Origin: Thermodesulfobacteriota bacterium
Lineage (GTDB): Bacteria; Desulfobacterota; WTBG01; JAGOGO01
NCBI GenBank assembly: GCA_026625185.1
Contig: CP113000.1
Span: forward strand, 1,245,622 to 1,277,621
Reading direction: 5' to 3'
DNA: 32,000 nucleotides
The notes under the pieces: model-generated
Told to the model about the DNA's origin: nothing
What the model saw: the letters and a program-made list of their open reading frames with translations, nothing else
Databases searched by the model: none
Made by a program: the position numbers and the translations under genes
In this document: piece after piece, positions 1 to 32,000 of the stretch
Numbering within the stretch: position 1 is the stretch's first letter
Layout of the letters: each line of letters opens with the position of its first letter

Positions 1-233
1 TTCGAAATATGAAAAATGCTCATACCATCCTGGAGTGTTGCCTTGAGATTCACACCCAGGAAAACGAAGGCGACCGCTTGATGCAACAGGCTATCGGCAA
101 GCTGTTTGTTGAAGCAGGTGATGCCAAGGAAATAATCAAATGGAAGGACATTTATCAAATCCTGGAAAGCGCCACTGACCGTTGTGAAGATGTGGCTGAT
201 GTGCTCCATACCATCATTGTCAAGCATGCCTGA
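1..233 (+). CDS. DUF47 / PhoU-like phosphate transport regulator, C-terminal part (5' end lies outside the window)
   Basis: Frame 3 is open to the window edge. The C-terminal helix IKWKDIYQILESATDRCEDVADVL is typical of TIGR00153/DUF47 proteins. It sits directly upstream of a PiT transporter, which is the canonical pairing. Confidence 0.7.
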   Translation, partial: RNMKNAHTILECCLEIHTQENEGDRLMQQAIGKLFVEAGDAKEIIKWKDIYQILESATDRCEDVADVLHTIIVKHA

Positions 234-287
234 GCGATTGTAAACTTATTCAGGTCAATTTTTTTCCTCATTCATACTCCATAACAT

Positions 288-1307
288 ATGATTACCTTGA
301 CGTTAGTGCTGATAATTATCTTCGCCCTGATCTACGACTTGGCTAATGGCTGGAATGATGCTGCGGGAGCAATCGCGACGGTTATCTCCACCCGGGTTTT
401 ATCACCTTTAAAGGCGATTATTTTTTGCTCGGCTCTGAATTTCTGCGGAGCCTTGTTTAGCAGTGAAGTGGCTAAGACGGTGGGTTCAGAAATCGCCTCG
501 CCGGAACAGTTGACGTTATCTACCTTCTTAGCCGCGGTCATGATGGCTCCGCTCTGGATCAATGTTTGCGCTCGGCGAGGTCTGCCCACCAGTTGTTCTC
601 ATGCTTTATTGGGGTCCCTGATCGGTTCAGTCATTGCCTCAGCAGGAGTTGATGCGCTTAAAGCTCATGGGATTCAAAAGATTTTCTTTGGGGTAATGAT
701 CTGCCCTCCGGCAGGGTTTATCCTCGGCCACGGTCTTGCACGACTGATCACGTGGGGATTTAAGAATGTTAATCCCAAGGCCGGCTCAGTTATTTTCGGC
801 AAACTCCAATTGGTTTCTGCCGGGGCCATGGCTTTTGCCCACGGCACGGGTGATGCCCAGAAGTCGATGGGCATTATTAGTGGTGCGTTAATGGTGAAGG
901 CGTTAAGTGAAAGTGTCCACACCGCTTCAGCGTCTGCTCAGTTTCAAGTTCCCTTTTGGGTGCGGATAGCCTGCGCGGTAACGATTGCCGTGGGAACGTC
1001 AGTGGGAGGATGGAAAATAATTCGTACCTTAGGTTCCCGTCTGGTACACTTGCGAAGGTACCAGGGGTTTGCTGCTGAGACCGCTGCTGCTGCCACCATC
1101 ATGGCGAATACCCTTGTTGGAATACCGATCAGCACAACCCACTCCATTACGGGCGCCATCTTGGGGGTTGGAGCCGCTCGAGGCGCCAAGATGGTTCGGT
1201 GGGGGGTTGGCAAAAAAATCGTCTATGCCTGGGTCGTAACGTTCCCGGTTTGTATTGTCGGCGGCGCTGTAATCCACAAGCTTCTTATGCTGAGCGGACT
1301 TCGTTAA
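288..1307 (+). CDS. pit: inorganic phosphate transporter, PiT family
   Basis: 339-aa polytopic membrane protein. It has an N-terminal GWNDAAGAIATVISTR motif and a C-terminal STTHSITGAILGVG motif, the duplicated PiT signatures. A DUF47 partner lies upstream. Confidence 0.88.
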   Translation: MITLTLVLIIIFALIYDLANGWNDAAGAIATVISTRVLSPLKAIIFCSALNFCGALFSSEVAKTVGSEIASPEQLTLSTFLAAVMMAPLWINVCARRGLPTSCSHALLGSLIGSVIASAGVDALKAHGIQKIFFGVMICPPAGFILGHGLARLITWGFKNVNPKAGSVIFGKLQLVSAGAMAFAHGTGDAQKSMGIISGALMVKALSESVHTASASAQFQVPFWVRIACAVTIAVGTSVGGWKIIRTLGSRLVHLRRYQGFAAETAAAATIMANTLVGIPISTTHSITGAILGVGAARGAKMVRWGVGKKIVYAWVVTFPVCIVGGAVIHKLLMLSGLR

Positions 1308-1369
1308 CTCGTTTATTCGCAAACATTCTCGTCTTTGGAATTAAATCTTCAGATTTCGTTGCTGGGCCC

Positions 1370-2758
1370 TCATTCGTTCTCAAGAGGTATCGTAAGGTAG
1401 TATCCGTGAAAACCCCTTTGAATAAGGAGAAGAACGGTATCTTGTTGGAAAATGCCGGCTACTGACTTTTGAAAATCAGGGAAAGAATTTATCGAGGTCT
1501 CATTTATCTGGAGAATACGGTCTCCCGGTTTAATTCCAAAGTTGTAAGCCCGGCTGCCTTCCCTTACCTTTATGATAGCGATTCCCTTTGGCTGGGCGTT
1601 TAGCTTCGGTTTGGTTGGCGGTGGCTCTCCTTTTTGGACTTGCAGGCCGAGGAGATTAAAAAAGTATTCTTCGGCTCGGGCAAGGGGAAATCTCTCTGCT
1701 TTAATTGGTAAGGTAATGGCTCTTCCTTTCCGGAAAAGGGTAAACGGGATGCTCTCATGGGAGGTGTACTGTCTTAAGATAGCAAAAAAATCACGTTTGG
1801 TTTTTACTTGCTCATTTTCAATTTTAATGATGATATCGGTTTTTTCTATGCCGCCTTTCTCTGCCGGACTTCCTGGTTCAGTCTCTTTCACTAACACACC
1901 CTCTTCTTCGGGGTAGCCAAGATAATGAGCCATCTCAGCCGAGAGGGTTTGAAGTTTTATCCCTACCCACGCGGGGTTCACTTCTCCATAAGTAATCAAC
2001 TCATTGACTGCCCGTTTTGCTTTATTGATCGGAATCGCAAATCCAATCCCTTGCGCTCCCTCACCGTAAATAGCGCTGTTAATACCAATCAGCTCTCCAT
2101 CGATATTAAGGAGAGGTCCTCCGCTGTTGCCGGGATTAATCGAAGCATCAGTCTGGATAAAATCAAGGTAGACATTTTCTCCCACCCGCAACGATCGCTT
2201 TTGTGCGCTTATCACCCCGGTGGTAACGGTGTTGGAAAGTCCAAAGGGATTGCCGATAGCGATTACTTTTTCACCGATCATGAGGCGGTCGGAATCCCCA
2301 ATTTTTATGGTAGGGAGGTCACGCTGAGCTTCGATTTTCAAGACCGCAAGATCAAGCTCCGGGGATGACCCGATCAGCTTAGCATTAAATATTTCTTCGT
2401 TGATCAGGATGACCTTTATCTGGGAAGCTTTTTCCACCACGTGCCAGTTGGTTAAAATGAAACCTCTCTTTTCAAAAATAACCCCGGAGCCCAGGCTTTT
2501 CTGGGTATATTTTTTCTCATACCGTGGTTCAAAAAAATCCTTAAAAAATTTATCAAAGTAAGGATCATTGAAAAAGGGGGATAAAGGACTTACTGTGCGT
2601 TCTACTATCTGCTCAGTGCTGATATTAACGACTGCCGGGCTGGTTTCTCTCACCGCTTTTACCACCGCATCTTCTCTTAAAGAGGATGCGTGGGTGGCAG
2701 GGAAGGGATAAAAAAATAAAAATAGAAAAAGCAAAACTATGATGTCCATTTTTTTCAT
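1370..2758 (-). CDS. htrA: periplasmic serine endoprotease, HtrA/DegP/DegQ family (trypsin-like domain plus PDZ region)
   Basis: Signal peptide MKKMDIIVLLFLFLFFYPFPATHA. Catalytic triad contexts are TNWHVV (His), DLAVLKI (Asp) and GNSGGPLLN (Ser). The long C-terminal region is consistent with PDZ domains. Confidence 0.9.
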   Translation of the reverse strand: MKKMDIIVLLFLFLFFYPFPATHASSLREDAVVKAVRETSPAVVNISTEQIVERTVSPLSPFFNDPYFDKFFKDFFEPRYEKKYTQKSLGSGVIFEKRGFILTNWHVVEKASQIKVILINEEIFNAKLIGSSPELDLAVLKIEAQRDLPTIKIGDSDRLMIGEKVIAIGNPFGLSNTVTTGVISAQKRSLRVGENVYLDFIQTDASINPGNSGGPLLNIDGELIGINSAIYGEGAQGIGFAIPINKAKRAVNELITYGEVNPAWVGIKLQTLSAEMAHYLGYPEEEGVLVKETEPGSPAEKGGIEKTDIIIKIENEQVKTKRDFFAILRQYTSHESIPFTLFRKGRAITLPIKAERFPLARAEEYFFNLLGLQVQKGEPPPTKPKLNAQPKGIAIIKVREGSRAYNFGIKPGDRILQINETSINSFPDFQKSVAGIFQQDTVLLLIQRGFHGYYLTIPLENE

Positions 2759-2887
2759 AAAAAAACTCCTGAGAGATACAAATTATTATCATAACAATCT
2801 ACCGGGGTTTTTCCTCAAGGGGTAAGTTGATTGTGTGAGTAAGGACCTCAAAAAAACAAAATGAAAGGCCTAAGGATGCAATGCGCT

Positions 2888-3907
2888 TCAACGCCTGCCG
2901 GGAGATGGTGGAGAAGGTGCCTCCGTTTTTTCCTGAGGTTTTTTCTCTCCGGATTCGGTTTTTGTTTTTTGTAGGTCTTTGATCTTTGGCACTAAACTCT
3001 CAACCGTGTTGAGGTCAAGGAGGAAGAGATATTTTTTCTCATCGTTTTTAGCGTAGTATTGGCCTTTCTCCTTTTTATTGCCGATCATGAGAGTATTTTT
3101 TCGGTTATCTTTTAATTTCACCGTTATTTGGTAGGTGGGATCATCTAACCCGCTGTCTTTGATTTCTTTTTCTTCATCAGCAAGGTCAGCAGCCTTGAGA
3201 CTCCCAAGGGTAGTTAAAATTTTTTCTATTGCCGGATTTTCCGCGAGGCTCGAAATAGGTTCCTCAAGCTGCCAGTTTCCCTGAGTATCTTTGAGAAGTA
3301 CAATAGTCTCTTTTTCTTTTACTTTGCTGATGGTTAATGTTGCCACCTCATTGGGGTTAAATGCTAGGATAGTTTTGTCACGCCAGTTATTTTTCTGTTT
3401 ATCAAAATCAGCCCTTAAATAATCATCATAGAGGTAGACATCATCTGCGTCCGCTTTCCGGATATAGGTGCTTAAAAAGTCAGGTCCGTTCTTTCCCATG
3501 AGAAAGCGGGCAAGTTCCTTTTTCTCGGATCCGTAAAGTGAGACCTCAATTCCTATTCCCTCTTTTACCTCGAACAAGGAGTGTTTATCTTTTTTCCGGG
3601 AAGCGAGGTTGATTTTTTTAAAATCCTTAATTTTTTTAAGGACTCCCTCAATGATAGTCGGATCAGCCGGATAATCCTCTTTATCTAAAAGGTACCAGAG
3701 ATGGTCCCGTTTTTCTAAGGTTGTTGTGGTATTTCCTTTTTTCACCACAATTTTTTTAACCTGTTCAATCTTAAGACCAGGGAAAAGAGGTGAGGCTTTT
3801 CCCCGGGTTTTTTTCGCCTTATTTTCGAACGGGTTCTCAAACAGGAGGATTACCGACGCAAAAACAATTAAGGCAATAAGGAGAATAAGGTTATGCTTTA
3901 ATTTCAC
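2888..3907 (-). CDS. DUF4340 domain protein (last gene of the GldG-type ABC operon)
   Basis: 339 aa with an N-terminal membrane anchor (LILLIALIVFASVILL). It lies 7 nt downstream of the GldG-like gene, the usual position of DUF4340 proteins. The family call comes from synteny and general sequence character, not from a strict motif. Confidence 0.6.
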   Translation of the reverse strand: MKLKHNLILLIALIVFASVILLFENPFENKAKKTRGKASPLFPGLKIEQVKKIVVKKGNTTTTLEKRDHLWYLLDKEDYPADPTIIEGVLKKIKDFKKINLASRKKDKHSLFEVKEGIGIEVSLYGSEKKELARFLMGKNGPDFLSTYIRKADADDVYLYDDYLRADFDKQKNNWRDKTILAFNPNEVATLTISKVKEKETIVLLKDTQGNWQLEEPISSLAENPAIEKILTTLGSLKAADLADEEKEIKDSGLDDPTYQITVKLKDNRKNTLMIGNKKEKGQYYAKNDEKKYLFLLDLNTVESLVPKIKDLQKTKTESGEKKPQEKTEAPSPPSPGRR

Positions 3908-3914
3908 GGCAATA

Positions 3915-5534
3915 TCATTTTAGAGTTTCAAGGGTTATTTTTTTCTTTTTTCTGATATAGAACCGGATAATTCCGAATAAGGCTAATAAAAGGGGAATGC
4001 CTCCGAGGTTGACGAATTTAATGGCGGTTTTTTGTTGTTCCGAAAGAAAAGGCAAGGTCCGATCAAGGACCATCCGCGATCGGATCCCGATTAAATCTTT
4101 ACCCCAGGTAAACCAGTCAACCGCATTTAAGAAAAATTCTATATTCCCCGGGCTCTCGACATATTCATCATTAATAAAACGCGCATTGGCTGCCACCAGA
4201 ATCTGATTTCCTTTCTCACACTGTTTTATGGTCTCTTGATTTTCCTCGGGAGTTTTCTCTTCCTCAGCTGATTTTTTTACCGGCGGAACTTCTTTGTCGG
4301 CAAAAAAGCTTTTAAATTTTCCGCTCACCAACATCGCTAAAGGATAGGGCTTAATACCTTCAGGTTGAGGCATAAACTCCTGGAGCGGGTTCAGATCATA
4401 CCTTCCTTTTTGCAGCCAGCTATATTTGGAGGACTGGGCCAGGATCGTGAACCGTAAGTCTTGGTGACTCTCTTTTAAAGGTTCGAGAGCACTTACCCAG
4501 GGGAAAACCATGGAACTGAACTGATTGACAATAGGGTTATCGGGGTCGAACCCATTTTCCTCTTTTACCACTTTGACATAAAATGGATAGGGAGCCCGGA
4601 GGACGGTATACCCGGTTTGGAAGGTGATGAGTATATTGTATCGGTCCAAAACCAAATTTTTCGTTATTCTCACCCCATAATTTTCCAGCATATCAAGGAG
4701 ATTGGTCTCCCGATAGGACGCCTGAACTGCCCCCTCGGGGGGGATAGTCACAATGTCAATGAGGAAAACTACTTTTCCTCCTTTCATGATGTACTGATCA
4801 ATTGCGTATTTATCCCGGTCAGTAAGACGGGTTGGGCCGGCTACAACCAGGACATTAATATGATTTGGAACCGGCTGACCCGAGGACAGGTTCAGTTCCT
4901 CCACCTCATACTCACGGGTAAGGGCTTTATGAACAGTTTGGTAATCACCGGAAATAGTATGCTCTTCGTGCCCGGTTAAAAAGCCGACGGTCTTCTTCTC
5001 TTTGCGGGTGACCTTTAAAATGGAGCTGGTGATTTCATATTCAAGGTTATTAACATCTTTTACAAAAGGAATGACCTCCTGTTTGTCTTCGTAATTGACC
5101 GCAACGCCCATATAGACATTGGTGGTCGAGGCCTGATCTTTTTCCATGATATTTAGCTGCACCCGGGGAATACCCATAAATCTCAGCTTTTGCGCTAAGG
5201 CGGGGTCATCTGTCGGGTCAAGAAATTCTATCAGGATGTTGCCCTTCGCGTAAGCCCGGTATTCATCGAGGATATCACTTACCTCCTGTTTCAGGGGCAC
5301 CACATAGGAAGGAAGATTTTTAGAAAAATAGCAGGTAACTTTGACAATATCATCTAAGCTGGAAGCTACGTTTATACTGGCATCCGATAAAGTGTAAAGT
5401 TTATTTTGGGTTAAATCAAGACGGCCAAAATGCCGCATGGCAAGAAAGTTAATGAGCACCAGAAACCCCACAATGATCAGAACAAAGAGAAGGAGGTTCG
5501 TAGAGGAGCTTATTTTTCGGGATAACGATGCCAT
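3915..5534 (-). CDS. GldG-family ABC-transport auxiliary protein
   Basis: Large extracytoplasmic protein with an N-terminal TM (LLLFVLIIVGFLVLINFLA) and a C-terminal TM (IPLLLALFGIIRFYI), between an ABC-2 permease and DUF4340. I place the start at ATG 5534 (MASLSRK...), 4 nt after the upstream stop. The track start at 5603 would overlap the permease gene by 65 nt. Confidence 0.75.
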   Translation of the reverse strand: MASLSRKISSSTNLLLFVLIIVGFLVLINFLAMRHFGRLDLTQNKLYTLSDASINVASSLDDIVKVTCYFSKNLPSYVVPLKQEVSDILDEYRAYAKGNILIEFLDPTDDPALAQKLRFMGIPRVQLNIMEKDQASTTNVYMGVAVNYEDKQEVIPFVKDVNNLEYEITSSILKVTRKEKKTVGFLTGHEEHTISGDYQTVHKALTREYEVEELNLSSGQPVPNHINVLVVAGPTRLTDRDKYAIDQYIMKGGKVVFLIDIVTIPPEGAVQASYRETNLLDMLENYGVRITKNLVLDRYNILITFQTGYTVLRAPYPFYVKVVKEENGFDPDNPIVNQFSSMVFPWVSALEPLKESHQDLRFTILAQSSKYSWLQKGRYDLNPLQEFMPQPEGIKPYPLAMLVSGKFKSFFADKEVPPVKKSAEEEKTPEENQETIKQCEKGNQILVAANARFINDEYVESPGNIEFFLNAVDWFTWGKDLIGIRSRMVLDRTLPFLSEQQKTAIKFVNLGGIPLLLALFGIIRFYIRKKKKITLETLK

Positions 5535-5538
5535 CTTC

Positions 5539-6252
5539 TTACCACTTTCTACTTTCGATAGATTGGGTGTTAAGAAACAAAAAAAATCCGATGACGGATA
5601 CATAATAGATCAAATCCCGACTATCAATTACCCCCCGTTGAAGGGAAACAAAATGCTTGCCTAATCCTAAAAAAGAAAATGTGGGTGCTAAGGAATTAGG
5701 AAGCGTAGCCAGGACAATATCTTCCCCAATAATAAATAAAGCGAAAGATAAAAGCGCAGCGATGATAAAAGCGACGATCTGGTTTTCTGCGAGGTTGGAG
5801 ACAAAAAGGCCGATTGCCAGATAAGCACCCCCGAGAAAACATGCTCCTACATAACCGCCAATAATGGGGCCAAAGTCAACATCGCCTAAAAAAAACAGGG
5901 TAAGGGGAAGGGAGAAGCTTAAGGCCAGGGCAATCATTACAAAAGAGAAACTGGCCAGAAATTTTCCCAGCACTACCTCATAATTTTTTACCGGCAAGGT
6001 CATCAACACTTCGATGGTCCCGATCTTCTTTTCCTCTGCCCACAGCCTCATGGTGACGGCGGGAATAAAGACAAGAAAGATCCAGGGAATAAAAAAGAAA
6101 TAATCCCGCATGGAAATCTGTCCCACAATAAAAAAACTTCGGAAAAATAGCCAGTTAGAAAACGCCAGAAAAGCAATGATAAAAATATAAGCGATCGGAG
6201 AATCAAAAAAAATGCGGAGCTCTTTTCGGAAAATGATCAGCGTGTTACGCAT
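5539..6252 (-). CDS. ABC-2 type transporter permease (GldF-like)
   Basis: 237-aa protein with about 6 TM segments, 4 nt downstream of the ATPase gene. The arrangement is typical of ABC-2 family operons. Confidence 0.8.
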   Translation of the reverse strand: MRNTLIIFRKELRIFFDSPIAYIFIIAFLAFSNWLFFRSFFIVGQISMRDYFFFIPWIFLVFIPAVTMRLWAEEKKIGTIEVLMTLPVKNYEVVLGKFLASFSFVMIALALSFSLPLTLFFLGDVDFGPIIGGYVGACFLGGAYLAIGLFVSNLAENQIVAFIIAALLSFALFIIGEDIVLATLPNSLAPTFSFLGLGKHFVSLQRGVIDSRDLIYYVSVIGFFLFLNTQSIESRKW

Positions 6253-6256
6253 TGAC

Positions 6257-7195
6257 TTAACTTTCTTTTAACGTAAGTTGTTGAAAAACATCCTCGAGAC
6301 TCAGCGCCTCCTGATGGAGTTCAGAGAGCACCCACCCATTCTCAGCTACCATTCGAAAAAGATCTTCGTTTATGGTCTCCTCTCCGTTGCTTATTATCTC
6401 AAAGCGACTCCGGTCATTTCCTTCGGTTTTTTGCACAGTAAAATTTTTTATTTTTTTAAAGGCGTTAAGCCGGTCTTTTATTTGCTCAACCGGCCCTCGA
6501 ACAACCATGGTTACCACCCCTCCGCCTCGAGCGCGACCGGACATCTCTTCAGGATTGCCACTGGCCACAATCCGGCCACGGTTCATGATGATGATTTTTT
6601 TACAGGTCGCTGATACTTCAGGCAAAATATGGGAACTGAGGATAACCGTTTTTTCTGCCCCCAGCCGTTTAATTAACTCTCGAATCTCAACGATTTGGTT
6701 TGGGTCCAAACCAACAGTCGGTTCATCAAGGATAAGAACCTCGGGGTTATGAATCATGGCCTGTGCCAAACCTACCCGCTGGCGAAACCCCTTGGAAAGC
6801 TCATCAATCTTTTTATTGAGCACCGGCTCCAACCCACAAACCTCAACCATTTTCTTGATCTGAGGATTAATTTTTTTCCGGGGGATATGCCGGATTTGAG
6901 CAATGAACTTTAGGTAGTCCACTACCCCCATCTCCGTATAGAGAGGGTTATTTTCGGGTAGATAACCGATGGAACGGCGGACTTCCAGAGACTGCGTAAA
7001 AACATTTTTACCCGCGATCGTGGCTGTTCCGGAATCCGCGGCAAGGTAACAGGTCAGGATTCGCATGGTAGTGGTTTTACCGGCTCCGTTTGGTCCCAGA
7101 AGTCCTACGATTTCTCCCTTGTTTACGGTAAAGGAGATGGTATCGACCGCAAGGGTAGCCCCAAAACGTTTGGTTAGGTTTTCTGCCTCAATCAT
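6257..7195 (-). CDS. ABC transporter ATP-binding protein (GldA-like)
   Basis: Walker A GPNGAGKTT, ABC signature LSKGFRQR, Walker B VLILDEP, H-loop SSHIL. Confidence 0.92.
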   Translation of the reverse strand: MIEAENLTKRFGATLAVDTISFTVNKGEIVGLLGPNGAGKTTTMRILTCYLAADSGTATIAGKNVFTQSLEVRRSIGYLPENNPLYTEMGVVDYLKFIAQIRHIPRKKINPQIKKMVEVCGLEPVLNKKIDELSKGFRQRVGLAQAMIHNPEVLILDEPTVGLDPNQIVEIRELIKRLGAEKTVILSSHILPEVSATCKKIIIMNRGRIVASGNPEEMSGRARGGGVVTMVVRGPVEQIKDRLNAFKKIKNFTVQKTEGNDRSRFEIISNGEETINEDLFRMVAENGWVLSELHQEALSLEDVFQQLTLKES

Positions 7196-7381
7196 AGATT
7201 TTTCTGAGCGAAATTTTTCCTAAAATTCTGACCGCTATGGTTTGGTATTTGAAGACAAGCAAAGTTTTTAAAAGTTCGCACGATGGCTGAAAATGTTTTT
7301 AAGCTTAAAAGCTTAAATAATTCTAAAAGGTCTTATTTTAAAAAATAAAAAAAAATTGTCAAGACAATATGTTTTCCGGGA

Positions 7382-7410
7382 TAGACAGAAACCGGTTAAC
7401 GTGATAATAT
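7382..7410 (+). promoter_or_regulatory. candidate sigma70-type promoter for the aroB'-gap-pgk-tpiA operon
   Basis: TAGACA (7382-7387), a 17-nt spacer, then TAATAT (7405-7410) preceded by TGA (extended -10 like). It lies in a 350-bp AT-rich divergent intergenic region, about 130 nt upstream of the GTG start. Confidence 0.35.
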
Positions 7411-7546
7411 GATTTATTTTAAAGAAACTGATATTATAACTGGTTGCATCAAAACAGAAAATACGATATTTTTTATATTTGTTTTTCAGTCAAGCAGGAG
7501 AAAGGCGACTACTTTTGTAAGAGCTTTAAATGTAGGAGAAAATCTA

Positions 7547-9600
<2,054 letters not shown>

Positions 9601-9621
9601 TGGGGTTTAGGAGGGATTATA

Positions 9622-10821
9622 ATGGCCATAAAGTATATAAAATATATTGACAAAATAAACTTGAAGGGTAAAAGGGTTCTGATTCGAGTGGACTTGAATG
9701 TGCCCCTCGATAAAAACAAGAATATTACCGATGGTAATCGGATTCAGAGCGTCTTACCCACGATTAACTACTCCATAAAACAAGATGCTAAAATCATCCT
9801 CATGTCTCATTTAGGTCGTCCCAAGGGCAAGCCAGATACTGAATTTAGCCTTTTACCGGTGGCCAAATACCTTTGTGAGGTCTTGCAGAAAAAAGTCATC
9901 CTGGCGCCGGATTGTATTGGTCAGGAGGTGGAAAAGCTTGTTTCTGAGATGCAGCCACGCGATATCCTCCTCTTAGAAAACTTAAGATTCCACCCGGAAG
10001 AGGAAAAAAACGACCGGGAGTTTGGCCGCAAACTGGCAAACCTTGCCGATGTTTATATTAATGACGCTTTTGGCACTGCCCACCGTGCCCATGCCTCAAA
10101 TGTAGCAGTGGTCGAATTTTTCAAGGAGTTTGGGGGTGGGTTTCTGATGAAAAACGAGATCGAATATTTTCGAAAAGCAATGGTTGAACCTGCGCGTCCC
10201 CTGGTTGCTATCATGGGGGGGGCAAAGGTATCTGAAAAACTTGATGCCTTGGAAAACTTGATCCAGAAAGTGGATAAAATTTTCATCGGTGGGGGGATGG
10301 CTTATACCTTTCTTAAGGCCCTGGGATATGACGTAGGAAAATCTCTGGTTGAAGGGGATTTGATTGAAACCGCAAAAATGATTATGGCAAAAGCGAAAGA
10401 ACGAAAGGTAGCACTCCTTCTTCCGGTTGATTGTGTTGCCGCCGATCAGCTTGATTCCCGCGCGTCTACAAAAATCACCTCGATTCAGGAGATCCCTCCG
10501 GGATGGATGGGTCTGGATATCGGCCCGGCAACGCGAGTACTTTTTGCCGAATCGCTTGCAGAGGCCAAGACCATTGTCTGGAATGGTCCGATGGGGGTTT
10601 TTGAGATGGAACCGTTCAGCAAGGGAACGTTCGCAATGGTGGAGGCTCTCGCGGAATCATCCGCCCTCACGATTGTGGGTGGTGGTGATACTGATGTGGC
10701 GGTGCACAAATTGAATGCAGCGGACAAGATTTCATATATTTCTACGGGCGGGGGGGCTTTTATCGAGATACTGAAAGGCAAACCTCTTCCATCGATCTCG
10801 GTCTTGGAAAGAACGGGCTGA
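9622..10821 (+). CDS. pgk: phosphoglycerate kinase
   Basis: RVDLNVP, MSHLGRPKG, NDAFGTAHRAHAS, GGGDT motifs. RBS AGGAGG lies upstream. Confidence 0.97.
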   Translation: MAIKYIKYIDKINLKGKRVLIRVDLNVPLDKNKNITDGNRIQSVLPTINYSIKQDAKIILMSHLGRPKGKPDTEFSLLPVAKYLCEVLQKKVILAPDCIGQEVEKLVSEMQPRDILLLENLRFHPEEEKNDREFGRKLANLADVYINDAFGTAHRAHASNVAVVEFFKEFGGGFLMKNEIEYFRKAMVEPARPLVAIMGGAKVSEKLDALENLIQKVDKIFIGGGMAYTFLKALGYDVGKSLVEGDLIETAKMIMAKAKERKVALLLPVDCVAADQLDSRASTKITSIQEIPPGWMGLDIGPATRVLFAESLAEAKTIVWNGPMGVFEMEPFSKGTFAMVEALAESSALTIVGGGDTDVAVHKLNAADKISYISTGGGAFIEILKGKPLPSISVLERTG

Positions 10822-10935
10822 AACCAAAACCAGGCGGTACAAGGGCAGAAGCCAACATTCAGAGAAGATGTTTTTACCCCGTTAGAAACCCGGTTAAATA
10901 TCAAATACCTAAAAGGGAGAAGAAGCGGGGGTTAA

Positions 10936-11712
10936 ATGACGAAAGGAAAACAAAGCATGAACCGAGTCTCTTTGATTGCCGGGAACTGGAAAATGTACAA
11001 AACCGTTCCTGAGGCGGTAGCAACCGCTGCTCAACTTAAAGAAGCAGTAAAAGACATCTCCGGACGAGAGATTGTGATTGCCCCCCCGTTCATTTCTCTC
11101 CATCCGGTGTCCCAGGTTATTAAAGGCTCAAACATTAATCTTTGTTCTCAAGATGTGTTCTGGGAAGAGGAAGGCGCTTTTACCGGCCAAATTTCTCCGG
11201 GCATGCTTCTCAGCGCCGGGTGCACGTATACCCTTATCGGTCACTCGGAGCGAAGGCAGTATTTTGGCGAGACCAATGAGACGGTGAACAAGAAGACTAA
11301 AAAAAGCATCGATCAAGGCCTGAAGGTTATCGTTTGCATTGGAGAGGCCCTGGAAGAGCGTGAAGCCGGGAAAACTTTTTCCGTTCTGGAAATTCAAATT
11401 TCCGAAGGGCTAAAGGGATTAACTCCTGTTCATATGGACAGTGTAGTCATCGCTTATGAACCGGTCTGGGCGATTGGTACCGGTAAAACAGCAACGGCTG
11501 CGCAAGCAGAACAAGCTCACCAGTTTATAAGGGGTAAGCTTAAAGAACAATTTGATACCGGCGTAGCTGAAAAAATCCGCATCCTTTACGGCGGAAGCGT
11601 TAAGCCGGATAATATTGACCAGTTGATGGCGGAGAAAAATATTGACGGTGTTTTGGTGGGGGGAGCTTCGCTTAAGGTGGACTCTTTTTCCCGGATTGTG
11701 AAATTCACCTAA
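10936..11712 (+). CDS. tpiA: triose-phosphate isomerase
   Basis: IAGNWKMY, IGHSERR, AYEPVWAIGTG, YGGSV motifs. An alternative start at ATG 10957 (MNRVSLIAGNWKM) gives the more typical N-terminus. Confidence 0.95.
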   Translation: MTKGKQSMNRVSLIAGNWKMYKTVPEAVATAAQLKEAVKDISGREIVIAPPFISLHPVSQVIKGSNINLCSQDVFWEEEGAFTGQISPGMLLSAGCTYTLIGHSERRQYFGETNETVNKKTKKSIDQGLKVIVCIGEALEEREAGKTFSVLEIQISEGLKGLTPVHMDSVVIAYEPVWAIGTGKTATAAQAEQAHQFIRGKLKEQFDTGVAEKIRILYGGSVKPDNIDQLMAEKNIDGVLVGGASLKVDSFSRIVKFT

Positions 11713-11851
11713 GATATATATTATTTCAATGTGTTATCGGTTACCGGGAATGGACATTGAGTAAATAAAAAATTCTTGATAAAATTTTTAAAAAACAATA
11801 TTATCCCGAACTTGAAAACCTGACATTTGAAGATAAAATGGAGAAATAATC

Positions 11852-12214
11852 ATGAGTACTGTTCTTACTATCATTCATATAACCGTTTGCATTGCTTTAA
11901 TTTGCATCGTGCTTCTCCAAAGCGGTAAAGGTGCAAGCCTGGGGGCTGCCTTTGGGGGAGCAACTCAGACTGTCTTTGGGGCTTCCGGCGGAGCGGGTTT
12001 TTTTGAAAAGCTCACTACCGCCATAGCCGTTATTTTTATGGTTACTTCCGTTCTCCTGACCTATATCTCGGCAAAAAGAGGCGGAGAGACGATTATGAAA
12101 CCAAAGGCCGCGCAAGAAGAAAAAGCGGTCCCCAAAATTCCCCCGGCTCCAGGCACAGGAGCCGGGCAAAAAGCACCAAGCTCTATGCCGGCAACTCCTG
12201 CTCCTCAAAAATAA
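11852..12214 (+). CDS. secG: preprotein translocase subunit SecG
   Basis: LLQSGKGASLGAAFGG...FGASG motif between two TM helices. The conserved tpiA-secG synteny is present. It has a Pro/Ala-rich C-terminal tail. Confidence 0.9.
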   Translation: MSTVLTIIHITVCIALICIVLLQSGKGASLGAAFGGATQTVFGASGGAGFFEKLTTAIAVIFMVTSVLLTYISAKRGGETIMKPKAAQEEKAVPKIPPAPGTGAGQKAPSSMPATPAPQK

Positions 12215-12231
12215 GCAGGGTACCTTATAAT

Positions 12232-12314
<83 letters not shown>

Positions 12315-12371
12315 CATTCCTTCCTTTGAATTTCAATGTGTTACAACTCTTAAGGTGGTAAAAATCCTTTG

Positions 12372-12753
12372 TCAATCCTTTGTCAGGCCGTGCATAAGCA
12401 TTGAGTCCCGGAGGTCTTCGGGATCTCCAATAATATACCTTTCCAAAGCTTTGTTGGTTGAATGTCTGGTTGCTTCTCTTGCTAGTTCAGCATCGAGAGT
12501 ATTTTTAAGGTCGGTTGCAGTTGAGTGCTTAGTCCCTGGATAGAGAGACACCCCTTCAATTTCTTCTTAACTTCAACCCCCTTTATCTTTTGGTAGCATT
12601 CTTTAAACCCACTTTTCATGGCGTTAAGCTTATCCTTCCTATATTCTTCAAGAGAAGGGGTTGCTCCTTTGTTTTGCCTTTCATCACTCCCTTAAACTGC
12701 TTGATTTCTTGCGGTAAGAGACCTTGTTTTGTTACTAAAAAATATTTTTTCAT
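12372..12753 (-). pseudogene. tyrosine recombinase (phage-integrase family) remnant, C-terminal catalytic part only, disrupted
   Basis: Minus-strand translation gives ...LLLKNIGRISLTP*KSGFKECYQKIKGVEVKKKLKG, then a frameshift, then VSLYPGTKHSTATDLKNTLDAELAREATRHSTNKALERYIIGD. This follows the H-x-x-R...H...Y catalytic-tail pattern (KHSTAT, TRHST, ERY). It has an in-frame stop and a frameshift and lacks the N-terminal two-thirds. It sits 59 nt from the tRNA-Leu 3' end. Confidence 0.6.
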
Positions 12754-12989
12754 ACCCAAATTTAAGCGGTGTAACTAATGCTCTCAACCAAAAAATAGGG
12801 TGTTTTTTTGTTTAAAATACGTATTTCACCTTATTTTTATTTTATGAATAAAGGCTTATTTTTAATTTAATTGGTGACTATACCCTGATTAATGGCCGTA
12901 TGGTGGAGAAGTGAGGGGATCCGGCCAGCTCTTCTATTTTGGAAAAGCCTCAAGATAATTTCGAGAGTCCATAGGACTACTCCTTCTGG

Positions 12990-13027
12990 ATATGGCCGGA
13001 TTACTTATTGTCCGGCCATATTTTTTC
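12990..13027 (+). terminator. strong rho-independent terminator with no annotated gene upstream
   Basis: Perfect 11-bp stem ATATGGCCGGA (12990-13000) / TCCGGCCATAT (13011-13021), a 10-nt loop, then a TTTTTT run. Confidence 0.6.
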
Positions 13028-13212
13028 CCATTATTTCCATGACACAATCTCCTTTCTGCAAAAGACAAAAGCCCGGTCAGAATCACCCCACGCGAAACCT
13101 AACCAGGCTTTTAATCTTCCGCCGAAGCGGAAAAACGTTATATTTTTTGAGTACCTGGGGTTTTCATTTAAATGATCAATTTTAAAAAAAATCTTTTTTA
13201 CCGCCTTTCATC

Positions 13213-13695
13213 ATGGGTAAACTCGAAAAAAAAAAGCATTTAAAAAGCGGGCTCCGGGTAGTTTCGCTCCTTGAGGCCTCCAAAGGAATGCTTGTCTTGC
13301 TTACCGGCTTTGGGTTGCTGGCATTAATTCACAAGGACCTTCACCTTGCTGCCGAACAGCTGGTCCGGCACCTTCACTTAAATCCAGCTAATCATTATCC
13401 CCGGATTTTTATTGATCTTGCCAATCACCTGACCTCAGGAGAAATTTGGGAAATGGCCTTTGCAGCTTTTATCTACTCCTCGGTTCGCTTCGTTGAAGCT
13501 TTCGGCCTATGGCTGGGCCAGCAGTGGGCTAAATGGTTCGGTTTTCTTTCTGCGGGTTTGTATATTCCTATCGAACTATTTGAATTGACACGTGGGGTAA
13601 CTTGGCCTACGTTAACTGTAATTATCGTCAATGCAGCGATTGTTGGGTATCTTGCTTATGCTTTATATCAATCAAGGCGAAAAACAACGATATAA
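13213..13695 (+). CDS. DUF2127-like small membrane protein
   Basis: 160 aa with about 4 TM segments. The N-terminal LRVVSLLEASKGMLVLLTGFGLLAL and the C-terminal helix ending in a basic tail resemble DUF2127 proteins as I recall them. The family call is tentative. Confidence 0.55.
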   Translation: MGKLEKKKHLKSGLRVVSLLEASKGMLVLLTGFGLLALIHKDLHLAAEQLVRHLHLNPANHYPRIFIDLANHLTSGEIWEMAFAAFIYSSVRFVEAFGLWLGQQWAKWFGFLSAGLYIPIELFELTRGVTWPTLTVIIVNAAIVGYLAYALYQSRRKTTI

Positions 13696-13725
13696 TTACT
13701 CAAGACCAAAGCAGAAATAGAAAAC

Positions 13726-13748
13726 CCCTCCCGATTTCTCGGGAAGGG
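13726..13748 (+). terminator. terminator-like GC hairpin after the DUF2127 gene (no clear U-tract)
   Basis: CCCTCCCGA-TTTC-TCGGGA(A)GGG, 30 nt after the stop codon. The downstream sequence is not T-rich, so the function is uncertain. Confidence 0.3.
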
Positions 13749-14058
13749 TTGCCTTGAGGATGAGGGGAAAAATGAGGAGGTTGAGAAGGGGTTTCTTCTC
13801 TTTTCTCGTTTGTTATATTTTTTATAAAATTTTTACTTGCTGTCAATAGGAGGATCACTTCATTTTGATCGGGAAAATTCCCAGGGGGTAGGGATTTTTC
13901 CTAACGTAATAAAAACACCAGCAAAGGATGGGGCCCGTTACGGTGCCAGCCTATTGCCTCTGACCCCCGGTATTTAATAAACTGTTTTTTTAAAATTAAG
14001 AAATTCGAAAAATTAACTTACGAAAATTAGTTCACCGTGTTACTTCTAAGGATCGTTA

Positions 14059-14241
14059 CTATTCTTGAAGAGTAAACCGATGGTACCACCCCTCCCTTCT
14101 CCAAAAACTTAACCTGGGAAATGCTCCGTAGGGATAATGCATTCTTAAAAAAACCTCAAACGATCGTTCTTGTTCTAAATTAGAAAAAAGATTGCCTTGT
14201 GGCTCGGATTTATTAGACTCCATTGCTTCTTTTTCTGTCAT
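14059..14241 (-). CDS. hypothetical small protein (60 aa)
   Basis: AGGAG lies 7 nt upstream of ATG 14241 (MTEKEAMESNKSEPQG...). I recognise no family. The longer track start at 14274 lacks an RBS. Confidence 0.3.
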   Translation of the reverse strand: MTEKEAMESNKSEPQGNLFSNLEQERSFEVFLRMHYPYGAFPRLSFWRREGWYHRFTLQE

Positions 14242-14415
14242 CGCATAACTCCTAACCTGCCTTGTTGGCAACATTTTTTAAAGGGAAATCGATTTTTCCT
14301 AATTCTTTTGTGTATCAATTTACCTACTGAATTTTAAATCATCTATAGGGTGTTTTGTGTATTTTATGTTCAAAATTCCATTATTTTAAAATTCTACAAA
14401 AGTAAGCAAAATTGT

Positions 14416-14444
14416 TTGCATTAAATTTAAAACCTCAGTATGAT
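14416..14444 (+). promoter_or_regulatory. candidate sigma70 promoter upstream of the alpha/beta hydrolase
   Basis: TTGCAT (14416-14421), a 17-nt spacer, then TATGAT (14439-14444), about 110 nt upstream of ATG 14555. Confidence 0.3.
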
Positions 14445-14554
14445 TTCTAAGATAAAATTTTAATTGAATTTTAGGTTGTTATGGTTTAATTTGGGGGAAA
14501 TGAGATCGCCGAGCTAATATCGAGAAATCAAAACCGTAACGGGAGCGAAAGACT

Positions 14555-15277
14555 ATGATTCAGTTCGTCTTGGTGCATGGTGCGTGGCACGGGGGCTGGT
14601 GCTGGCGTCGTGTAGCCGATGTTCTCAGGGCTCGCGGGCACCGGGTTTTCGCGCCCAGCCTCACGGGAGTGGGGGATCGCGCGCATCTCTTCTCCAAAGA
14701 AATTTCAATGCAGACTCATGTGGACGACATCCTTTCCGTGGTTGAAACTGAGGAATTGAGGGACTTCGTTCTGGTTGGACATAGCTATGGAGGCTTCGTG
14801 ATCTCCGGAGTCGCTGACACACTCCGAGAGCGCGTGTCTCACTATGTTTACTTGGATGCTAGTGTTCCACCCGAAATGTCACCAGGCGCATCCTTCAGCT
14901 GGGCCGACTTTAATCCTCCCGAGGCACGTGAAGAACGATTGAAGTCGGTTCAAGAACAGGGTAAGGGTGCGGCACTCCCTCCACCTCCGCCCAGTGCATT
15001 CGCTGTGACCAACCCTGCGGACGTCGCCTGGCTGCAGCGGCAATTGCGGCCTATGCCGGTTGGGACCTATATCGGAGCCTTTACCTTCAAGAGCTCCGGG
15101 AGCAATGGATTGAAGCGCACCTACATTGCTTCAACCAAACCCCCCTATGCTTTGCTCGCCTCTACCCGTAACCGTATAAAGGGTGACCATACCTGGTCGT
15201 TCACGACAATCGAGGCAGGGCACGACTCAATGGTTACCGCCCCTGACGAGCTGGCTTCTTTGTTAATGGTGGCCTGA
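14555..15277 (+). CDS. alpha/beta hydrolase, SABP2 / methylesterase / hydroxynitrile-lyase-like subfamily
   Basis: N-terminal FVLVHGAWHGGWCW motif, nucleophile elbow GHSYGG, C-terminal GHDSM (catalytic His context). It is much more GC-rich than its flanks. Confidence 0.85.
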   Translation: MIQFVLVHGAWHGGWCWRRVADVLRARGHRVFAPSLTGVGDRAHLFSKEISMQTHVDDILSVVETEELRDFVLVGHSYGGFVISGVADTLRERVSHYVYLDASVPPEMSPGASFSWADFNPPEAREERLKSVQEQGKGAALPPPPPSAFAVTNPADVAWLQRQLRPMPVGTYIGAFTFKSSGSNGLKRTYIASTKPPYALLASTRNRIKGDHTWSFTTIEAGHDSMVTAPDELASLLMVA

Positions 15278-15454
15278 AACCCATCCTGTTGAGTCCGCCA
15301 TAGACCGGTATCAAACTTTTGCATGCAGCGTACCGGCCAACAGCGTCCCTTCGCGGTGCTGCTTGGACAGCCGCTGATTCAAGACCTTATACAGAAAAAA
15401 AAAGTGAATGCACATAAAATTAAAAAATAATTCTTAAAAATTTAGGAGGTAAAT

Positions 15455-16672
15455 ATGCTTGATTGCACTATCACCGTGGAATCCGGCGTTACCTGGATTA
15501 ATTTAAAAGGTCGTATTGACAGTATGACCTCACCGGAGATACAGCGGCAGATTAATGACCTCATTTTAGGGGGAGAAAGGCACTTAGTGGCTAACCTTGA
15601 GGAGATCAACTATATCAGCAGCGCAGGTTTACGCGTTTTTCTGGGAGCGCAGAAACAGCTCAAAAAGGTGGGAGGGGAGATTATTTTTTATAAAGTCTCG
15701 AGTTCAATATTTGACGTGTTTAAACTCGGGGCTTTTGATCAGATATTCCGTTTCGCGTCAACCAGAGAAGAAATTACCGGCGCACTTCATGCCGATAAAA
15801 CCTCTTTTCCTATTCGCTCAAAAGAGGTTGAGAAAATAGTATTTAACTATCTTGAAAAAAAAGCTGATCCTGGTTTCCTGAAGGTGGTGGGGTCTCAGGA
15901 AAATCTTGCTTGGGCAAAGTATATTGAGAAAGATGTGGTTACTATCAAATCAGAAGAACTCCAGTTCGGAACCGGTCTGGCTACTCTGGGTGATTGCTAC
16001 GGGGAATACAAGAATTTATTCGGCGAAGCAATGGTCATCAACCGAAACTTCTTTTTTTATCCGGCAGTTAAACGTCCGGCAGTTGATTTCATGCTTGCTG
16101 CCAACCAAGAATCCAGTCTTGAATACCGGTTTCTGCACGGCTTTGGATTCACTGGGTCCTATAAGTACGTTGTTTTATTTGAGAGTACGGAGGGCTTGGT
16201 AGAGCTGGAACGCCTGGTGAATGCTTTTTTTTCGATTTCCCAGGCGAATCTTTTGGGTTTTGTGATTCTCGGGGAAAGCAAAGGTCTCTGGGGAATGCAT
16301 TTAAAAAATAGCCCTATTTTTGAGAATCAACCTAAAAACGGCAAAGAGATTTTTGACCCGATAAACTTTGCTGACTGGGTAAACTTTCCTGTGGAGGCGG
16401 GAGATATCAACCGGATTATTGCTGCAACCGGGATTGCGATCAAGGAAGTGAGCAGGGAGCGCGGTGAAGTACAAAGCCTTTTGTCCAAGGGAGCCTGTTT
16501 TCATGTTCATGGGGCAGTATTTTCTCAGGAGCCGCTCAGTAAGAAAATAGAGCAGTTTGAAAACGAGCTTACCCGGGTTCTGACCGAACTTGAGGTTTAT
16601 AAGGTGCAGCATATACTCGGCAAGACCAGATTCAGCAGCGGAATGGTGGGGCTCGTTGAGCTTAGTTCATGA
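15455..16672 (+). CDS. STAS-domain (anti-sigma-factor-antagonist-like) protein fused to an uncharacterised domain of about 290 aa
   Basis: Residues 1 to about 110 are SpoIIAA/RsbV-like (INLKGRIDS...LEEINYISSAGLRVFLGAQKQLKKVGGEIIFYKVSSSIFDVFKLGAFDQIF). I recognise no motif in the rest. A strong RBS AGGAGG lies 6 nt upstream. It is the first gene of the ABC operon. Confidence 0.8.
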   Translation: MLDCTITVESGVTWINLKGRIDSMTSPEIQRQINDLILGGERHLVANLEEINYISSAGLRVFLGAQKQLKKVGGEIIFYKVSSSIFDVFKLGAFDQIFRFASTREEITGALHADKTSFPIRSKEVEKIVFNYLEKKADPGFLKVVGSQENLAWAKYIEKDVVTIKSEELQFGTGLATLGDCYGEYKNLFGEAMVINRNFFFYPAVKRPAVDFMLAANQESSLEYRFLHGFGFTGSYKYVVLFESTEGLVELERLVNAFFSISQANLLGFVILGESKGLWGMHLKNSPIFENQPKNGKEIFDPINFADWVNFPVEAGDINRIIAATGIAIKEVSRERGEVQSLLSKGACFHVHGAVFSQEPLSKKIEQFENELTRVLTELEVYKVQHILGKTRFSSGMVGLVELSS

Positions 16673-16703
16673 TCAAATAGTTATATCTCGTTAGGGGTTT
16701 TCA

Positions 16704-19700
16704 ATGGAACTCTGGGTTGGTGCATTAAGTCTCGGTTTGTTATACGCCTTCATGACCATGGGGGTTTTCATCACCTTTCGCATTCATAATTTCCCTGACA
16801 TTACCGTGGACGGAAGCTTTACCTCAGGGGCGGCAATAATGGCGTTACTTATTGTCACCGGATTTAACCCATTTCTGGCCCTGGGGGCTGCCTTTATCAT
16901 CGGAGCAGTCGCGGGTTGCGCTACCGCTTTGATCAATACCCGTTTAAATGTCAATGGCCTCCTGGCTGGTATTTTGGTCATGACCGGTCTTTATTCTATT
17001 AACCTGCACATCATGGGCCGGTCAAATATACCTCTTCTCAACCAGACAACGGTATTTACTTATCTCTCTGGGCTAAATCCAGGACTACAGGGAGAGATCT
17101 GGACTGGTATCGTCCTCAGTTTGGTTATGGTCCTTTTCTGGCTTGTTGTTTCTTTGTTTTTTAAAACTGATTTTGGGATTGCCATGCGGATTACCGGTAA
17201 TAATCCCACCATGGCGGCGGCAAATGGTGTTAATGTCGGCAGAATGACTATCTTTGGGGTAGCTTTGGCAAACGGTCTGGTTGGTGTTTCCGGCGGCTTG
17301 GTTGCCCAATATCAGGGATTTGCCGACATTGGAATGGGAATTGGAACGGTAGTTATCGGGCTTGCGGCAGTAATCATCGGCGAGTCCATCTTGAGGTCCC
17401 ACTCCATGTACGCAAAAGTGTTAAGCGTGCTCATTGGATCGGTGATTTTCCGGCTAATGATTGCCATTGCGCTTTTTGTGGGCATGAACCCTATTGACCT
17501 TAAACTTCTCACCGCAGGTTTTGTCCTTATTACCCTTATTATTTCTAAAACTGTTGCGGGCCGGGAAAAGAGGAGGGGGGAACTTTTCGGAAAGGTAGCC
17601 GGTTTTTTTCAGGGTAAACGAGTTGCTTACGGTTTTACTGCCATCATCATTATTATTGCGGTTGCATGGTTTGGGTATAAAAATTTTTCCCAAAGATTAA
17701 TGACACCACAAAAAATTAATAAAATCAAGGTGGTGCAGCTTACTGATAATGGACTTTTAAATATAACCCGGGACAGTTTCGTTAAAGAAATGGAAAAAAT
17801 CGGTTATCAGGATGGGCAGAATTGCACCATTAGCCTGGAAAATGCTCATGGTGATCTGCCCACCGTCAACTCCATCATTGATAAATTTCTTCAGGAGAAG
17901 GCGGACATTATCGTCACCATTTCCACCGGATGTACCCAGGCAGCAATCAATAAGATCAAGGACCGGCCAATAGTTTTTGCTACGGTTGCCAATCCGTTTA
18001 TTATTGGTGCCGGAAAATCAGAAACTGACCATGTAGCTAACGTTACTGGTGTGTACGGCTCGGTTCCCATGGACAAAACTATGGAGGTGGTCAGAAAAAT
18101 CCTGCCGGGAAAGCTCGCCATTGGAGCCATCTGGGATTCAAGCCAGGCAAATTCAGTCTTCAATGCAGAAAATCTTAAAAAAGCAGCTCAAGCTTGTGAT
18201 GGGGTGAGTTTTGCGGGAACAACCATTACCAGCTCAGCGGAAGTATATGAGGGCGCCGTATCTTTGGTACAAAAGGGGATTGGCGCTTTTGTTTTGCCGC
18301 CCGACAACATTGTTTATTCAGCTTTTGAGTCGGTGATAAAAGCCGCCAGAACCAAAAACATCCCCGTCTTCACCAGTGATGTAGAAAGGCTTGCTGATGG
18401 CGCTCTTGGTGTGCTGGGATATGATTATGCTTTAAGCGGTATTCAGGCTGCCCATCTGGTTGACCGGGTGCTAAAAGGGGAAAAACCACGGGATATCCCT
18501 TTTGAGCGGTATAGAAAGCTTACTTTTGGGCTTAACCTGGAGGTGGCAAAAACAATTGGTATATCCATATCACCTGAAGTTATTGCTCAAGCTACCATAG
18601 TTCTCGGAGGGAGAGAGACCAAAAAGCTTAAACCTAAAATAGGCCTTGTTCAGTTTGCCTTTGAACCTAATGTGGAGCTCTGCAAGCAAGGAATTCTTAA
18701 AGCCCTGGCCGAAAATGATTACCGAGATAAGGATAACATCGAAATCATCTACAAAAATGCTCAGGCTGACTTCTCTCTGATTAATTCCATTATTCAGGAT
18801 TTCCTAAGAAGGAAGGTTGATATCATTGTCCCCCTTTCAACCCCGTGTGTGCAGTCGGCAGTCCAGTTTGCTGCCGGGAAAAAAGAAACTAAAGTTGTTT
18901 TTACCTACATATTTGATCCTTACCGGATAGGAGCGGCAAAAACTCCGACCGACCATGTTCCCACTATAACGGGCGTGGCCTGCTTTCCGCCGATAGAGGG
19001 GATGCTGAATTTAATAAAAGAGATTTTCCCGGACCGGAAAAAGGTGGGCATTGTCTGGAATAGCTCGGAGGCAAACTCGGAAGCAGTGCTCCTTAAGATA
19101 CGTACCCAGGCGGCTAAGACAGGTCTTGAGGTTATCGAGGCAACCGTGACCAGCCCGGCGGAGGTTCTGGAGGCAGCACGGTCTTTGGTGAATAAAAAGG
19201 CTCAGGTTTTTTTAAATGGCGGAGACAATACCCTTAATGTGAGCTTTGACAGTTTTGTAAAGGTTGCGGACGAGAACAAAATCCCCGTTTTTTCAGTAGA
19301 TTCAGAATTTATTGAAAAAGGTTCTTTTGCGGTTCTGGGGCCTGATTATTTTCAAACCGGTTATGAAGGAGGAAACTATTTGGCCAAGGTATTGGGTGGT
19401 GAAGATATCGCAAACCTCCCTATCGGTCAGACCAAAAAAACCCTTTTTATGATCAACTTGGATATTGCCCGCAAATATGGGTTTGAGGTAGATAATGCTA
19501 TCGTGAAAAGGGCGCAGAAAGTCATTGACAGCAGCGCTAAGGTTATTGCCGCAGGCCCGCCGGTGCGGAAAAAGAGACTGGCGCTTTTTCTTTTTAGTGA
19601 ATACATTTCAATGCGTGAAACTGCCCAAGGGGTTACGGAAGAGCTTGAGCGAAGCGGCATTTTGCGGCAGCATAATATAACTATGGACACAAAAAATTCT

Positions 19701-20462
19701 CAGAACGATTTTTATTTGGCCCAGTCAATTGCTCAGGATATTGTGCGGCAAAAATATGACTATATCATCACGCTTTCTACTCCTGCACTTCAGGTAATGG
19801 CAAATGCCAATAAAAAGATTCCCCATATCTTTGGCGCGGTGACTGATCCTTACCGCATGGGGGTGGCAAAAAGCAGCACTGACCACCTTCCGAACGTGAC
19901 CGGGGTGGCGACTCTTCAACCGGTGGAGACAACCATCCGGGTTATGCGGGAACTTTTTCCTCAGGCAAAAAAAGTAGGAATTATCTGGAACCCCGCGGAA
20001 GCCTGCTCCGAAGCCTGTACCTACAAAGTCCGGGACGCGGTTAAAAAATATAGCTTTGCTCTACAGGAAATAAATGTTGACAGCACCAGTGAGGTGCTTG
20101 ATGCGTTGAAGTCCCTCTTAAACCGGAGAATTGATCTGTTTCTGACCTCCGGTGACAATACGGTCATTATGGCGCTTGAGTCGGTTGCAAAATTGCTGAA
20201 GGAGCATAAAATTCCTTATTTTACCAACGTTCCCTCGGATGTTGACCGCGGTGCGTTTGTTTCCATCGGTGCAGACTATAATGAGGTGGGTAAGGAAACA
20301 GCCCGCATGGCAGAAAGGGTAATAAGCGGAGAAAACCCCCAGGGCATTCCCATTAAAAATTATGTTCCCGAAAAAATGGCAGTTAATCTCTCCCTGGCGG
20401 GAGAGTACGGGATCAAGATTCCGGAGCCATTGCTTAAAAAAGCCGCCTATATCAAGAGGTAG
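16704..20462 (+). CDS. ABC transporter permease (COG4120-type) fused through an extra TM helix to three tandem PF04392/COG2984-type substrate-binding domains
   Basis: The N-terminal 300 aa or so are polytopic (FPDITVDGSF, LAGILVMTGLYSINLHIMG). A linker TM follows (VAYGFTAIIIIIAVAWFGY). Then come three units of about 300 aa sharing DIIVxxST, DPxxxGxxKxxTDHxxNVTGV, KVGIIWNxxEANS and IPVF landmarks. Confidence 0.85.
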   Translation: MELWVGALSLGLLYAFMTMGVFITFRIHNFPDITVDGSFTSGAAIMALLIVTGFNPFLALGAAFIIGAVAGCATALINTRLNVNGLLAGILVMTGLYSINLHIMGRSNIPLLNQTTVFTYLSGLNPGLQGEIWTGIVLSLVMVLFWLVVSLFFKTDFGIAMRITGNNPTMAAANGVNVGRMTIFGVALANGLVGVSGGLVAQYQGFADIGMGIGTVVIGLAAVIIGESILRSHSMYAKVLSVLIGSVIFRLMIAIALFVGMNPIDLKLLTAGFVLITLIISKTVAGREKRRGELFGKVAGFFQGKRVAYGFTAIIIIIAVAWFGYKNFSQRLMTPQKINKIKVVQLTDNGLLNITRDSFVKEMEKIGYQDGQNCTISLENAHGDLPTVNSIIDKFLQEKADIIVTISTGCTQAAINKIKDRPIVFATVANPFIIGAGKSETDHVANVTGVYGSVPMDKTMEVVRKILPGKLAIGAIWDSSQANSVFNAENLKKAAQACDGVSFAGTTITSSAEVYEGAVSLVQKGIGAFVLPPDNIVYSAFESVIKAARTKNIPVFTSDVERLADGALGVLGYDYALSGIQAAHLVDRVLKGEKPRDIPFERYRKLTFGLNLEVAKTIGISISPEVIAQATIVLGGRETKKLKPKIGLVQFAFEPNVELCKQGILKALAENDYRDKDNIEIIYKNAQADFSLINSIIQDFLRRKVDIIVPLSTPCVQSAVQFAAGKKETKVVFTYIFDPYRIGAAKTPTDHVPTITGVACFPPIEGMLNLIKEIFPDRKKVGIVWNSSEANSEAVLLKIRTQAAKTGLEVIEATVTSPAEVLEAARSLVNKKAQVFLNGGDNTLNVSFDSFVKVADENKIPVFSVDSEFIEKGSFAVLGPDYFQTGYEGGNYLAKVLGGEDIANLPIGQTKKTLFMINLDIARKYGFEVDNAIVKRAQKVIDSSAKVIAAGPPVRKKRLALFLFSEYISMRETAQGVTEELERSGILRQHNITMDTKNSQNDFYLAQSIAQDIVRQKYDYIITLSTPALQVMANANKKIPHIFGAVTDPYRMGVAKSSTDHLPNVTGVATLQPVETTIRVMRELFPQAKKVGIIWNPAEACSEACTYKVRDAVKKYSFALQEINVDSTSEVLDALKSLLNRRIDLFLTSGDNTVIMALESVAKLLKEHKIPYFTNVPSDVDRGAFVSIGADYNEVGKETARMAERVISGENPQGIPIKNYVPEKMAVNLSLAGEYGIKIPEPLLKKAAYIKR

Positions 20463-20464
20463 CG

Positions 20465-21277
20465 ATGATAAAAATCATTGATGTTCACAAAAGGTTTAAC
20501 CCCGGCACTGCCAATGAGGTTTATGCTCTCCGGGGCATCAACCTGCATATCGAAGAAGGTGAGTTTGTTACCGTTATCGGAACCAATGGCTCAGGCAAAT
20601 CTACCCTGCTCAATGCACTCGCCGGCGCCTTCCTGCCTGATTCCGGCTCCATAGATATTGACGGTTTGGAGGTAACGGATAAAAAAGATTTTCAAAGGGC
20701 AAAGTATATTGCCCGGGTTTTTCAAAATCCTTTTATGGGAACTGCTCCCGAGATGACCATTGCGGAAAATCTTCACATGGCCTCCTTGAGATGCAAAAGA
20801 AGCTTTCCAAAAAGAGGATTAAACGCTGAACGTCTTAAGACTTACAGAGCGGAAGTTGCTCAGCTGGAGATGCAGCTGGAGGACCGTCTTCGTAATTTTA
20901 TCGGCACCCTCTCCGGCGGTCAGCGGCAGGCATTGACCCTGCTAATGGCGGTGATCACTGAGCCCAAGGTGCTCCTTCTGGATGAGCACACGGCAGCTTT
21001 GGATCCTAAGTCGGCAGCCCAGGTTATAAAGTTGACCAAAAAATTTATTGAAGGGACTAAGCTTACCACCCTTATGGTTACCCACAGCATGCAGCAAGCT
21101 CTCGACCTCGGTACCCGCACCATTATGATGAACAAAGGACAGATTATTGACGATATCCCTCAGAAAGAAAAACAGCGGATTACAGTTAATGACCTGTTGG
21201 ACAAATTCGCCGAGCTTCGCAAAGCCGAACAGTTAACCGACGAAATGATAGAGGAGTTAAGGCAAGGATATGTTTAA
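20465..21277 (+). CDS. ABC transporter ATP-binding protein (COG1101-type partner of the COG4120 permease)
   Basis: Walker A GTNGSGKST, signature LSGGQRQ, Walker B LLLDEHTAALD, H-loop VTHSM. The start is 2 nt after the permease stop. Confidence 0.92.
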   Translation: MIKIIDVHKRFNPGTANEVYALRGINLHIEEGEFVTVIGTNGSGKSTLLNALAGAFLPDSGSIDIDGLEVTDKKDFQRAKYIARVFQNPFMGTAPEMTIAENLHMASLRCKRSFPKRGLNAERLKTYRAEVAQLEMQLEDRLRNFIGTLSGGQRQALTLLMAVITEPKVLLLDEHTAALDPKSAAQVIKLTKKFIEGTKLTTLMVTHSMQQALDLGTRTIMMNKGQIIDDIPQKEKQRITVNDLLDKFAELRKAEQLTDEMIEELRQGYV

Positions 21278-21295
21278 TCCGGGTCAGTAAAATGA

Positions 21296-21706
21296 CTATT
21301 TTTTTATTTTCATGCAGAGTTTCAGAATATTCTTTCCTTCCTCGTGCCGGTAATCCAATTCATCCACCATCTTTCGGATCAGAAAAATCCCTAAGCCTCC
21401 GATTCTCCGCTCAAATAAATCACCGGATAAATTTGGACTATTTTCAGTTAAAGGATTGAAAGGATGGCCCCAGTCCTGGATGACAAAACAAAGTTTATCC
21501 TTATTCAGCCGGGTGCACTTTACTTCCACATCACCTTCTTGCGTGGGATAAGCATAATTAATAATATTGGTGAGAACCTCTTCCAGAACCAATTCTATCC
21601 TTGAAACCATTTCCTGGGTTATATGCCAGTCTTTTATTGTCTGAAGGACAAAAGAGCGAAAGGTTTCCAATGATTCCAATTTTGCCGGTAAACGTAAGTT
21701 ATCCAT
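21296..21706 (-). CDS. RsbW/SpoIIAB-like anti-sigma regulatory factor (HATPase_c serine kinase)
   Basis: 136 aa with N-box EEVLTNIINYAY, a DWGHPFNP segment and a GGLGIFLIRKMVDE G2-box. It is the last gene of the partner-switching operon. Confidence 0.85.
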   Translation of the reverse strand: MDNLRLPAKLESLETFRSFVLQTIKDWHITQEMVSRIELVLEEVLTNIINYAYPTQEGDVEVKCTRLNKDKLCFVIQDWGHPFNPLTENSPNLSGDLFERRIGGLGIFLIRKMVDELDYRHEEGKNILKLCMKIKK

Positions 21707-21752
21707 GCCTTAATCTTGAAGTCTAATTAAGCTGAGCTTTAAAAGTTAATAA

Positions 21753-23720
21753 TTAAGCATATTGAAAAAATCCTGGATAAGGAGAATCCTCTTTTATTCC
21801 TTTAAAGCGCAAAGCTAAAACCGTAATATCGTCCGCCTGGCTGACTTCTTTAGAAAAGCTTTTAACCGCATTAACCACATTATTTACGAGCTCTTCGGGA
21901 GAATTGTCGGGGTAGGTTCGGGTGGTCTCCAGTAGTCGTTGTTCGGAGTAGAGCTCTTTGTTTTCGTTTAGGGCTTCCGTTACTCCATCGGTATAAACCA
22001 GCAGCAAATCTCCTGAGCGAAGCTCAACTTTTTTCGTATCGTATTGGGATTCCTCAAAGACTCCCAGGAAGAATCCTTTCGGAAGTTCCAGCCATTCCGG
22101 TTCTTGACCGGCCCGAACAAGCAGCGGAGGATTATGGCCTGCATTGGAGTAAAGAAGTTCTCCGGATTTGAAATTCAAAATACCGCAAAAAACGGTGACG
22201 AACATATTTGATTCATTGTCTTGGCAGAGTTCCAAATTTACTCTTTTGAGGATGTCGGAAGGCTTAAGCTGAGGTTCAGCGGTTCCTTTCAGAAGAGTCT
22301 TTGTTACCGCCATAAAGAGAGCTGCCGGTATGCCTTTATCCGAGACATCACCCACAACAAAAAAAAGATGCTCTTCATCGAGGAGAAAGAAATCGTAAAG
22401 ATCACCGCCGATTTCTTTAGCGGGTTCAAGGGAAGCAAAAATTTCAAATTCAACCTTATCCGGAAACGGCGGAAAGTGCTTTGGAAGAAAACTCATCTGA
22501 ATGGTGCGGGCAATCTTGAGCTCGCTCTCAATCCGCTCCTTGGCTGCGGTGGTGGCGGCCAGGTTGGCAATGTATTCCTTAAGGGCAACTTTCATCTCCT
22601 TAAAAGATCGGGTTAGTTTTCCGATTTCATCATTTGCCCGCACCTCCGGTAGCTCAATATCCAGATTCCCCTTGACGATTTCCGAGGTTGATCGGGCAAG
22701 AGAACCGAGCGGCTTGGTAATAGTCCGGGAGAAGAAGGCAATGACGATACAGAGGAAGGTGAATCCAACCACGCCGATGAGAAGGACTTGTTTGCTTAAC
22801 CGGCTCACATCAGCAAATAGTTCTTCCTCCGGGAAGATCACTCCGAGGGACCAGCCGTTGGAAGGCAAGGGGGCATAATACATCCAGGATTTTTTTCCGG
22901 AGACAAAGTCTTGGAGAGGCACGAACCCCGGTTCGCCGGTGATCATTTTTCTCCCAACTTGGCGCAGGGTGGAGTCTTTTCTCGCTTCGGCAATACTGAA
23001 GATGCTTTCCTTCATGATCAATTGCTTTTCGGGGTGCGTGACCATGACCCCGTTTTGGGAGATCAAAAAAGCGTATCCGGTCTTATAGATTTTTACCGAA
23101 GATACAATATCCTTTAACCACATCAGGGAAATATCAGCAGTGACAACTCCCCGGAATTTATTTTTGCCGTCTATTTTTTTATAAAAGGGCACGGAATAAG
23201 TGGACATAATGATATTGCCGGCGCCTTCATCATAAAAGGGCTCGCTCCATACCGGGGAGTCAATTTCCTTGGGGATCTGAAACCAGTCGAGGTAAAAATA
23301 CCGGTAGGAGTCACTTCCCAAAAATGTTAAGATGATCTTTTCATTATTACGGTAATAATAAGGAGCAAAGTATAATAAAGTCGGATTAAAGGCGTACGGT
23401 TCAAAGGCAAAGGTTGAACCAAATATCTCCGGATTATTTGCAACCGCGCTTTGTACTAATTTCAAAAGATCTTGGCGTTGGTAGGGGTATTTTTCAATGA
23501 TGGAGGCTTGATTAAGCGGCACCTCTTCAACCGACCTGAGGACCGTCTCAATTTTATAAACGGTAGATAGGGTGAGGTTGCGGGCGTTTTCTTCAATGTT
23601 TTTTAGTAAAGTTTTTTTTGAATAATGGTAGTTATAAACGAAAGCCGCAACAAAGATGATGGTGGTGCTGGTTAAGATAAAGATAATGAGTTTAAAAGCG
23701 AGCCCTAAATTTTTAATCAT
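21753..23720 (-). CDS. membrane sensor phosphatase: TM, Cache-like periplasmic domain, TM, HAMP, PP2C (SpoIIE/RsbU family)
   Basis: Two TM helices flank about 280 aa containing YKTGYAFLISQNGVMVTHPE (Cache-like). HAMP segment is TKPLGSLARSTSEIVKGNLDIELP...IGKLTRSFKEM. PP2C motifs are ARTIQMSFLP, GGDLYDFF, VVGDVSDKGIPAALFMA, YTDGVTEA, DDITVLALRF. Confidence 0.88.
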   Translation of the reverse strand: MIKNLGLAFKLIIFILTSTTIIFVAAFVYNYHYSKKTLLKNIEENARNLTLSTVYKIETVLRSVEEVPLNQASIIEKYPYQRQDLLKLVQSAVANNPEIFGSTFAFEPYAFNPTLLYFAPYYYRNNEKIILTFLGSDSYRYFYLDWFQIPKEIDSPVWSEPFYDEGAGNIIMSTYSVPFYKKIDGKNKFRGVVTADISLMWLKDIVSSVKIYKTGYAFLISQNGVMVTHPEKQLIMKESIFSIAEARKDSTLRQVGRKMITGEPGFVPLQDFVSGKKSWMYYAPLPSNGWSLGVIFPEEELFADVSRLSKQVLLIGVVGFTFLCIVIAFFSRTITKPLGSLARSTSEIVKGNLDIELPEVRANDEIGKLTRSFKEMKVALKEYIANLAATTAAKERIESELKIARTIQMSFLPKHFPPFPDKVEFEIFASLEPAKEIGGDLYDFFLLDEEHLFFVVGDVSDKGIPAALFMAVTKTLLKGTAEPQLKPSDILKRVNLELCQDNESNMFVTVFCGILNFKSGELLYSNAGHNPPLLVRAGQEPEWLELPKGFFLGVFEESQYDTKKVELRSGDLLLVYTDGVTEALNENKELYSEQRLLETTRTYPDNSPEELVNNVVNAVKSFSKEVSQADDITVLALRFKGIKEDSPYPGFFQYA

Positions 23721-24696
23721 GGGATACGCAATCTATAAAAAAATCCGAGAAACTCGGGACAGCAGTGATTAAGCGATTTACCTTAAGCTCCTGAACAACG
23801 CGATTATAATCGCCGGCTTGAAGAGTTCCCAAAGGGACAGTATTACCGGACGGATTAATGATGTCTTTCATACGTTCCAGCATCCATTTCTGGTGAACCC
23901 GGTTCGTAGCGATATTGCCGTCCACTACATACTTCATAACAATATCGAGGGCCGGTTCGGGGTTATCGAAGGCGTACTCCCATCCTTCGAGGGATGCTTT
24001 CACAAAATCACGGCACAAGGCGGGATCATGGTCAAAGGTCTTTTTTAAACAGTAAATACCGTCTTCGGGAAAGTTTACGCTATATTCAGAAAGGAAAAAG
24101 GTCGTTAATTCAGTCGGATTTATACCGGAATTGATAATGGTATGGTACTCATTGTACCACATGGCGGACGCTACATCTACCCCGTTGCGTAAAAATAGGT
24201 TCAGGGTTGCGGACTGGGGAATAATGGTAACGTGAAGGTTGTGCTTTTTGAAAAATGCCTTGGGCTGGACCTGAAATTCACTTCCCCAGAGACCCACTTT
24301 CCTCCCGTTGATATCCCGGGGGGAGTATATGCCGCTTGACTTTTTCGCCACCAACATGAGGGATGATCGTTGGACAATTTGACCGATATTAACTATGGGG
24401 AGCCCCTGGGAGCGCTTTTGGATTCCGGTGGAGAGGAACATGGTTCCAAAATCCGCGCGTTTCTCCTTTAATAGCGCCGAAGGTGGGTAATCGGGGCCGC
24501 CACGTAAAATTTTTACCTCCAATCCGTGTTTCCGGTAAAATCCTTTCTCCTGGGCGACAAAGTAACCGGCAAACTGGGACTGAGGAACCCATTGGGGTAT
24601 AAAAGTCGTTTTTTTTAAACCCTTTTCGTTTGCCTGAGCCGCTATAGTTATCAATAAAAGCAAGGCAAAAAGAAAGAATATTTTAAATTTTAGCAC
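23713..24696 (-). CDS. periplasmic substrate-binding protein, NMT1/THI5-like (NitT/TauT-type SBP)
   Basis: Signal peptide MLKFKIFFLFALLLLITIAAQA and a QWVPQSQFAGYFVAQEKGFYRKHGLEVKI motif. Its stop overlaps the phosphatase start by 8 nt (ATGATTAA). Confidence 0.8.
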   Translation of the reverse strand: MLKFKIFFLFALLLLITIAAQANEKGLKKTTFIPQWVPQSQFAGYFVAQEKGFYRKHGLEVKILRGGPDYPPSALLKEKRADFGTMFLSTGIQKRSQGLPIVNIGQIVQRSSLMLVAKKSSGIYSPRDINGRKVGLWGSEFQVQPKAFFKKHNLHVTIIPQSATLNLFLRNGVDVASAMWYNEYHTIINSGINPTELTTFFLSEYSVNFPEDGIYCLKKTFDHDPALCRDFVKASLEGWEYAFDNPEPALDIVMKYVVDGNIATNRVHQKWMLERMKDIINPSGNTVPLGTLQAGDYNRVVQELKVNRLITAVPSFSDFFIDCVSHD

Positions 24697-24728
24697 CCAG
24701 CATCCTTCTGAAGCTTTTCAATTTTTTT

Positions 24729-25061
24729 TTAAATCTGTGACCGAGCAGATTCCACGGATTCAAAGATGGGGATAATAGAACGGAATCCGGAAATTTCGAA
24801 AACCTCCTTTACCATACCTTTAAGTCCGGCAATCAGAAGCTTTCCATCTTTTTCTTTAAGTTTTTTGGTTATCGTGAGGATGCTGCGAAGGCCGGAGCTG
24901 CTGATATAATCAAGCGCAGCAAAGTCAAGTATTAAAGCGTTATTTCCTTCAGCAATTAATGCGGCCATTTCTTTTTCAAACTCCGGTGAGGAAACAGCAT
25001 CCATCCTCCCTTTTAATGAAACCACTGCTGCCTCTTGTTCCCGTTTTTTTTCTATCTCCAT
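24729..25061 (-). CDS. STAS-domain anti-sigma-factor antagonist (RsbV/SpoIIAA-like)
   Basis: 110 aa: VSLKGRMDAVSSPEFEKEM...LDFAALDYISSSGLRSILTITKKLKEKDGKLLIAGLKGMVKEVFEISGF. The serine at the phospho-acceptor position is retained. Confidence 0.88.
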   Translation of the reverse strand: MEIEKKREQEAAVVSLKGRMDAVSSPEFEKEMAALIAEGNNALILDFAALDYISSSGLRSILTITKKLKEKDGKLLIAGLKGMVKEVFEISGFRSIIPIFESVESARSQI

Positions 25062-25160
25062 AATAGGCTTTCTAATTTAATGTGATTAGCGTTTTTTCGG
25101 AATTTATGCTGCTTTTTTATTTCTTGGTAACGATCCAAAAAATTCTTTTTTTGTCGATAT

Positions 25161-25189
25161 TTTTTTAACCTATTGGCGCGGGAAAGTCA
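25161..25189 (-). promoter_or_regulatory. candidate sigma70 promoter for the STAS-SBP-phosphatase-kinase operon
   Basis: On the minus strand: TTGACT (25189-25184), a 17-nt spacer, then TAAAAA (25166-25161), about 100 nt upstream of ATG 25061. Confidence 0.3.
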
Positions 25190-25199
25190 ATCCTATTGA

Positions 25200-25285
25200 T
25201 TTTCCTTATTAACCGAAACCCATAAGCGGAGTCCCTCCCAGGTCTTCTTTTCATTGGGTGTTTTTTCAAAAAGTCCTTTCTTCCC
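25200..25285 (+). repeat. intergenic repeat family, copy 1
   Basis: TTATTAAC (25205-25212), 12 nt, GCGGAGTCCCTCCCAGGTC (25225-25243), then TTTTTTCAAAAAGTCCT (to about 25276). It is collinear with copies 2 and 3. Confidence 0.6.
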
Positions 25286-25326
25286 TTAATGGTTATTCCT
25301 ATCATCCTTTCGTCTAATTTTAATTC

Positions 25327-25425
25327 CCCCTAATCACTCCATCACTAACCACTAATCCCTGCGCCTTCAGGGCGCACGCAATCCCTTCGGCCCTGCCAGG
25401 CCGGAGTGAGGAAGTGATAAAGGGG
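25327..25425. ncRNA. candidate structured RNA or element (GC-rich, three-way-junction-like); identity and strand unknown
   Basis: Outer stem ATCACTCCATCACT (25333-25346) pairs with AGTGAGGAAGTGAT (25405-25418) at 12 of 14 positions. It is flanked by CCCC/GGGG and encloses hairpins TGCGCC-TTCAG-GGCGCA (25360-25376) and CGGCC-CTGCCA-GGCCG (25388-25403). Confidence 0.25.
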
Positions 25426-25590
25426 AAAAGGGGTCAGAAGAAAAGTTTTACGAATTTTTCTTCCGCAGTTTTCCAATTATTGTATTAATCATCTTCAATA
25501 TCTCGTTGCTTACACCATTTCTTTCAGCAAATGTTTTCGATGAGATAAAATTTATATCTTTACATTTTCCCAGCCAATTTTGAACTTCAG

Positions 25591-26098
25591 GTGTTGATCG
25601 GTAGTTACTCACTTATAGAGTTTGATTTTGGCACAAAAACTATTGATGCCATAAGCCAATGGTTGCCAGGTTCGCCCCCGCTTTTTTTTGTTAATAAAAA
25701 TTCTCCTATGGATCGTTTACGATTTAGCGTTGACCATGAGTTAGGTCATATTGTAATGCATAAAGTTTGTGGGCTGGATATAAAAAAAAATGGGAAAACA
25801 AGCAGACGATTTCGCTTAAGAAATTCTTATGCCCGAAGACGCTATATCTCGTTTCTTAAATAATATTACCCTTCCGCAACTTGCTAATTTAAAATCATAT
25901 TGGAAAGTATTCATGGCAGCTCTTTTGCATCGTTCATATGATCTAAAAAAAATTACAACAAGGCAATATCAATACTTATGGATGCAAATGGGGAAAGCTG
26001 GCTATCGAACAAAGGAACCGCCTGAATTTGATATTCCCAAAGAAATACCTTCTTTATTAAAAGATCTAATTGAAACTTATCGCCAAAAATATGTTTGA
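25591..26098 (+). pseudogene. ImmA/IrrE-family zinc metallopeptidase (DUF955), N-terminally truncated, frameshifted, with an internal stop
   Basis: Contains RFSVDHELGHIVMH (the HExxH motif). The frame changes at an A9 run (25782-25790). The shifted frame reads MGKQADDFA-TAA(25817-25819)-EILMPEDAISRF, matching the family's ANxFAxxxLMP segment. The remainder continues as track ORF 25829-26098. Confidence 0.65.
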
Positions 26099-26146
26099 CA
26101 TGCTTGAGCGGCTCAAATGTATTATAATTTTGCTCGGATTCATTAG

Positions 26147-26230
26147 ACTTTGAGAATAACTCCGGCAATGACGGCGGAGGAGACGGATCATGTTTGGTCT
26201 TTGGAAGAAATGGTAGGTTTATTGGATTAG
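26147..26230 (+). mobile_element. IS transposase C-terminal tail remnant (about 27 codons)
   Basis: Translation TLRITPAMTAEETDHVWSLEEMVGLLD* matches the recurrent TPAMAAGxTDHVWSxEEL tail that I recall from a class of IS transposases (IS1/IS1595-like; family uncertain). A stop lies immediately upstream, so only the tail survives. It overlaps the pyrF stop by 4 nt. Confidence 0.45.
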
Positions 26231-26979
26231 GATAAAGCTTGTTCGATTTCTTTTGCTATTTTTTTAACAGCCTCGATGGGATCGGGGGCATTCTTGATTG
26301 GTCTGCCAACGACAATATAATCGGCCCCATCTTTTATAGCATCATAGGGGGTGGTTATTCTTTTTTGATCATCCGCATTTACCACACTCCATTTTGGACG
26401 GATCGCAGGAACAACGACAATAAAATCTTTTCCAAATTCTTGTTTTACCGCCTTCACTTCCTTGCCAGAACATACTACTCCTGAACATCCAGCTAATTTA
26501 GCTAATCTTGCCCTATGGAGAACGAGTTGAGTTGGGTCTTGTAAATCTTCTCTAATACCAATTTCTTTTAAATCTTCTTTTGATAAACTTGTTAAGACTG
26601 TTATTCCTAATATCTTTGTTCCATTTTTAACGCTATCGACAACAGCTTTTAACAATCCCTTTCCTTCTTCACAATGAACAGTTATAAATGTAGCATGGTG
26701 GGCATTGGCGGCTTTTTGTGCGCCACTAACTGTTTCGGGAATATCGTGAAACTTCATATCTAAAAAAATTTTTGTAGGAGTTTCTTCGGCAATAGCTCTT
26801 AGTATCTTGGGACCTTCTTTTACGAATAATTCTAAACCAACTTTAAATAACCCAATGTAATTCTTAAGAAGTCTTACATAATGAGTGGCTTCATCAAGAG
26901 TAGGTAGATCTAATGGAAATATTATATATTCGTGAGGTTTTTTAGAAGAACCACTTTTTAAGTCCATTTTTTTGGCCAT
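26227..26979 (-). CDS. pyrF: orotidine 5'-phosphate decarboxylase
   Basis: IFPLDLP, FKVGLELF, FLDMKFHDIPETV, ITVLTS, VVGRPI motifs. It is visibly more AT-rich, with more AGA/TTA codons, than the core genes in this window. Confidence 0.9.
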   Translation of the reverse strand: MAKKMDLKSGSSKKPHEYIIFPLDLPTLDEATHYVRLLKNYIGLFKVGLELFVKEGPKILRAIAEETPTKIFLDMKFHDIPETVSGAQKAANAHHATFITVHCEEGKGLLKAVVDSVKNGTKILGITVLTSLSKEDLKEIGIREDLQDPTQLVLHRARLAKLAGCSGVVCSGKEVKAVKQEFGKDFIVVVPAIRPKWSVVNADDQKRITTPYDAIKDGADYIVVGRPIKNAPDPIEAVKKIAKEIEQALS

Positions 26980-27227
26980 GAAATGGTTTGTTAATATATT
27001 AATTCCCCAATAATTAATTTGTCAAAAAAATCTTCTATATAGATAAGAAAAAATTAAAATATCTATCTATAGTATTTTAAAAGAATTTTTAATCTTAAAA
27101 TATCATTTATTATAAATTTACCATTTTTAAACATAAAAAAGAAACGATTACCTAACAAAAAGTTCATACCAGTTCAGGTTTTTCTCAGAAAAAACACAAT
27201 TTATTTTTAAAAATGAGTCACTACCAA

Positions 27228-27340
27228 TTTTCTTTAATAACCATATCCACCTAAGCGGAGTCCCCCTCAGGTCGGAAAATTCTCCCAAGCAATCACTTGG
27301 AAAAAAATTCTTATTAAGAACCAAAAAGTCCTATCTTGGT
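27228..27340 (+). repeat. intergenic repeat family, copy 2
   Basis: TTAATAAC (27234-27241), 13 nt, GCGGAGTCCCCCTCAGGTCGG (27255-27275), TTCTCCCAA, AAAAAAATTCTT, CAAAAAGTCCTATCTT (to about 27337). Confidence 0.6.
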
Positions 27341-27383
27341 CTTATAAATTGAAGGCTAATTTTTTAACCTCTCTCCTCCCAAA

Positions 27384-27420
27384 AAGGCCAGGTTTTCATT
27401 GCGTGGCCTTTGTTTTTTTG
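27384..27420. terminator. bidirectional rho-independent terminator-like hairpin
   Basis: AAGGCCA (27384-27390) / TGGCCTT (27404-27410), a perfect 7-bp stem with a 13-nt loop. An A-run lies upstream (CCCAAAAA) and TTTGTTTTTTT downstream. Confidence 0.5.
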
Positions 27421-27488
27421 GGGTGAGAGAAAGCAAAACTTATTTTAAAAATACTTTACTATTACCTTTTCGTGGTTATTATTAAAAA

Positions 27489-27556
27489 ATGGCCCTGATC
27501 AGGCTCCTTTTCCTTCATCTCTCCTCCTTTTGAAGGGCCTGATCGTTTAGGGCCAT
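27489..27556. repeat. long imperfect inverted repeat (68-nt extended hairpin)
   Basis: ATGGCCCTGATCAGGC (27489-27504) pairs with GCCTGATC-gttt-AGGGCCAT (27537-27556). An inner stem is CCTTCA (27512-27517) / TGAAGG (27531-27536). Confidence 0.55.
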
Positions 27557-27909
27557 TCGCTTTTCTTAGCATAAATATGAGGACAAAACAAGTCATTATT
27601 ATATCCTCCTAAATTTCCAACTGCCTAAATTTCTTTATTTCTCTGCTCATTTTTAAGTACGGTTAATTCAAAAATAACATTCTCCACCAAGGGAGAGGAA
27701 CGATAAAAAAGTGTTATTAATTAAAAATTTACCTTTTTTCTAAGGCTTTTGTTCACTGGTAGTTTTTTTAAAGCTTATTTTTTCGTAAACCATTTTAGCG
27801 CTCCTGCGTCTTATATTTGAGAAAAGCAAAATAAATTAACCCATAAGAGATGCGTATCTGTACCTATTAAAAACTAATCCTCTAATAATTAAAAAAGGGT
27901 GTGATCATC

Positions 27910-28299
27910 ATGAGAAAAATATTAATTATTTTAATAGCCTTAAGCCTGGCAATACCCCTTTTAACCGCCACTCCCGCAAAGGCCGGTCATTGGAGTTTTG
28001 GCTTTTACTGGCCCGGATTCACAGTAGGGATAGGTGTTCCCCCGCCATATTATTATCCTGCACCACCTCCTCCAGGCTATTATTATCCTCCCGCCTACTA
28101 TTATGGGGAATACTGTAGGCCTGGGTATGGGTATTATGGTGGTTGCCGTCCCAGGGAATATTATGGCGGACCCAGGTATGGGAACAATGGCGACTACCAT
28201 AGGGAATATAACGGGGGACCCCGTGGGGAATATTATGGTAGAAACAATGGCAATGAGGATAATGGTGGGGAAAACTATGGTGGTGGATATCGGAGATAG
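27910..28299 (+). CDS. secreted Gly/Tyr/Pro-rich low-complexity protein (hypothetical)
   Basis: Start moved to ATG 27910, giving a classical signal peptide MRKILIILIALSLAIPLLTATPAKA. The mature part is PPPYYYPAPPPPGYYYPPAYYYGEYCRPGYGYYGGCRPREYYGGPRYG...GGGYRR. A terminator follows. Confidence 0.6.
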   Translation: MRKILIILIALSLAIPLLTATPAKAGHWSFGFYWPGFTVGIGVPPPYYYPAPPPPGYYYPPAYYYGEYCRPGYGYYGGCRPREYYGGPRYGNNGDYHREYNGGPRGEYYGRNNGNEDNGGENYGGGYRR

Positions 28300-28341
28300 C
28301 TGGGTTTACCACTAAATAGTATGAGAAGATGATTTTTTAAC

Positions 28342-28385
28342 CGGCTAACGGTAATTGGAATACCTGGTTAGCCGTTTATTTTTAA
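28342..28385 (+). terminator. rho-independent terminator after the Gly/Tyr-rich protein gene
   Basis: CGGCTAAC (28342-28349) / GTTAGCCG (28367-28374), a perfect 8-bp stem followed by TTTATTTTTAATTTTTT. Confidence 0.5.
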
Positions 28386-28387
28386 TT

Positions 28388-28510
28388 TTTTCTTATTAAC
28401 TTATACGCCTGAGCGGAGTCACTCTCGGGTCGGTTTTTCTCCAACAAGTTTTTTCAGAAAAGAATTCTTTTTTTAAATAGAATAGTACTTGCGATAAAAA
28501 AGATCCTCTA
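28388..28510 (+). repeat. intergenic repeat family, copy 3
   Basis: TTATTAAC (28393-28400), 12 nt, GCGGAGTCACTCTCGGGTCGG (28413-28433), TTCTCCAAC, AAAAGAATTCTT, AAAAAAGATCCTCT (to about 28508). Confidence 0.6.
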
Positions 28511-28589
28511 ATTTAGATCCAAAATTACCCTGAATTAACAAACTAATGAGAAATATCTCTTTAGCCAGAAGGGATTCCGGGAAAGAAAA

Positions 28590-29810
28590 TCAACGCATAT
28601 TCCCGGTGTGACCGAGCGAATATCGGCCCGGAAGAGGCCAGTAGGCTAATCCGTGGGGATGGTCACCTACCGAGATGCGTGCGATCAGTTTGCCCGAGTT
28701 GGTATCAAAGCAATAGACCTCATTGTCATAACGACCACCCAGCCAGAGCTGGCTTCCCTCAATATTCAGGTTACCCATGTCCGGACTTCCGCCCCCCGGC
28801 ACCAGCCATTGTGCGATGACTTTCCGGGTGGCAAAGTCGATGACCGCAATACTGCCCTGCCCATGCCGCCCTGCATTCAAATGGCTCCATCCCCGGTTGC
28901 TCACGTAAAGCTTCTTGCCGTCCCGGCTGGGCAAAAGTCCATGCGCGCCTTTCCCGGTGGGAATGAAACCCACTATTTTGAAACGATCCCCGTCAATCAA
29001 ATGGACGCCATTGGCCATGAGGTCGGCAATGTAGAAGGTGGTCCCGTCTGCTGACAGCCGGACATCCTGCGGCATGCTGTTGATACCTAACTCGAGCGAG
29101 TCGGTCATCTGATACTTTACCATGTCGATCTTGATCAATTTTCCGGCAAACTCACAGGAGGCAACAGCATAGCGACCGTCGATGGAAAAATCCAGGTGAT
29201 TGACGCCCCGGCAGGCCACGGGAACAGAAAATTTGAGAGCCATGGTCTCAGGATCCCGAAAGTCAAGCTTATGCCTGGCTTCGGCTACGACGATAGCGTA
29301 TTTGCCGTCCGGGGTAAAATACAAGTTGTACGGGTCATCAACATGCACGTTTGGCCCGGGCTTCCCGGTTAAGGGATCTATGGGTGTAAGACTATTGCCC
29401 TCGTTATTCAATACCCATAACCGTTTTTTGTCCCAGGAGGGTATAATGTGCTGGGGGCCTTTGCCCGTGGGATAGTGGTCAATCACCTTAAAAGTCTTTG
29501 GATCGATAACGGATACGGTGCCATCCCACTCGTTCGGCACATACACCCGGTGAGGAATGTTATTCAAGGCAGGCTCTAATTTATCCGCGGCAGCCTCGGA
29601 ATAAATATTGGTGGGGTCAATCACGGGAGGCATACCCGGTATGGTATGTATTTCCTGTTGGCCTCGGTTGTGGTTGCCTTGGCTTGAGAGATGGGAGGAA
29701 TTGGCCCGGTCCGGAGGTTTACTAGTTTTGGGTGAGGATGCACTATAGCTATAAAAAAACAGGGTAGCTATAATAATGGCAAAGAGAATTAATAATCTTT
29801 GTATAGTCAT
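28590..29810 (-). CDS. YVTN-family beta-propeller repeat protein with N-terminal membrane anchor or signal sequence
   Basis: Repeated units of about 40 aa of the type VYVPNEWDGTVSVIDPKTFKVI, LWVLNNEGNSLTPIDPLTGK, FYIADLMANGVHLIDGDRFKIVGFIPTGKGAHGL, LYVSNRGW...GSIAVIDFATRKVI. N-terminal hydrophobic helix LLILFAIIIATLFF. RBS GGAGAAGG. Confidence 0.8.
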   Translation of the reverse strand: MTIQRLLILFAIIIATLFFYSYSASSPKTSKPPDRANSSHLSSQGNHNRGQQEIHTIPGMPPVIDPTNIYSEAAADKLEPALNNIPHRVYVPNEWDGTVSVIDPKTFKVIDHYPTGKGPQHIIPSWDKKRLWVLNNEGNSLTPIDPLTGKPGPNVHVDDPYNLYFTPDGKYAIVVAEARHKLDFRDPETMALKFSVPVACRGVNHLDFSIDGRYAVASCEFAGKLIKIDMVKYQMTDSLELGINSMPQDVRLSADGTTFYIADLMANGVHLIDGDRFKIVGFIPTGKGAHGLLPSRDGKKLYVSNRGWSHLNAGRHGQGSIAVIDFATRKVIAQWLVPGGGSPDMGNLNIEGSQLWLGGRYDNEVYCFDTNSGKLIARISVGDHPHGLAYWPLPGRYSLGHTGNMR

Positions 29811-29994
29811 AACCTTCTCCCAAAAAACTGATTTTTATCTGTCAACGAACGTTGGTTGTATTTTTCCCTTGCGGAGTCCTGAATACAAGTAAAAGTCGGA
29901 GCCCGGAGACCTAACGCTACGAAAAGCTATCAAAACAGACTGAATTTTCAAACTTGAACCTACCCTTAAGCTAACAGCAAGGTCTCGTTACAGA

Positions 29995-30474
29995 TTAGGG
30001 CTTGATTTCAATTGGTATCCCGTCGTTGACCAGAGACCAGATTTCTTCAATTTCCCGGTTGGTTACTGCGATACACCCCTGAGTCCAGTTCATCTTCCGA
30101 TAAAAAAAACCGAGAAAGCCCAGCCCGTTTCTAATGCCGTGGAGCATGATGTCCCCGCCGGGGTTCACTCCCGCCTGGTTTGCCCGCTGAATATCTGCCT
30201 GGGAGGGGTAGGAAATGTGAAGTGAGCGATGATAGCAACTTTGATAATTGCGCCCGTCGATAACGTAAAGACCTTCCGGTGTTTTCCCGTCGTCTTTCTG
30301 TAACTTATGCCCCTCAGGGTATGGACCAAGCGCAACCTGATAGGTACGTATAATATTACCTTCTGAAAGCAGAAAAAGCTTCCGCTTGGCTTTTTCAACT
30401 ACAACAAGGTCAATCTGCCTGGCGGGTGGTGATTGCTTCCTTGAATTTAAAACCCTTTTCTTAGCCAGCATCAC
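29995..30474 (-). CDS. L,D-transpeptidase-fold protein (YkuD domain), YafK-like
   Basis: VVVEKAKRKLFLL...YQVALG...GHKLQKDDGKTPEGLYVI...ISYPSQAD...GGDIMLHG...NWTQGCIAVTN, with the catalytic His/Cys context of the YkuD fold. Confidence 0.85.
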   Translation of the reverse strand: MMLAKKRVLNSRKQSPPARQIDLVVVEKAKRKLFLLSEGNIIRTYQVALGPYPEGHKLQKDDGKTPEGLYVIDGRNYQSCYHRSLHISYPSQADIQRANQAGVNPGGDIMLHGIRNGLGFLGFFYRKMNWTQGCIAVTNREIEEIWSLVNDGIPIEIKP

Positions 30475-30496
30475 AAAACATCAGACCGTAAAATGA

Positions 30497-31273
30497 TTAA
30501 TGAGCACCATTGTTTTTATAACCGCGCAGATAGGAAAGGACTCTTCTTACGTATTCCCGGGTCTCATCGTAAGGGGGAATGGCATAATTGCAGCCGATCA
30601 CCGCATTTTCTCCGGCATTGTAAGCAGCCACGGTTAAGTGCAAATCATTGTTAAAGATATTCAAGAGCCGTCGCAGGTGTTTTACCCCGCCTTCAATGTT
30701 ATCCCGGGGACTAAAAATATTTTTCACTGACATGTCCTCAGCAGTTCCCGGCATAAGCTGCATGATTCCTTTGGCGCCTTTTGGGGATACGACTGATGTA
30801 TTAAAGTCAGATTCTGCTTTTATAACCGCCCGAACCAGGTCACAGTCAACTTCGTATTTAGCGGCTATTTCTCGGATCAACGGATCATATACCTTGCTGT
30901 CATATTTAGGAGAGCGAGCATACCTCACGTAGCGGTACACATATACCTTATTGGGTTTATCGATTAGGTCGTTGTCGACATGGGTAGTGCCTTGGTTTTT
31001 CTTTTTGGACCTACCCTCATTCTCCGTTTTGTGATGGTATCTCCTCTTTTCTTCGTATTCACTTTTTTCTTCGCCATTGCCATCAGCTGCCTGGAATCGG
31101 TATTTTGGTTTTCGGTATTCGTTATAGTCTTCCGGTTTTTCAATGCTAATGGTGAGGTTCATATTATTATTTGCTGAATCTTCTTGTTTTTCGTAGCGAC
31201 TACGGTGATCAGCAAAGACCCCTTGGGGAATTGCAAAGGATAATATCAAAAGCAAATAAATATGGCGCTTCAT
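30497..31273 (-). CDS. lytic transglycosylase (SLT/GH23 domain) with signal peptide and a highly charged N-terminal region
   Basis: Signal peptide MKRHIYLLLILSFAIPQGVFA. SLT motifs are AVIKAESDFN (catalytic Glu), AKGIMQLMPGTA and AAYNAGENAV. Confidence 0.88.
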   Translation of the reverse strand: MKRHIYLLLILSFAIPQGVFADHRSRYEKQEDSANNNMNLTISIEKPEDYNEYRKPKYRFQAADGNGEEKSEYEEKRRYHHKTENEGRSKKKNQGTTHVDNDLIDKPNKVYVYRYVRYARSPKYDSKVYDPLIREIAAKYEVDCDLVRAVIKAESDFNTSVVSPKGAKGIMQLMPGTAEDMSVKNIFSPRDNIEGGVKHLRRLLNIFNNDLHLTVAAYNAGENAVIGCNYAIPPYDETREYVRRVLSYLRGYKNNGAH

Positions 31274-31741
31274 TCTTCAGTACTGTCCTTAGGGTTCAAT
31301 TTTCTTGCGAGTGAAATACCAATGAGAAGCCCCGACTCCTGTAAAAAACAATATCGGTTCCGAACATTATGGCTCCTTTCCTGATTCCATCCTCTCCGGC
31401 TGCTTTTTGGGGCGCCAAATTATTACCCAATCATGACAATTACTAAGTCACATCGTTTCATTCTTTATAATTTCATAATCACAGCTACTAATTTCCCAAT
31501 GACCTTAAAGGCAACCTGACCTGACCCTGAAAGATGTATCATATTTAAAGTTAGAATTCAACCATTTTACCTTTTTCAATGAAGTTATGGGTTCCCCTAA
31601 AAATGTCATTTCTGCAAAAGCAGACTTGCCCCGTACCTGATACGGGGAATCCGGAACTAATCAAATTACCGGACTCCCGCCTTCGGGGGGGTGGCAACCT
31701 GGGATTATTAGAGATGCTCTTATATCTAACCTGTTATAAGT

Positions 31742-32000
31742 TTAATTACTTGGAAGTCTTACTTGCTGGACAGAAAGAAGGTCGGGATGGCTACGAAGGG
31801 TATCCAGAGCATCTGAGGGGGCTTCTTCGTCCAAACGAACCATAGCGATTGCGCGATCATTTTTTGCTGTTCGGCTTAGGTGCATATTGGCGATGTTAAC
31901 CTGATACTTTCCGAGTGTTGAACCGATAAACCCGATTACCCCTGGTTTGTCAAGGTTTTGTATTATCAGGTTAACACCTTCAAGTTCCGTTTCTAGTCCG
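31742..32000 (-). CDS. serA: D-3-phosphoglycerate dehydrogenase, C-terminal ACT domain (5' part lies outside the window)
   Basis: My own minus-strand translation is open to the window edge: ...LEGVNLIIQNLDKPGVIGFIGSTLGKYQVNIANMHLSRTAKNDRAIAMVRLDEEAPSDALDTLRSHPDLLSVQQVRLPSN*. This is the typical long-form SerA ACT tail. The stop is at 31742-31744. This ORF is not in the supplied track. Confidence 0.7.
   Translation of the reverse strand, partial: GLETELEGVNLIIQNLDKPGVIGFIGSTLGKYQVNIANMHLSRTAKNDRAIAMVRLDEEAPSDALDTLRSHPDLLSVQQVRLPSN

Follow-up and report, generated by a model that had tools for sequence, protein, structure and literature searches.

A STAS fusion protein encoded with an ABC importer and found, in some genomes, beside a partner-switching cassette without a sigma factor

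Partner switches that work independently of a sigma factor and act on another kind of effector include SypE/SypA, BtrUVW and HsbR/HsbA; to our knowledge, no ABC transporter is a target of these switches, nor do they contain a domain like acetolactate decarboxylase (ALDC). Among ABC importers, GlnPQ and OpuA have SBDs covalently linked to the membrane domain, as has the permease-SBD fusion described below, and in the trans-inhibited importers MetNI and ModBC cytoplasmic regulatory domains bind the substrate. In MlaB, Thr52 is the equivalent of the SpoIIAA phospho-Ser and lies in the middle of the contact surface with MlaF, where the phosphomimetic substitution T52E weakens binding; the same paper names MetNI and ModBC as regulated transporters (bioRxiv 10.1101/2020.04.27.064196). 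In Anabaena, a STAS domain fused to an effector enzyme is controlled by a PP2C (PMC13555669, PMC8256260). The ligands of PF04392 structures include L-Trp, L-Tyr and L-Phe (PMC10443332).

The window, by which we mean the whole stretch of DNA analysed, comprises 32,000 nt of a Thermodesulfobacteriota bacterium (GCA_026625185.1, contig CP113000.1, positions 1,245,622-1,277,621, forward strand). Seven of its ORFs form two convergent sets, three genes at 15455-21277 on the plus strand and four genes at 21296-25061 on the minus strand. Our ORF calls matched exactly the coordinates given for these seven genes in a sequence-only reading of the same DNA, bore out the 18-bp convergent junction described there, and were accompanied by Pfam matches that agreed with its domain assignments for all seven proteins.

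21278-21295, no strand: spacer between the facing stop codons, 18 bp

No terminator signal beyond those of shuffled controls was found in this spacer. Since the STAS-X and transporter genes converge with the switch cassette in the window, the two sets are not co-transcribed. Hydropathy and positive-inside analysis placed STAS-X, the ATPase, the kinase and the small STAS protein in the cytoplasm, and the three SBDs, the NMT1 protein (which has a signal peptide) and the Cache domain on the extracellular side. The absence of a sigma factor from the window, also claimed earlier, was borne out by Pfam, with no sigma-factor match among window ORFs of at least 110 aa, and by phmmer with SigF, SigB and RpoE, which found none among window ORFs of at least 120 aa while its positive control worked. 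Sigma factors were likewise not found in 88 + 35 sequences representing about 120 related loci.

The plus-strand set begins with the gene for STAS-X, the features of which are as follows.

15455-16672, plus strand: STAS-X, 405 aa, cytoplasmic (ORF call, Pfam, AF2 model)
15473-15772, plus strand: STAS domain, residues 7-106 (Pfam STAS)
15617-15619, plus strand: Ser55 codon (coordinates verified)
15620-15622, plus strand: Ser56 codon, predicted phospho-acceptor (alignment to SpoIIAA)
15800-16669, plus strand: X domain, residues about 116-405, ALDC/PTD012-like fold (Foldseek)
16025-16027, plus strand: E191 of the X domain, invariant
16502-16504, plus strand: H350 of the X domain, invariant
16508-16510, plus strand: H352 of the X domain, invariant
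16610-16612, plus strand: H386 of the X domain, invariant

STAS-X is an undescribed protein and founds a large unannotated family, with 326 representative clusters by one count and more than 400 clusters, of conserved length, by another. In its AF2 model (pLDDT 88.6) the STAS domain resembles SpoIIAA, superposing on the kinase-bound SpoIIAA chain 1th8_B with a TM of 0.88. Ser56, in the motif YISSAGL, aligned by phmmer (1auz, 1th8) with the Ser that directly follows the Asp of the SpoIIAA motif MDSSGL, which we take to be the phospho-acceptor position; the 1TID sequence has Ala at the SpoIIAA position matching Ser56. Ser55 and Ser56 were invariant across both STAS-X subfamilies, and the Ser-Ser pair was kept at every one of the 75 loci examined (75/75). 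The earlier assignment of a serine to the SpoIIAA phospho-position in both STAS proteins thus held, at Ser56 of STAS-X by phmmer and at Ser55 of the small STAS protein by its homologous place.

The sequence-only reading was right that STAS-X is a fusion, but the X domain, which it left featureless, has a recognizable predicted fold with three invariant His residues. The 290-aa domain had no Pfam match and no sequence match in the PDB. Foldseek comparison of its model with ALDC and PTD012 structures (1xv2, 5yho, 4bt2 and 1xcr; E 3e-7 to 1e-4, target-normalised TM 0.6-0.73) places it in the zinc-binding ALDC/PTD012 fold, and the match was reproduced with an independent AlphaFold model from subfamily 2, for which 1xcr was the top match. 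The invariant His triad and Glu/Asp hold down to 21% identity, D211 and E274 being near-invariant. By hhalign, X showed no sequence homology to ALDC (probability 0.08%), and because its third His lies 34 residues past the HxH, versus 11 in ALDC, the metal site is only a predicted one.

This fold opens a possible enzyme or ligand-sensor role for STAS-X. The protein might be primarily an enzyme, X processing the imported substrate (by decarboxylation or hydrolysis, for example) at the cytoplasmic face, with STAS only a tether and the switch genes tuning the enzyme, not transport. The significant and reproducible matches to Zn-dependent ALDC and PTD012 and the invariant His and acidic residues speak for a primarily enzymatic role, but we regard this role as quite improbable: homology of X to any Pfam enzyme family was no more found than homology to ALDC, the His spacing is unlike that of ALDC, and the X domain, confined almost exclusively to STAS+X proteins of about 400 aa, almost never occurs without STAS.

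The genes that follow STAS-X encode an ABC importer, one of a widespread family that takes up nutrients in bacteria.

16704-20462, plus strand: permease-3xSBD fusion, 1252 aa (BPD_transp_2 at residues 7-277 and three PF04392 domains)
16704-17681, plus strand: permease and extra TM helix of the fusion, residues 1-326
17694-18623, plus strand: SBD1 (PF04392)
18624-19538, plus strand: SBD2 (PF04392)
19551-20459, plus strand: SBD3 (PF04392)
20465-21277, plus strand: ABC ATPase, 270 aa (Pfam ABC_tran)

The predicted topology of the fusion, about nine TM helices followed by a K/R-rich loop and the extra TM helix, puts the SBDs outside. Its three PF04392 (ABC_sub_bind) domains scored 527.7 bits in total, and its nearest PDB sequences were 6hni, 3lkv and 3lft. 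The best NCBIfam match was NF041285 TrpX at 562 bits, a score that sums three domains, so that Trp specificity is not established by it. The ATPase gene starts 2 bp past the permease stop codon, and the last 38 or so residues of the ATPase form an extension without a match in solved NBDs. With few exceptions, STAS-X headed an importer operon of the PF04392-SBD/BPD_transp_2/ATPase type. At 70 of 77 genome loci a co-oriented permease-SBD gene lay no more than 400 bp 3' of STAS-X, the median gap being 13 bp; an ATPase gene was present at 50 of 52. In subfamily 2 (21-28% identity to subfamily 1) the order STAS-X, permease, ATPase held in 11 of 11 loci, with one or more PF04392 SBP genes directly upstream of STAS-X in 10 of the 11. 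Subfamily 1 has one to four SBDs fused to the permease, and subfamily 2 has multi-domain SBPs. Orphan STAS-X genes with unrelated neighbours occurred at five loci. The co-occurrence of STAS-X homologues with the importer, which had been proposed as a check, was therefore seen in both subfamilies (70/77 and 11/11 loci), and we conclude that STAS-X belongs to the transporter and that the linkage is near-obligate. Aromatic catabolic genes beside some operons, such as those of the homogentisate pathway in L081, would fit a STAS-X that acts as an enzyme; against this, start and stop codons in subfamily-2 operons frequently overlap or lie a few bp apart, and a gene coupled so tightly to the SBP and permease genes on either side more typically encodes a stoichiometric subunit.

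The minus-strand set is the partner-switch cassette.

21296-21706, minus strand: RsbW-type GHKL serine kinase, 136 aa (HATPase_c_2, E 1e-26)
21753-23720, minus strand: membrane sensor phosphatase (Cache-HAMP-PP2C), 655 aa (SpoIIE-type PP2C, E 2.7e-56)
23634-23690, minus strand: phosphatase TM1
22794-23600, minus strand: phosphatase periplasmic dCache (MCP-like PDC)
22731-22787, minus strand: phosphatase TM2
22578-22736, minus strand: phosphatase HAMP
21804-22376, minus strand: phosphatase PP2C
23713-24696, minus strand: NMT1/THI5-type periplasmic binding protein, 327 aa, signal peptide (NMT1, E 8e-42)
24729-25061, minus strand: single-domain (small) STAS, 110 aa (STAS, E 1e-23; TIGR00377, 81 bits)
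24897-24899, minus strand: Ser55 codon of the small STAS (YISSSGL), predicted phospho-acceptor (coordinates verified)

RsbW was the best match of the kinase in both NCBIfam and the PDB, and comparison with B. subtilis RsbW (6m36) showed that the N-box E/N, DxG and GxG motifs are kept. The phosphatase carries GGD, GDVSDKG, TDG and ADDIT motifs; at full length its best NCBIfam match was SiaA, far under the cut-off of that model. The 3' end of the NMT1 gene runs 8 bp into the start of the phosphatase gene, and the NMT1-Cache pairing was kept in 56 of 80 phosphatase-centred loci.

The two sets of genes could be independent neighbours, the cassette being autonomous with its output elsewhere (a sigma factor or effector in trans, or the small STAS acting on another target), STAS-X being a constitutive transporter subunit with a structural Ser-Ser pair, and adjacency reflecting shared regulation or clustering. 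We consider this unlikely, though it has evidence on its side. In a reciprocal test, we scanned the neighbours of orthologues (44-62% identity) of the window's Cache-HAMP-PP2C protein. NMT1, RsbW and small-STAS genes remain next to these orthologues, and the cassette's own four genes were their only recurrent neighbours; of 22 loci flanked by 6 kb or more on each side, only 2 had STAS-X or the transporter nearby (7 of 80 overall), leaving 20 of the 22 without STAS-X. Because the cassette occurs without STAS-X at most loci, it does not serve STAS-X exclusively and may act on a different or a further target. Conversely, 19 of 31 well-flanked subfamily-1 STAS-X operons (about 60%) had no partner-switch gene within 8-10 kb, and the window arrangement itself is convergent.

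Against independence, RsbW-type kinase, PP2C and small-STAS genes, in shuffled orientations, were enriched 20- to 70-fold in the 500 bp next to the operon edge. The nearest partner-switch gene occurred there at 35.3 per 100 kb of flank, versus 0.5-1.8 further out, and 23 of 29 loci with partner-switch genes had one within this distance. The enriched genes were of several non-orthologous types, with differing sensor inputs (Cache-HAMP, GAF, receiver, Tll0287-like), and the STAS-X operon was the constant neighbour. In two Bacteroidota loci (L077, L078) a PP2C gene overlaps the start of STAS-X or lies directly against it (-4 and +1 bp) with no small STAS or RsbW within 10 kb, and at the loci L082 and L083 a kinase gene, with or without GAF-PP2C, lies next to the STAS-X operon and the small STAS is absent. 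The same seven genes form a single co-directional array in a different phylum (L001, Aminicenantes), and at L004 and L005 the ATPase-NMT1 gaps are -1 and +3 bp. Being recurrent across phyla, the seven-gene set is not a chance arrangement, and at no locus was a sigma factor found. Taking the enrichment at the operon edge together with the weak reciprocal test, we conclude that the coupling is real but facultative. The proposal of two coupled operons was thus upheld by the edge enrichment and the L001 array, but not by the reciprocal test or by the operons that lack switch genes; the sequence-only reading as a whole stands for the transporter link, the switch-gene linkage and the absence of sigma, whereas the seven genes as one dedicated system are not supported. 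The frequent position of a sigma-less kinase/phosphatase module beside the STAS-X importer suggests that protein phosphorylation acts as a switch for uptake.

The explanation that we favour, with somewhat more confidence than doubt, is that STAS-X is a regulator or subunit of the importer and that the phospho-switch replaces the sigma output. STAS-X would be a dedicated cytoplasmic subunit or regulator of the PF04392-SBD/BPD_transp_2/270-aa-ATPase importer, which most likely takes up aromatic amino acids or aromatic compounds related to them. We infer that Ser56 would act as the phospho-switch, the RsbW-type kinase writing the mark and the PP2C erasing it. The dCache-HAMP-PP2C membrane sensor may work with the co-translated periplasmic NMT1-type binding protein, and therefore an extracellular ligand would set phosphatase activity. 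The small STAS could be an alternative partner and substrate competing with STAS-X for the kinase, which would make this a genuine partner switch with STAS-X and the transporter standing in for the sigma factor. If STAS-X behaves like MlaB on MlaF, its unphosphorylated form might bind the ATPase and so allow or stabilise transport, and phosphorylation of Ser56 would disrupt this contact, although an effect of the opposite sign is just as conceivable. The X domain, with its invariant HxH...H and Glu, probably coordinates a metal and has a small carboxylate as its ligand, and might thereby give the regulator a second signal, from the cytoplasm, for example feedback by the substrate that has been taken up.

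Information could also flow in the reverse direction, STAS-X reporting transport or the cytoplasmic substrate through X to the kinase in competition with the small STAS, so that the importer is the input and the small STAS, once freed or phosphorylated, the output. Signalling "trigger transporters" are known in other systems, and the potential ligand or metal site in STAS-X, the presence of two STAS proteins with one kinase, and the lack of an adjacent output gene beside the cassette in most genomes, where the small STAS may be the effector, are all compatible with this. We nevertheless hold it to be distinctly unlikely, as many STAS-X operons have a PP2C or kinase but no small STAS, and hence no output, and STAS-X is kept in the roughly 60% of operons without a nearby signalling partner.

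Regulation of the importer by STAS-X has its parallel in MlaB-MlaF (MlaFEDB), where a STAS protein encoded with an ABC transporter binds its ATPase, and MlaB chains were among the fold matches of the STAS-X STAS domain. MlaB differs in being a minimal single-domain STAS lacking the last strand and helix, whereas STAS-X is fused to a 290-aa domain, has a STAS domain nearer to SpoIIAA (TM 0.88) than to MlaB (about 0.75), and has kinase and phosphatase genes alongside; Mla, moreover, is an MCE-type lipid transporter, not an SBD-dependent importer. The cassette shares with RsbU/RsbV/RsbW-SigB and SpoIIE/SpoIIAA/SpoIIAB-SigF a PP2C, a phospho-Ser STAS antagonist and a GHKL kinase with N, G1 and G2 boxes, but is sigma-free and accompanied by a second, two-domain STAS protein tied to a transporter. 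SiaABCD of P. aeruginosa and Anabaena HenR with its STAS-glycosyltransferase are likewise sigma-independent switches with a non-sigma effector output, but control no ABC transporter and have no ALDC-like domain. ALDC (PF03306) and human PTD012/C11orf54 share with X the two-lobed beta-rich fold and the HxH plus third invariant His; X differs in that it is part of a STAS fusion encoded within a transporter operon. TrpXYZ-type importers (COG2984/COG4120/COG1101, PF04392) have the same three component families, but here the SBDs are fused to the permease or form multi-domain SBPs, and the operon includes STAS-X. GlnPQ, OpuA, MetNI and ModBC belong to another transporter family, whereas the window's importer has three tandem SBDs C-terminal to a BPD_transp_2 permease, past an extra TM helix, and, in contrast to MetNI and ModBC, its regulator would be a separate STAS-fusion protein.

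The 405-aa protein that we call STAS-X, a STAS domain (residues 7–106) joined to an X domain (approximately residues 116–405), is encoded by the first of three plus-strand genes, the other two encoding an ABC importer. These genes converge stop-to-stop on a cassette of four minus-strand genes for the proteins of a partner switch and its putative sensor. An ORF check returned exactly the positions that an earlier sequence-only reading had assigned to all seven genes; the stop codons face each other over the 18 bp that it had proposed as the convergent junction, and every one of its domain calls was upheld by Pfam and NCBIfam.

Open reading frames of the two convergent gene sets, in gene order on each strand
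15455–16672, plus strand: STAS-X; 31-bp gap to the permease-SBD gene
16704–20462, plus strand: permease-SBD protein, 1252 aa (SBD, PF04392 substrate-binding domain); 2 bp to the ATPase gene
20465–21277, plus strand: ABC ATPase
24729–25061, minus strand: small STAS protein, first in minus-strand order; 32-bp gap to NMT1
23713–24696, minus strand: NMT1 protein; 8-bp overlap with the phosphatase gene
21753–23720, minus strand: Cache-HAMP-PP2C phosphatase; 46-bp gap to the kinase gene
21296–21706, minus strand: RsbW-type kinase

Hydropathy and charge place the three SBDs outside the membrane, with a K/R-rich loop followed by an extra transmembrane helix at residues 307–325; by the same analysis the Cache domain is predicted to lie between two transmembrane helices, NMT1 to have a signal peptide, and the other four proteins to be soluble. 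Scans for promoters and terminators over 15200–25400 gave counts equal to those of shuffled controls and were uninformative on operon structure, and Rfam detected no riboswitch or T-box in the window. The remaining window genes are housekeeping genes (PHO4, DegP-like protease, GldG-like ABC-2 system, DHQS-II, gap-pgk-tpi-secG, tRNA-Leu, pyrF, and others). The ABC-2 system, a separate four-gene set located upstream (2888–7195, minus strand: ATPase, ABC-2 permease, GldG-like ABC_transp_aux with DUF7088, and DUF4340), appears unrelated to STAS-X and the importer. At 7409–12315 (plus strand) an archaeal-type 3-dehydroquinate synthase II gene (PF01959) lies directly upstream of gap-pgk-tpi-secG and tRNA-Leu(GAG), and this alternative-pathway gene of aromatic amino acid biosynthesis shares the window with a putative aromatic amino acid importer. 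Two overlapping short ORFs of 90 and 89 aa (25591–26098, plus strand), the first having a HELGH metallopeptidase-like motif without a Pfam match, lie in a low-GC stretch (31–37% GC from 25 to 28 kb) and resemble what remains of an ImmA/IrrE-type gene after a frameshift. A 132-aa ORF at 27901–28299 (plus strand), also without a Pfam match, has a signal peptide and a low-complexity mature part extremely rich in Gly, Tyr, and Pro.

The neighbourhood of STAS-X was sampled at 80 loci from species-representative genomes carrying the window-type protein (subfamily 1). These came from Thermodesulfobacteriota, Aminicenantes/Acidobacteriota, Omnitrophota, Bacteroidota, Ignavibacteriota-like lineages, Planctomycetota, Cloacimonadota, Synergistia, and others, and included the cultured Syntrophorhabdus aromaticivorans and Desulfoferrobacter suflitae and a MAG assigned to Draconibacterium orientale. 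Of 77 loci whose downstream sequence was long enough, 70 had a permease-SBD gene on the same strand starting within 400 bp downstream of STAS-X (median gap 13 bp), and the ATPase gene was found in 50/52 loci having at least 6 kb downstream. Five loci had orphan STAS-X genes among unrelated neighbours, with no alternative conserved partner. In a distant subfamily (subfamily 2, 21–28% identical), the order STAS-X, permease of about 310 aa, 270-aa ATPase was present at all 11 loci, frequently with start and stop codons overlapping or a few bp apart, and directly upstream, at 10 of these loci, lay between one and three PF04392 binding-protein (SBP) genes or multi-domain SBPs. The sequence-only reading had asked for this check of co-occurrence, and the scattering of STAS-X away from transporters, which it had named as evidence against itself, did not hold. 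Because the position of STAS-X is kept despite sequence divergence and despite the switch from fused to separate SBDs, its gene neighbourhood suggests a transporter subunit as the best reading. Rearranged operons were seen as well: at one locus (L042) the order is STAS-X, ATPase, permease; at another (L007) about 2 kb is inserted between STAS-X and permease; and at three (L009, L013, L058) 4–7 kb separate the SBDs from the ATPase.

The importer itself, a PF04392 SBP, a BPD_transp_2 permease, and an ABC ATPase encoded together, has the composition of TrpXYZ-type (COG4120/COG1101) systems. Against NF041285, the TrpX equivalog, it scores 561.9 bits (cut-off 390), but as a sum over three domains, so that tryptophan is only a candidate substrate. 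In subfamily 1 the SBDs are C-terminal to the permease and joined to it through the extra transmembrane helix, whereas subfamily 2 encodes them apart from the permease, as multi-domain SBPs or in several SBP genes. Subfamily-1 loci had one (10 loci), two (30), three (9), or four (1) fused SBDs; across L001–L091 the SBDs sort into three orthologous types, the commonest combinations being 1-3, 1 alone, and 1-2-3. The three in the window are mutually about 30–38% identical, and their closest PDB sequences are 6hni, 3lkv, and 3lft. L-Trp, L-Tyr, and L-Phe are the ligands of the three PF04392 proteins with solved structures (PMC10443332). One subfamily-2 operon (L081:778–5788) adjoins homogentisate-pathway genes (FAA hydrolase, HgmA, and a glyoxalase-family dioxygenase), and TPP-enzyme, CoA-transferase, or glycyl-radical-enzyme genes flank others (L082, L084); such catabolic neighbours would fit aromatic substrates. 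Residues 233–270 (21162–21274), about 38 in all, extend the C-terminus of the window ATPase beyond what any solved nucleotide-binding domain covers in sequence alignments. Since the ATPase MlaF holds the STAS protein MlaB by a C-terminal extension, this one could, by analogy and only as a lead, be a docking element for STAS-X.

The minus-strand genes have the sequence features of an RsbU/V/W-type module: a STAS antagonist serine, the motifs of a GHKL serine kinase, and the Asp motifs of a PP2C phosphatase. As had been claimed, both STAS proteins keep a serine at the phospho-acceptor position, Ser56 of STAS-X aligning with that of SpoIIAA and the small STAS protein having YISSSGL with the serine at the same motif position. 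The kinase (HATPase_c_2, E 1e-26) keeps the N-box, DxG, and GxG motifs (N-box, G1, G2) of Bacillus subtilis RsbW (alignment to 6m36); in the phosphatase the SpoIIE domain spans 190/192 profile positions (E 2.7e-56) and the PPM metal-binding motifs GGD, GDVSDKG, TDG, and ADDIT are kept. No gene for a cognate sigma factor accompanies the module: the window has no sigma-70-family ORF, as the sequence-only reading had noticed. None was found among 2,627 ORFs from 87 other loci and the window, in a search in which a SigF query recovered SigB at 7e-39 and RpoE at 5e-4, nor in 35 loci centred on the phosphatase.

Starting from STAS-X, homologues of RsbW, PP2C, or the small STAS protein were present at 29/80 subfamily-1 loci, with flanks of up to 10 kb, and in 23 of the 29 the nearest such gene lay within 500 bp of the operon edge. 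Within the first 500 bp, nearest partner-switch genes occurred at a rate of 35.3 per 100 kb of flank, versus 0.5–1.8 farther out, a distance distribution on which we rejected chance adjacency. The arrangements vary (upstream co-directional, downstream, divergent, and convergent), and such differences among loci point to selection for proximity rather than to common descent. All seven window genes form a single co-directional array in one Aminicenantes locus; gene maps of this and other close arrangements are as follows.

Gene maps of loci with adjacent partner-switch genes (gaps in bp; negative values are overlaps)
L001 (Aminicenantes), co-directional: small STAS, 19, RsbW, −4, NMT1, 55, Cache-PP2C, 59, STAS-X, 3, permease-SBD, 3, ATPase
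L004 and L005: ATPase abutting NMT1 (−1 and +3), then Cache-PP2C
L077 and L078 (Bacteroidota): PP2C overlapping or abutting the start of STAS-X (−4, +1)
L037 (Syntrophorhabdus), one strand: STAS, RsbW, PP2C, STAS-X, permease, ATPase

In subfamily 2, partner-switch genes occurred within 8 kb at 9/11 loci, with varied sensors: GAF-PP2C, receiver-PP2C fed by NMT1 and a dCache-HAMP histidine kinase, and Tll0287-like-PP2C. The two Bacteroidota loci have no small STAS or RsbW gene within 10 kb, and two others (L082, L083) have the kinase without a small STAS. Such loci, with partner-switch enzymes and no small STAS, argue that STAS-X may itself be a substrate. A rival explanation, which we consider unlikely, is that signal flows the other way, from the transporter to the switch.

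The linkage was also examined from the cassette, with 80 loci from metagenomes, each having an orthologue of the Cache-HAMP-PP2C phosphatase (44–62% identity) at its centre, and with STAS-X and transporter queries of both subfamilies; queries from the window only miss subfamily-2 operons but lead to the same conclusion. NMT1 accompanied the phosphatase in 56/80 loci, and RsbW and the small STAS gene each in 48/80; STAS-X or transporter genes of either subfamily were nearby in only 7/80 (2/22 where both flanks reached at least 6 kb, 5/34 where they reached at least 3 kb), and clustering of all ORFs from the 35 longest loci revealed no other recurrent neighbour. The four genes of the cassette therefore make up an autonomous module, usually unlinked to STAS-X, and the full set of seven is not an inseparable whole. 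The co-occurrence of the two operons on which the sequence-only reading depended was supported when viewed from STAS-X, in the 23/29 close loci and the single array, but was uncommon when viewed from the cassette. This low frequency speaks for a rival explanation, which we consider less likely, that the two are independent neighbours and the cassette has its output elsewhere. Co-location at about 9–15% nevertheless greatly exceeds the value of about 0.5% roughly estimated for chance (20 kb of a genome of about 4 Mb). We conclude that the link between STAS-X and the partner switch is real but facultative. The NMT1 gene and the dCache-HAMP sensor gene form a conserved, often overlapping pair (21753–24696, minus strand, in the window; L084, L090, and L092–L171), and the persistence of this pair with a histidine kinase output replacing PP2C (L084, L090) suggests that NMT1 and Cache form a binding-protein-dependent sensor module independent of output type.

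STAS-X belongs to a large family of near-constant length (about 405 aa), annotated at source only as "STAS domain-containing protein" or "anti-anti-sigma factor"; an identical protein is on record from a Thermodesulfobacteriota MAG. An exhaustive search with its C-terminal 292 residues matched 326 representative clusters, nearly all of them proteins of about 400 aa matched over residues 120–400 or so. Subfamily 2 was recovered in the same search, and 8/10 of its members sampled start with a STAS domain; from these two observations X appears to occur essentially only as a STAS fusion. One 549-aa protein (P0234) starts mid-STAS and continues through a linker into a complete STAS-X; it resembles a natural fusion of small STAS and STAS-X, but its first STAS is truncated at the N-terminus, perhaps through a gene-calling artefact, and the protein was left out of the evidence. 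Invariant in both subfamilies are D22, S55, and S56 in STAS and G146, G174, G190, E191, G326, H350, H352, H386, and G396 in X; P203, D211, E274, and F356 are nearly so.

No match to X was found in Pfam (32 members) or, by profile search, among PDB sequences, both at E up to 10. In an AlphaFold2 model of STAS-X (pLDDT 88.6, pTM 0.77) the N-terminal domain matches SpoIIAA/RsbV, and the X part matches alpha-acetolactate decarboxylases (ALDC; E 3e-7 to 1e-5, target TM 0.6–0.67) and human PTD012, whose PDB title reads "novel Zinc-containing fold". A subfamily-2 model built independently from its own alignment (pLDDT 87.8, pTM 0.85) gave PTD012 as the top match and then the same ALDC series, making the predicted ALDC/PTD012-like fold assignment robust (Foldseek probability 1.00, target-normalised TM 0.6–0.73 over the two models). 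X resembles ALDC in predicted fold and in having a His triad, but its third His lies 34 residues past the HxH rather than 11 (H173, H175, H186 in ALDC sequence A4), and profile-profile comparison with genuine, verified ALDC sequences showed no sequence homology (hhalign probability 0.08%). With Pfam, PDB-sequence, and profile-profile searches all without a match, X is not assigned to the ALDC (PF03306) family. The HxH and third invariant His may together form a metal site. That STAS-X is a substrate-processing enzyme is a rival explanation, in our view unlikely, to which the fold and the His triad lend themselves; on the other side stand the altered His spacing and the place of STAS-X in importer operons.

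In the best-supported reading, which we propose with a confidence only slightly better than even, held down by the outcome of the cassette-centred sampling, the importer has in STAS-X a regulatory subunit that can be switched by phosphorylation. NMT1 and the dCache domain would detect a ligand outside the cell and thereby set the activity of the PP2C phosphatase; the kinase would phosphorylate Ser56 of STAS-X and Ser55 of the small STAS protein, which would compete for it; the phosphorylation state of STAS-X would decide its engagement of the transporter, with control in either direction; and X, at its probable metal and ligand site, could receive a further signal from the cytoplasm. A more specific form, which we put forward tentatively and think somewhat less probable, makes STAS-X the output of the sigma-less partner switch: a phospho-controlled clutch coupling and uncoupling the importer ATPase, with a second, metal or ligand input through the ALDC-like domain, so that sensing outside the cell by the SBP and Cache phosphatase would gate nutrient uptake post-translationally within seconds. 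If true, it would add to the short list of non-sigma partner-switch outputs an ABC importer, as far as we could find the first shown to answer to a partner-switching cascade, and would provide a natural example of the STAS phosphoregulation only speculated for MlaB.

The individual parts are all of known kinds. Undescribed, as far as we found, are the STAS/ALDC-like fusion family, its near-obligate place in PF04392-type importer operons, and its recurrent pairing with sigma-less partner-switch modules; in agreement with the sequence-only reading, which knew of no system with this architecture, we found no description in the literature of a STAS/ALDC fusion, a STAS-regulated PF04392 transporter, or a partner switch acting on an ABC transporter. 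To our knowledge, only a few bacterial ABC importers have been found to be controlled post-translationally. Here a transporter has a built-in, predicted phosphorylatable STAS subunit, and because many genomes encode kinase, phosphatase, and sensor alongside, STAS phosphoregulation of an ABC transporter, an idea of long standing, becomes directly testable, with cultured hosts available (S. aromaticivorans UI, D. suflitae DRH4, and Draconibacterium). The results also give function-linked context to a large unannotated family spread over many anaerobe phyla and define a new domain with a predicted zinc-enzyme-like fold; we expect them to be moderately surprising to specialists.

The closest precedent is MlaB, which binds MlaF through a surface centred on Thr52, the equivalent of the SpoIIAA phospho-Ser; T52E weakens MlaF binding, and phosphoregulation is speculative, with no evidence of MlaB phosphorylation in cells (bioRxiv 10.1101/2020.04.27.064196). 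Like MlaB, STAS-X is encoded inside an ABC transporter operon. In contrast to MlaB, a minimal single-domain STAS protein serving an MCE/MlaE-type transporter, STAS-X has a full-length, SpoIIAA-like STAS domain fused to X, its transporter is of the BPD_transp_2 and PF04392 type, and kinase and phosphatase genes lie close by.

Follow-up and report, generated by a model that had tools for sequence, protein, structure and literature searches.

A STAS protein with a C-terminal domain of acetolactate decarboxylase-like fold, encoded with a TrpXYZ-type ABC importer, as its candidate phospho-switchable partner

In the closest system described, the ABC ATPase MlaF depends on a bound STAS protein, MlaB, for both its stability and its activity (PMC7367683). 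The Ser/Thr at the classic phosphorylation site of MlaB lies in the MlaF interface, and a phosphomimetic substitution at the equivalent Thr52 weakens binding; phospho-regulation of MlaB is posed in the same work as an explicit open question, and as a hypothesis only (PMC7367683). Import can also be tuned via the ATPase by cytoplasmic modules or regulators, as with the C2 domain of MetN, the trans-inhibition domain of ModC and EIIA-Glc acting on MalK (PMC7367683). Here we describe STAS-X, a 405-aa protein encoded as the first gene of an ABC operon within a 32-kb stretch of DNA, the whole of which is called the window below. We assign a probability of about one in two to the reading that STAS-X is a phospho-switchable cytoplasmic partner of a TrpXYZ-type importer, in which the unphosphorylated STAS domain would engage the transporter and the second domain, X, would sense or convert a metabolite.

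Like MlaB, STAS-X is a cytoplasmic STAS protein encoded within an ABC transporter operon. The two differ in build, as MlaB is a minimal single-domain STAS protein lacking b5 and a4 (PMC7367683), whereas the SpoIIAA topology of STAS-X is complete and a further 286-aa domain is attached to it. They differ too in what surrounds them: MlaB has no known kinase or phosphatase, whereas both are genetically linked to STAS-X, and MlaB serves the MCE-type phospholipid transporter MlaFED, with MlaE as permease and MlaD as MCE protein, whereas STAS-X accompanies a binding-protein-dependent importer. The modules of MetN, ModC and EIIA-Glc are C-terminal domains of ATPases or proteins of the PTS, in contrast to STAS-X, which is a separate polypeptide combining a STAS switch with an ALDC-like domain (ALDC, acetolactate decarboxylase). 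SpoIIAA/RsbV modules share with the STAS-X locus a STAS domain at the level of TIGR00377, a conserved serine, and an RsbW-like kinase and a SpoIIE-type PP2C phosphatase nearby. Their STAS proteins are, however, single domains of ∼110–120 aa that act on an anti-sigma/sigma pair, and the conserved genetic partner of STAS-X is a transporter rather than a transcription factor; the 32-kb window contains no sigma factor gene and no sigma/anti-sigma output gene. In profile comparisons STAS-X matched MlaB at E=2e-3, compared with 1e-16 to 6e-18 for SpoIIAA-type proteins.

The gene and its domains are as follows.

15446..15451, plus strand: Shine–Dalgarno sequence AGGAGG of STAS-X, read from the sequence, with the ATG (15455) 3 nt downstream
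15455..16672, plus strand: STAS-X gene (405 aa), which opens the ABC operon (ORF with full-length homologues)
15455..15790, plus strand: STAS domain of SpoIIAA/RsbV type, residues 1–112 (Pfam, TIGR00377, SpoIIAA match, Foldseek)
15620..15622, plus strand: codon of Ser56, predicted phospho-acceptor, aligned to Bacillus subtilis SpoIIAA Ser58
15791..15811, plus strand: inter-domain linker, residues 113–119 (pLDDT below 50 at 114–116, mean 58 over 111–120)
15812..16669, plus strand: X domain, residues 120–405, with a fold like those of ALDC, PTD012 and PPC proteins (AF2 model, Foldseek)

A preliminary description, made from the sequence alone, had placed an AGGAGG ribosome-binding site before the ORF and a permease gene 31 nt after it. 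Both the site and the gap between the STAS-X stop and the permease start (16704) are present, and the homologues show the gene to be real and conserved. The homologue search gave 427 proteins at E≤1e-3, of which the 120 listed have 49–100% identity and 60–100% query coverage and are mostly full length; a protein identical to STAS-X is recorded from a Thermodesulfobacteriota MAG. Hundreds of full-length homologues exclude a chance or mis-annotated ORF. The family alignment used below holds 218 representatives, with identity down to 20%. Named homologues are labelled in their sources only as ‘STAS domain-containing protein’ or ‘anti-anti-sigma factor’, and we found no published description of the family in the literature on STAS proteins and ABC transporters, partner-switching, acetolactate decarboxylase, PF04392/TrpXYZ, or RsbW/SpoIIE together with ABC transporters. 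Rfam gave no T-box or riboswitch match across the whole 32-kb window, and scans for promoters and terminators gave counts not above those of shuffled sequence.

The domain architecture of STAS-X is established: a STAS domain (1–112), a flexible linker and the 286-aa C-terminal X domain. The sole variant found is a protein of 549 aa (P0234) in which the STAS domain is duplicated, and no natural fusion of X or STAS-X with transporter subunits occurs among the homologues searched. The STAS domain is the complete SpoIIAA/RsbV-like domain with a phospho-acceptor serine that had been proposed for it. Residues 7–106 match Pfam STAS at E=1e-15 (57.8 bits against a cutoff of 22.6), the TIGR00377 anti-anti-sigma model is matched at 67.6 bits (curated cutoff 53.45), and SpoIIAA is a match among PDB sequences at E=2.4e-13. 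In the model its topology is b1 b2 a1 b3 a2 b4 a3 b5 a4, with b5 at residues 99–101 and a4 at 104–112, and Foldseek pairs it with 1th8_B at E=5e-10 and a target-normalised TM-score of 0.88. S55 and S56 are both kept in 217 of the 218 relatives, and from its alignment with SpoIIAA Ser58 we predict that Ser56 is phosphorylated.

Residues 115–405 behave differently at the levels of sequence and fold. They have no Pfam match even at E≤10, either in STAS-X itself or in 28 members of the family, none in NCBIfam, and none among PDB sequences with either phmmer or a profile. The preliminary statement that the region belongs to no nameable family thus stands for sequence but not for fold. The AF2 model of the X domain has a pLDDT of 91.7 and a pTM of 0.90 (pTM of the full-length protein, 0.70), and all 15 of its Foldseek matches in the PDB at E<1e-3 are acetolactate decarboxylases and PTD012. 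The 14 ALDC chains match at E=1.6e-6 to 8e-5, with target-normalised TM-scores of 0.61–0.70, and PTD012 at E=3.6e-5; over the structural matches as a whole, TM-scores are 0.5–0.7, rmsd 4.3–6.5 Å and identity 10–11%. The modelled domain has in common with ALDC (PF03306) and human PTD012/C11orf54 the two-lobed, beta-rich AF0104/ALDC/PTD012-like fold. It exceeds ALDC by ∼50 residues and carries an additional helix after the HxH strand and before the third His.

A true acetolactate decarboxylase is ruled out, because the family's own sequence model fails: PF03306 gave no match at E≤10 in any of 28 family members. Alignment of the X family with ALDC by hhalign (32, later 119, ALDC sequences) was not significant, with a probability of 2–4% and E=0.011–0.024, and we therefore claim neither membership of ALDC nor proven homology; as modelled, the likeness is one of fold only. 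X is a new, uncurated domain family inside the ALDC/PTD012 fold class. The region had been open to a match with some well-characterised enzyme family, and no such match appeared in sequence, yet the fold is enzyme-like. Unlike ALDC, X is practically never free-standing. A search with X only against 1.84 billion representatives found it almost exclusively at about residues 120–405 of ∼400-aa proteins, and thus practically always fused to STAS.

Several polar residues of the X domain are nearly invariant.

16025..16027, plus strand: codon of Glu191 in the FGE motif, candidate counterpart of the ALDC catalytic Glu (kept in 216/218)
16085..16087, plus strand: codon of Asp211, near-invariant (217/218)
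16502..16510, plus strand: His350-x-His352, candidate metal ligands (216/218 and 215/218)
16610..16612, plus strand: codon of His386, candidate third metal ligand (216/218)

It is established that E191, D211, H350, H352 and H386 are each kept in more than 98% of the 218 relatives, at identities down to 20%. In sequence order the motifs are colinear with those of ALDC, FGxG..GE early and HxH..H late; in ALDC, GE contains the catalytic Glu and HxH..H is the zinc triad. The two local pairings that hhalign proposes, of X FGTG..FGE with ALDC FGIG..DGE (P=0.024) and of X HxH with ALDC YHLHF (P=0.059), are not significant. His350 and His352 share model beta strand 349–356, and His386 lies on strand 381–387; the conserved residues make up a presumptive metal site. 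No invariant Arg matching the catalytic Arg of ALDC exists among the 218 relatives.

Two readings of X other than that of a metabolite-sensing or metabolite-converting partner of the transporter bear on this site. X might be a non-catalytic scaffold or oligomerization domain that multimerizes STAS, in the manner of the trimeric PPC/DUF296 proteins, with the conserved residues serving structure. Proteins with the PPC domain, for which no enzymatic activity is known, do occur among the structural neighbours, and an archaeal relative (L071) retains the domain despite having lost the GE and HxH motifs. The PPC/DUF296 proteins rank after ALDC and PTD012, however, the best matches being two-lobed enzymes and not single PPC domains, and near-absolute conservation of three His, Glu and Asp at 20% identity would be unexpected of a scaffold; we regard this reading as very doubtful. 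Alternatively, X might be a metalloenzyme of decarboxylase, hydrolase or isomerase type, akin to ALDC or PTD012, that processes the imported solute in the opening step of its metabolism, with STAS switching or localizing the enzyme and the transporter itself unregulated. This we hold to be unlikely. The nearest structural neighbours are only enzymes with three-histidine metal sites, and five polar residues conserved above 98% form a pattern typical of a catalytic centre; but X falls in no enzyme family by sequence, the Arg of ALDC has no universal counterpart (R374 is present in 175/218), and an enzyme of this kind would leave unexplained why X practically never occurs without STAS.

The genes that follow STAS-X encode the importer.

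16704..20462, plus strand: ABC permease (BPD_transp_2) carrying one added transmembrane helix and three PF04392 substrate-binding domains in tandem, 1252 aa (Pfam)
20465..21277, plus strand: ABC ATPase, 270 aa, with a 35-residue C-terminal tail (Pfam ABC_tran)

The extra transmembrane segment of the permease, residues 307–325, follows a K/R-rich linker, and the three binding domains (Pfam ABC_sub_bind, E=1e-158, three copies) are 34–37% identical in pairs. The NCBIfam TrpX match spans all three jointly and so fixes no substrate; known ligands of PF04392 proteins are the aromatic amino acids L-Trp, L-Tyr and L-Phe (PMC10443332). The operon resembles TrpXYZ-type importers in its BPD_transp_2 permease, its PF04392 binding domains and its single ATPase, and GlnPQ and OpuA in having binding domains fused to the transporter. 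It differs from TrpXYZ in that the permease carries fused binding domains, one to four in number, and a STAS-X gene stands in front. We found no characterized TrpXYZ system with a STAS-X-like partner in the literature.

The linkage of STAS-X to this transporter is established across more than 10 bacterial phyla, with carriers that include Thermodesulfobacteriota, Omnitrophota, Calditrichota, KSB1, Ignavibacteria, Bacteroidota, Cloacimonadota, Aminicenantes, Synergistia and Verrucomicrobiota; Desulfoferrobacter suflitae DRH4 (L019) and Prosthecobacter fluviatilis KACC 12649 (L085) are carriers in culture. Genomic loci of the family number ∼560 in all. The permease gene lies directly 3′ of STAS-X in 63 of 65 genomic loci, separated from it by a median of 3 nt and usually with one to four fused binding domains, and the ATPase gene lies downstream in 48/48. 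In Verrucomicrobia the STAS-X gene sits between a binding-protein gene and the permease gene; adjacent ABC genes are absent at L041, L068 and archaeal L071. Such near-constant adjacency to the same transporter suggests that STAS-X is probably its built-in regulator or cargo processor. The idea of a MlaB-like accessory subunit gains from the operon linkage, and homologues proved to be tightly linked to ABC genes, but the likeness to MlaB itself does not hold, given the full SpoIIAA topology and an importer of TrpXYZ rather than Mla type. By analogy with MlaB, STAS-X may dock on the ATPase. The C-terminal tail of the ATPase is nearly as conserved as the core (0.69 versus 0.73), a comparison drawn among ATPases of STAS-X systems only and so not specific evidence for docking.

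The same strictly co-operonic arrangement would suit an enzyme acting on the imported cargo, and many of the hosts are syntrophic or aromatic-degrading Thermodesulfobacteriota; PF04392 proteins are known to bind aromatic amino acids (PMC10443332). Against this, no further catabolic gene is conserved beside the trio of STAS-X, permease and ATPase in the neighbourhoods compared.

On the other side of the ATPase gene, and on the opposite strand, lie the components of a partner switch.

21296..21706, minus strand: serine kinase of RsbW/SpoIIAB type, HATPase_c_2 (Pfam E=1e-26, full-length match)
21753..23720, minus strand: membrane sensor phosphatase, dCache-HAMP-PP2C (SpoIIE) (Pfam)
23713..24696, minus strand: periplasmic binding protein of the NMT1 family, signal peptide present (Pfam NMT1, E=8e-42)
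24729..25061, minus strand: single-domain STAS protein, 110 aa, with a DYISSSG motif, opening the partner-switch operon (ORF, sequence)

The permease, ATPase and RsbW-like kinase had all been identified correctly in the preliminary description. The NMT1 and phosphatase genes overlap by 8 nt, and an NMT1 gene is paired with a dCache sensor gene in the window and at L001, L006, L010, L044 and L061–L066. A gene of dCache-HAMP-PP2C type recurs beside STAS-X operons at other loci, and homologues of the 110-aa STAS protein occur at L001, L004, L008, L023, L031, L044 and L050. Genes for an RsbW-type kinase or a PP2C phosphatase lie within 9 kb of STAS-X in 15 of 41 well-flanked loci; about 60% of these loci thus have neither within that distance, and phospho-control may not be universal or may be encoded elsewhere. 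Bacteroidota loci run NMT1, dCache-HAMP histidine kinase, REC-PP2C, STAS-X, permease and ATPase; stop codons there overlap start codons, and the REC-PP2C gene overlaps the start of STAS-X itself. Bacteroidota loci lack a second STAS gene nearby, which leaves STAS-X as the sole candidate substrate of the PP2C phosphatase there. Both the 15/41 loci and this overlap back the earlier proposal that STAS-X is an output of the neighbouring partner switch. The context supports this proposal and that of an accessory subunit alike, and the two are compatible with each other.

It is distinctly improbable, in our estimation, that STAS-X is purely a partner-switch component, either an antagonist or decoy of the RsbW kinase or a terminal output, making no contact with the transporter and adjacent to it for co-expression. 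The canonical SpoIIAA/RsbV-type STAS domain is consistent with such a role, as are the adjoining genes for kinase, phosphatase and second small STAS protein, here and in other phyla, and the archaeal relative at L071, which adjoins a PP2C gene and has no ABC genes. The linkage to ABC genes (63/65, with 3-nt gaps) is nevertheless far tighter than that to partner-switch genes (15/41), the Verrucomicrobia gene is embedded among transporter genes, and the conserved site of X would be left without a role.

In the reading we favour, a phospho-switchable partner of the importer, the RsbW-type kinase (21296..21706) would phosphorylate Ser56 of STAS-X, and an external signal would lead the dCache-HAMP-PP2C phosphatase (21753..23720), probably together with the NMT1 protein, to strip the phosphate. 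The unphosphorylated STAS domain would then dock on the transporter, most likely on the ATPase dimer as MlaB does on MlaF, and alter its activity. The X domain, most likely holding a metal ion, would bind or convert a small molecule of carboxylate type on the cytoplasmic side, and transport would thereby respond also to how much of the cargo, or of a related metabolite, is present inside the cell. A bolder version, which we think unlikely, would make the importer, in place of a transcription factor, the output of the switch. The extracellular sensor phosphatase, served by a periplasmic binding protein of its own, would dephosphorylate the STAS subunit, which would gate the transporter within seconds, and the ALDC-like metal domain would convert the cargo on its exit, coupling import to the first catalytic step. 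In that case STAS-X would be a natural example of a phospho-regulated, ABC-bound STAS protein, so far only hypothesized in the MlaB literature.

To our knowledge, few bacterial ABC importers have been described as controlled post-translationally, and MlaB is the sole ABC-bound STAS protein studied to date. The STAS-X loci offer a genetically complete test case, in which the STAS subunit, kinase, ligand-sensing phosphatase and transporter are encoded side by side, and in which the wiring differs between lineages while the module is conserved across many phyla. If the proposed role is correct, transporters would join the outputs of partner switches, and external sensing and internal metabolite status would be coupled directly to uptake.

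STAS-X, which joins an N-terminal STAS domain (residues 1–112) to a C-terminal domain referred to here as X (residues 120–405), is encoded by the first gene of an ABC operon. The features of this operon, and of a convergent partner-switch operon on the minus strand, are as follows.

15446–15451, plus strand: AGGAGG before STAS-X, read from the sequence
15455–16672, plus strand: STAS-X, 405 aa
16704–20462, plus strand: permease–binding protein chain, 1252 aa (BPD_transp_2, an extra transmembrane helix and three PF04392 domains)
20465–21277, plus strand: ABC ATPase, 270 aa, the second transporter gene after STAS-X
21296–21706, minus strand: RsbW-type kinase, partner-switch operon
21753–23720, minus strand: dCache-HAMP-PP2C sensor phosphatase, partner-switch operon
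23713–24696, minus strand: NMT1-type periplasmic binding protein, partner-switch operon
24729–25061, minus strand: small STAS protein, partner-switch operon

The ribosome-binding site and the 31 nt between the STAS-X stop codon at 16672 and the next gene are as given in the preliminary description. STAS-X is not a chance ORF, because a Thermodesulfobacteriota MAG encodes an identical protein and homologues (120 matches listed of 427 at E ≤ 1e-3) have 49–100% identity to it over 60–100% of the query, mostly at full length. Where the sources of the listed matches give a name, it is only that of a STAS or anti-anti-sigma protein.

Residues 7–106 match Pfam STAS (E = 1e-15) and, above its curated cutoff, the anti-anti-sigma model TIGR00377; SpoIIAA proteins are the best PDB-sequence matches (E = 2.4e-13). 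In that alignment Ser56, within the motif YISSAGL, is paired with Ser58, the phospho-acceptor of Bacillus subtilis SpoIIAA. An AlphaFold2 model of the full-length protein (45 homologues, pLDDT 88.6) has a complete SpoIIAA-type STAS fold, with both strand five and helix four, in residues 1–112, a linker of low confidence at residues 113–119, and a compact beta-rich domain in residues 120–405. The complete STAS domain with its phospho-acceptor serine is thus confirmed as initially described. Its model score, phospho-site and enzyme neighbours place it in the SpoIIAA/RsbV family, of which STAS-X is not a typical single-domain, sigma-factor-directed representative; there is no sigma factor gene within the 32-kb window.

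Residues from about 115 onwards had been described as matching no named family, and this holds: neither as a single sequence nor as a profile do residues 115–405 match anything in Pfam (threshold E ≤ 10), in NCBIfam or among PDB sequences, and residues 120–405 lie outside every curated domain model. In the Foldseek comparison that had been suggested for this region, X modelled alone (pLDDT 91.7, pTM 0.90) has 15 PDB matches below E = 1e-3, of which 14 are chains of acetolactate decarboxylase (ALDC; E = 1.6e-6 to 8e-5; target-normalised TM-score 0.61–0.70) and the fifteenth is human PTD012/C11orf54 (E = 3.6e-5), whose PDB title refers to a zinc-containing fold. PPC/DUF296 proteins and AF0104 rank next, and the full-length model gives the same picture. 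SCOP groups these three families together as 'AF0104/ALDC/Ptd012-like', and the modelled domain thus fits cleanly within this single known superfamily.

Homology to ALDC is not demonstrable by sequence, the X family profile reaching a probability of 2–4% against ALDC alignments in hhalign. In these weak alignments, 'FGTGLA...FGE191' of X is colinear with 'FGIGTF..DGE' of ALDC, and 'FH350VH352G' is paired with 'YHLHF'. The ALDC positions opposite Glu191 and the HxH motif are invariant in the ALDC alignment built here, and are the catalytic glutamate and two of the three zinc-binding histidines of that enzyme. X thus has the fold and a colinear His/Glu pattern in common with ALDC/PTD012, but the sequence-model test failed, which rules it out as an acetolactate decarboxylase; its proper place is in a family of its own, new to the ALDC/PTD012 fold.

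Conservation was assessed in 218 full-length STAS-X representatives, 42 of them less than 32% identical to that of the window. Among polar residues, conservation of at least 98% is reached only by S55 and S56 of the STAS domain (217/218 each) and, in X, E191 (216/218), D211 (217/218), H350 (216/218), H352 (215/218) and H386 (216/218). In the model, H350 and H352 alternate along one strand, and H386 follows on another, past an inserted helix. The Glu/Asp/His pattern of X is probably the signature of a functional, putatively metal-binding site. That X serves as a scaffold domain is improbable, since polar residues so conserved would not be expected of one; that it is a cargo-processing enzyme, with no part in regulating the transporter, is unlikely, though less so.

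X alone was used for an exhaustive HMMER search of 1.84 billion representatives, which returned 326 clusters. In practically all full-length matches X occupies about residues 120–405 of a roughly 400-aa protein, and distant members, too, have an N-terminal STAS domain bearing an SSAG motif; X is thus essentially never free-standing. At one locus (L062, 9971–11183) STAS (123 aa) and X (276 aa) are two adjoining ORFs, whether because the fusion is genuinely split there or through a frameshift in the assembly.

In the window permease the extra transmembrane helix follows a K/R-rich linker, and the three substrate-binding domains have 34–37% mutual identity. PF04392 binding proteins of known specificity bind aromatic amino acids (PMC10443332). 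We then surveyed 78 STAS-X loci from species-representative genomes and 7 metagenomic or MAG loci, annotated by searching the window proteins against the locus ORFs. Of the 65 loci with enough flank, 63 have the permease as the next gene after STAS-X, at a median distance of 3 nt (≤ 10 nt in 51/64), and the ABC ATPase follows in 48/48; this linkage is conserved across > 10 phyla. The permeases carry one to four fused binding domains (four in the 1563-aa chain of L016), which in a homodimeric transporter would make up to eight. The divergent Verrucomicrobia branch has the order binding protein, STAS-X, unfused permease, ATPase, RsbW::STAS fusion and cNMP-binding PP2C.

This near-universal, translationally coupled adjacency points to the transporter as the primary functional partner of STAS-X. 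Exceptions are an orphan STAS-X between rplQ and ppx/hprK (L041, 9995–11212) and a Chthoniobacter member of a divergent 'HNHG' subgroup (L068, about 9311–11242), beside a divergently transcribed small STAS gene and a polytopic membrane protein, both without adjoining ABC genes. At L071 (10001–13241, Methanospirillum MAG) an archaeal 436-aa STAS-X-like protein, in which GE is replaced by GN and HxH by NIN, is directly followed by a HAMP-PP2C gene and likewise adjoins no ABC genes. A separate ABC-2-type operon in the window (2888–7195, minus strand; ATPase, ABC-2 membrane protein, ABC_transp_aux/DUF7088 protein and DUF4340 protein) has no relation to these findings. The window also encodes a small secreted protein (27901–28299; 132 aa) with a signal peptide and a low-complexity body extremely rich in Tyr, Gly, Pro and Arg.

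MlaB, likewise a STAS protein encoded in the operon of the ABC system that it partners, provides a precedent. It binds the ATPase MlaF via a helical face carrying Thr52, the equivalent of the phospho-site, and the phosphomimetic T52E weakens binding, although phospho-regulation remains hypothetical according to the authors (PMC7367683). The C-terminal tail of the STAS-X-linked ATPase (residues 236–270, 35 residues), compared here with its own core only, has a mean column identity of 0.69 vs 0.73 for the nucleotide-binding core (62 sequences) and recalls the MlaF tail that clasps MlaB. The original proposal of a MlaB-like accessory ABC subunit is partly upheld, by gene adjacency, but STAS-X differs from MlaB in STAS fold variant and in transporter type.

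The neighbourhoods, whose survey had also been suggested, tie STAS-X to ABC genes and often to partner-switch genes: of 41 well-flanked loci, 15 have a PP2C or RsbW gene no more than 9 kb away. By this linkage a Ser kinase/PP2C phosphatase pair is a frequent second partner. In the window the NMT1 and sensor phosphatase genes overlap by 8 nt, and the pair is found again in several phyla, suggesting that the sensor receives its ligand from the binding protein. In Bacteroidota (L061 and L063–L066, roughly 5500–14800 each) the order is NMT1, dCache-HAMP-HisKA-HATPase, REC-PP2C, STAS-X, permease-SBD2 and ATPase; the NMT1 and dCache-HAMP input runs via the histidine kinase to the receiver-PP2C, whose stop codon overlaps the start codon of STAS-X, and these loci have neither a further STAS gene nor an RsbW gene nearby. 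Two Prosthecobacter loci have an RsbW-type kinase::STAS fusion of roughly 250 aa right after the ATPase gene (L073, 13066–13815; L085, 12798–13688); the PP2C beside it has a cyclic-nucleotide-binding domain in L073, whereas in L085 the match covers just its PP2C domain. Directly upstream of another STAS-X is a 504-aa fusion of RsbW-type HATPase_c_2 to a GNAT acetyltransferase domain (L008, 8459–9973). The preliminary alternative, that STAS-X is the output of the partner switch, is partly supported by these neighbours and by the Bacteroidota overlap, but linkage makes the transporter the primary partner, and a pure partner-switch component is improbable.

We favour a composite model in which STAS-X is a phospho-switched partner of the importer and X provides a second input or activity, and give it a probability of about 0.5. 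Architecture, fold, conservation and linkage are what the analysis shows; the rest of the model is inferred. STAS-X would be a cytoplasmic subunit or close partner of the ABC importer. The RsbW-type kinase would phosphorylate it on Ser56, a signal-controlled PP2C would remove the phosphate, and the phosphorylation state of STAS-X would set whether it engages the transporter. At the cytoplasmic face, X may use a metal to bind a small carboxylate-type molecule, with feedback resembling trans-inhibition, or may instead convert such a molecule chemically.

A literature search found no description of the STAS-X fusion or of an ABC importer as a partner-switch output. Taken singly, the STAS switch, a STAS protein bound to an ABC transporter, the ALDC fold and importers fused to their binding domains are known; their combination in STAS-X operons, and its conservation across > 10 phyla, are not. 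The main gain is twofold: a testable hypothesis that an ABC importer is under phospho-STAS control, and a new, presumptively metal-binding, domain family.

Follow-up and report, generated by a model that had tools for sequence, protein, structure and literature searches.

Several ABC importers carry their substrate-binding domains (SBDs) covalently on the translocator. In GlnPQ of Lactococcus lactis and other Gram-positives, several differing SBDs are arranged in tandem on the translocator of a homodimeric importer, giving four receptors per complex. These SBDs have different specificities and compete for access to a single translocator, and their linkers measure 14 and 19 residues (PMC8025302). 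OpuA (OpuABC) of L. lactis is also a homodimeric importer, with its SBD C-terminal to the membrane domain, and PMC7673798 describes its regulation from the cytoplasmic side by ionic strength and c-di-AMP. Importers of the TrpXYZ, CD0873-CD0875 and VC_1101 type are made of PF04392, COG4120 and COG1101 proteins, with one permease gene and one ATPase gene; in these, Trp, Tyr or Phe is bound by a free-standing lipoprotein.

In this study, we analysed a window (the whole stretch of DNA, 32,000 nucleotides) containing a gene in which parts of the last type are joined. The 1252-residue fusion is a genuine gene, combining an importer channel, an extra membrane helix and three differing ligand-binding domains. 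We consider it likely that the locus encodes a COG4120/COG1101 (TrpXYZ-like) ABC importer with several tethered receptors, probably regulated through a phosphorylatable STAS protein.

A permease fused to three binding domains

The fusion gene (16704..20462, forward strand) is an uninterrupted ORF of 1252 aa. Pfam placed BPD_transp_2 (PF02653) at residues 7-277 (76.4 bits) and found three PF04392 stretches (528 bits summed); when the SBD units were scanned singly, each matched PF04392 end to end, scoring 181-187 bits where the cut-off is 25.9 bits. The first-pass annotation had claimed just such a permease/three-SBD fusion, and domain calling bears it out. The unit borders it proposed (nt 17712-18620, 18630-19540 and 19566-20459) agree within a few residues with custom-HMM envelopes (residues 337-635, 641-944 and 956-1250), and every landmark motif it quoted occurs in the protein.

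The permease core (residues 1-281; 16704..17546, forward strand) is of the COG4120 type and, according to Pfam and AF2, has nine TM helices. Its column identity across the family averages 69%. The best Foldseek matches of the core, weak ones (E 1e-3 to 1e-2), were membrane domains of type II importers (PsaC, BtuC and HI1471), and our search for an experimental BPD_transp_2 structure that would fix the helix count found none. An EAA-like cytoplasmic coupling loop (residues 154-183; nt 17163-17252, forward strand) lies within the core; the AF2 model has the coupling helices at 156-173, with four more TM helices before the chain reaches the tail and then the anchor. The K/R-rich cytoplasmic tail (residues 282-306; 17547..17621, forward strand) has 8 K+R and 2 D+E, with family means of 7.6 and 1.0, and includes a short amphipathic helix at 291-301. 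Next come the extra anchor TM helix VAYGFTAIIIIIAVAWFGY (residues 307-325; 17622..17678, forward strand) and a linker of about 11 residues leading to the first SBD (residues 326-336; nt 17679-17711, forward strand). The extra hydrophobic helix had been noticed at first pass, and both its hydrophobicity (KD19 = 2.04) and the AF2 helix at 305-328 agree with that reading. Among 19 relatives the hydrophobicity of the anchor is kept but its sequence is not conserved, and the family mean of the hydrophobicity peak is 2.15.

In 33 relatives, the odd loops, proposed to be inside, carry 15.7 K+R compared with 1.8 on the even, outside loops, and the difference is at least 9 in each of them; the 15-residue flanks of the anchor show a modest charge bias only (4.2 vs 3.0 K+R). 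Because of the bias over the loops and the helix parity after the coupling loop, the three SBDs are predicted to lie outside the cell, as had been proposed. The four helices between coupling loop and tail, together with the charge bias and the hydrophobicity kept without sequence, argue for an anchoring role of the extra helix, which is plausibly the fossil signal peptide of the first binding protein. The chain would thus run from an N-terminus outside the cell through nine core helices, the cytoplasmic tail and the anchor to three external PF04392 domains strung on linkers of 5-11 residues.

The operon and its putative STAS-domain partner

The fusion gene is preceded by STAS405, the first gene of a conserved operon (15455..16672, forward strand), which encodes 405 aa and in which Pfam recognizes STAS only. 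Its N-terminus (residues 1-112) is a SpoIIAA/RsbV-like STAS domain, and its invariant S56 aligns with the phospho-Ser58 of SpoIIAA. The C-terminal domain of about 290 aa has no Pfam match; it has an alpha-acetolactate-decarboxylase (ALDC)-like predicted fold, with invariant H350, H352 and H386. The AF2 model is of high quality (pLDDT 90, pTM 0.84), and Foldseek matched SpoIIAA (8.5e-10), ALDC 5yho_A (7e-7, TMt 0.61) and MlaB, the STAS subunit of the MlaFEB ABC transporter (7ch7_E, 4e-4). This STAS and ALDC-like neighbour gene had escaped the first-pass annotation.

Among the 28 related GTDB loci with a readable upstream flank, 27 have a STAS gene immediately upstream of the permease fusion. 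The same gene is upstream in a one-unit locus (L033; L numbers denote related loci), a five-unit locus (L034) and one unfused relative. L035 has no transporter genes next to its membrane-anchored 4xSBD protein, yet a STAS412 gene comes after it; the STAS partner may therefore belong with the SBDs, or with what they bind, and not with the ATPase. For STAS405, the most likely role is that of a cytoplasmic partner that regulates the transporter.

The gene for the ABC ATPase (270 aa; 20465..21277, forward strand; PF00005, 108 bits) starts 2 nt past the permease stop codon. Its translation contains an intact Walker A (GTNGSGKST), Q-loop, LSGGQ, Walker B (LLLDE, with the catalytic Glu) and H-loop. 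Across the related loci the ATPase is 68-79% identical and always downstream of the fusion gene, directly so in most. The intact catalytic motifs and the strong conservation of the permease core are what would be expected of a working pump. The presence of a single BPD_transp_2 gene and a single ATPase gene makes six receptors per homodimer a reasonable estimate: the complex would likely be permease2-ATPase2, its membrane subunits carrying tethered receptors in place of free lipoproteins. As in GlnPQ, such tethering would probably widen the range of substrates and concentrate receptors around a single translocator.

Beyond the operon, the reverse strand holds genes for an RsbW/SpoIIAB-like serine kinase (HATPase_c_2, 136 aa; 21296..21706), convergent with the operon; a membrane PP2C phosphatase with dCache sensor, HAMP and SpoIIE domains (655 aa; 21753..23720); an NMT1/THI5-family binding protein (23713..24696), whose stop overlaps the phosphatase gene start by 8 nt; and a single-domain STAS protein of the anti-anti-sigma type (110 aa; 24729..25061; PF01740, 83.6 bits). 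This partner-switching module around the operon is a further point absent from the first-pass annotation. Kinase homologues are close to the operon in L001, L024 and L034. Full-length phosphatase homologues (58-62% identity) are near it in L008, L019 and L024, and L034 has a gene with the same domains; in these four loci the phosphatase is likewise paired with an NMT1/THI5 gene. Homologues of the small STAS protein occur in L001, L008, L019, L024, L027 and L034, and in L034 the genes for kinase, small STAS, STAS404, permease-5xSBD and ATPase are all on the same strand. The state of STAS405 would be set by phosphorylation of Ser56 through the RsbW-like kinase and the dCache-SpoIIE phosphatase.

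The same neighbours could be taken to mean that sensing is the main task, in a "transceptor" whose SBDs report several external ligands via the ABC machinery to the STAS-ALDC-like protein, with uptake secondary or absent. That protein would then pass the signal into the network of kinase, small STAS protein and phosphatase, a reading that fits its near-constant linkage to the fusion, the recurrence of partner-switching genes and the STAS412 pair of L035. The SBDs also match PDB 6k1w and 8wxm (about 165-190 aa, named only "periplasmic component-like protein"), so the fold also occurs in proteins other than complete binding proteins. Against this, the ATPase retains all its catalytic motifs and the permease core, coupling loop included, is highly conserved, features with which signalling would still be compatible; we saw neither a sigma factor gene nor any other output gene in the window, and kinase or phosphatase genes lie within 8 kb in only about one-third of the related loci. 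We therefore regard a primarily sensory role as unlikely and prefer a regulated importer.

Binding-domain types and related fusions

SBD1 (type 1; residues 337-635, 17712..18608), SBD2 (type 2; residues 641-944, 18624..19535) and SBD3 (type 3; residues 956-1250, 19569..20453), all on the forward strand, score 184, 187 and 181 bits with PF04392. In the PDB, SBD1 matched 6hni (8e-43), 3lkv and 3lft, SBD2 matched 6hni (1.4e-45) and SBD3 matched 3lkv (1.3e-40). Pairwise identity among the three is 29-36%, in keeping with the earlier description of them as strongly diverged. In an NJ tree the units formed three pure clades, one per type, with identities of 57-62% within types (means of 62%, 62% and 57% for types 1, 2 and 3) vs 29-33% between types. 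The three units are ancient paralogues.

We used the ligand-contact positions given in PMC9382623 and PMC6816091. The pocket signatures are T408, T427, A429, N430, Y451-G452, N535, D559 and Y575 in SBD1 (type-1 consensus 94-100%); T713, Y735, F737, D738, A759-C760, N842, D866 and Y882 in SBD2; and T1026, A1045, T1047, D1048, A1069-T1070, N1152, V1176 (variable in the family) and Y1192 in SBD3. The residues at contact positions are type-specific and, save two variable type-3 positions, 85-100% conserved, which supports the earlier suggestion of different ligands; the three SBDs may well differ in what they bind. In place of D152, types 1, 2 and 3 have G, C and T, respectively. The A-x-T motif is absent from units 1 and 2; type 3 keeps A-x-T-D-P and is nearest the canonical pocket. 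The units also share an invariant His that is absent from solved PF04392 proteins, and each scores 181-194 bits with the TrpX equivalog model, whose cut-off is 390. None of the three units retains the conserved Asp with which relatives such as TrpX contact Trp, Tyr or Phe, so these aromatic amino acids are unlikely to be what they bind. This departure of the pockets had not been remarked on at first pass.

More than 120 homologues (49-85% identity) keep the permease-SBD fusion architecture. Of the best 120, 69 have three units, 42 two, eight four and one five. The best-match type order was 1-2-3 (69), 1-3 (47), 1-2-3-3 (8) or 1-3-3-3-3 (1); the order is almost always 1-2-3, two-unit relatives are mostly 1-3, and type 3 is the unit duplicated in four- and five-unit relatives. 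One-, two- or three-unit forms occur in 28 GTDB species genomes, whose carriers include Thermodesulfobacteriota, Aminicenantes, Omnitrophota, KSB1 and the isolate Desulfoferrobacter suflitae DRH4. The design, with one to five SBDs per permease, thus recurs in many uncultured anaerobes; PF04392 domains also occur as free tandem proteins and in fusions of the opposite order. Databases hold hundreds of such fusions under generic names, and our literature search found no paper describing a COG4120-type permease fused to PF04392 domains. The claim of novelty therefore stands as regards the literature, but the triple fusion is less singular than first thought, being one point in a one-to-five-unit series.

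It is very improbable that type 1, nearly always membrane-proximal, is the sole working receptor and that the remaining, degenerate units serve as spacers, scaffolds or adhesin-like surface modules. Type 1 is indeed retained in most one-unit forms, the range of unit number implies that some lineages can do without the distal units, and the PF04392 protein CD0873 has also been described as an adhesin (PMC6816091). However, types 2 and 3 are conserved much like type 1, keep T108, N233 and Y279, and have residues of their own, 88-100% conserved, at the other contact positions; type 3 has the most canonical pocket, and the one-unit relative L028 carries type 2 only. Several working receptors remain the better reading.

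That the ORF is an assembly or frameshift artefact, a permease gene run together with separate genes for binding proteins, is refuted for practical purposes: nothing was found in its support beyond a split second unit in L026, apparently a local frameshift or contig-end effect in that MAG, whereas the identical 1252-aa protein occurs in three assemblies of different samples (NCBI GCA_029216075.1, JGI 3300019861 and Logan SRR21915714), the exact product is called on at least six contigs, the continuous architecture extends over many phyla, no splitting stop codons appear in independent assemblies or in more than 100 homologues, GC content is level across the junctions, and the units lie only 5 and 11 residues apart, none of them with its own signal peptide or start-codon context.

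Comparison with known systems

Like TrpXYZ-type importers, the locus has single permease and ATPase genes, and the alignments of each unit with 6HNI, 3LKV and 3LFT span the full length (E 1e-26 to 1e-45). In contrast to that type, its receptors are fused and triplicated, and their pockets lack the conserved Asp (and, in units 1 and 2, A-x-T) and have the extra His.

MlaB is a STAS protein that serves as a subunit of an ABC transporter (MlaFEDB). STAS405, which matches PDB 7ch7 and 7ch8, likewise accompanies an ABC transporter. It resembles the SpoIIAA/SpoIIAB/SpoIIE and RsbV/RsbW/RsbU systems in its SpoIIAA-like STAS domain with a phospho-acceptor Ser and in the adjoining kinase and SpoIIE-type phosphatase. 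It differs from MlaB and SpoIIAA/RsbV in its length of 405 aa, with the added ALDC-like domain, and in having no sigma factor nearby; STAS modules with non-sigma targets are among those described in PMC13555669.

The fusion shares with OpuA the C-terminal position of the SBD, but OpuA has a single SBD of another family and a type I membrane domain, and is regulated via CBS domains fused to the ATPase, where the candidate here is a separate STAS protein. With GlnPQ it shares differing tandem SBDs on short linkers, with probably six receptors instead of four. The SBDs of GlnPQ are N-terminal behind a signal sequence, of class II (PF00497-type), and attached to a type I BPD_transp_1 fold; those described here are C-terminal behind an added anchor helix, of class I (cluster B, PF04392), and attached to a type II-like BPD_transp_2 fold, range from one to five units, and come with a conserved STAS-domain partner gene. 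By analogy, the fusion appears to represent GlnPQ/OpuA-like logic within another transporter family.

Architecture and membrane topology of the fusion protein

The gene at 16704..20462 (+) is a single ORF without interruption that encodes 1252 aa and places binding domains and a membrane domain on one polypeptide. Pfam located a BPD_transp_2 permease domain at residues 7–277 (PF02653, 76.4 bits against a gathering score of 26.8) and, over the whole protein, three stretches of PF04392 (ABC_sub_bind) with a total of 528 bits. Each unit scanned alone scored far above the PF04392 cut-off of 25.9 bits: 184.2 bits for unit 1 (residues 337–635, profile positions 1–290 of 293), 186.9 bits for unit 2 (residues 641–944, positions 1–293 of 293) and 181.3 bits for unit 3 (residues 956–1250, positions 7–290 of 293), where the unit envelopes come from an HMM built on the three units. 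The fusion of a permease to three PF04392 units proposed in the first-pass annotation is thus borne out; its unit coordinates agree with the HMM envelopes to within a few residues, and all the motifs it quoted are present in the ORF. In phmmer searches every unit matched 6hni, 3lkv and 3lft (E 1e-26 to 1e-45 over about 285–295 residues), and by this measure of sequence the units are homologues of solved two-lobe class I/cluster B structures. Pairwise identity among them is 29–36% in MAFFT alignments, in line with their earlier description as strongly diverged.

Gene calls on at least six contigs give exactly this 1252-aa product. Of these contigs, three come from different sources and samples (NCBI GCA_029216075.1, JGI 3300019861 and Logan SRR21915714), and the neighbouring genes are the same in all three. 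The identical product in separate assemblies, the many homologues with the same architecture and the even GC content across the unit junctions rule out an assembly artefact, and the frameshift or misassembly that the first-pass annotation had considered was not seen.

An AlphaFold2 model of residues 1–345 (pLDDT 74.5) contains helices at 3–27, 34–51, 56–81, 85–106 and 130–154, two short helices in the coupling loop (156–173), four further helices at 178–204, 214–229, 235–259 and 263–285, a short tail helix at 291–301 and a last helix at 305–328. The loop at 154–180, KTDFGIAMRITGNNPTMAAANGVNVGR, is close to invariant across the family, as is the segment 154–183, which begins KTDFGIAMRITGNNPTMAAANGVNV and which we take to be an ATPase-facing, EAA-type coupling loop as in LivH/RbsC-type permeases. 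No PDB chain homologous to the permease was found at E ≤ 10 by phmmer or with a 19-sequence profile; the best Foldseek matches of the model were the type II importer membrane domains PsaC, BtuC, HI1471, FhuB and HmuU, all weak (E 1e-3 to 5e-2).

The extra hydrophobic helix that had been noticed after the permease corresponds to residues 307–325 (Kyte–Doolittle 19-mer value 2.04). Because four transmembrane helices follow the coupling loop, the tail at 282–306 should be cytoplasmic and the extra helix should lead the chain outside. Across 33 family members, the mean K+R count is 15.7 for loops 1, 3, 5, 7 and 9 and 1.8 for loops 2, 4, 6 and 8 together with the N-terminus. The inside-minus-outside difference has a minimum of 9 among the members, and the tail alone has 7.6 K+R versus 1.0 D+E. 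By this count the positive-inside rule agrees strongly with substrate-binding domains (SBDs) that lie outside. Given the helix parity and the K+R bias of 15.7 to 1.8, a cytoplasmic location of the SBDs is unlikely. The predicted topology therefore favours the extracellular placement claimed originally, and a position outside the cytoplasmic membrane is a well-supported prediction.

Hydrophobicity of the extra helix is conserved but its sequence is not, as expected for a pure membrane anchor. It is plausible that this anchor derives from the signal peptide of a formerly separate binding protein. Such an origin is favoured by the shared geometry, namely a hydrophobic segment, a linker of about 11 residues and the first beta-strand, and by the similar, uncleaved-looking anchor with which related free tandem proteins begin (in P0250, P0252 and P0254, a signal-anchor-like transmembrane helix at the N-terminus, MWLALRRLALGFSLIIASSAILLF...).

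Paralogue types, unit number and binding pockets

A homologue search at E ≤ 1e-10 yielded 384 proteins. The best 120 of them, 49–85% identical to the query, comprise 69 with three units, 42 with two, eight with four and one with five. Scanning a single genome for each GTDB species gave 28 loci with 1-, 2- or 3-unit forms, hosted by Thermodesulfobacteriota (Syntrophobacteraceae, Desulfobacteraceae and Syntrophorhabdus), Aminicenantes, Omnitrophota and KSB1; the cultured carrier among these loci is Desulfoferrobacter suflitae DRH4, which has the 1-unit form. When the 385 units taken from homologues and loci were each typed by the closest window unit, the patterns were, with few exceptions, 1-2-3 (69 proteins), 1-3 (47), 1-2-3-3 (8), 1-2 (7), 1-3-3 (5), 1 (5) and 1-3-3-3-3 (1). 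Neighbour joining of 110 units, with the solved proteins as the root, separated the types into three pure clades, with an identity of 57–62% inside a type versus 29–33% across types. The clades and these identities indicate that the triplication is much older than the divergence of the phyla concerned. Where a protein has four or five units, the additional ones are duplicates of type 3, 58–83% identical inside one protein. The unit order is fixed, and the array grows mainly through copies of its distal unit.

In a 2-unit relative (L026, 6236–9074) the second SBD is divided between two overlapping ORFs, probably owing to a frameshift or an assembly error in the MAG. In a KSB1 MAG (L020, 8010–8999 and 10256–12220) a separate PF04392 gene is followed by a STAS405 gene, a permease with one SBD and the ATPase gene, which is a possible intermediate arrangement.

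The solved relatives bind aromatic amino acids: CD0873 (6HNI) binds Tyr, VC_1101 (3LKV) Phe and SP1069 (3LFT) Trp, and the contact residues common to solved binders are T108, A127, T129, D152 and N233 in Streptococcus suis TrpX numbering (PMC9382623). We transferred the contact positions through HMMER alignments and a 388-sequence alignment. Three of the positions examined are kept in types 1, 2 and 3: T108 as T (100%, 99% and 100%, respectively), N233 as N (97%, 100% and 95%) and Y279 as Y (100%, 85% and 91%). At the D152 position, type 1 has Gly (99%), type 2 Cys (96%) and type 3 Thr (96%). The A127/T129 pair is Thr/Ala in type 1, Tyr/Tyr or Phe in type 2 and Ala or Gly/Thr in type 3 (T/A, Y/F and A/T in window units 1, 2 and 3), and the Glu263 position holds Asp in types 1 (100%) and 2 (90%) and is variable in type 3. 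The substitutions at D152 and A127/T129 are 93–99% conserved within each type, except for type-3 A127 (A 55%) and type-2 T129 (92% for Y and F combined). Purifying selection thus acts on the pocket of every unit separately, and none of them has the look of a dead spacer. An Asp that belongs to the residues holding the amino and acid groups can be expected to contact the alpha-amino group. That every unit has lost it suggests that the ligands are something other than alpha-amino acids.

We reject equivalence to TrpX, that is, uptake of Trp, Tyr or Phe, on the grounds of the differing pocket residues and of the TrpX equivalog model NF041285 (NCBIfam), whose cut-off of 390 bits the units miss with scores of 180.7, 193.8 and 193.7; the 562 bits of the whole protein arise by summation over the three units. 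In an Rfam scan of the window, neither a riboswitch nor a T-box turned up ahead of the operon, in contrast to streptococcal trpX. A 'TDH' motif occurs in each unit (residues 441–443, 749–751 and 1059–1061; nt 18024, 18948 and 19878). Its His, preceded by Asp or Glu, is 99–100% invariant over all 385 units of all three types, and the solved Trp/Tyr/Phe binders carry K/Q-P-G at this position. We did not adopt this His as a ligand contact, since it sits upstream of the strand whose far end bears the contact residue and is, on a reasoned estimate made without coordinates, probably distant from the pocket.

The ATPase, the STAS partner and partner-switching genes

The ABC ATPase gene (20465–21277) starts 2 nt past the permease stop codon, and its product has an intact Walker A, Q-loop, LSGGQ signature and H-loop, as well as a Walker B that includes the catalytic Glu. 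Every related locus that reaches far enough has an ATPase gene on the downstream side of the fusion gene, directly so in most, and the ATPases are 68–79% identical across these loci. The window contains just one BPD_transp_2 gene, which makes a permease2–ATPase2 complex the simplest reading; we infer that this complex displays six receptors. Promoter and terminator scans of 15200–21800 gave results at chance level and were uninformative.

Upstream of the fusion gene, 15455..16672 (+) encodes STAS405, a 405-aa protein in which STAS is the sole domain recognised by Pfam. A full-length homologue (36–60% identical) lies directly upstream of the fusion in 27 of the 28 GTDB loci, whatever the unit number, and a STAS gene occupies the same place in L033, a 1-unit locus found by starting from its STAS gene, and in the 5-unit locus L034. 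In an unfused relative the genes run binding protein, STAS410, permease, ATPase. A search with the C-terminal 292 residues gave 280 homologues; among the matches listed, the proteins are of about 405 aa with a STAS domain, save a few shorter, apparently truncated entries.

The AlphaFold2 model of STAS405 is confident (pLDDT 90, pTM 0.84). In Foldseek its N-terminus resembles SpoIIAA and RsbV (E about 1e-9; 1th8_B at 8.5e-10) and, more weakly, MlaB of the MlaFEB ABC transporter (4e-4). The C-terminal domain resembles alpha-acetolactate decarboxylases (ALDC) at the level of fold alone (E 7e-7, TMt 0.57–0.63, 10–12% identity), and no sequence match to ALDC (PF03306), any Pfam or NCBIfam model or the PDB was found. 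The invariant residues include S55, S56, G58, H350, H352 and H386 (an H350-x-H352 motif). The three His may correspond to the three-His zinc site of ALDC, and S56 aligns with the phospho-acceptor Ser58 of Bacillus subtilis SpoIIAA. With its fold, this conserved Ser, and kinase and PP2C phosphatase genes in the same window, STAS405 has the features of a putative phospho-regulated STAS protein. It differs from the SpoIIAA/RsbV kind, which is a single domain of about 110 aa acting on an anti-sigma factor, in its length and its ALDC-like domain.

The partner-switching genes follow on the opposite strand. They encode an RsbW-like kinase (HATPase_c_2, 21296–21706 (-)), a dCache-HAMP-SpoIIE phosphatase (21753–23720 (-)), an NMT1-family binding protein (23713–24696 (-)), whose stop overlaps the phosphatase start by 8 nt, and a small STAS protein of 110 aa (24729–25061 (-)). 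No sigma factor gene is present in the window. Roughly one third of the related loci carry partner-switching genes close to the operon, and the set of kinase, phosphatase, NMT1 protein and small STAS protein recurs there in L008, L019, L024 and L034; in L034 the genes for the kinase, the small STAS protein, STAS404, the permease with five SBDs and the ATPase are all on the same strand. Elsewhere in the window are a housekeeping block upstream at 7409–12315 (a DHQS-family gene, GAPDH, PGK, TIM and SecG, then tRNA-Leu(GAG) at 12231–12315) and, at 2888–7195 (-), another ABC system, unrelated to this one, that comprises an ATPase, an ABC-2 membrane protein, a GldG-like ABC_transp_aux protein and DUF4340 and beside which lie a DegP/HtrA-type protease (1370–2758) and a PHO4-family phosphate transporter (288–1307).

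On the best-supported reading, the system is a functional ABC importer whose tethered receptors are differentiated. As in the logic of GlnPQ, tethering would raise the local receptor concentration and widen the substrate range at one translocator. STAS405 would most likely be a cytoplasmic regulatory partner, switched through phosphorylation of Ser56. There are two precedents in support of this proposed role of STAS405. In MlaB, a STAS protein serves as a subunit of an ABC transporter. In addition, some partner-switching modules act on targets other than sigma factors (PMC13555669).

The chief competing reading makes the assembly primarily a sensor that feeds the partner-switching network. The gene linkage points to such a signalling role, as does L035, where a STAS412 gene (9737–10975) directly follows the gene for a membrane-anchored protein with four PF04392 domains and no transporter genes adjoin; the intact ATPase and the conserved permease, however, point to transport. 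The two readings are compatible and not exclusive. A hitherto unrecognised device for regulated uptake and sensing is a possible scheme, but one that we consider rather doubtful: a type II-like importer with one to five tethered receptors in a modular, evolvable array would take up non-amino-acid ligands, the STAS + ALDC-like subunit would bind a cytoplasmic metabolite or metal and, switched at Ser56, would gate or read out the importer, and external sensing by the dCache phosphatase and the NMT1 binding protein would thereby be directly coupled to transport by a partner-switching module without a sigma factor. As for the regulation of the importer itself, the obligatory STAS + ALDC-like neighbour and the recurrent kinase and phosphatase genes suggest phospho-STAS control, of which we found no published description.

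Comparison with known systems

The competition of binding proteins for an ABC translocator and their docking onto it are best approached experimentally through tethered tandem receptors, and tandem-receptor work so far rests on GlnPQ, a type I importer with two such domains. The family described here is a natural series of one to five receptors with a different membrane-domain fold, a fixed paralogue order and distinct pockets, so that reach, competition and substrate range could be tested directly against receptor number. Its members are spread widely among uncultured anaerobes (Thermodesulfobacteriota, Aminicenantes, Omnitrophota and KSB1), and knowledge of its substrates would inform how these organisms feed.

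PF04392 domains are also repeated outside the fusion. Free tandem PF04392 polypeptides with two to five domains and no permease include P0250, P0252, P0254, P0255, P0256, P0261 and P0283 (for example, that at 6001–9735 in L035), and those with an N-terminal anchor in a representative search, with the domains checked by Pfam, have two (P0283), three (P0261), four (P0250) or five (P0254) units. In P0269 (648 aa) and P0293 (662 aa), one PF04392 domain is N-terminal to a BPD_transp_2 permease, and therefore both fusion polarities occur in this transporter family. Because PF04392 is often repeated, the window protein is one well-populated variant of a wider habit, apparently undescribed. Database names of the fusion homologues are generic ('hypothetical protein', 'ABC transporter substrate binding protein' or 'putative ABC transport system permease protein'). 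A search of full-text literature, whose coverage leaves out much subscription literature, found no paper describing the fusion, tandem PF04392 arrays or the STAS partner; the first-pass annotation was likewise aware of no described triple-SBD fusion in this family.

GlnPQ and OpuA share fused binding and membrane domains with the window protein, and the likeness is one of concept: GlnP and OpuABC combine BPD_transp_1 with PF00497 or OpuAC-type domains, whereas Pfam assigns BPD_transp_2 and PF04392 to the window protein. The gaps between the aligned ends of neighbouring domains have medians of 8 and 12 residues in the 3-unit proteins and are 5 and 11 residues in the window protein; the GlnPQ linkers are 14 and 19 residues (PMC8025302). 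By analogy, the window protein would work like the GlnPQ and OpuA importers, yet it stands outside their families, and the system differs from them in its protein families, fusion polarity, anchor helix, unit number and regulatory partner.

What the first reader, a model, noticed from the sequence alone, without database searches (positions are those of the whole stretch)
21753..24696. Periplasmic binding protein translationally coupled to a Cache-HAMP-PP2C phosphatase
Seen: the NMT1-like SBP stop codon overlaps the phosphatase start by 8 nt (ATGATTAA at 23713-23720). The SBP sits between the STAS gene and the phosphatase inside the partner-switching operon, and no cognate permease or ATPase lies in that operon. 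Established: orphan SBPs can act as co-sensors for membrane receptors (LuxP-LuxQ, TorT-TorS, ChvE-VirA). Inference: the SBP delivers a ligand signal to the phosphatase periplasmic Cache domain, giving two-tier sensing upstream of STAS dephosphorylation.
Basis: partly seen in the sequence, partly recalled or inferred. Interest (0 to 1): 0.5.

Follow-up and report, generated by a model that had tools for sequence, protein, structure and literature searches.

The report
Binding protein paired with amine-sensing phosphatase
A secreted binding protein with no transporter of its own is always encoded directly in front of one particular membrane sensor, across many bacterial phyla, which suggests the two form a previously unreported two-part sensor.

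Summary
On the minus strand lie STAS (25061-24729), a secreted NMT1/ThiY-like binding protein (SBP, 24696-23713), a dCache-HAMP-PP2C phosphatase (23720-21753) and an RsbW-like kinase (21706-21296). The SBP stop and the phosphatase start overlap in ATGATTAA.

The SBP-dCache gene pair is strongly conserved:
- All 79 testable genome loci found with the SBP have a homologous dCache receptor directly downstream, under a dozen or more phylum labels.
- Most pairs overlap by 4-26 nt.
- No ABC permease or ATPase is ever adjacent.
- The pairing persists when the output changes from PP2C to adenylate cyclase or histidine kinase.

The reciprocal search found the SBP upstream of 62 of 73 receptors. The SBP-less receptors repeatedly carry Arg/Lys at position 148.

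The Desulfovibrio inopinatus receptor R3 is 52% identical and binds ethanolamine directly. Its gene is also preceded by this SBP, which that paper never mentions.

The likeliest reading is a two-input sensor: the Cache domain binds an amine, and a dedicated SBP co-sensor docks on it. Physical contact and the SBP ligand are untested. I rate it a new variant of a known kind.

The parts
24729..25061 (-). STAS-domain protein (RsbV/SpoIIAA-like), the presumed phosphorylatable substrate of the switch. It carries the motif DYISSSGL.
   Evidence: Pfam STAS E 1e-23. Sequence read.
23713..24696 (-). Secreted NMT1/ThiY-like solute-binding protein, 327 aa, with no transporter of its own. Proposed co-sensor of the receptor.
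   Evidence: Pfam NMT1 E 8e-42. AF2 model pLDDT 89.8. Best structural matches are the thiamin-bound SBP 4nmy and ThiY 3ix1, TM 0.76-0.87. 5471 homologues at E<=1e-10.
24631..24696 (-). Signal peptide of the SBP (about aa 1-22, MLKFKIFFLFALLLLITIAAQA/NE).
   Evidence: Read from the translation. Modelled as a lone N-terminal helix, H2-25. The cleavage site is inferred.
23713..23720 (-). ATGATTAA, where the SBP stop codon and the phosphatase start codon overlap. Consistent with translational coupling.
   Evidence: Overlaps of 4-26 nt occur in about 118 of 136 homologous pairs.
21753..23720 (-). Membrane receptor phosphatase, 655 aa: TM1, periplasmic dCache_1AM, TM2, HAMP, PP2C (SpoIIE).
   Evidence: Pfam. 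Identical to WAC08746.1 from a Thermodesulfobacteriota MAG. 52% identical to the characterised R3, WP_027185430.1.
22794..23600 (-). Periplasmic double-Cache sensor domain (about aa 41-309) with the amine-motif residues Y121/Y141, W146, M172, T174 and D196.
   Evidence: The family profile matches 3lib at E 1e-38. Pocket residues are invariant in 121-125 of 125 family members. The motif variant Y-W-M-T-D is listed for family members in Dataset S1 of PMC10104139.
22578..22736 (-). HAMP domain (aa 329-381).
   Evidence: Pfam HAMP E 2e-12.
21804..22376 (-). PP2C/SpoIIE phosphatase domain (aa 449-639). The metal-binding Asp motifs GGDLYD, GDVSDKG, YTDG and ADDIT are present.
   Evidence: Pfam SpoIIE E 2.7e-56. 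Motifs read.
21296..21706 (-). RsbW/SpoIIAB-like serine kinase (HATPase_c_2), the partner of the STAS protein.
   Evidence: Pfam HATPase_c_2 E 1e-26.

Best explanation
The SBP and the periplasmic dCache domain of the phosphatase form one dedicated two-protein sensor. It feeds a STAS/kinase partner switch.

Shown:
1. The two genes are co-transcribed and overlap.
2. The pair is conserved as a unit across phyla and across output domains.
3. The SBP has no adjacent transporter anywhere.
4. The Cache domain carries the full dCache_1AM amine-binding motif.
5. A 52%-identical family member that has the same SBP gene upstream binds ethanolamine directly.

Inferred:
1. The mature SBP stays in the periplasm and docks on the dCache domain.
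2. Its closest solved relatives bind thiamin or aminopyrimidines, and more distant ones bind 2-aminoethyl compounds. It either binds a second, related ligand or tunes the receptor's response to the amine held in the Cache pocket.
3. The combined signal passes through TM2 and HAMP and sets PP2C activity.
4. PP2C dephosphorylates the STAS protein, which then sequesters the RsbW-like kinase and releases an unidentified target.

In short, this is a dual-input sensor: direct amine sensing plus an SBP co-sensor. It is not a pure LuxP-LuxQ-type indirect sensor.
For: **Pair conservation**
- 79 of 79 testable genome loci found through the SBP have a homologous dCache receptor immediately downstream. 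Cache-domain BLAST scores against the window's domain are 240-420 bits.
- The loci carry a dozen or more phylum-level labels, including Thermodesulfobacteriota, Planctomycetota, Bacteroidota, Nitrospirota, Omnitrophota, Verrucomicrobiota, Acidobacteriota, Elusimicrobiota, Alpha- and Betaproteobacteria.
- The pairing holds down to 32-34% SBP identity.
- The reciprocal search found the SBP upstream of 62 of 73 receptors.

**Output is swapped while the pair is kept**
- Tally over the 160 loci: PP2C 120, PP2C-kinase fusion 6, class III cyclase 13, GAF-HisKA-HATPase 8.
- The first-scan cyclase loci, where flanks of up to 8 kb were available, show no STAS or kinase hit, so the SBP follows the Cache domain and not the switch.

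**No transporter**
- An ABC ATPase-like ORF occurs in only 14 of 160 loci and is never adjacent to the SBP.

**Coupled expression**
- About 118 of 136 pairs overlap by 4-26 nt.

**Co-divergence**
- r(SBP, Cache) = 0.80. This exceeds r(Cache, PP2C) = 0.60 within the same polypeptide.
- The partial correlation of SBP with Cache, controlling for PP2C, is 0.68.

**Loss signature**
- The SBP-less receptors are phylogenetically scattered and keep the pocket residues.
- They have R/K at position 148 in 9 of 12 cases against 0 of 126 with an SBP (p = 6e-12).
- They also show N223K and loss of R253.

**SBP clade used as a sensor elsewhere**
- Five MCPsignal-NMT1 fusion proteins were found.

**Direct sensing by the Cache domain**
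- The family profile matches 3lib at E 1e-38.
- Motif residues are invariant across the family.
- Family members are listed as dCache_1AM.
- R3 binds ethanolamine at 2.3 uM and ethylenediamine at 29.6 uM.
- R3 is P0376, and an NMT1 SBP gene overlaps its start by 17 nt.
Against:
- 11 of 73 close receptor homologues have no adjacent SBP, and R3's isolated domain binds its ligand alone. The SBP is therefore not required for ligand binding as such.
- The SBP ligand is unknown. The nearest solved relatives share only 18-23% identity.
- No natural SBP-Cache fusion appears among the best 150 cluster representatives.
- The mirror-tree correlations and the Fisher tests are not corrected for shared ancestry.
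- The target of the partner switch is unidentified. There is no sigma factor in the operon.
- Many loci are MAG contigs whose taxonomic labels are unverified.
Confidence: 0.6

Rival explanations
1. Pure indirect sensing of the LuxP-LuxQ type. The SBP is the only ligand-binding element, and the Cache domain merely reads out the SBP's open or closed state.
For: - Strict SBP-Cache pairing and overlapping genes.
- The SBP has many invariant aromatic and acidic residues, which suggests a conserved ligand cleft.
- Known precedents pair an SBP with a dCache-like domain: LuxPQ, HptAS, NspS-MbaA and ChiS-CBP (PMC8050422).
Against: - The distal Cache pocket is almost invariant and matches the amine motif.
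- The family member R3 binds ethanolamine without the SBP.
- SBP-less receptors keep the whole pocket.
Confidence: 0.1
2. The SBP is a ligand-independent accessory subunit. It would act as a constitutive partner that stabilises, dimerises, inhibits or localises the receptor. All chemical sensing would be done by the Cache pocket.
For: - Overlapping genes suggest co-ordinated, possibly stoichiometric, production.
- The receptor can bind its amine alone.
- Convergent substitutions at positions 148, 223 and 253 in SBP-less receptors would fit compensation for a lost protein contact.
Against: - The SBP keeps the two-lobe fold at high confidence.
- Some 65 invariant positions persist across sequences only 57-88% identical to the window's SBP, including conserved loop motifs WxPQxQFAGY, MWYNEY and FPEDGxY. 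Whether these line the cleft was not established. A mere scaffold would be expected to lose them.
- Fused MCP-NMT1 proteins use this clade as a sensor domain.
Confidence: 0.15
3. The SBP is an ordinary ThiY/TauA-like uptake protein serving an ABC transporter encoded elsewhere. It is only co-transcribed with the receptor.
For: - Pfam NMT1 match and structural similarity to the transporter SBPs 4nmy, 3ix1, TauA and SsuA.
- Public annotation names it 'ABC transporter substrate-binding protein'.
- Whole genomes could not be scanned for orphan permeases.
Against: - None of 160 loci has an adjacent permease or ATPase.
- All 79 testable loci pair the SBP with one specific Cache clade regardless of output domain.
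- The association persists down to 32% identity.
- The neighbouring ABC system in the window has its own three fused binding domains of a different family.
Confidence: 0.05

Closest known systems
dCache_1AM amine-sensing receptors (Cerna-Vargas et al. 2023, PMC10589655). The closest members are the Ser/Thr phosphatase R3 (WP_027185430.1, Desulfovibrio inopinatus) and the M. mazei kinase sensor 3LIB.
   Same: - Same architecture: dCache_1-HAMP-SpoIIE.
- Same motif variant, Y-W-M-T-D.
- 52% identity to R3 over the full length.
- The family profile matches 3lib at E 1e-38.
- A member of the same 90% cluster as locus L077 is listed in the paper's Dataset S1.
   Different: The paper treats these proteins as stand-alone direct sensors and never mentions an SBP. 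Here the receptor clade, R3 included, is shown to be encoded with a dedicated, overlapping NMT1 SBP gene.
SBP-stimulated receptors with dCache-like sensor domains: LuxP-LuxQ, HptA-HptS, NspS-MbaA, ScrB-ScrC, CBP-ChiS and ChvE-VirA (review PMC8050422).
   Same: - An SBP gene lies next to a receptor gene and not next to a transporter.
- The receptor has a periplasmic double-Cache or tandem PDC domain.
- Some of these SBPs are dedicated to signalling.
   Different: - The SBP family (NMT1/PF09084) is not among the 13 families listed in the review.
- The outputs found here, PP2C phosphatase and class III cyclase, are not among the receptor classes listed.
- Unlike LuxQ, the Cache domain here has an intact ligand pocket, experimentally validated in a homologue.
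- Physical interaction is not shown here.
RsbU-RsbV-RsbW / SpoIIE-SpoIIAA-SpoIIAB partner-switching modules, including receptor-type RsbU phosphatases with periplasmic sensor domains.
   Same: PP2C phosphatase, a STAS protein with the conserved Ser motif, and an HATPase_c_2 kinase in one operon.
   Different: - No sigma factor or other obvious target is present in the operon.
- An SBP gene is inserted between STAS and the phosphatase.
- The order and position of the STAS and kinase genes vary among relatives, while SBP-Cache adjacency does not.
ThiY / thiamin-binding SBP 4NMY and TauA/SsuA (NMT1-clan ABC transporter binding proteins).
   Same: - Same fold: TM 0.76-0.87 to 4nmy and 3ix1, and 0.67-0.70 to TauA and SsuA.
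- Pfam NMT1 E 8e-42.
- The protein is secreted.
   Different: - Only 18-23% identity to the solved relatives.
- No linked permease or ATPase in any of 160 loci.
- Always linked to a dCache receptor.

Membership tests
dCache_1AM (amine-binding double-Cache domain) | Presence of the AM_motif at aligned pocket positions. The variant listed for PP2C receptors is Y..W..M..T..D. | tested here: met
   - The window has Y121/Y141, W146, M172, T174 and D196. Each is conserved in 112-124 of 125 family members (T174 the least).
- R3 and WP_156180964.1, which is in the same 90% cluster as the L077 receptor, are listed with Y{n1}W{n2}M{n3}T{n4}D in Dataset S1.
- My position mapping rests on alignment to R3 and 3lib, not on the authors' own alignment.
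dCache_1AM (amine-binding double-Cache domain) | Sequence homology to the structurally defined members (3LIB, PctD 7PRQ, PacA 7PSG, McpX 6D8V). | tested here: met
   Family profile against PDB: 3lib E 1.4e-38, 7psg E 1.2e-19, 6d8v E 2.6e-14, 7prq E 1.9e-11.
dCache_1AM (amine-binding double-Cache domain) | Direct binding of a biogenic amine by the isolated domain. | not testable with these tools
   Shown experimentally for R3 (ethanolamine 2.3 uM, ethylenediamine 29.6 uM). R3's Cache domain is 46% identical to the window's. Not measured for the window protein.
SBP-stimulated receptor systems (LuxP-LuxQ type) | A secreted SBP encoded with the receptor gene and lacking a linked transporter. | tested here: met
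   Signal peptide present. 79 of 79 loci pair the SBP with the receptor. None of 160 loci has an adjacent ABC ATPase.
SBP-stimulated receptor systems (LuxP-LuxQ type) | Physical complex between the SBP and the receptor's ligand-binding domain. | not testable with these tools
Only indirect support exists: co-divergence (r = 0.80) and convergent substitutions at positions 148, 223 and 253 in SBP-less receptors.
SBP-stimulated receptor systems (LuxP-LuxQ type) | A ligand bound to the SBP changes receptor output. | not testable with these tools
   No ligand is known. The closest solved relatives bind thiamin and formylaminopyrimidine.
RsbU/RsbV/RsbW-type partner switch | PP2C phosphatase, a STAS protein with a phosphorylatable Ser, and an HATPase_c_2 kinase encoded together. 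| tested here: met
   Pfam E-values of 2.7e-56, 1e-23 and 1e-26. STAS motif DYISSSGL and the PP2C Asp motifs were read.
RsbU/RsbV/RsbW-type partner switch | An identifiable target of the kinase or anti-sigma factor, such as a sigma factor. | tested here: not met
   No sigma factor gene appears among the ORFs scanned across the window. The only candidate is a second STAS-containing protein, 15455..16672, next to an ABC importer.
NMT1/ThiY-type ABC transporter binding protein | NMT1 fold and sequence family. | tested here: met
   Pfam NMT1 E 8e-42. Foldseek TM 0.76-0.87 to 4nmy and 3ix1.
NMT1/ThiY-type ABC transporter binding protein | Operon linkage to a cognate permease and ATPase. | tested here: not met
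   - None in the operon.
- None adjacent in 160 related loci.
- The neighbouring importer uses PF04392 binding domains fused to a BPD_transp_2 permease.
- Whole genomes were not scanned.

The most novel reading that the evidence does not exclude
The NMT1 SBP and the dCache_1AM domain form an obligate heteromeric sensor that recognises or integrates ligands jointly. One possibility is that the SBP holds a 2-aminoethyl- or aminopyrimidine-type compound whose amine group, or a second amine cue, is read by the Cache pocket. The module would then work as an AND-gate or an affinity and specificity switch. It would be a widespread, portable two-protein input module, found under a dozen or more phylum labels and represented by 343 clusters (50% identity) at E<=1e-30. 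Evolution would have plugged it into PP2C partner switches, cAMP/cGMP cyclases and histidine kinases. It would also mean that published dCache_1AM receptors such as R3 have been characterised without half of their sensor.
Probability: 0.3. Interest if true: 0.75.

Novelty: new variant of a known kind. Interest (0 to 1): 0.6.

Why it matters
- **Known categories extended.** SBP-assisted receptors and amine-sensing dCache domains are each known. I found no report of an invariant, overlapping pairing of an NMT1/ThiY-like SBP with one dCache_1AM receptor clade in the searchable literature. The 2021 review of SBP signalling lists 13 SBP families and four receptor classes, and includes neither NMT1 nor PP2C phosphatases nor adenylate cyclases.
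- **A characterised receptor may be incomplete.** The pairing includes R3 of D. inopinatus, so the ligand profile measured on its isolated domain may not describe the whole sensor.
- **A ready test system.** R3 and its SBP give an immediate experimental system for asking how an SBP modulates a Cache domain that also binds its own ligand. The role of the membrane-proximal Cache module is an open question in that field.
- **Annotation.** Thousands of proteins labelled 'ABC transporter substrate-binding protein' (5471 homologues at E<=1e-10) are probably signalling proteins.

Tried and rejected
- **Complex modelling.** I tried to model the SBP-Cache complex as one chain joined by a Gly-Ser linker. 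There is therefore no interface prediction.
- **Natural fusions.** I looked for a natural SBP-Cache fusion among the best 150 cluster representatives and found none. Only MCPsignal-NMT1 fusions and tandem NMT1 proteins turned up.
- **Microcompartment link.** One distant locus (L161) lies beside microcompartment genes (BMC, EutN, PTAC, aldehyde dehydrogenase), which hinted at ethanolamine or choline catabolism. No BMC, EutN or PTAC homologue occurs in the other 160 loci, so I dropped the link.
- **Literature.** Searches combining NMT1, Cache, SpoIIE, RsbU, partner switching and solute-binding protein found no paper describing this pair.
- **Supplements.** The supplements of the PNAS version of the dCache_1AM paper are not held. 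The preprint's supplements are held, and I used those.
- **RNA and signal scans.** Rfam found nothing in the window. Promoter and terminator scans of 21000-26300 returned no more sites than shuffled sequence.
- **Neighbouring importer.** I considered whether the convergent ABC importer could be the SBP's transporter. I rejected this because it has three fused PF04392 binding domains of its own and a BPD_transp_2-type permease.
Full report
**1. What is in the sequence**

The interval holds the middle of a four-gene minus-strand operon:
- a STAS protein (25061..24729, Pfam STAS E 1e-23, motif DYISSSGL);
- an NMT1-family solute-binding protein (SBP, 24696..23713, GTG start, E 8e-42);
- a 655-aa receptor with two transmembrane segments, a periplasmic double-Cache domain, HAMP and a PP2C/SpoIIE domain (23720..21753, SpoIIE E 2.7e-56, all metal-binding Asp motifs present);
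- an RsbW-like kinase (21706..21296, HATPase_c_2 E 1e-26).

The SBP has a classical signal peptide (…ITIAAQA/NE) and no lipobox cysteine. Its reading frame ends CAT GAT TAA, and the receptor begins ATG ATT AAA. The 8-nt overlap ATGATTAA at 23713-23720 is therefore real. The sequence is identical to a Thermodesulfobacteriota MAG (SBP = P0001, receptor = WAC08746.1).

**2. The neighbourhood**

However, a complete ABC importer lies convergently 18 bp beyond the kinase gene:
- a 1252-aa protein in which a BPD_transp_2 permease is fused to three PF04392 (ABC_sub_bind) binding domains (16704..20462);
- an ATPase (20465..21277).

This system has its own binding domains of a different family, so it is not the missing transporter for the NMT1 protein.

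**3. Co-conservation, starting from the SBP**

An alignment of 31 SBP homologues (A1) was used to scan one genome per species.
- 587 stretches encoded relatives, and the best 80 loci were kept.
- In 79 of them the next gene downstream on the same strand encodes a protein whose N-terminal 325 residues are homologous to the window's Cache region (38-59% identity, 240-420 bits).
- The 80th contig ends at the SBP stop codon.
- Record titles span Thermodesulfobacteriota, Planctomycetota, Bacteroidota (Bacteroidales, Ignavibacteria, Rhodothermales), Nitrospirota, Omnitrophota, Elusimicrobiota, Verrucomicrobiota, Acidobacteriota, Hydrogenedentota, Coprothermobacterota and Bdellovibrionota.
- They also include the isolates Rhodopseudomonas palustris JSC-3b and Azonexus hydrophilus.
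- SBPs only 32-34% identical to the query are still followed by a dCache-HAMP-SpoIIE gene.

**4. What the SBP follows**

The STAS and kinase genes move about. They can be upstream, downstream, on the opposite strand or absent. The SBP-Cache junction never changes.

The output domain behind the same Cache-HAMP module also changes. Over 160 loci the tally is 120 PP2C, 6 PP2C-kinase fusions, 13 class III adenylate/guanylate cyclases and 8 GAF-HisKA-HATPase histidine kinases. The histidine kinases are themselves followed by REC-PP2C, kinase and STAS genes. The first-scan cyclase loci, which have flanks of up to 8 kb, show no STAS or kinase hit in those flanks. The SBP therefore belongs to the periplasmic sensor module, not to the partner switch.

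**5. No transporter**

An ABC ATPase-like ORF occurs within the 6-8 kb flanks of only 14 of 160 loci, and it is never next to the SBP.

**6. Coupled expression**

Of 136 pairs where both ends could be read, about 118 overlap. The commonest overlaps are 14, 11, 4, 26 and 8 nt.

**7. Reciprocal test**

A metagenome scan with a Cache-domain alignment (A2) gave 73 loci with enough upstream sequence to test. 62 have the SBP immediately upstream and 11 do not.

The SBP-less receptors are scattered among SBP-linked ones, with nearest neighbours up to 89% identical. They keep every pocket residue. They differ at three positions, each of which passes a Bonferroni threshold for 275 columns:
- position 148 is R/K in 9 of 12, against 0 of 126 SBP-linked receptors (Fisher p = 6e-12);
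- N223 becomes K;
- R253 is lost.

These tests do not correct for phylogeny. Repeated substitution at the same sites suggests those sites matter for the SBP relationship.

**8. Co-divergence**

Across 92 loci, pairwise distances of the SBP and the Cache domain correlate at r = 0.80. This is higher than the correlation between the Cache domain and the PP2C domain of the same polypeptide (0.60). The partial correlation of SBP with Cache, controlling for PP2C, is 0.68.

**9. What the SBP looks like**

The AlphaFold model built with A1 is confident (pLDDT 89.8). Its best PDB matches are the thiamin-bound SBP 4nmy (TM 0.76/0.83) and the formylaminopyrimidine-binding ThiY 3ix1 (TM 0.81/0.87). THI5, TauA and SsuA follow.

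Many aromatic and acidic residues are invariant across the family, in the motifs WxPQxQFAGY, MWYNEY and FPEDGxY. The ligand is unknown. An amine-bearing small molecule is a reasonable guess but only a guess.

Five cluster representatives are membrane-anchored MCP signalling domains with this NMT1 clade fused at the C-terminus. The clade is thus used as a sensor domain elsewhere. No SBP-Cache fusion was seen.

**10.

The Cache family profile matches the M. mazei kinase sensor 3lib at E 1e-38. Cerna-Vargas et al. 2023 (PMC10589655) define the amine-binding family dCache_1AM. It includes 3LIB (R1, which binds methylamines) and a Ser/Thr phosphatase, R3 (WP_027185430.1, Desulfovibrio inopinatus). 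R3's isolated domain binds ethanolamine (Kd 2.3 uM) and ethylenediamine (29.6 uM).

The evidence tying the window's receptor to this family is as follows:
- The preprint's Dataset S1 lists R3 with the motif Y-W-M-T-D and the architecture dCache_1,HAMP,SpoIIE.
- It lists WP_156180964.1 in the same way. That protein sits in the same 90% cluster as the SBP-linked receptor of locus L077.
- The corresponding residues are nearly invariant in the family studied here and are present in the window protein.
- I recovered R3 as P0376.
- In its genome (AUBP01000032.1) the gene is directly preceded by an NMT1 SBP gene that overlaps it by 17 nt.
- R3 is 52% identical to the window receptor, and its SBP is 51% identical to the window SBP.
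- The paper never mentions a solute-binding protein.
- The 2021 review of SBP-mediated signalling lists neither NMT1 SBPs nor phosphatase or cyclase receptors.

**11. Interpretation**

Two things hold together. First, the SBP is a dedicated partner of this Cache domain. Second, the Cache domain is very probably a direct amine sensor.

The most economical model is a dual-input periplasmic sensor. The Cache distal pocket binds a small primary amine. The SBP, with or without a ligand of its own, docks on the Cache domain and modifies the signal. That signal passes through HAMP to PP2C, and from there to the STAS/kinase switch.

Three alternatives remain, in decreasing order of likelihood:
- a ligand-independent accessory role for the SBP;
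- pure LuxP-type indirect sensing;
- a transporter role for the SBP.

Contact between the two proteins, the SBP ligand and the target of the switch are all untested. The complex prediction could not be run.

**12. Verdict**

This is a new variant of two known kinds, SBP-assisted receptors and dCache_1AM sensors. It has a ready experimental system in R3 and its unreported SBP.

Noticed in passing
window 16704-20462 (+), with the ATPase at 20465-21277 (+): A 1252-aa protein fuses a BPD_transp_2-type ABC permease (aa 7-277) to three tandem PF04392 (ABC_sub_bind) binding domains (E 1e-158). An ABC ATPase follows it. Solved PF04392 proteins bind L-Trp, L-Tyr and L-Phe (PMC10443332). A permease carrying three fused binding domains is unusual. 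Homologues with 56% identity occur in L109 and L111.
   Followed up: partly
window 15455-16672 (+): - A 405-aa protein has an N-terminal STAS domain with the Ser motif NYISSAGL, plus about 290 residues with no Pfam match. It sits directly upstream of the permease-SBP fusion.
- Its homologues (52-60% identity) lie on the same strand directly downstream of the PP2C receptor gene in L109, L111 and L103. They also occur near the switch in L022 and L100.
- PF04392 binding-protein genes also follow the STAS or kinase genes in L003, L067, L082, L078 and L087 and lie near R3 in L165.
- This protein could be a second substrate or the output of the partner switch, linking it to control of that importer.
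   Followed up: partly
P0238, P0268, P0285, P0299, P0301 (locus L164 for P0285): Proteins of 628-727 aa consist of a short N-terminal membrane hairpin, an MCP signalling domain and a C-terminal NMT1 domain. The NMT1 domain is 34-42% identical to the window SBP. No transmembrane segment separates the MCP and NMT1 domains, so they appear to be chemoreceptors with a cytoplasmic NMT1 sensor domain.
   Followed up: partly
window 23745-23757 (-): A small GC-rich hairpin followed by a T-run (CCGAGTTTCTCGG ATTTTTTTAT) lies inside the 3' end of the SBP gene, about 25 nt before the phosphatase start. It could lower read-through and make the SBP more abundant than the receptor. However, terminator-like hits in this region are no more frequent than in shuffled sequence.
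   Followed up: no
window 25062-26226: About 1.1 kb with no ORF above 100 aa and no Rfam match lies between the STAS gene and the upstream OMP decarboxylase gene (26227-26979). It presumably holds the operon's promoter, but no convincing sigma-70-type site was found.
   Followed up: no
L161 1-2533: One distant SBP-receptor locus lies beside bacterial microcompartment genes (BMC shell, EutN/CcmL, PduL-type phosphotransacylase, aldehyde dehydrogenase). This is suggestive given ethanolamine binding by R3, but it was not seen in any of the other 160 loci.
   Followed up: yes
window 2888-7195 (-): A gliding-type ABC-2 cluster comprising an ATPase (6257-7195), an ABC-2 permease (5539-6252), ABC_transp_aux/DUF7088 (3915-5603) and DUF4340 (2888-3907). 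A glycolysis block (GAPDH, PGK, TIM, SecG, tRNA-Leu) lies at 8596-12315. Both are ordinary context, unrelated to the finding.
   Followed up: no

Follow-up and report, generated by a model that had tools for sequence, protein, structure and literature searches.

Sibling small RNAs such as OmrA/OmrB, Qrr1-5, LhrC1-5, the csRNAs and NgncR_162/163 are encoded by paralogous intergenic genes, which are often clustered on the same strand, have promoter-proximal and 5′ sequence in common, and end in their own terminators (reviewed in PMC4211561). The intergenic element analyzed here resembles them in this layout: its copies are paralogous, and terminators, some of them bidirectional, follow most copies, although not all. 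In contrast, the known siblings resemble one another along most of the RNA, with defined structures and demonstrated expression, whereas copies of the present element share only the first ~90 nt, and have unrelated bodies and no conserved fold.

ECF promoters contain AAC at −35 and CGT or TC at −10, separated by a 16-17 bp spacer (PMC3426412, PMC6767563). As in these promoters and in the Sigma-E (ECF) small RNAs MicA and RybB, the element has an AAC, followed after 16-17 nt by a GTC-containing −10-like block; its conservation runs into the 5′ end of the would-be RNA, and genes of envelope type in its neighborhood have clear ECF-type promoters with the same spacing. However, the −10-like block reads AGTC, rather than CGTC or TC(A/T)AA, and the −35-like block reads TTAAC, rather than GGAAC or GTAAAC. 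Unlike the MicA/RybB-type systems, no sigma or anti-sigma operon is linked to the element, and the start sites discussed here are predicted.

The element is also reminiscent of REP/BIME, ERIC, BOX and MITE repeats, in that it is short, non-coding, intergenic, multi-copy, modular, located at rearrangement points and variable among relatives. Unlike these repeats, it has no terminal inverted repeats, strong palindrome, defined right end or transposase, and its copies are few and diverged, with invariant blocks. Reused or “mobile” promoters (PMC3575422) likewise place homologous upstream sequence beside unrelated genes, within and between genomes; these, however, have high overall similarity and lie directly upstream of genes, whereas no gene lies downstream of several copies of the element, and in L012 and L033 the nearest gene is provided with a promoter of its own. 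Finally, in only a subset of the related loci (L009a/b, L016 and L018), the units resemble displaced tRNA fragments and the tmRNA topology: they end in a tRNA-Ala 3′ half that starts at the anticodon loop and extends to the discriminator base, and the GGAG(U/C) of the element can pair with the acceptor 3′ strand. In contrast to tRNA fragments at island ends and to tmRNA, no integrase or intact tRNA lies nearby, and the window copies have no tRNA fragment. By these comparisons, the element fits no described family.

Copies, blocks and distribution of the element

The element is a non-coding module of ~85-90 nt in the benzene-fermenting Desulfobacterota ORM2a, and also occurs in one related MAG and ~11 wetland or sediment metagenome contigs. 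A profile made of 14 copies from other genomes, with zero window sequence, matches the window (the whole 32-kb stretch of DNA analyzed) at exactly three places, all on the + strand: 25199-25280 (c1, E = 7.2e-13), 27227-27316 (c2, E = 1.7e-15) and 28386-28472 (c3, E = 2.7e-20). The search yielded no further match in the window. The three collinear copies reported in the initial annotation are thereby confirmed by an independent profile, with E from 7e-13 to 3e-20.

The family alignment comprises 19 copies from at least five genomes or populations, and contains invariant blocks among diverged spacers. The consensus is TTTTCCTTATTAAC-N12/13-GCGGAGTCCCTCTCGGGTCGG-variable-AAAAAGAATTCTTTT. TAAC and GAGTC are the most invariant blocks, and the variable spacer between them tolerates a 1-nt change in length. 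Copy c1 (25199-25282, as delimited by the profile and alignments) has TAAC at 25210-25213, GCGGAGTC at 25226-25233 and a degenerate third block at 25262-25281, in which AAAAAGTCCT is a degenerate form of the AAAAGAATTC block. Copy c2, delimited by the profile and alignment, has TAAC at 27238-27241, a 13-nt spacer, GCGGAGTC at 27255-27262 and the third block at ~27295-27310; c3, delimited by the profile, has TAAC at 28397-28400, GCGGAGTC at 28413-28420 and AAAAGAATTCTTTTTTT at 28453-28469. The three copies align in a common ~53-nt register with 60-75% identity, and GCGGAGTCNCNCNCNGGTC is exact in all of them. The conserved spacing described earlier between TTAWTAAC and the core holds, as TAAC precedes GCGG by 12, 13 and 12 nt in c1, c2 and c3, respectively. 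The ordered blocks of that description hold in part: AAAAGAATTCTT is family-wide, but the copies from other genomes do not retain TTCTCC-AA or AAAAAG(A)TCCT.

GCGGAGTC occurs four times in the window, at 25226, 27255, 28413 and 29871, all on the + strand, as compared with 0.44 expected occurrences, and 0/100 shuffles reach four; the initial annotation, which counted four where fewer than one was expected, was right on this point. Its “partial fourth” copy does not stand: the + strand site at 29871-29879 is an isolated GCGGAGTCC 9-mer and not a family member, with only the 9-mer in common, no flanking similarity and no match to the profile or any other family model. One additional chance 8-mer in 32 kb is unremarkable.

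Could the similarity be a chance resemblance of AT-rich intergenic DNA? The AT-rich flanks, and nothing more, speak for this, and its probability is practically nil: low-complexity matching is refuted by the independent profile (E down to 3e-20), the shuffles and the recurrence of the family in other genomes. Because invariant blocks persist among diverged spacers and at least one copy is retained at an orthologous site, the repeat, as judged from the alignment, is a genuine family under selection, and not AT-rich noise.

Several observations suggest a selfish or recombination-prone intergenic repeat of the REP, BOX, ERIC or MITE-like kind, which recombination would spread or shuffle, with no dedicated host function and many decaying copies. 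The copies are clustered, with three within 3.3 kb of ORM2a and none in the other ~54 kb sampled (~57 kb in total), and the build is modular, with long and short forms as well as three spacer subtypes. Some copies at rearrangement breakpoints are partial (profile positions 1-54 only in L005, 34-86 in L033 and 14-87 in L035), close relatives differ in presence, as L031 lacks the unit present in L009 despite a neighboring protein that is 91% identical, and L016 represents the circular-permutation junction of a 4-kb block between the two L009 copies. We nevertheless consider such a repeat unlikely. Repeat and profile searches revealed no terminal inverted repeats, inverted partner copies or target-site duplications; the element has no matches in viral contigs or plasmids, and no locus contains a transposase or RAYT-like gene. 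The element ends are undefinable beside unrelated tails, the copy number is low, and one or more copies occupy an orthologous position in four genomes. Moreover, copies that are 60-75% alike, with invariant columns among randomized spacers, are more in line with locus-by-locus selection than with recent copying.

Candidates from the named repeat classes were also rejected individually. The copies are not MITEs, as no inverted arms bound them, they occupy one strand per locus (three copies in the window, and two each in L023, L012 and L009), their identity is 60-75%, and their ends are not sharp. They are not REP/BIME elements, as there is no high-copy 20-40 nt palindrome and no inverted pairs, and the only hairpin has no significant covariation. 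An integron attC site, in which RYYYAAC and GTTRRRY core sites bound an imperfect inverted repeat and which belongs to an array beside an integrase gene, is excluded by the lack of an overall inverted repeat or consensus fold, and of an integrase in the window or related loci.

Promoter-like signature

Within the element copies, AAC is invariant and GTC follows after 17 nt, or 18 nt in c2, L009a and L016, and the base before GTC is A and not C (AGTC versus the canonical CGTC). In the six pattern-independent copies, GAGTC is kept in two and CTCGGGTCGG, right after it, in four. The AAC-N17-GTC spacing is that of TGTAAACC-N15-CGTC, which precedes the genes for the Gly/Tyr-rich, OmpA-like and 195-aa proteins, and has 11 plausible sites versus ~1 expected by chance. 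The ECF-type promoter-like motif GTAAACC-N15-CGTC lies at 27785-27810 (+), before the Gly/Tyr-rich protein gene (27901-28299), and is conserved before orthologous and neighboring genes in six other loci. A consensus scan of the copies detected no convincing sigma70 promoter on the + strand, with TTGACA-like and TATAAT-like hexamers 16-18 bp apart. The short-form copies have no −35 in common. The window and related loci contain no sigma factor gene, and no copy lies upstream of one.

The long-form copies have a left extension, located at 25160-25198 (−) in c1 and common to c1, L005, L009a, L015, L018, L021 and L023a/b. As read from the sequence, the c1 extension contains a predicted sigma70-like promoter on the − strand (TTGACT at 25190-25185, 17 nt, TAAAAA at 25167-25162), which faces the STAS gene (start 25061) and may serve as its promoter.

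Genomic neighborhood

Every copy is intergenic and flanked by unrelated genes, as was originally stated. The nearest gene start is 165 to >700 nt away. Each of the four possible arrangements of the flanking genes is represented, and the functions of these genes are unrelated. Such variety would be expected if the element is an independent gene, but not if it is a cis element that belongs to one neighbor. Copy c3 is the best-scoring window copy, though it lies between two convergent genes, and has orthologues in L004, L012 and L027, where the copy likewise follows this Gly/Tyr-rich protein gene; thus at least one copy is retained at an orthologous site in four genomes. A ~400-nt unit, from the left block to the terminator, is conserved in L009a and L018, in which the left-hand genes differ.

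Does the element instead act purely at the DNA level? It could be a regulatory cassette without a transcript of its own, in which one or several lineage-specific regulators bind to arrayed sites (such as a response regulator on phased direct repeats or dimeric repressors on palindromes) and modulate the adjacent promoter on either side. Primary sequence rather than structure is conserved, and the module contains phased repeats (ACGCC, GAGTC and GGGTC at 11-bp steps) and the dyads GGA(G/C)TCC, GGAAA-N-TTTCC and AAAAGAATTCTTTT, with TTTTAAC-N-GTTAAAA in the long form. In two diverged copies, GGAGTCC is replaced by its reverse complement, GGACTCC; to a dimer that binds double-stranded DNA this change makes no difference, but it breaks the RNA hairpin. 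In addition, the long-form copies abut the sigma70-like promoter facing the left gene (STAS, Tpx and others), and many neighbors have a stress or envelope flavor, including the STAS partner-switch operon, Tpx, lipocalin, Slp-like, OmpA-like, BON and Gly/Tyr-rich secreted proteins. On the other hand, neither c3 nor L023a is flanked by a gene start, although both rank among the best-conserved copies, and the distances to gene starts vary widely; the L033 OmpA-like gene and its own promoter are kept without the element, and none of the copies has a linked regulator gene. We regard this cassette as possible, but doubtful.

RNA structure, tails and terminators

RNAalifold detected no consensus RNA fold in the family alignment. 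The sole hairpin, CCUGAG...CUCGGG, is 85-90% paired, but has a single covarying pair that does not beat shuffles, so that the alignment contains no significant covariation, and it is broken in several copies, including L009b and L012b. As far as the alignment indicates, the conservation of the element is at the sequence level. Rfam 15 produced no window matches at the gathering threshold, and a relaxed search of 24900-30100 gave two chance-level matches, neither on an element copy; the fifteen related loci matched tRNA-Pro only. No Rfam family matches any copy of the element.

Terminators on the + strand follow many copies, within 100-320 nt. Strong ones lie at +130 to +320 after c2, L009a/b, L016, L012b and L013/14, and weaker ones after c1, L005 and L012a, while no terminator follows L004/L027, L015 or L023a. 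Those at c2, L009a and L009b are bidirectional, and could instead belong to convergent genes. In the window, the strong bidirectional intrinsic terminator ~70 nt past c2 (27383-27420, with an A-run before and a T-run after it) folds with −15.4 kcal/mol (z −2.8), and the terminator of the Gly/Tyr-rich protein gene directly before c3 (28342-28385, +) folds with −14.9 kcal/mol (z −2.6), followed by a T-run. Both terminators proposed in the initial annotation, at 27384-27420 and 28342-28385, are therefore borne out. The c1 tail (25318-25475, +) contains a very stable long hairpin at 25318-25430 (−48.1 kcal/mol, z −3.2; 0/200 shuffles fold equally well), and then an AU-rich hairpin with a T-run at ~25434-25475 (T-run at +268, −10 kcal/mol). 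Paralogous copies have tails without any relation to one another, and the right end of the element is therefore undefinable.

In the L009, L016 and L018 units, only the 3′ half is tRNA-Ala-like; the closing helix has 5 bp, as compared with the 7-bp acceptor stem of a tRNA-like domain, and A3-U70 in place of G3-U70. These units are called as neither tRNA nor tmRNA genes: ARAGORN found nothing, and Rfam gave no tRNA/tmRNA match, even at E ≤ 10. The tRNA-Ala(GGC) 3′ half lies at ~+200 nt in L009a, L009b, L016 and L018, begins exactly at the anticodon loop and is followed by a terminator. Since a displaced tRNA fragment marks the end of an integrated island (PMC4383910), and L016 resembles the junction of an excised 4-kb block, the element might be an arm of a site-specific recombination (att) site, with blocks that bind an integrase and accessory factors, and copies that are relics of integrated elements. 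This seems very improbable. The 4-kb block encodes DUF1722, lipocalin, Tpx and a 127-aa protein, with no integrase, excisionase or mobile-element gene in or beside it, and the examined sequence contains no intact tRNA-Ala gene nearby. The tRNA fragment is missing from every other copy, among them c1, c2 and c3 of the window, and invariant blocks would not be expected to persist in relic arms, which should decay.

Proposed model

Transcription unit: We tentatively propose that each copy is the head of a small, self-contained + strand transcription unit, and that the family consists of sibling small-RNA genes. The ~90 bp module would hold an alternative-sigma promoter, with TTATTAAC as the −35-like element, a 16-17 nt spacer and (G)AGTC as the −10-like element. 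The first 15-25 transcribed bases (CUCGGGUCGG...) would be kept as a common 5′ segment, and the short AU-rich palindrome AAAAAGAAUUCUUUUU would form the third part of the module. Each module would then be followed by its own unrelated body, with a terminator 100-320 nt from the element start. Transcription, the use of such a sigma factor, and starts near 25239-25242, 27268-27271 and 28426-28429 are predictions of this model. For c2, it predicts a + strand transcript of ~150 nt, ended by the 27383-27420 terminator. The ~170-nt transcript suggested earlier for this copy is compatible with the data, although the bidirectional terminator could instead serve a minus-strand ORF. Among the three options offered at that stage, MITE/REP fits worst, while the promoter cassette and the small RNA are the two best readings, and can merge.

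Portable head: In a more elaborate version, which we consider improbable, the promoter and 5′ RNA segment would be a portable head, fused by recombination to different RNA bodies. One body would end in the tRNA-Ala 3′ half, with the GGAG(U/C) of the head closing an acceptor-like helix beside the intact T-arm, in a tmRNA-like topology. If true, uncultured Desulfobacterota would possess a modular class of small-RNA genes not seen before, in which some members mimic tRNAs.

Significance for the ORM2a lineage

In a well-studied methanogenic consortium, ORM2a is the key organism that ferments benzene. Its lineage (GTDB class BSN033, order UBA8473) has, to our knowledge, no cultured member, and we know of no report on gene regulation in it. 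An easily recognized conserved non-coding module provides a concrete handle on regulation in these bacteria. On the reading we favor, the element is where small, independent transcripts begin. It could serve to identify either a family of small RNAs or an envelope- and stress-related regulon under an alternative sigma factor or other regulator; should the copies with a tRNA half be expressed, they would represent tRNA-like RNAs of an unusual kind. Even if it is a decaying repeat, the element would still mark recombination hot spots in these genomes.

Copies of the element in the window

The 8-mer GCGGAGTC is found at four sites in the window, all on the plus strand, against an expectation of 0.44 and no shuffle out of 100 with that many, which bears out the count made by eye in the initial annotation (four, with fewer than one expected). 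Three of these sites, at 25226, 27255 and 28413, share a common register of at least 53 nt in a repeat comparison within the window, match GCGGAGTCNCNCNCNGGTC exactly, and are each preceded by TAAC 12–13 nt upstream. A profile built without the window sequences recovers the three corresponding copies, c1 (25199–25280), c2 (27227–27316) and c3 (28386–28472), with E values of 7e-13 to 3e-20, and nothing in the rest of the window. All three are intergenic, as first described. On its left, c1 is flanked by the start of a minus-strand STAS gene, and on its right by a split ImmA/IrrE-like pseudogene; c2 separates the start of the minus-strand pyrF from a gene for a Gly/Tyr-rich secreted protein; and c3 follows the terminator of this Gly/Tyr-rich gene and precedes a minus-strand beta-propeller gene, whose 3′ end it faces. 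The site at 29871, initially taken for a partial fourth copy, has to be withdrawn: it has only GCGGAGTCC in common with the others, its flanks are unalignable, and no profile detects it. One additional chance 8-mer per 32 kb is unremarkable.

Anatomy of the element

The consensus consists of three conserved blocks. Block 1, TTTTCCTTATTAAC(C), is followed by a variable spacer; block 2, CCTGAGCGGAGTCCCTCTCGGGTCGG, is followed by about 22 variable nt, which fall into three subtypes (GGAAAAATTCC..., GGTTTTTTTCATTGGG... and GAAATATCTTCTCGGG...); and block 3 reads TTTTTC..AAAAAGAATTCTTTT. The similarity between paralogues ends directly past block 3. Beyond it, the tails of the copies are unrelated by BLAST, save those of orthologues and of the pair L009a/b (L numbers denote loci from related genomes or metagenome contigs, and the suffixes a and b separate copies in one locus), and a loose fuzzy search for a common right-end motif returned only noise. 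Several copies (c1, L005, L009a, L015, L018, L021 and L023a/b) have a long form, with about 45 additional nt at the left, TTTTTAACCGTTAAAAGGGAAAGAGTCAACACTTTTAAT. On the minus strand, this left block contains TTGACT-N17-TAAAAA, a predicted sigma70-like promoter directed toward the left gene; in c1 it lies at 25190–25162, about 100 nt ahead of the STAS start codon. In every locus with more than one copy, the copies are on one strand.

Distribution beyond the window

The window belongs to Desulfobacterota ORM2a (GTDB BSN033; UBA8473) from a methanogenic benzene-degrading consortium; the ORM2a genome is closed, with 3.30 Mb and 44% G+C (PMC10190668), and its DNA is covered more than 900x in the DGG-B culture. 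The pyrF protein of the window has an identical sequence on JARDUI010000493.1 (DGG-1A metagenome), and loci L001–L003 represent the same strain as the window. Species-representative genomes and metagenomes were scanned for the exact pattern TAAC-N12/13-GCGGAGTCNCNCNCNGGTC. Among the former, it matched three different contigs of the MAG 'uncultured delta proteobacterium MFD00709.bin.2.91' (41–43% G+C), as well as three G+C-rich genomes with unrelated flanks, where the matches look like chance. The metagenomes contributed 11 more low-G+C contigs carrying the element; seven G+C-rich matches were counted as chance. A profile made from the scan sequences added copies that deviate from the pattern, at L023 1231–1316, L009 164–250 and L012 3902–3981, together with weaker or partial copies in L027, L033 and L035. 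No element-like sequence was found in the viral contigs and plasmids searched. Since the pyrF loci of relatives with 70–74% protein identity have neither the element nor synteny, the element seems confined to a narrow clade. In ORM2a, about 57 kb were sampled, including 20.5 kb outside the window (L032) that have no copy, and they contain three copies, all within one 3.3-kb cluster.

Could the element be a decaying selfish or recombination-prone repeat? Partial copies sit at breakpoints in L005, L033 and L035, and presence varies among relatives, as in L031, a close relative that lacks the unit (a copy with its own tail up to the terminator) present in L009. However, the element is conserved block by block, lacks inverted repeats and has few copies, all of which argues against such a repeat, and we regard this origin as unlikely.

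Gene context

All four kinds of neighbor-gene arrangement occur around the copies. On the left side, minus-strand genes start at a distance of 165–276 nt from c1 (STAS), c2 (pyrF), L009a (Tpx), L018, L020 and L023b; on the right side, plus-strand genes start 277–365 nt from L004/L012a/L027, L012b, L014 and c1 (the pseudogene). For c3, L005, L009a and L023a/b, the neighbor is a convergent gene, with its 3′ end toward the copy. In L004/L012a/L027, the right-hand plus-strand gene encodes an OmpA-like protein with a Gly/Tyr-rich tail. The copy c3 is orthologous to those of L004, L012a and L027; all of them come after the terminator of the same Gly/Tyr-rich gene, and in ORM2a the OmpA-like gene that is next in these relatives is replaced by other sequence. 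The idea that, after this rearrangement, c3 retains the tail of its orthologues was dropped, as the alignment score was equalled by 183 of 500 shuffles.

The neighboring genes have features of their own. The STAS anti-sigma antagonist gene (24729–25061) belongs to a minus-strand partner-switching set (21296–25061) with three further genes, encoding an NMT1-like protein, a dCache-HAMP-SpoIIE (PP2C) phosphatase and a HATPase_c_2 anti-sigma-type kinase; no sigma factor gene is present anywhere in the window. The two overlapping short ORFs at 25591–26098, one of which matches Peptidase_M78 (ImmA/IrrE-like), probably represent a pseudogene with a frameshift, and may be the relic of a mobile element. 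A weak Rfam match to the PyrR binding site on the minus strand at 27670–27778 (24.7 bits against a gathering threshold of 54, E 3.2), about 700 nt upstream of pyrF, is probably due to chance. The Gly/Tyr-rich gene, whose frame differs between gene callers (27901–28299 or 28034–28315), encodes a small secreted protein with a signal peptide, a repetitive Gly/Tyr/Pro-rich body and no Pfam match; its orthologues in L004, L012 and L027 adjoin a Pal paralogue, the OmpA-like protein, with a similar Gly/Tyr-rich tail. Farther away, at 15455–20462, a 405-aa protein with an N-terminal STAS domain is encoded directly upstream of a 1252-aa ABC permease/substrate-binding fusion, followed by an ABC ATPase gene, which is an unusual transporter architecture.

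Conservation of primary sequence

The Rfam scan suggested in the initial annotation, performed with gathering and relaxed thresholds on the window and 15 related loci, assigned no known RNA family to the element. ARAGORN called no tRNA or tmRNA at any copy, only unrelated tRNAs, and the upstream regions of real tRNA genes do not resemble the element. A coding function was rejected: every frame contains stops, the distance between blocks varies by a 1-nt indel, and the conservation has period 2, not period 3. RNAalifold returned no consensus structure for the whole family, the largest subtype or the minus strand. The sole plausible hairpin, CCUGAG[CGGAGUCCCU]CUCGGG, is 85–90% paired with a single covarying pair; its pair counts are no better than those of shuffles, it is disrupted in L009b and L012b, and a strand-asymmetry test gave no clear strand preference. 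Pairing between the 5′ and 3′ ends of each unit was also rejected, as the duplex test was better than 95% of shuffles in only one of 21 copies. With no consensus fold and a hairpin that does not beat shuffles, the conservation of the element therefore lies in its primary sequence.

This observation brings in the main rival explanation, a cassette of regulator-binding sites acting only as DNA, which we consider rather doubtful. In two diverged copies, GGAGTCC is replaced by its reverse complement, GGACTCC; this change would be tolerable for a protein dimer on double-stranded DNA, where it is neutral, but it breaks the RNA hairpin. Dyads and 11-bp phased repeats strung along the element, the adjoining predicted leftward promoters, and the stress or envelope flavor of many neighbors are likewise consistent with such a cassette.

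Promoter-like geometry

A sharply conserved motif, TGTAAAC(C/T)-N15-(G)CGTC(T/A)TATA, lies 45–75 nt ahead of the start codons of three kinds of genes: the Gly/Tyr-rich gene (window 27785–27810), the OmpA-like gene of six loci and, in L012, a gene encoding 195 aa. It occurs in the window, L004, L012 (3019 and 4155), L027, L033, L034 and L035; 11 sites are plausible, whereas about one would be expected in the 189 kb. Promoters of ECF sigma factors have AAC at −35 and CGT or TC at −10, with a spacer of 16–17 bp (PMC3426412, PMC6767563). Judged by its sequence, the motif is a putative promoter of the classical ECF pattern, and suggests a small envelope regulon of an ECF sigma factor.

The two most invariant blocks of the element are AAC and GTC, 17 nt apart, a spacing equal to that of the ECF-type motif; the spacer, variable in its first part, has an extra base in c2, L009a and L016. 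Taking sequence and spacing together, the consensus fits none of the sigma54, sigma28, sigmaB, RpoS and sigma70 promoters, nor the CtrA, IHF, CodY, Rex and OmpR boxes. Only under the ECF model do both predicted recognition elements of a promoter lie within the part of the element that is universally conserved. The −10-like block of the element is AGTC, not CGTC, and in copies found without the search pattern it is less conserved than the adjacent downstream CTCGGGTCGG. No sigma gene is linked to an element copy in the loci examined. A role of the element as promoter for the OmpA-like gene, which lies about 280 nt farther downstream, was rejected: a conserved ECF-type promoter of its own precedes this gene, and L033 has both without the element.

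Terminators and apparently self-contained units

A scan for hairpin plus T-run signals found strong plus-strand terminators 130–320 nt past the element start for c2, L009a, L009b, L016, L012b and L013/14, and weaker ones for c1, L005 and L012a; none was found past L004/L027, L015 and L023a. The two terminators initially noted in the window, after c2 and just before c3, hold up, with good folds and T-runs. Several downstream terminators are bidirectional and could serve convergent genes instead. The c2 terminator (27383–27420) has an A-run, a hairpin and a T-run, and is located 42 nt past the stop of a 44-aa minus-strand ORF (27462–27596, public annotation); thus, it may belong to this ORF, rather than to a c2 transcript. 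Directly downstream of c1 is a very stable long hairpin (25318–25430; −48 kcal/mol, z −3.2), more stable than each of 200 shuffles and with no Rfam match, followed by an AU-rich hairpin with a T-run. Between L009a and L018, about 400 nt from the left block to the terminator are conserved despite different left genes, and this stretch looks like a self-contained unit.

In L009a, L009b, L016 and L018 (L009 164–480 and 4235–4560; L016 596–900; L018 1778–2060), the first 200 nt or so of the unit lead into a perfect tRNA-Ala(GGC)-like 3′ half, and then comes a strong terminator. The fragment spans the anticodon loop through the discriminator base (CUGGCAC-UCAAG-GGGUC-ACGGG-UUCGAUC-CCCGU-CAGCUCC-A), and its 44 nt are 79.5% identical to two tRNA-Ala genes matched in each E. 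coli genome. A 5′ half is lacking in these units, and both ARAGORN and Rfam leave them without a gene call. In minimum-energy folds, GGAG(U/C) of the element pairs with the acceptor 3′ strand over 5 bp only. A divergent tmRNA was rejected for the L009 and L018 units, because there is no G3-U70, the closing helix has 5 bp, and neither a plausible tag frame nor an Rfam signal is present.

Displaced tRNA fragments of this kind usually indicate where an integrated island ends (PMC4383910). The two L009 copies enclose a 4-kb block, and L016 is the circular-permutation junction of that block. An element acting as the arm of a recombination site is nevertheless highly improbable, as only these tRNA-linked units suggest it, while no integrase is seen in the L009 block and no tRNA fragment accompanies c1, c2 or c3.

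What the element may be

We tentatively propose, from the sequence comparisons, that the copies of the element head small, independent transcription units and so form a family of sibling small-RNA genes. The siblings would share a promoter, possibly of the ECF type, and the first 15–25 transcribed bases, while their bodies would differ. Such units would account for the independence of the element from the orientation of neighboring genes, the strong conservation of c3 without a gene to serve, the abrupt loss of similarity past block 3, the downstream terminators, and the clustering of copies on one strand. The lack of conserved structure is left unexplained by this proposal. The element family is genuine, previously undescribed, lineage-restricted and non-coding, and it is ordinary in kind: either a set of sibling small RNAs or a promoter/operator cassette.

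Follow-up and report, generated by a model that had tools for sequence, protein, structure and literature searches.

A GC-rich folded island beside a truncated PF05635 gene in a Thermodesulfobacteriota genome, and its probable relation to four-helix-bundle cassettes with heptad arms

In an AT-rich spacer of a Thermodesulfobacteriota genome (assembly GCA_026625185.1, contig CP113000.1), a segment of about 100 nt stands out by its GC content and its capacity to fold, and the question raised by this locus is what kind of element the segment is, or once was. An initial annotation, made from the sequence without database searches, considered it as a candidate ncRNA or as a recombination or recognition structure left behind by a mobile element. 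The segment (25327-25425, hereafter the island) was analysed here within the window, i.e. the whole stretch of 32,000 nt to which all coordinates refer unless a locus is named.

Fold and gene neighbourhood of the island

The structural description given by the initial annotation proved accurate. On direct reading of the sequence, the outer stem 25333-25346 (ATCACTCCATCACT) x 25405-25418 (AGTGAGGAAGTGAT) is paired at 12 of 14 positions, the mismatches being 25339/25412 and 25341/25410, and it is lengthened by CCCCC (25326-25330) against GGGG (25422-25425), so that the CCCC/GGGG extension previously noted holds. The two GC hairpins enclosed by this stem (A and B) were recovered by sequence reading and in the minimum free energy (MFE) structures of both strands, and the three-way-junction fold is the ViennaRNA MFE on both strands of 25320-25470. 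Folding of this segment gave -54.5 kcal/mol (z -4.30) for the plus strand and -62.6 kcal/mol (z -4.17) for the minus strand; z-scores were set against 200 dinucleotide shuffles, none of which (0/200) folded as well on either strand. The fold of the island is a real feature, beyond chance. The sharp shift in composition was also found, with a GC content of 0.60 in 25327-25425 against 0.34 and 0.33 in the flanking spacer, and of 0.72 in the interior (25355-25404), as was the position of the island between a short repeat (25225-25244, "repeat copy 1") and an ImmA/Peptidase_M78 pseudogene (25591-26098). The features of the locus are the following:

25326-25359, minus strand: purine-type heptad arm, reading GGGATTAGTGGTTAGTGATGGAGTGATTAGGGGG on the minus strand (GGGATTA-GTGGTTA-GTGATGG-AGTGATT-AGGGGG)
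25360-25376, minus strand: GC hairpin A, TGCGCC-CTGAA-GGCGCA on the minus strand (plus strand: TGCGCC-TTCAG-GGCGCA), directly 5' of the purine arm
25377-25388, minus strand: linker GAAGGGATTGCG, a 12-mer that recurs unchanged as the 3' part of a genuine CRISPR repeat adjoining 4HB modules at the L054-L061 loci
25388-25403, minus strand: GC hairpin B, CGGCC-TGGCAG-GGCCG on the minus strand (plus strand: CGGCC-CTGCCA-GGCCG), present in the MFE of both strands
25404-25425, minus strand: pyrimidine-type heptad arm, reading CCCCTTTATCACTTCCTCACTC on the minus strand (CCCCTTT-ATCACTT-CCTCACT-CC)
25437-25463, minus strand: AT-rich hairpin, comprising the last codons of the 4HB fragment (AAG AAA AAT TCG), its stop codon and the T-rich tract after it
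25448-25612, minus strand: PF05635 four-helix-bundle (4HB, S23p/Avd-like) pseudogene fragment, a 54-codon ORF carrying the C-terminal ~47 residues
25591-26098, plus strand: frameshifted ImmA/IrrE (Peptidase_M78) pseudogene, PF06114 with E 2.9e-5 on the first of two consecutive ORFs

The outer stem is built of repeats of about 7 nt, TCACTNN in one arm and NNAGTGA in the other, a regularity missed in the initial annotation. These AGTGANN arms hold only 2-4 units each, and clusters of TCACT/AGTGA occur in the 32-kb window only at the two arms of the island. No second copy of the island was found in the 32-kb window, and no direct repeat (target-site duplication) was seen at the arm ends on reading of the sequence.

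The AT-rich hairpin said to follow the island is present as described (GAAGAAAA at 25437-25444, an 11-nt loop, and TTTTCTTC at 25456-25463); it had escaped notice that the end of a truncated PF05635 ORF on the minus strand, i.e. its final codons and stop, lies within this hairpin. This 54-codon ORF, likewise overlooked, ends 22 nt from the island, the pyrimidine arm being the first element downstream of its stop codon. It matched the Pfam family PF05635 ("23S rRNA intervening sequence protein") with an E-value of 5.3e-4 over profile positions 67-105 of 106, and a custom HMM built on 35 homologues with an E-value of 4e-10 over positions 74-120 of 121. About the C-terminal 40% of the protein is left: ~73 residues are lacking at the N-terminus, as is the 5' arm that belonged to the gene. 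As no further 4HB piece was detected by the custom HMM in 25000-25900, the ORF was considered as a 5'-truncated 4HB pseudogene. It shares 32-40% identity (BLASTP) with the proteins of the L028 group, presented below. No N-terminal 4HB remnant was found after the purine arm using tblastn and the custom HMM; an 8-residue match on the plus strand (WLFLSSFR) was rejected as such a remnant, being at chance level. With the 54-aa fragment as query, the genome contigs yielded one false match (an SGNH hydrolase in L008) and the search for homologous proteins returned zero candidates.

The truncated 5' end of the 4HB fragment is abutted by the ImmA pseudogene; together, they constitute a patch of decayed mobile DNA. 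Following the minus strand, one meets pyrF, the ImmA pseudogene (itself on the plus strand), the 54-codon ORF, the AT hairpin, the island, the repeat at 25225-25244 and the STAS-NMT1-SpoIIE operon; the distance from the island to the STAS start codon, which lies downstream on this strand, is 265 nt. The split of ImmA, which is identical in all same-species contigs, is accompanied by an A-run (25783-25790) just upstream of the overlap of its two ORFs, and the usual upstream HTH partner of ImmA is missing, the 4HB fragment standing in its place.

Other features of the window were recorded on the way. The repeat AGCGGAGTCNCYCYCRGGTC, whose copy at 25225-25244 is the "repeat copy 1" mentioned above, occurs three times on the plus strand (25225-25244, 27254-27273 and 28412-28431; 0.05 copies expected by chance), in three consecutive intergenic spacers, with a conserved block extending ~25 nt upstream (CTTATTAAC-N9-). 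The motif was absent from IMG/VR and from the related contig L009; a weak -35/-10 pair might be seen in its minus strand, but copy 3 is without a downstream gene. In the long spacer upstream of pyrF, the region 27360-27570 is strongly structured (plus strand z -6.2, minus strand z -5.4): 27370-27430 comprises a GC hairpin with A- and T-tracts and with a pyrimidine-rich and a purine-rich arm at its sides and looks like a bidirectional terminator, and 27488-27556 is a long GC hairpin with a pyrimidine-rich loop. Finally, a tRNA-Leu(GAG) was predicted by ARAGORN at 12231-12315, where the Rfam scan of the whole window at gathering thresholds gave no tRNA match.

Searches for known families and for related loci

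The statement that the island belongs to no Rfam family was correct: nothing was obtained at gathering thresholds for the whole window, and nothing credible at E ≤ 10 for 24900-25800, where only chance-level matches were returned. Neither the whole window (gathering thresholds) nor the surroundings of the island (E ≤ 10) matched an rRNA model of Rfam. No tRNA or tmRNA was predicted in the island by ARAGORN, with default thresholds or with thresholds lowered to 70%, and the Rfam tRNA model was negative. A consensus scan called no promoter-like or terminator-like site at the island, and neither the GC hairpins (on either strand) nor the AT hairpin are followed by a U-tract. Comparison of the island by blastn with plasmids, phages and E. 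coli genomes yielded nothing or chance-level matches, with no match in the E. coli genomes, rRNA included. The GC-rich interior had no homologue in these blastn searches or in a scan of viral sequences with hairpin A, which gave 11 chance matches. A viral contig of IMG/VR (L016, 3720-3900) does carry a GC-rich island in an AT-rich spacer, with an identical 17-nt hairpin (TGCGCCCTGAAGGCGCA) and a fold z of -3.0; beyond these 17 nt it has no similarity to the window.

As a finding that would speak against its reading, the initial annotation had named a fragment of a GC-rich coding gene; the outcome was negative for the frames examined. Two reading frames are open across the island; neither had a Pfam match, and phmmer comparison of the plus-strand frame with 1.84 billion proteins returned only translated tandem-repeat artefacts (the plus frame was thus covered by Pfam and phmmer, the minus frame by Pfam).

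Conservation was examined in contigs carrying the neighbouring genes. Five contigs of the same species (L001-L005) are 100% identical to the window over the 639-nt aligned spacer, so that covariation cannot be read from them. The closest relative with a different sequence, L009, has an NMT1 protein 85% identical to that of the window, together with SLT, RidA (on the opposite strand) and STAS. This contig has neither the island nor the 4HB fragment nor the ImmA pseudogene; its upstream spacer measures 186 nt, and conservation is limited to ~45 nt upstream of the STAS start codon. Since the L009 spacer is without the island, the latter is not a conserved leader of the operon; it occupies a variable patch of decayed mobile DNA. 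Between the two readings offered by the initial annotation, the stand-alone ncRNA therefore received no support, with no Rfam match at E ≤ 10 and no island in L009, and the leftover of a mobile element gained support, as a truncated PF05635 gene is the neighbour of the island and arms like those of the island are found around such genes elsewhere.

Heptad arms around four-helix-bundle genes at other loci

A scan of metagenomes with an 18-mer of the purine arm (TTAGTGATGGAGTGATTA) returned 26 matches, most of which are due to chance, about the number estimated beforehand. Six of them lie inside long (NNAGTGA)n/(TCACTNN)n hairpins, so that the 18-mer recurs in heptad hairpins at six metagenome loci, L028 included. 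At L028 the order is tRNA-Pro, an ORF-less AGTGA...TCACT hairpin, tRNA-Arg, an AGTGA arm, a 121-aa PF05635 gene, a TCACT arm and tRNA-His. The same layout is found at L049, L052 and L062, whose 4HB proteins are 67-81% identical to that of L028; their arms differ in sequence and are still heptad-like and complementary. Purine-type arms are thus the kind that precede the start codon of 4HB genes, and intact 4HB genes at L028, L049, L052, L062 and the viral locus L102 have TCACT-type arms past their stop codon. On the strength of this likeness, the pyrimidine arm at 25404-25425 was interpreted as the putative 3' inverted-repeat arm of the truncated 4HB cassette. The window purine arm also has TAGTGGTTAGTG in common with the 5' arm of L102, and the arms of L102 and of the window share 12-13-mers.

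Two further observations concern the tRNA loci. Throughout the tRNA-Pro/tRNA-Arg/4HB/tRNA-His operon (L028 1431-2212 and its equivalents in L049, L052 and L062), every inter-tRNA spacer is a heptad hairpin, and tRNA-Arg may be enclosed there by pairing of the TCACT arm before it with the AGTGA arm after it. At L026 (3270-3330), a fragment GGCAAGGTCGCGAGTTC upstream of tRNA-Asp resembles the T-arm region of the same tRNA-Asp gene and has an ORF-less AGTGA/TCACT hairpin on one side and a solitary TCACT arm on the other, possibly as the trace of a rearrangement at heptad arms.

The arrangement of the island differs from that of a cassette: a cassette runs purine arm, ORF, pyrimidine arm, whereas the island runs pyrimidine arm, GC hairpins, purine arm. 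This tail-to-head order (3' arm, GC hairpins, 5' arm) is the one found between adjacent cassette modules elsewhere. The segment TCACT arm-tRNA-Arg-AGTGA arm of L028 and L049 folds like the island, with a heptad closing stem and a GC-rich structured core. A comparable junction is present at a CRISPR array downstream of cas1 and cas2 in the contigs L054-L061 (GC 0.54), where a 4HB gene 50% identical to that of L028 is accompanied by arms of AGTCAGG-type heptads and by ORF-less modules in tandem. In L054-L057 the hairpin CTCCGC-TTTCA-GCGGAG stands directly before the purine arm, the position held in the island by hairpin A, and on folding, the pyrimidine arm-GC hairpin(s)-purine arm segment of L057 adopts the same closing-stem architecture as the island. 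GC hairpins beside arms were seen only in L054-L057 and in the window, and not in most viral cassettes. In the L054-L061 contigs (e.g. L057 2200-3400), one module is preceded by a partial CRISPR repeat, and the number of modules varies among related contigs.

The 12-mer linker of the island, GAAGGGATTGCG, equals the 3' part of the genuine CRISPR repeat ATTGGAACGAAGACCTTATGAAGAAGGGATTGCGAC, which in L054-L061 stands immediately before the hairpin-plus-purine-arm; in the island and at the L057 junction alike, the 12-mer adjoins the 5' side of the hairpin next to the purine arm. In a post hoc comparison of 64 loci, the 12-mer was found only in the copies of the window locus and in the CRISPR repeats and module junctions of L054-L061. 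The match is suggestive, its significance being uncertain in a comparison made after the fact. There is no CRISPR array in the window and no cas gene within 6 kb, and the Rfam CRISPR-DR models gave nothing. As for tRNAs, local alignment of the island interior with the tRNA-His of L028 gave a z of 3.6 (p 0.003), a result obtained with one of four orthologues, the three other tRNA-His genes not being significant.

The association of arms with 4HB genes was quantified on 40 genes (37 of 47 IMG/VR 4HB loci that were retrieved, plus 3 metagenome loci). Arms were considered as present when the 110-nt flanks on the two sides of the gene had at least 5 reverse-complement 8-mers in common, which was the case for 27 of the 40 genes and for none of 144 control window pairs drawn from the same loci. 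The period of the arm repeat is 7 in most cases; the unit varies by locus (GAAGGCA, GGAACTA, GTAGTCT, GTTACAC, GGGAGTA, CGGCNTT, GGAGAGT, AGTGRNN) and the architecture is constant. Genes with arms were located in tRNA operons, next to a CRISPR array, within PglX-like genes and on viral contigs. In a set of 72 4HB proteins, those of the L028 group came nearest to the window fragment, and L102 and L115 were its nearest viral counterparts; these loci (the L028 group, L102 and L115) are the ones carrying AGTGA/AGTGG-TCACT arms. Arm type thus tracks protein lineage, which ties the arms of the window to its 4HB fragment. At most of the loci examined, whether in a tRNA operon, a CRISPR array, a PglX-like gene or a viral contig, 4HB genes are flanked by inverted heptamer arrays. 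In the literature searched, no link was found between PF05635 genes in general and heptamer inverted arms, heptamers being noted only for the Coxiella intervening sequence (IVS).

Some of these settings deserve mention for themselves. In three divergent viral contigs, L102 (about 560-1100), L115 and L103 (about 1100-1650), a PglX/type IIG methyltransferase-like coding gene harbours a 4HB cassette, at a site shared by all three (...YAVGCMFGRYSLD...(cassette)...DNVIPI.D.EY..DDI...RPIYWLFDSG...). The frame of the host gene stays open through the heptad arms, and in its layout the locus is reminiscent of an intervening sequence placed in a protein gene. Elsewhere (P0154, L064), 4HB genes are found tightly packed immediately upstream of fusA (EF-G) and within a CODH/ACS operon; heptad arms were undetectable around the L064 gene.

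Origin of the island and comparison with known systems

We consider that the island is probably a decayed IVS-like cassette, i.e. the tail-to-head junction of a PF05635 4HB gene bearing inverted arms of ~7-nt repeats. The elements of this reading that were observed are the fold, the PF05635 fragment, the heptad arms, the association of such arms with 4HB genes and the same topology at junctions elsewhere. Read on the minus strand, the locus comprises the 3' end of the dead 4HB gene, its putative pyrimidine (TCACT) 3' arm, a GC-rich two-hairpin junction of 50 nt and a purine (AGTGA) arm of the type found at the start of cassettes; as the two arms are complementary, they form the "closing stem" seen in the initial annotation. 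In intact elements the two kinds of arm pair with each other across the ORF, and in tandem arrays a 3' arm can pair with the next 5' arm, enclosing a tRNA or a CRISPR repeat plus hairpin. The remnant in the window would correspond to the tail-to-head pairing of a 3' arm with the following 5' arm, the two arms of the island presumably deriving from adjacent modules. Points against this reading are the absence of an N-terminal 4HB remnant after the purine arm, so that a second module would require a further deletion, the GC-rich interior, for which the searches gave no homologue, and the restriction of GC hairpins beside arms to L054-L057 and the window. If transcribed, RNA of the island region would, by analogy with the Coxiella IVS, be a plausible substrate of RNase III; the island itself is presumably without a function of its own today.

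Heptad hairpins without a 4HB gene do exist, so the arms could alternatively belong to an independent, ORF-less element. A stand-alone heptad palindrome of MITE/REP type would then lie by chance beside the 4HB fragment, with the arms as its own terminal inverted repeats and the GC hairpins as cargo. Such ORF-less AGTGA/TCACT hairpins make up 5 of the 6 metagenome loci (L026, L027, L031, L032 and L036), and TCACT-first hairpins are common in viral contigs, with all 29 of 29 such viral loci being free of a 4HB gene, as are these five, in the fetched DNA (~1-15 kb per locus); in one of them, L082, the interior is GC-richer, and Xanthomonas is reported to have 70-75 convergent pairs of GGGAATC heptamers (PMC4692102). 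The single copy in the 32-kb window and the lack of an obvious target-site duplication nevertheless speak against a MITE/REP-like element, as do the small or AT-rich loops of most stand-alone hairpins, which are unlike the two GC hairpins of the island, and the start of an arm only 22 nt past the stop codon of the 4HB fragment, given that the nearest relatives of the latter have this arm type too; we regard the chance neighbourhood as unlikely, if the most serious competitor. A somewhat less probable proposal, which is compatible with the cassette junction and would refine its origin, is that the GC-rich interior is a degraded CRISPR-repeat or tRNA relic between modules. It is suggested by the 12-mer, placed as in L054-L061 relative to the repeat ATTGGAACGAAGACCTTATGAAGAAGGGATTGCGAC, and by the alignment score with the L028 tRNA-His; the similarity to the CRISPR repeat however ends at the 12-mer, no repeat-spacer array or nearby cas gene accompanies it (in the window and within 6 kb, respectively), the Rfam CRISPR-DR models are negative, and the tRNA side is weakened by the negative ARAGORN (at 70%) and Rfam tRNA results and by the three orthologous tRNA-His genes that do not align significantly.

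The remaining explanations were judged improbable to different degrees. The strong and significant fold on both strands, 265 nt upstream of STAS and in its orientation, could suggest that the island is a structured ncRNA in its own right or regulates the STAS-NMT1-SpoIIE partner-switching operon in cis as its leader. The same operon in L009 does without the island in its 186-nt upstream spacer, however, and no Rfam family at E ≤ 10, promoter-like or terminator-like site, or homologue in plasmids, phages or E. coli was found; the stem moreover forms as well on one strand as on the other, which is what a DNA palindrome would do, and we hold this explanation to be improbable. It is very improbable that the locus is the remnant of a diversity-generating retroelement (DGR), in which the 4HB fragment would represent a dead avd and the island would be part of the TR/spacer RNA or of the post-VR hairpin: PF05635 proteins are indeed Avd homologues, and the bAvd family PF22296 is also matched by proteins of the L028 group, but no reverse transcriptase is present among the genes called within 6 kb, the repeat searches of the window gave no template/variable repeat pair, and the closest 4HB relatives sit in tRNA operons with no reverse transcriptase called in ~2.5 kb on each side. 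Scarcely any weight is left for an intrinsic terminator or a fragment of a GC-rich coding gene, for which the GC hairpins and the two open frames could be invoked, against the lack of a U-tract on either strand and of a terminator-like site and the negative results of Pfam (both frames) and phmmer (plus frame).

With the decayed cassette as the preferred origin of the island, a broader and more tentative proposal can be made, which we would put forward as possible rather than probable: PF05635 genes would form a widespread and largely undescribed class of mini-cassettes with locus-specific inverted arms of ~7-nt repeats, excised by RNase III, and the island would be a surviving processing module. 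Hosts of such mini-cassettes may be transcripts that are already processed (23S rRNA, tRNA operons, CRISPR arrays) and even protein genes (PglX-like). Pairing of the arms may lead to RNase III excision, and the alternative tail-to-head pairing may frame host RNA; the GC hairpins of the island may be a small RNA or recognition site that is still, or was recently, functional. The island itself is probably a fossil, of little import for the biology of this bacterium. The interest of the locus lies in a simple and testable rule, namely that about two thirds of the sampled S23p/Avd-like 4HB genes are flanked by inverted heptamer arrays, whatever the locus. This rule joins the IVS of 23S rRNA, the heptamer pairs of Xanthomonas and cyanobacteria and the orphan genes annotated as "four helix bundle protein"; it makes the nature and the movement of IVS elements directly approachable, and allows annotators to recognise such relics rather than call them candidate ncRNAs.

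Several known systems invite comparison. MITEs and long palindromic repeats (Correia, ERIC/IRU, BIME/REP) are imperfect palindromes of ~100 nt found in spacers and folding equally on both strands. The island is also an imperfect spacer palindrome of ~100 nt with an equal fold on both strands; it differs by its arms, which are heptad arrays and not unique terminal repeats, by the absence of a visible target-site duplication and by its single copy in 32 kb. With the avd gene of DGRs (bAvd of Bordetella phage BPP-1), the window element shares a homologous fold and family, whereas no reverse transcriptase among the genes called within 6 kb and no TR/VR pair accompany it, and its closest relatives lie outside DGRs. 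Heptanucleotide tandem repeats have been described in Xanthomonas (GGGAATC), in Nostoc (GGGGA(C/T)T, or STRR) and in Beggiatoaceae (TAACTGA) (PMC4692102, PMC4679880), and PF05635 genes are not mentioned in either of these papers. The window arms share with them the period of 7, the intergenic site and convergent arrays able to form stem-loops; they differ in their unit (AGTGANN), in the number of units (2-4 per arm) and in being tied to a 4HB remnant.

The closest parallel is the IVS of 23S rRNA, as in Leptospira and Coxiella burnetii, which has in common with the window element the PF05635/S23p family, inverted repeats forming a long stem and decay of the ORF. In Coxiella burnetii, the S23p ORF lies in the loop of a 28-bp stem of terminal inverted repeats and appears to be decaying, tandem GACAGAT heptamers stand just upstream of it, and the RNase III cut was mapped at the first heptamer, making this IVS the one case studied by experiment, with RNase III cutting in a heptamer-containing stem (PMC4990558). 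Tandem heptamers in an arm are thus common to the Coxiella IVS and the window element. The latter, in contrast, lies outside rRNA genes, and its ORF is reduced to the last ~47 codons. Its pairing joins a 3' arm to the following 5' arm around two GC hairpins instead of spanning the ORF, and the complementary 5'-type arm comes after the 3' arm rather than before the ORF; the 5' arm that belonged to the fragment has been deleted. An IVS with an S23p ORF and inverted termini was therefore already known, with heptamers noted once; what sets the instance described here apart is its location outside rRNA and its reduction to a junction that carries GC hairpins.

Follow-up and report, generated by a model that had tools for sequence, protein, structure and literature searches.

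A family of small exported tyrosine- and glycine-rich proteins with a possible structural role in the bacterial cell envelope

Introduction

The uncharacterised small exported proteins of the "PXPV repeat" family (PF12778) are ~100 to 150 aa long and consist of a Sec signal, a Gly/hydrophobic segment of the form x-PG-x (e.g., DVxWSVGIxxPGVxVGV), Pro/Tyr repeats of the (A)PPPVYY type and an aromatic/basic low-complexity tail. Aromatic "stickers" with Gly spacers and Arg are found in the insect cuticular GYR/YLP proteins and in FUS-like low-complexity domains. The Mycoplasma Vlp lipoproteins form a multigene family in which the 5' end and the signal peptide are conserved, whereas the mature regions are variable and repetitive. 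Finally, the glycine-zipper outer membrane lipoproteins (SlyB/Pcp and YfgH; PF13488 and PF13441), which are small proteins of the envelope, contain a hydrophobic segment rich in GxxxG, and glycine-zipper proteins have been linked to outer membrane stabilization in recent preprint work (10.64898/2025.12.22.696046).

The target of this study is a gene in a 32,000-nucleotide stretch of DNA from a Thermodesulfobacteriota bacterium (the window). The plan of its product is that of the PF12778 proteins, and 16 of 143 distant matches to a profile of its family fit PF12778; however, the target and its close family remained unmatched by PF12778 even at E ≤ 10, the target carries PPPYYY/PPAYYY rather than PxPV, and its tail is Gly/Tyr-rich where PF12778 tails are rich in His, Arg, Trp, and Asp. 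When alignments of the mature parts of the family and of the PXPV class were compared with hhalign, 11 columns, corresponding to the PY motif, were aligned with a probability of 87%. Judged from these comparisons, the likeness to PF12778 is architectural or compositional rather than demonstrated homology. A similarly restricted likeness was seen for BA14K (PF07886) in one weak match, P0041 (E = 5e-3), whose BA14K domain is preceded by a signal peptide, a hydrophobic stretch rich in Gly, and PPPAYYYPPPYYYGPP; the target lacks this Cys-containing domain, and the resemblance is limited to the low-complexity part. The eukaryotic Gly/Tyr(/Arg)-rich proteins are similar to the target in composition, without homology, and belong to another kingdom and compartment. 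Like the Vlp proteins, the target family conserves the DNA of its promoter and signal peptide while its mature parts diverge, and in-frame repeats of its relatives are polymorphic in copy number; unlike them, its members are not lipoproteins, come from a free-living anaerobe rather than a host-associated pathogen, and are not known to have a phase-variable homopolymer or an invertible element.

Results

The target is a genuine gene with its own terminator and putative promoter elements

The open reading frame extends from 27910 to 28299 on the + strand and encodes 129 aa from an ATG start codon to a stop. Translation could alternatively begin at an in-frame GTG (27901); alignments with homologues begin at the ATG. 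The gene is flanked by the following elements:

27884 to 27901, + strand: AATAAT (a −10-like box, TATAAT in paralogues), an A-run, and the Shine-Dalgarno-like site AGGGTG, conserved across paralogue types in upstream alignments
28342 to 28383, + strand: intrinsic terminator, stem CGGCTAACGGTA / TACC-tg-GTTAGCCG followed by TTTATTTTT, supported by folding against shuffled sequences

The AATAAT box (27884 to 27889) probably marks the promoter of the gene, even though a promoter scan of the window did not flag this stretch, and the Shine-Dalgarno-like site is placed 8 nt ahead of the ATG. Rfam gave no match in the 5' region of the window; the consensus fold of this region reached only −1.5 kcal/mol, with a possible 4-bp pairing between an anti-Shine-Dalgarno and the Shine-Dalgarno sequence. 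Downstream, the terminator stem arms lie at 28342 to 28353 and 28361 to 28374, and the U-run TTTATTTTT lies at 28375 to 28383. A 105-nt stretch containing the terminator folds at −28.3 kcal/mol (z = −4.3), a stability equaled by none of 200 shuffles, so the gene does have the terminator of its own that an earlier note on this DNA had proposed. A simple terminator scan made no call at this hairpin, probably because of a 2-nt bulge in the 3' arm. With its own terminator and conserved upstream elements, the gene appears to form a monocistronic unit.

The combined Tyr, Gly, and Pro fraction of the target's stop-to-stop segment is 0.49, compared with 0.29 for the runner-up among the 96 window segments of at least 80 aa. 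Comparison with four homologous loci revealed purifying selection on the target frame (dN/dS, 0.15 to 0.35), including the C-terminal tail (28105 to 28299; dN/dS, 0.19 to 0.27). Substitutions fell most often at third and least often at second codon positions, and all indels and length differences were in frame. The target is thus a genuine gene under purifying selection, and the antisense and +2 open reading frames are by-products of a sequence rich in TAT, GGN, and CCN. Two of the findings that the earlier note named as grounds for abandoning its reading, loss of the frame in homologous loci and conservation of the opposite-strand frame instead, were both contradicted: the homologous loci keep the target frame, and third-position substitutions together with dN/dS favor it over the antisense frame.

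The product carries a Sec-type signal peptide

The N terminus was annotated as follows:

27910 to 27984, + strand: Sec-type signal peptide MRKILIILIALSLAIPLLTATPAKA, 25 aa, with a predicted signal peptidase I cut after AKA, based on sequence and an AlphaFold2 helix

The signal peptide is laid out as MRK, ILIILIALSLAIPLL, and TATPAKA|G, with small residues at −3 and −1, and AlphaFold2 modeled residues 2 to 19 as a confident helix (pLDDT, 81 to 92). The n-h-c organization ending in A-x-A is kept in all relatives, so that the classical Sec signal described in the earlier note agrees with both sequence and conservation. The signal peptide region contains neither a lipobox Cys nor a twin-Arg motif; a bacterial lipoprotein was ruled out, as the sequence ...TPAKA|GHW has no Cys near the cleavage site. 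Cleavage would be expected after AKA, and the protein would be exported via Sec, released by signal peptidase I, and reside in the periplasm. An extracellular location lacks support, because in a diderm a Sec signal by itself takes a protein no farther than the periplasm, and the sequence shows no additional sorting signal.

The mature protein is aromatic rich and predicted to be largely disordered

The mature part comprises 104 aa (11.9 kDa) and is composed of G (24.0%), Y (22.1%), P (14.4%), R (8.7%), N (7.7%), and E (5.8%), which together make up 83% of it, as the earlier reading of a protein built mostly from these six residues had implied. Together with the Sec-type leader and the purifying selection, this composition upholds the description of the product as a secreted low-complexity Tyr/Gly/Pro protein. 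Aromatic residues account for 27% (28 residues at a mean spacing of 3.7), the GRAVY value is −1.35, and the charge is near neutral (pI 7.9); there are only two His and two Cys residues, and neither Cys is conserved. Three segments follow the signal peptide:

27985 to 28038, + strand: N-terminal aromatic/Gly segment GHWSFGFYW-PG-FTVGIGV, invariant or nearly so in type-A homologues
28039 to 28104, + strand: Pro/Tyr segment PPPYYYPAPPPPGYYYPPAYYY, of which homologues conserve PPxYYYPAPPxYYYPPxYYY
28105 to 28299, + strand: disordered Gly/Tyr/Arg/Asn/Glu tail GEYCRPGYGYYGG...GGGYRR and stop (pLDDT, <50)

In the first segment, small and aromatic residues alternate on both sides of a Pro-Gly turn, and AlphaFold2 placed a low-confidence beta-bridge between W34 and F37 (pLDDT, ~50). 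The Hessa-scale sum of +10.7 indicates that it is too short and too polar for a transmembrane helix; we propose that these 18 residues form an amphipathic beta-hairpin, as seems most likely, or a glycine-zipper-like anchor. The second segment, which includes the highest-scoring residues outside the signal peptide (residues 51 to 60; pLDDT, ~70), is likely a polyproline-II-like spacer. Overall, the AlphaFold2 model has a mean pLDDT of 55, in which the signal helix alone is confident and most of residues 65 to 129 fall below 50, so the protein is predicted to be largely disordered.

The motifs singled out in the earlier note (PPPYYYPAPPPPGYYYPPAYYYGEY, CRPG, CRPR, EYYGGPRYG, and EYNGGPRGEYYG) are all present, but the two Cys/CRP units are missing from every homologue, and the repeated tail motifs, although present, are degenerate in the target and are not a conserved feature of the family. 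Tandem Repeats Finder detected only an 18-nt array of 2.1 copies in the PPxYYY part (28068 to 28104). What the family does conserve at the C terminus is the ending G-(Y/H)-R-R or GR. Diagnostic tryptic peptides of the target are EYYGGPR, YGNNGDYHR, EYNGGPR, GEYYGR, and NNGNEDNGGENYGGGYR; no target peptide was present in two supplements of the OR-consortium proteomics paper.

The target belongs to a lineage-specific family with a common 5' module

That no family could be recognized for the protein held up in wider searches: no target match was obtained in Pfam (E ≤ 0.01 and E ≤ 10) or NCBIfam (E ≤ 1), and a search of PDB sequences with the family profile gave no relative, only a spurious nanobody (E = 0.32). 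The literature search found nothing on bacterial PXPV repeat or Tyr/Gly-rich periplasmic proteins. Profile searches nevertheless place the target as one copy of an unnamed, multi-paralogue, lineage-specific gene family. The family profile collected 38 proteins at E ≤ 0.01, all of 64 to 156 aa and all un-named. When 1.84 billion proteins were searched exhaustively with HMMER, 15 representatives reached E ≤ 1e-10; the 424 matches at E ≤ 1e-3 are inflated by the signal peptide and composition, since the homology to PXPV proteins was lost once signal peptides were removed. P0002 matched the target at E = 6e-24. The target shows the full family pattern of M(K/R)K...LLTATPA(K/R)A, a His/Trp/Phe-Gly segment, PPxYYYPAPP, a G/Y/R tail, and a C-terminal R.

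Members were seen only on contigs similar to the window in composition (tetranucleotide correlation, r = 0.69 to 0.97; 0.92 to 0.97 for contigs of >8 kb), some of which derive from the benzene-degrading methanogenic OR/ORM2 consortium. Scanning the GTDB species-representative genomes with family peptide patterns yielded 26 pattern matches, none of which was confirmed, and a synteny scan with the neighboring YncE-like propeller gene did not recover a close relative of the window genome; this propeller gene is ~50 to 62% identical across many phyla.

Members have in common a 5' module made up of a TATAAT-like box, a near-identical signal peptide, and the following motif:

27785 to 27810, + strand: upstream DNA motif GTAAAY-N2-WTTTAG-N3-T-N2-TGCGTC, found once in the window, against 0 expected from 100 shuffles

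An exact copy of this motif occurred once in each of 13 of the 97 fetched loci, always upstream of a family member and, in the five loci measured, 100 to 148 nt from the ATG; it was absent from L009, L095, and L097. We consider it a candidate for an operator or promoter element used across the family. A sigma-54 promoter was rejected by eye, given the wrong spacing and the absence of TGG from the window copy. Conservation of the 5' region and leader extends to synonymous sites. The signal peptide DNA of the window is 72 to 80% identical to that of all other paralogue types (76 to 92% among other tested pairs), while identity over the 120 nt after the signal peptide is 53 to 61% with other paralogue types and 75 to 79% with the same type, to be read against a shuffle baseline of ~50% measured on an upstream segment.

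The mature parts thus diverge behind a conserved leader. Tails of relatives, though not that of the target, are near-perfect in-frame tandem repeats of varying copy number. In types B and C, the signal peptide is followed by 24 to 34 hydrophobic Gly-rich residues (e.g., FFWPLWPLYAVGVGTAAILSGTAAIVGSVF); the AlphaFold2 model of a type-C paralogue (mean pLDDT, 45) contains a helix at residues 37 to 54 with a pLDDT of ~45 and a borderline Hessa-scale sum of +2.1. Among distant look-alikes, some carry HRGHGHGH or poly-Asp tails, and one weakly resembles an insect cuticle family.

Paralogues recur beside genes for Pal-like lipoproteins and peptidoglycan enzymes

Several paralogues are neighbors of genes for Pal-like OmpA lipoproteins (OmpA domain, E of about 1e-22, with FSGC as an apparent lipobox on inspection), whose C-terminal tail reads ...YYYPRSYYYGGYYRPWYGYYGGYYGRY... 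and repeats the target core YYYPxxYYYG.Y.RP.YGYYGG. The module common to these YG-tailed Pal/OmpA lipoproteins and the target, YYYPxxYYYGGYYRPW(Y/H)GYYGGYYGRY, gave z = 6.6 to 8.5 in Smith-Waterman comparisons: z = 8.5 between the OmpA tail and the L010 member, and z = 6.6 between the start of the target tail (YYYGEYCRPGYGYYGG) and the tail of the L004 lipoprotein, with none of 500 composition-preserving shuffles reaching the score. In a profile-profile comparison of the OmpA protein with the family, hhalign aligned only 15 columns. Unlike these lipoproteins, the target has neither an OmpA domain (PF00691) nor a lipobox and is predicted to be a free protein processed by signal peptidase I.

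A gene for such a YG-tailed OmpA lipoprotein (OmpA-YG) adjoins a paralogue in at least five loci, in the order member, OmpA-YG, member in L004; member, OmpA-YG in L010; and OmpA-YG, member in L008, L095, and probably L096. A partial upstream ORF in L096 resembles an out-of-frame reading of the OmpA-YG tail. Further envelope genes are found in L091, where the member stands between PBP1A and a glycine-zipper OmpA lipoprotein (Gly-zipper_YMGG), and in L092, where an M15/DUF882 peptidase and an LdtD-like L,D-transpeptidase precede the member. Paralogues therefore recur beside peptidoglycan genes at several independent loci, a descriptive argument rather than a formal statistic. Envelope genes are absent from three paralogue contexts: L093/L094 (a two-component system), L009, and L005/L097 (neighbors without Pfam matches).

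In the window, the member is followed by the convergent YncE-like beta-propeller gene, a YkuD L,D-transpeptidase, and an SLT lytic transglycosylase; the latter two lie past the propeller on the strand opposite the target, and no OmpA gene is adjacent. The link to cell wall genes suggested in the earlier note is thus weak in its local context and is strengthened by the paralogue loci (OmpA-YG, PBP1A, and LdtD-like/M15) and by the fusion of the YG module to the lipoprotein. YkuD genes were observed near two members. P0026 ends in ...GYRK, whereas the family ends in ...GYRR; this end (compare Lpp, ...YRK) and the YkuD genes near the two members are no more than suggestive of a covalent, Lpp-type tethering to peptidoglycan.

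Discussion

Taken together, we favor, with a probability of roughly 0.45, the reading that the target is a small, exported, disordered, aromatic-rich structural protein of the cell envelope located beside the peptidoglycan. Export via Sec would deliver the protein to the periplasm, where signal peptidase I would free the 11.9-kDa mature protein. Its first 18 residues, most likely an amphipathic hairpin, would self-associate or dock onto a membrane or wall surface and would be followed by a stiff Pro/Tyr spacer and the disordered Gly/Tyr/Arg tail. Tyr and Arg "stickers" in the tail could make multivalent, noncovalent contacts with their own kind as well as with the YG tail of the peptidoglycan-binding Pal-like OmpA lipoprotein, and possibly with glycan strands. 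The outcome would be a cohesive, aromatic-rich layer between peptidoglycan and outer membrane. The target is one of many paralogues that have the promoter region and the signal peptide in common but differ in their mature parts, which in relatives lengthen and shorten through gain or loss of in-frame repeats. From these features, we infer the cleavage site, residence in the periplasm, the hairpin, the partners bound, and the role in cell physiology.

A credible though unlikely alternative, the one put forward in the earlier note, is a protein of the extracellular matrix or an adhesive. Such a protein would cross the outer membrane or leave the cell in vesicles and would glue syntrophic aggregates through Tyr/Gly cohesion or coacervation. 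The aromatic and Gly content, low GRAVY value, and near-neutral charge are consistent with this, and such a composition is like that of eukaryotic adhesive and structural Gly/Tyr proteins. The varying repeat number is typical of surface proteins, one distant relative weakly matches an insect cuticle family, and some family members derive from a syntrophic consortium (PMC13101534). However, no outer membrane translocation or anchoring signal was recognized, no secretion system genes were present in ~10 genomic contexts, and the YG module also occurs fused to a Pal-like lipoprotein, a kind of protein that in known cases faces the periplasm. Oxidative dityrosine chemistry is also less likely here, because the source consortium is strictly anaerobic (PMC9496526).

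It is rather doubtful that the target is a small membrane-active protein of the glycine-zipper type, in which a Gly-rich segment inserts into the inner or outer membrane as in SlyB/Pcp and the YG tail is an accessory. The long hydrophobic segments of types B and C, the modeled type-C helix with its borderline insertion score, and the Gly-zipper_YMGG OmpA lipoprotein next to the L091 member would fit such a protein; yet the type-C helix was modeled with low confidence, and the corresponding target segment has only ~17 residues, is aromatic, is broken by a central Pro-Gly, runs into PPP, and scores far from insertion. Membership in the glycine-zipper families (PF13488, PF13441, and PF13436) was rejected for want of a Pfam match in any member (three members were tested to E ≤ 10) and of a GxxxGxxxG helical segment of at least 20 residues in the target, which is also not a lipoprotein.

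A periplasmic metal- or mineral-binding protein using Tyr phenolate and His coordination (e.g., in Ni, Fe, Cu, or FeS handling) appears improbable. Several paralogues and OmpA tails have His-rich ends (e.g., HGGHHGGYRGGYHGG and GGSHGGGH), HRGHGHGH or poly-Asp tails occur in distant look-alikes, and FeS is present in the culture medium (PMC13101534). On the other hand, the scarcity of His and the nonconserved Cys in the target, together with the lack of any recurring metal transporter or chaperone in the neighborhoods, argue against metal binding, and the lone NCBIfam match of an RcnA type (E = 0.0023, 1 of 143 proteins) is a low-complexity artifact.

A precursor of a secreted antimicrobial or signaling peptide (Gly/Tyr-rich and AMP-like, or a RiPP) would explain a leader conserved even at synonymous sites ahead of variable cores, and Gly/Tyr-rich secreted antimicrobial peptides occur in animals. 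We regard such a precursor as highly improbable, given that the entire mature part is under purifying selection and that the net charge of the target is near zero. A RiPP precursor in particular was ruled out: with its A-x-A site, the leader belongs to the classical Sec signals and not to the recognition leaders of RiPPs, none of the ~10 contexts points to a recurring modification enzyme, immunity gene, or dedicated exporter, and the sole radical-SAM gene (L092) lies 5 kb off inside a glycosyltransferase cluster. Functional amyloids are marked by Q/N-rich repeats of an imperfect strand-loop-strand type and by their own csg/fap genes for secretion; curli CsgA and Fap were rejected, as the target matches neither family and csg/fap secretion genes are absent from the window.

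Finally, a nonfunctional chance ORF in low-complexity DNA, or a true gene in another frame or strand, is effectively refuted: overlapping alternative-frame ORFs of 79 to 97 aa exist on both strands and automated callers picked wrong frames in some relatives (L004, 4410 to 4838, and apparently L096, 2 to 211), but only the target frame has a start, a Shine-Dalgarno-like site, and a signal peptide, and the low dN/dS, in-frame indels, and common C-terminal ending are kept across loci.

Returning to the structural envelope protein that we favor, a more far-reaching version, which we consider quite doubtful, would make the target one cassette of a lineage-specific, diversifying envelope system. Here, paralogues with a common promoter/signal module and varying disordered domains would co-assemble with the YG-tailed Pal-like lipoprotein, with possible tethering by L,D-transpeptidases, into a tunable Tyr/Arg "gel" between wall and outer membrane, a periplasmic condensate or cement of an undescribed kind. 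It is pure speculation that, in a benzene-fermenting syntroph, such an aromatic layer might also influence contact between cells or the partitioning of aromatic substrates.

If the envelope reading is true, an intrinsically disordered, aromatic-rich protein would serve as structural material within the bacterial periplasm. It would add a class of outer membrane-to-wall linker or filler beyond Lpp, Pal, and OmpA, one that works with a Pal-like anchor bearing the same module. The family itself, with a conserved 5' cassette and variable mature parts, has an unusual architecture for a free-living anaerobe, and its upstream motif provides a handle for the discovery of a regulator. The analysis also flags un-named, sometimes mis-framed genes in the metagenomes of the OR/ORM2 benzene-degrading consortium and in other samples.

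A genuine gene for a Tyr/Gly/Pro-rich exported protein

The earlier note had described a gene for a secreted low-complexity protein with its own terminator, and our analysis confirmed that this observation is real and correctly described.

27910-28299, forward strand: target ORF, ATG start, 129 codons
28342-28374: bulged 12-bp terminator hairpin, followed by TTTATTTTT

An AGGGTG Shine-Dalgarno-like site precedes the ATG by 8 nt. The N terminus consists of MRK, a 15-residue hydrophobic core and TATPAKA, with small residues at -3 and -1; inspection of this region revealed neither a lipobox cysteine nor a twin-arginine motif. As had been claimed, the leader reads as a textbook Sec signal ending in AKA, with a predicted cleavage site. 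The mature part of 104 aa is dominated by the six residues named previously (G 24%, Y 22%, P 14%, R 9%, N 8%, and E 6%; sum, 83%), and Y+G+P make up 0.49 of the stop-to-stop segment versus 0.29 in the runner-up among 96 window segments. Every motif quoted in the note was found. The CRP units and repeats are likewise present, but the CRP units are confined to this copy and the tail "repeats" are degenerate in the DNA, where the sole tandem array is 18 nt × 2.1 in the PPxYYY part. Folding against shuffles supported the terminator: the 105-nt stretch bearing it reached -28.3 kcal/mol (z = -4.3), and no shuffle was equally stable. A simple terminator scan of the window did not flag this hairpin, probably because of a 2-nt bulge in its 3' arm.

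A word-indexed protein search found a protein identical to the target on three JGI contigs and retrieved one homologue cluster (database protein P0002, 138 aa; E = 6e-24). Cluster members and a metagenome scan yielded further homologous copies (proteins P0005 and P0006; fetched loci L008, L009, and L010). In codon alignments of the target with four homologous loci, substitutions were most frequent at third and least frequent at second positions, dN/dS was 0.15 to 0.35 in the N-terminal block and tail alike, all length differences were multiples of three, and a C-terminal GGY(R/Q)R was kept in common. The overlapping +2 and antisense ORFs lacked start context and a signal peptide and showed the wrong substitution pattern; they were rejected as the true gene and are an expected by-product of TAT/GGN/CCN-rich DNA. 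From the third-position excess, dN/dS, in-frame indels, and exclusion of the alternative ORFs, it therefore follows that the target frame is kept in homologous loci and that the opposite-strand ORF, which the note had raised as a possible rival, is not the conserved one. That the target is not a gene at all is scarcely credible.

A lineage-restricted family of three types

A family profile built from seven sequences retrieved 38 proteins of 64 to 156 aa (E ≤ 0.01), all un-named and without Pfam domains, bar one weak BA14K protein; the target belongs to no curated family, and the note had recognised none for it. When 1.84 billion representatives were searched exhaustively with HMMER, 15 matches passed E ≤ 1e-10 and 424 passed E ≤ 1e-3, the latter count being inflated by leader and composition. 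The weaker matches follow the plan signal peptide, DVxWSVGIxxPGVxVGV, (A)PPPVYY repeats, and His/Arg/Trp/Asp tail. Pfam PF12778 ("PXPV repeat"), an uncharacterised family, was matched by 16 of 143 weaker hits, and none of the 143 carried an NCBIfam name. Since only 11 columns, the PY motif, aligned in a profile-profile comparison with signal peptides removed, the PXPV proteins were rejected as the target's family and are regarded as look-alikes. They are nevertheless the nearest known kind, a class of small exported proteins that resembles the target in plan or composition.

The signal peptide is near-identical across the close family, MKKTVIFIVVLSLTITLLTATPA(K/R)A; the segment after it distinguishes three types.

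Type A (the target's type): (G/H)HWSFGFYWPGFTVGxG
Type B: HWGFFWPGFAAGVGAGVILNPFFYP
Type C: (E/D)(D/G)FFWPLWPLYAVGVGTAAILxGTAAIVGSVF

All three then carry PPxYYYPAPP-like Pro/Tyr stretches and a Gly/Tyr/Arg(/His) tail, ending mostly in R or RR. Homologue tails contain near-perfect in-frame tandem repeats (24 nt × 2.6 to 3.3 and 27 nt × 6.6), and one 10-aa unit is the exact difference between two alleles in one 90%-identity cluster; the window copy has no such tail array. In P0017 (L091, 10001-10369), P0024, and P0035, the tails shift into an alternative frame (...MAATPGAIVVNTMAVDIMV...), and the PBP1A gene beside P0017 is likewise broken into two parts. Indel errors, probably of assembly, seem likelier here than pseudogenes.

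Member-bearing contigs probably stem from one lineage because their tetranucleotide profiles are near that of the window (r = 0.92 to 0.97 above 8 kb and 0.69 to 0.89 if shorter, with unrelated loci at -0.27 to 0.45). For several of them the sample label is BDM or ORM2. These labels probably denote the benzene-degrading methanogenic consortium OR with its strains ORM2a/b of Desulfobacterota ("Ca. Anaerobenzenivorax"; PMC13101534).

A conserved 5' module

The 26-nt motif GTAAAY-N2-WTTTAG-N3-T-N2-TGCGTC matched exactly once each in 13 of 97 fetched loci, always upstream of a family member and, where measured, 100 to 148 nt from the ATG. No occurrence was expected in the window by chance.

27785-27810: motif in the window
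L004 2114-2139; L008 536-561; L010 660-685; L091 9868-9893: motif sites in fetched loci
L092 7869-7894; L093 388-413; L094 1715-1740: further motif sites

Several paralogue types are preceded by the motif, and L009, L095, and L097 have imperfect copies only. A TATAAT-like box, an A-run, and a Shine-Dalgarno-like site lie 3' of the motif. We regard the motif as a putative operator or promoter element that the paralogues have in common. Signal-peptide DNA (window 27910-27984 and the equivalent 75 to 81 nt in L004, L008-L010, L091-L095, and L097) is 72 to 92% identical between paralogue types, third positions included, and ACC CTT TTA ACn GCC ACT CCC GCA AAG GCT is nearly invariant. Over the next 120 nt, identity between different types drops to 52 to 63%, close to a shuffle baseline of ~50% (upstream segment). 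No convincing RNA structure accounting for the 5' conservation was found; plausible causes are that gene conversion has acted on the 5' end or that regulation and export jointly constrain its nucleotide sequence.

Envelope genes beside family members

Several paralogues adjoin a gene for a Pal-like lipoprotein. On inspection this protein seems to have an FSGC lipobox; it carries an OmpA domain (E ~1e-22) and a C-terminal extension, ...YPWGYYDxWWGYPYWWGGLGFSYYYYPxSYYYGGYYRPWYGYYGGYYGRYHGG... (OmpA-YG).

L004 2239-4828: member, OmpA-YG, second member
L010 790-2330: member, OmpA-YG
L008: OmpA-YG, member
L095 240-1499: OmpA-YG, member
L096: OmpA-YG, member (probable)
L091: divergent PBP1A; Gly-zipper OmpA lipoprotein downstream
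L092: divergent LdtD-like L,D-transpeptidase and DUF882/M15 peptidase
Window: target converging on a YncE-like propeller, then a YkuD protein, then an SLT transglycosylase

The OmpA-type tails in L004, L095, and L010 are Tyr/Gly/Trp/His-rich. The OmpA-YG tail aligned to the L010 member with z = 8.5 and to the target (YYYPPAYYYGEYCRPGYGYYGG) with z = 6.6, and 0 of 500 composition-preserving shuffles reached the real score; tail and target share residue order as well as composition. The third gene of L004 runs from an ATG at ~4298 to 4828, the source call (4410-4838) being in the wrong frame, and a partial upstream call in L096 (2-211) resembles an out-of-frame reading of an OmpA-type tail.

The cell-wall genes mentioned in the note do lie near the target, beyond the convergent propeller. 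Peptidoglycan or OmpA genes occur in at least 4 of ~7 independent contexts, a suggestive raw count; no envelope-related neighbours were found in L093/L094 (two-component system), L009, L005, or L097. The window YkuD protein (29995-30474, reverse strand; 159 aa) may not be a classical periplasmic L,D-transpeptidase, since its N terminus, on inspection, apparently lacks a signal peptide and its best scores, far below cut-offs, are to DpaA/YafK amidase and ElsL L,D-carboxypeptidase models. The YncE-like 7-bladed beta-propeller (28590-29810, reverse strand) has a signal-anchor-like N terminus. It is ~50 to 62% identical to proteins in Acidimicrobiia, Gemmatimonadota, Rokubacteria/Methylomirabilota, and Burkholderiales MAGs, and no closer relative was found, which suggests a widely exchanged gene.

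Other features of the window

The window is otherwise ordinary chromosome (gap, pgk, tpi, secG, tRNA-Leu, pyrF, type II dehydroquinate synthase, ABC systems, and a partner-switching module at 21296-25061, reverse strand).

15455-16672, forward: second STAS-domain protein, 405 aa, lying upstream
16704-20462, forward: 1252-aa ORF, BPD_transp_2 branched-chain-type ABC permease domain (residues 7-277) fused to three tandem ABC_sub_bind domains (PF04392)
20465-21277: ATPase gene following this ORF
21296-21706, reverse: anti-sigma-type HATPase_c_2 kinase (module)
21753-23720, reverse: Cache/HAMP-SpoIIE phosphatase (module)
23713-24696, reverse: NMT1-like periplasmic binding protein (module)
24729-25061, reverse: STAS protein (module)
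25591-25863: truncated IrrE/M78-peptidase-like ORF
27462-27596, reverse: 44-aa ORF (MTCFVLIFMLRKANGPKRSGPSKGGEMKEKEPDQGHFLIITTKR)

The 1252-aa permease-triple-SBP fusion is unusually large. Positions 25000-28000 are AT-rich (GC, 0.31 to 0.37 versus 0.44 for the whole window), with long intergenic regions, the IrrE-like ORF, and a ~930-nt gap 5' of the target. The 44-aa ORF has a perfect AGGAGG 7 nt before its ATG; JGI's annotation of that contig has no call for it, and it could be either a small gene or a chance reading frame.

Structure and possible role

AlphaFold2, run with the family alignment, gave the target a mean pLDDT of 55, with the signal helix as the sole confident part, ~70 in the Pro/Tyr stretch, and <50 over most of the tail (residues 65-129). 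The mature protein (11.9 kDa; pI 7.9) is 27% aromatic, with a mean aromatic spacing of 3.7 positions. At its N terminus, aromatic and small residues alternate on both sides of Pro-Gly; a hairpin with a 2-residue turn would put W/F/F/W and F/V/I/V on one face, and the model contains a low-confidence W34-F37 bridge. A Hessa-scale sum of +10.7 excluded a transmembrane helix for this segment. The longer type-C segment is borderline (+2.1), with a low-confidence helix in the model.

The reading with the best support, to which we give a probability of about 45%, is that the precursor would be exported via Sec, cut by SPase I, and kept in the periplasm. There the disordered, aromatic-rich chain would join a non-covalent network of its own copies and the YG-tailed Pal-like lipoprotein, where the outer membrane meets the peptidoglycan. 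An extracellular matrix or adhesive role, of which the composition had reminded the note's author, is unlikely, and a glycine-zipper-like membrane-active protein is more doubtful still. Metal binding is improbable, the His content of the target being low, and an antimicrobial peptide or RiPP precursor very much so.

E. coli Lpp ends in ...YRK and is attached to peptidoglycan by L,D-transpeptidases. The family C terminus, ...GYRR and once ...GYRK, recalls this end, and covalent tethering to peptidoglycan by the nearby YkuD enzymes is by analogy conceivable and worth testing. Oxidative Tyr cross-linking is unlikely in a strict anaerobe, and the OR culture is described as strictly anaerobic (PMC9496526). 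The target represents an uncharacterised, lineage-restricted family of unusual gene architecture, whose link to the cell envelope is coherent but drawn entirely from context.
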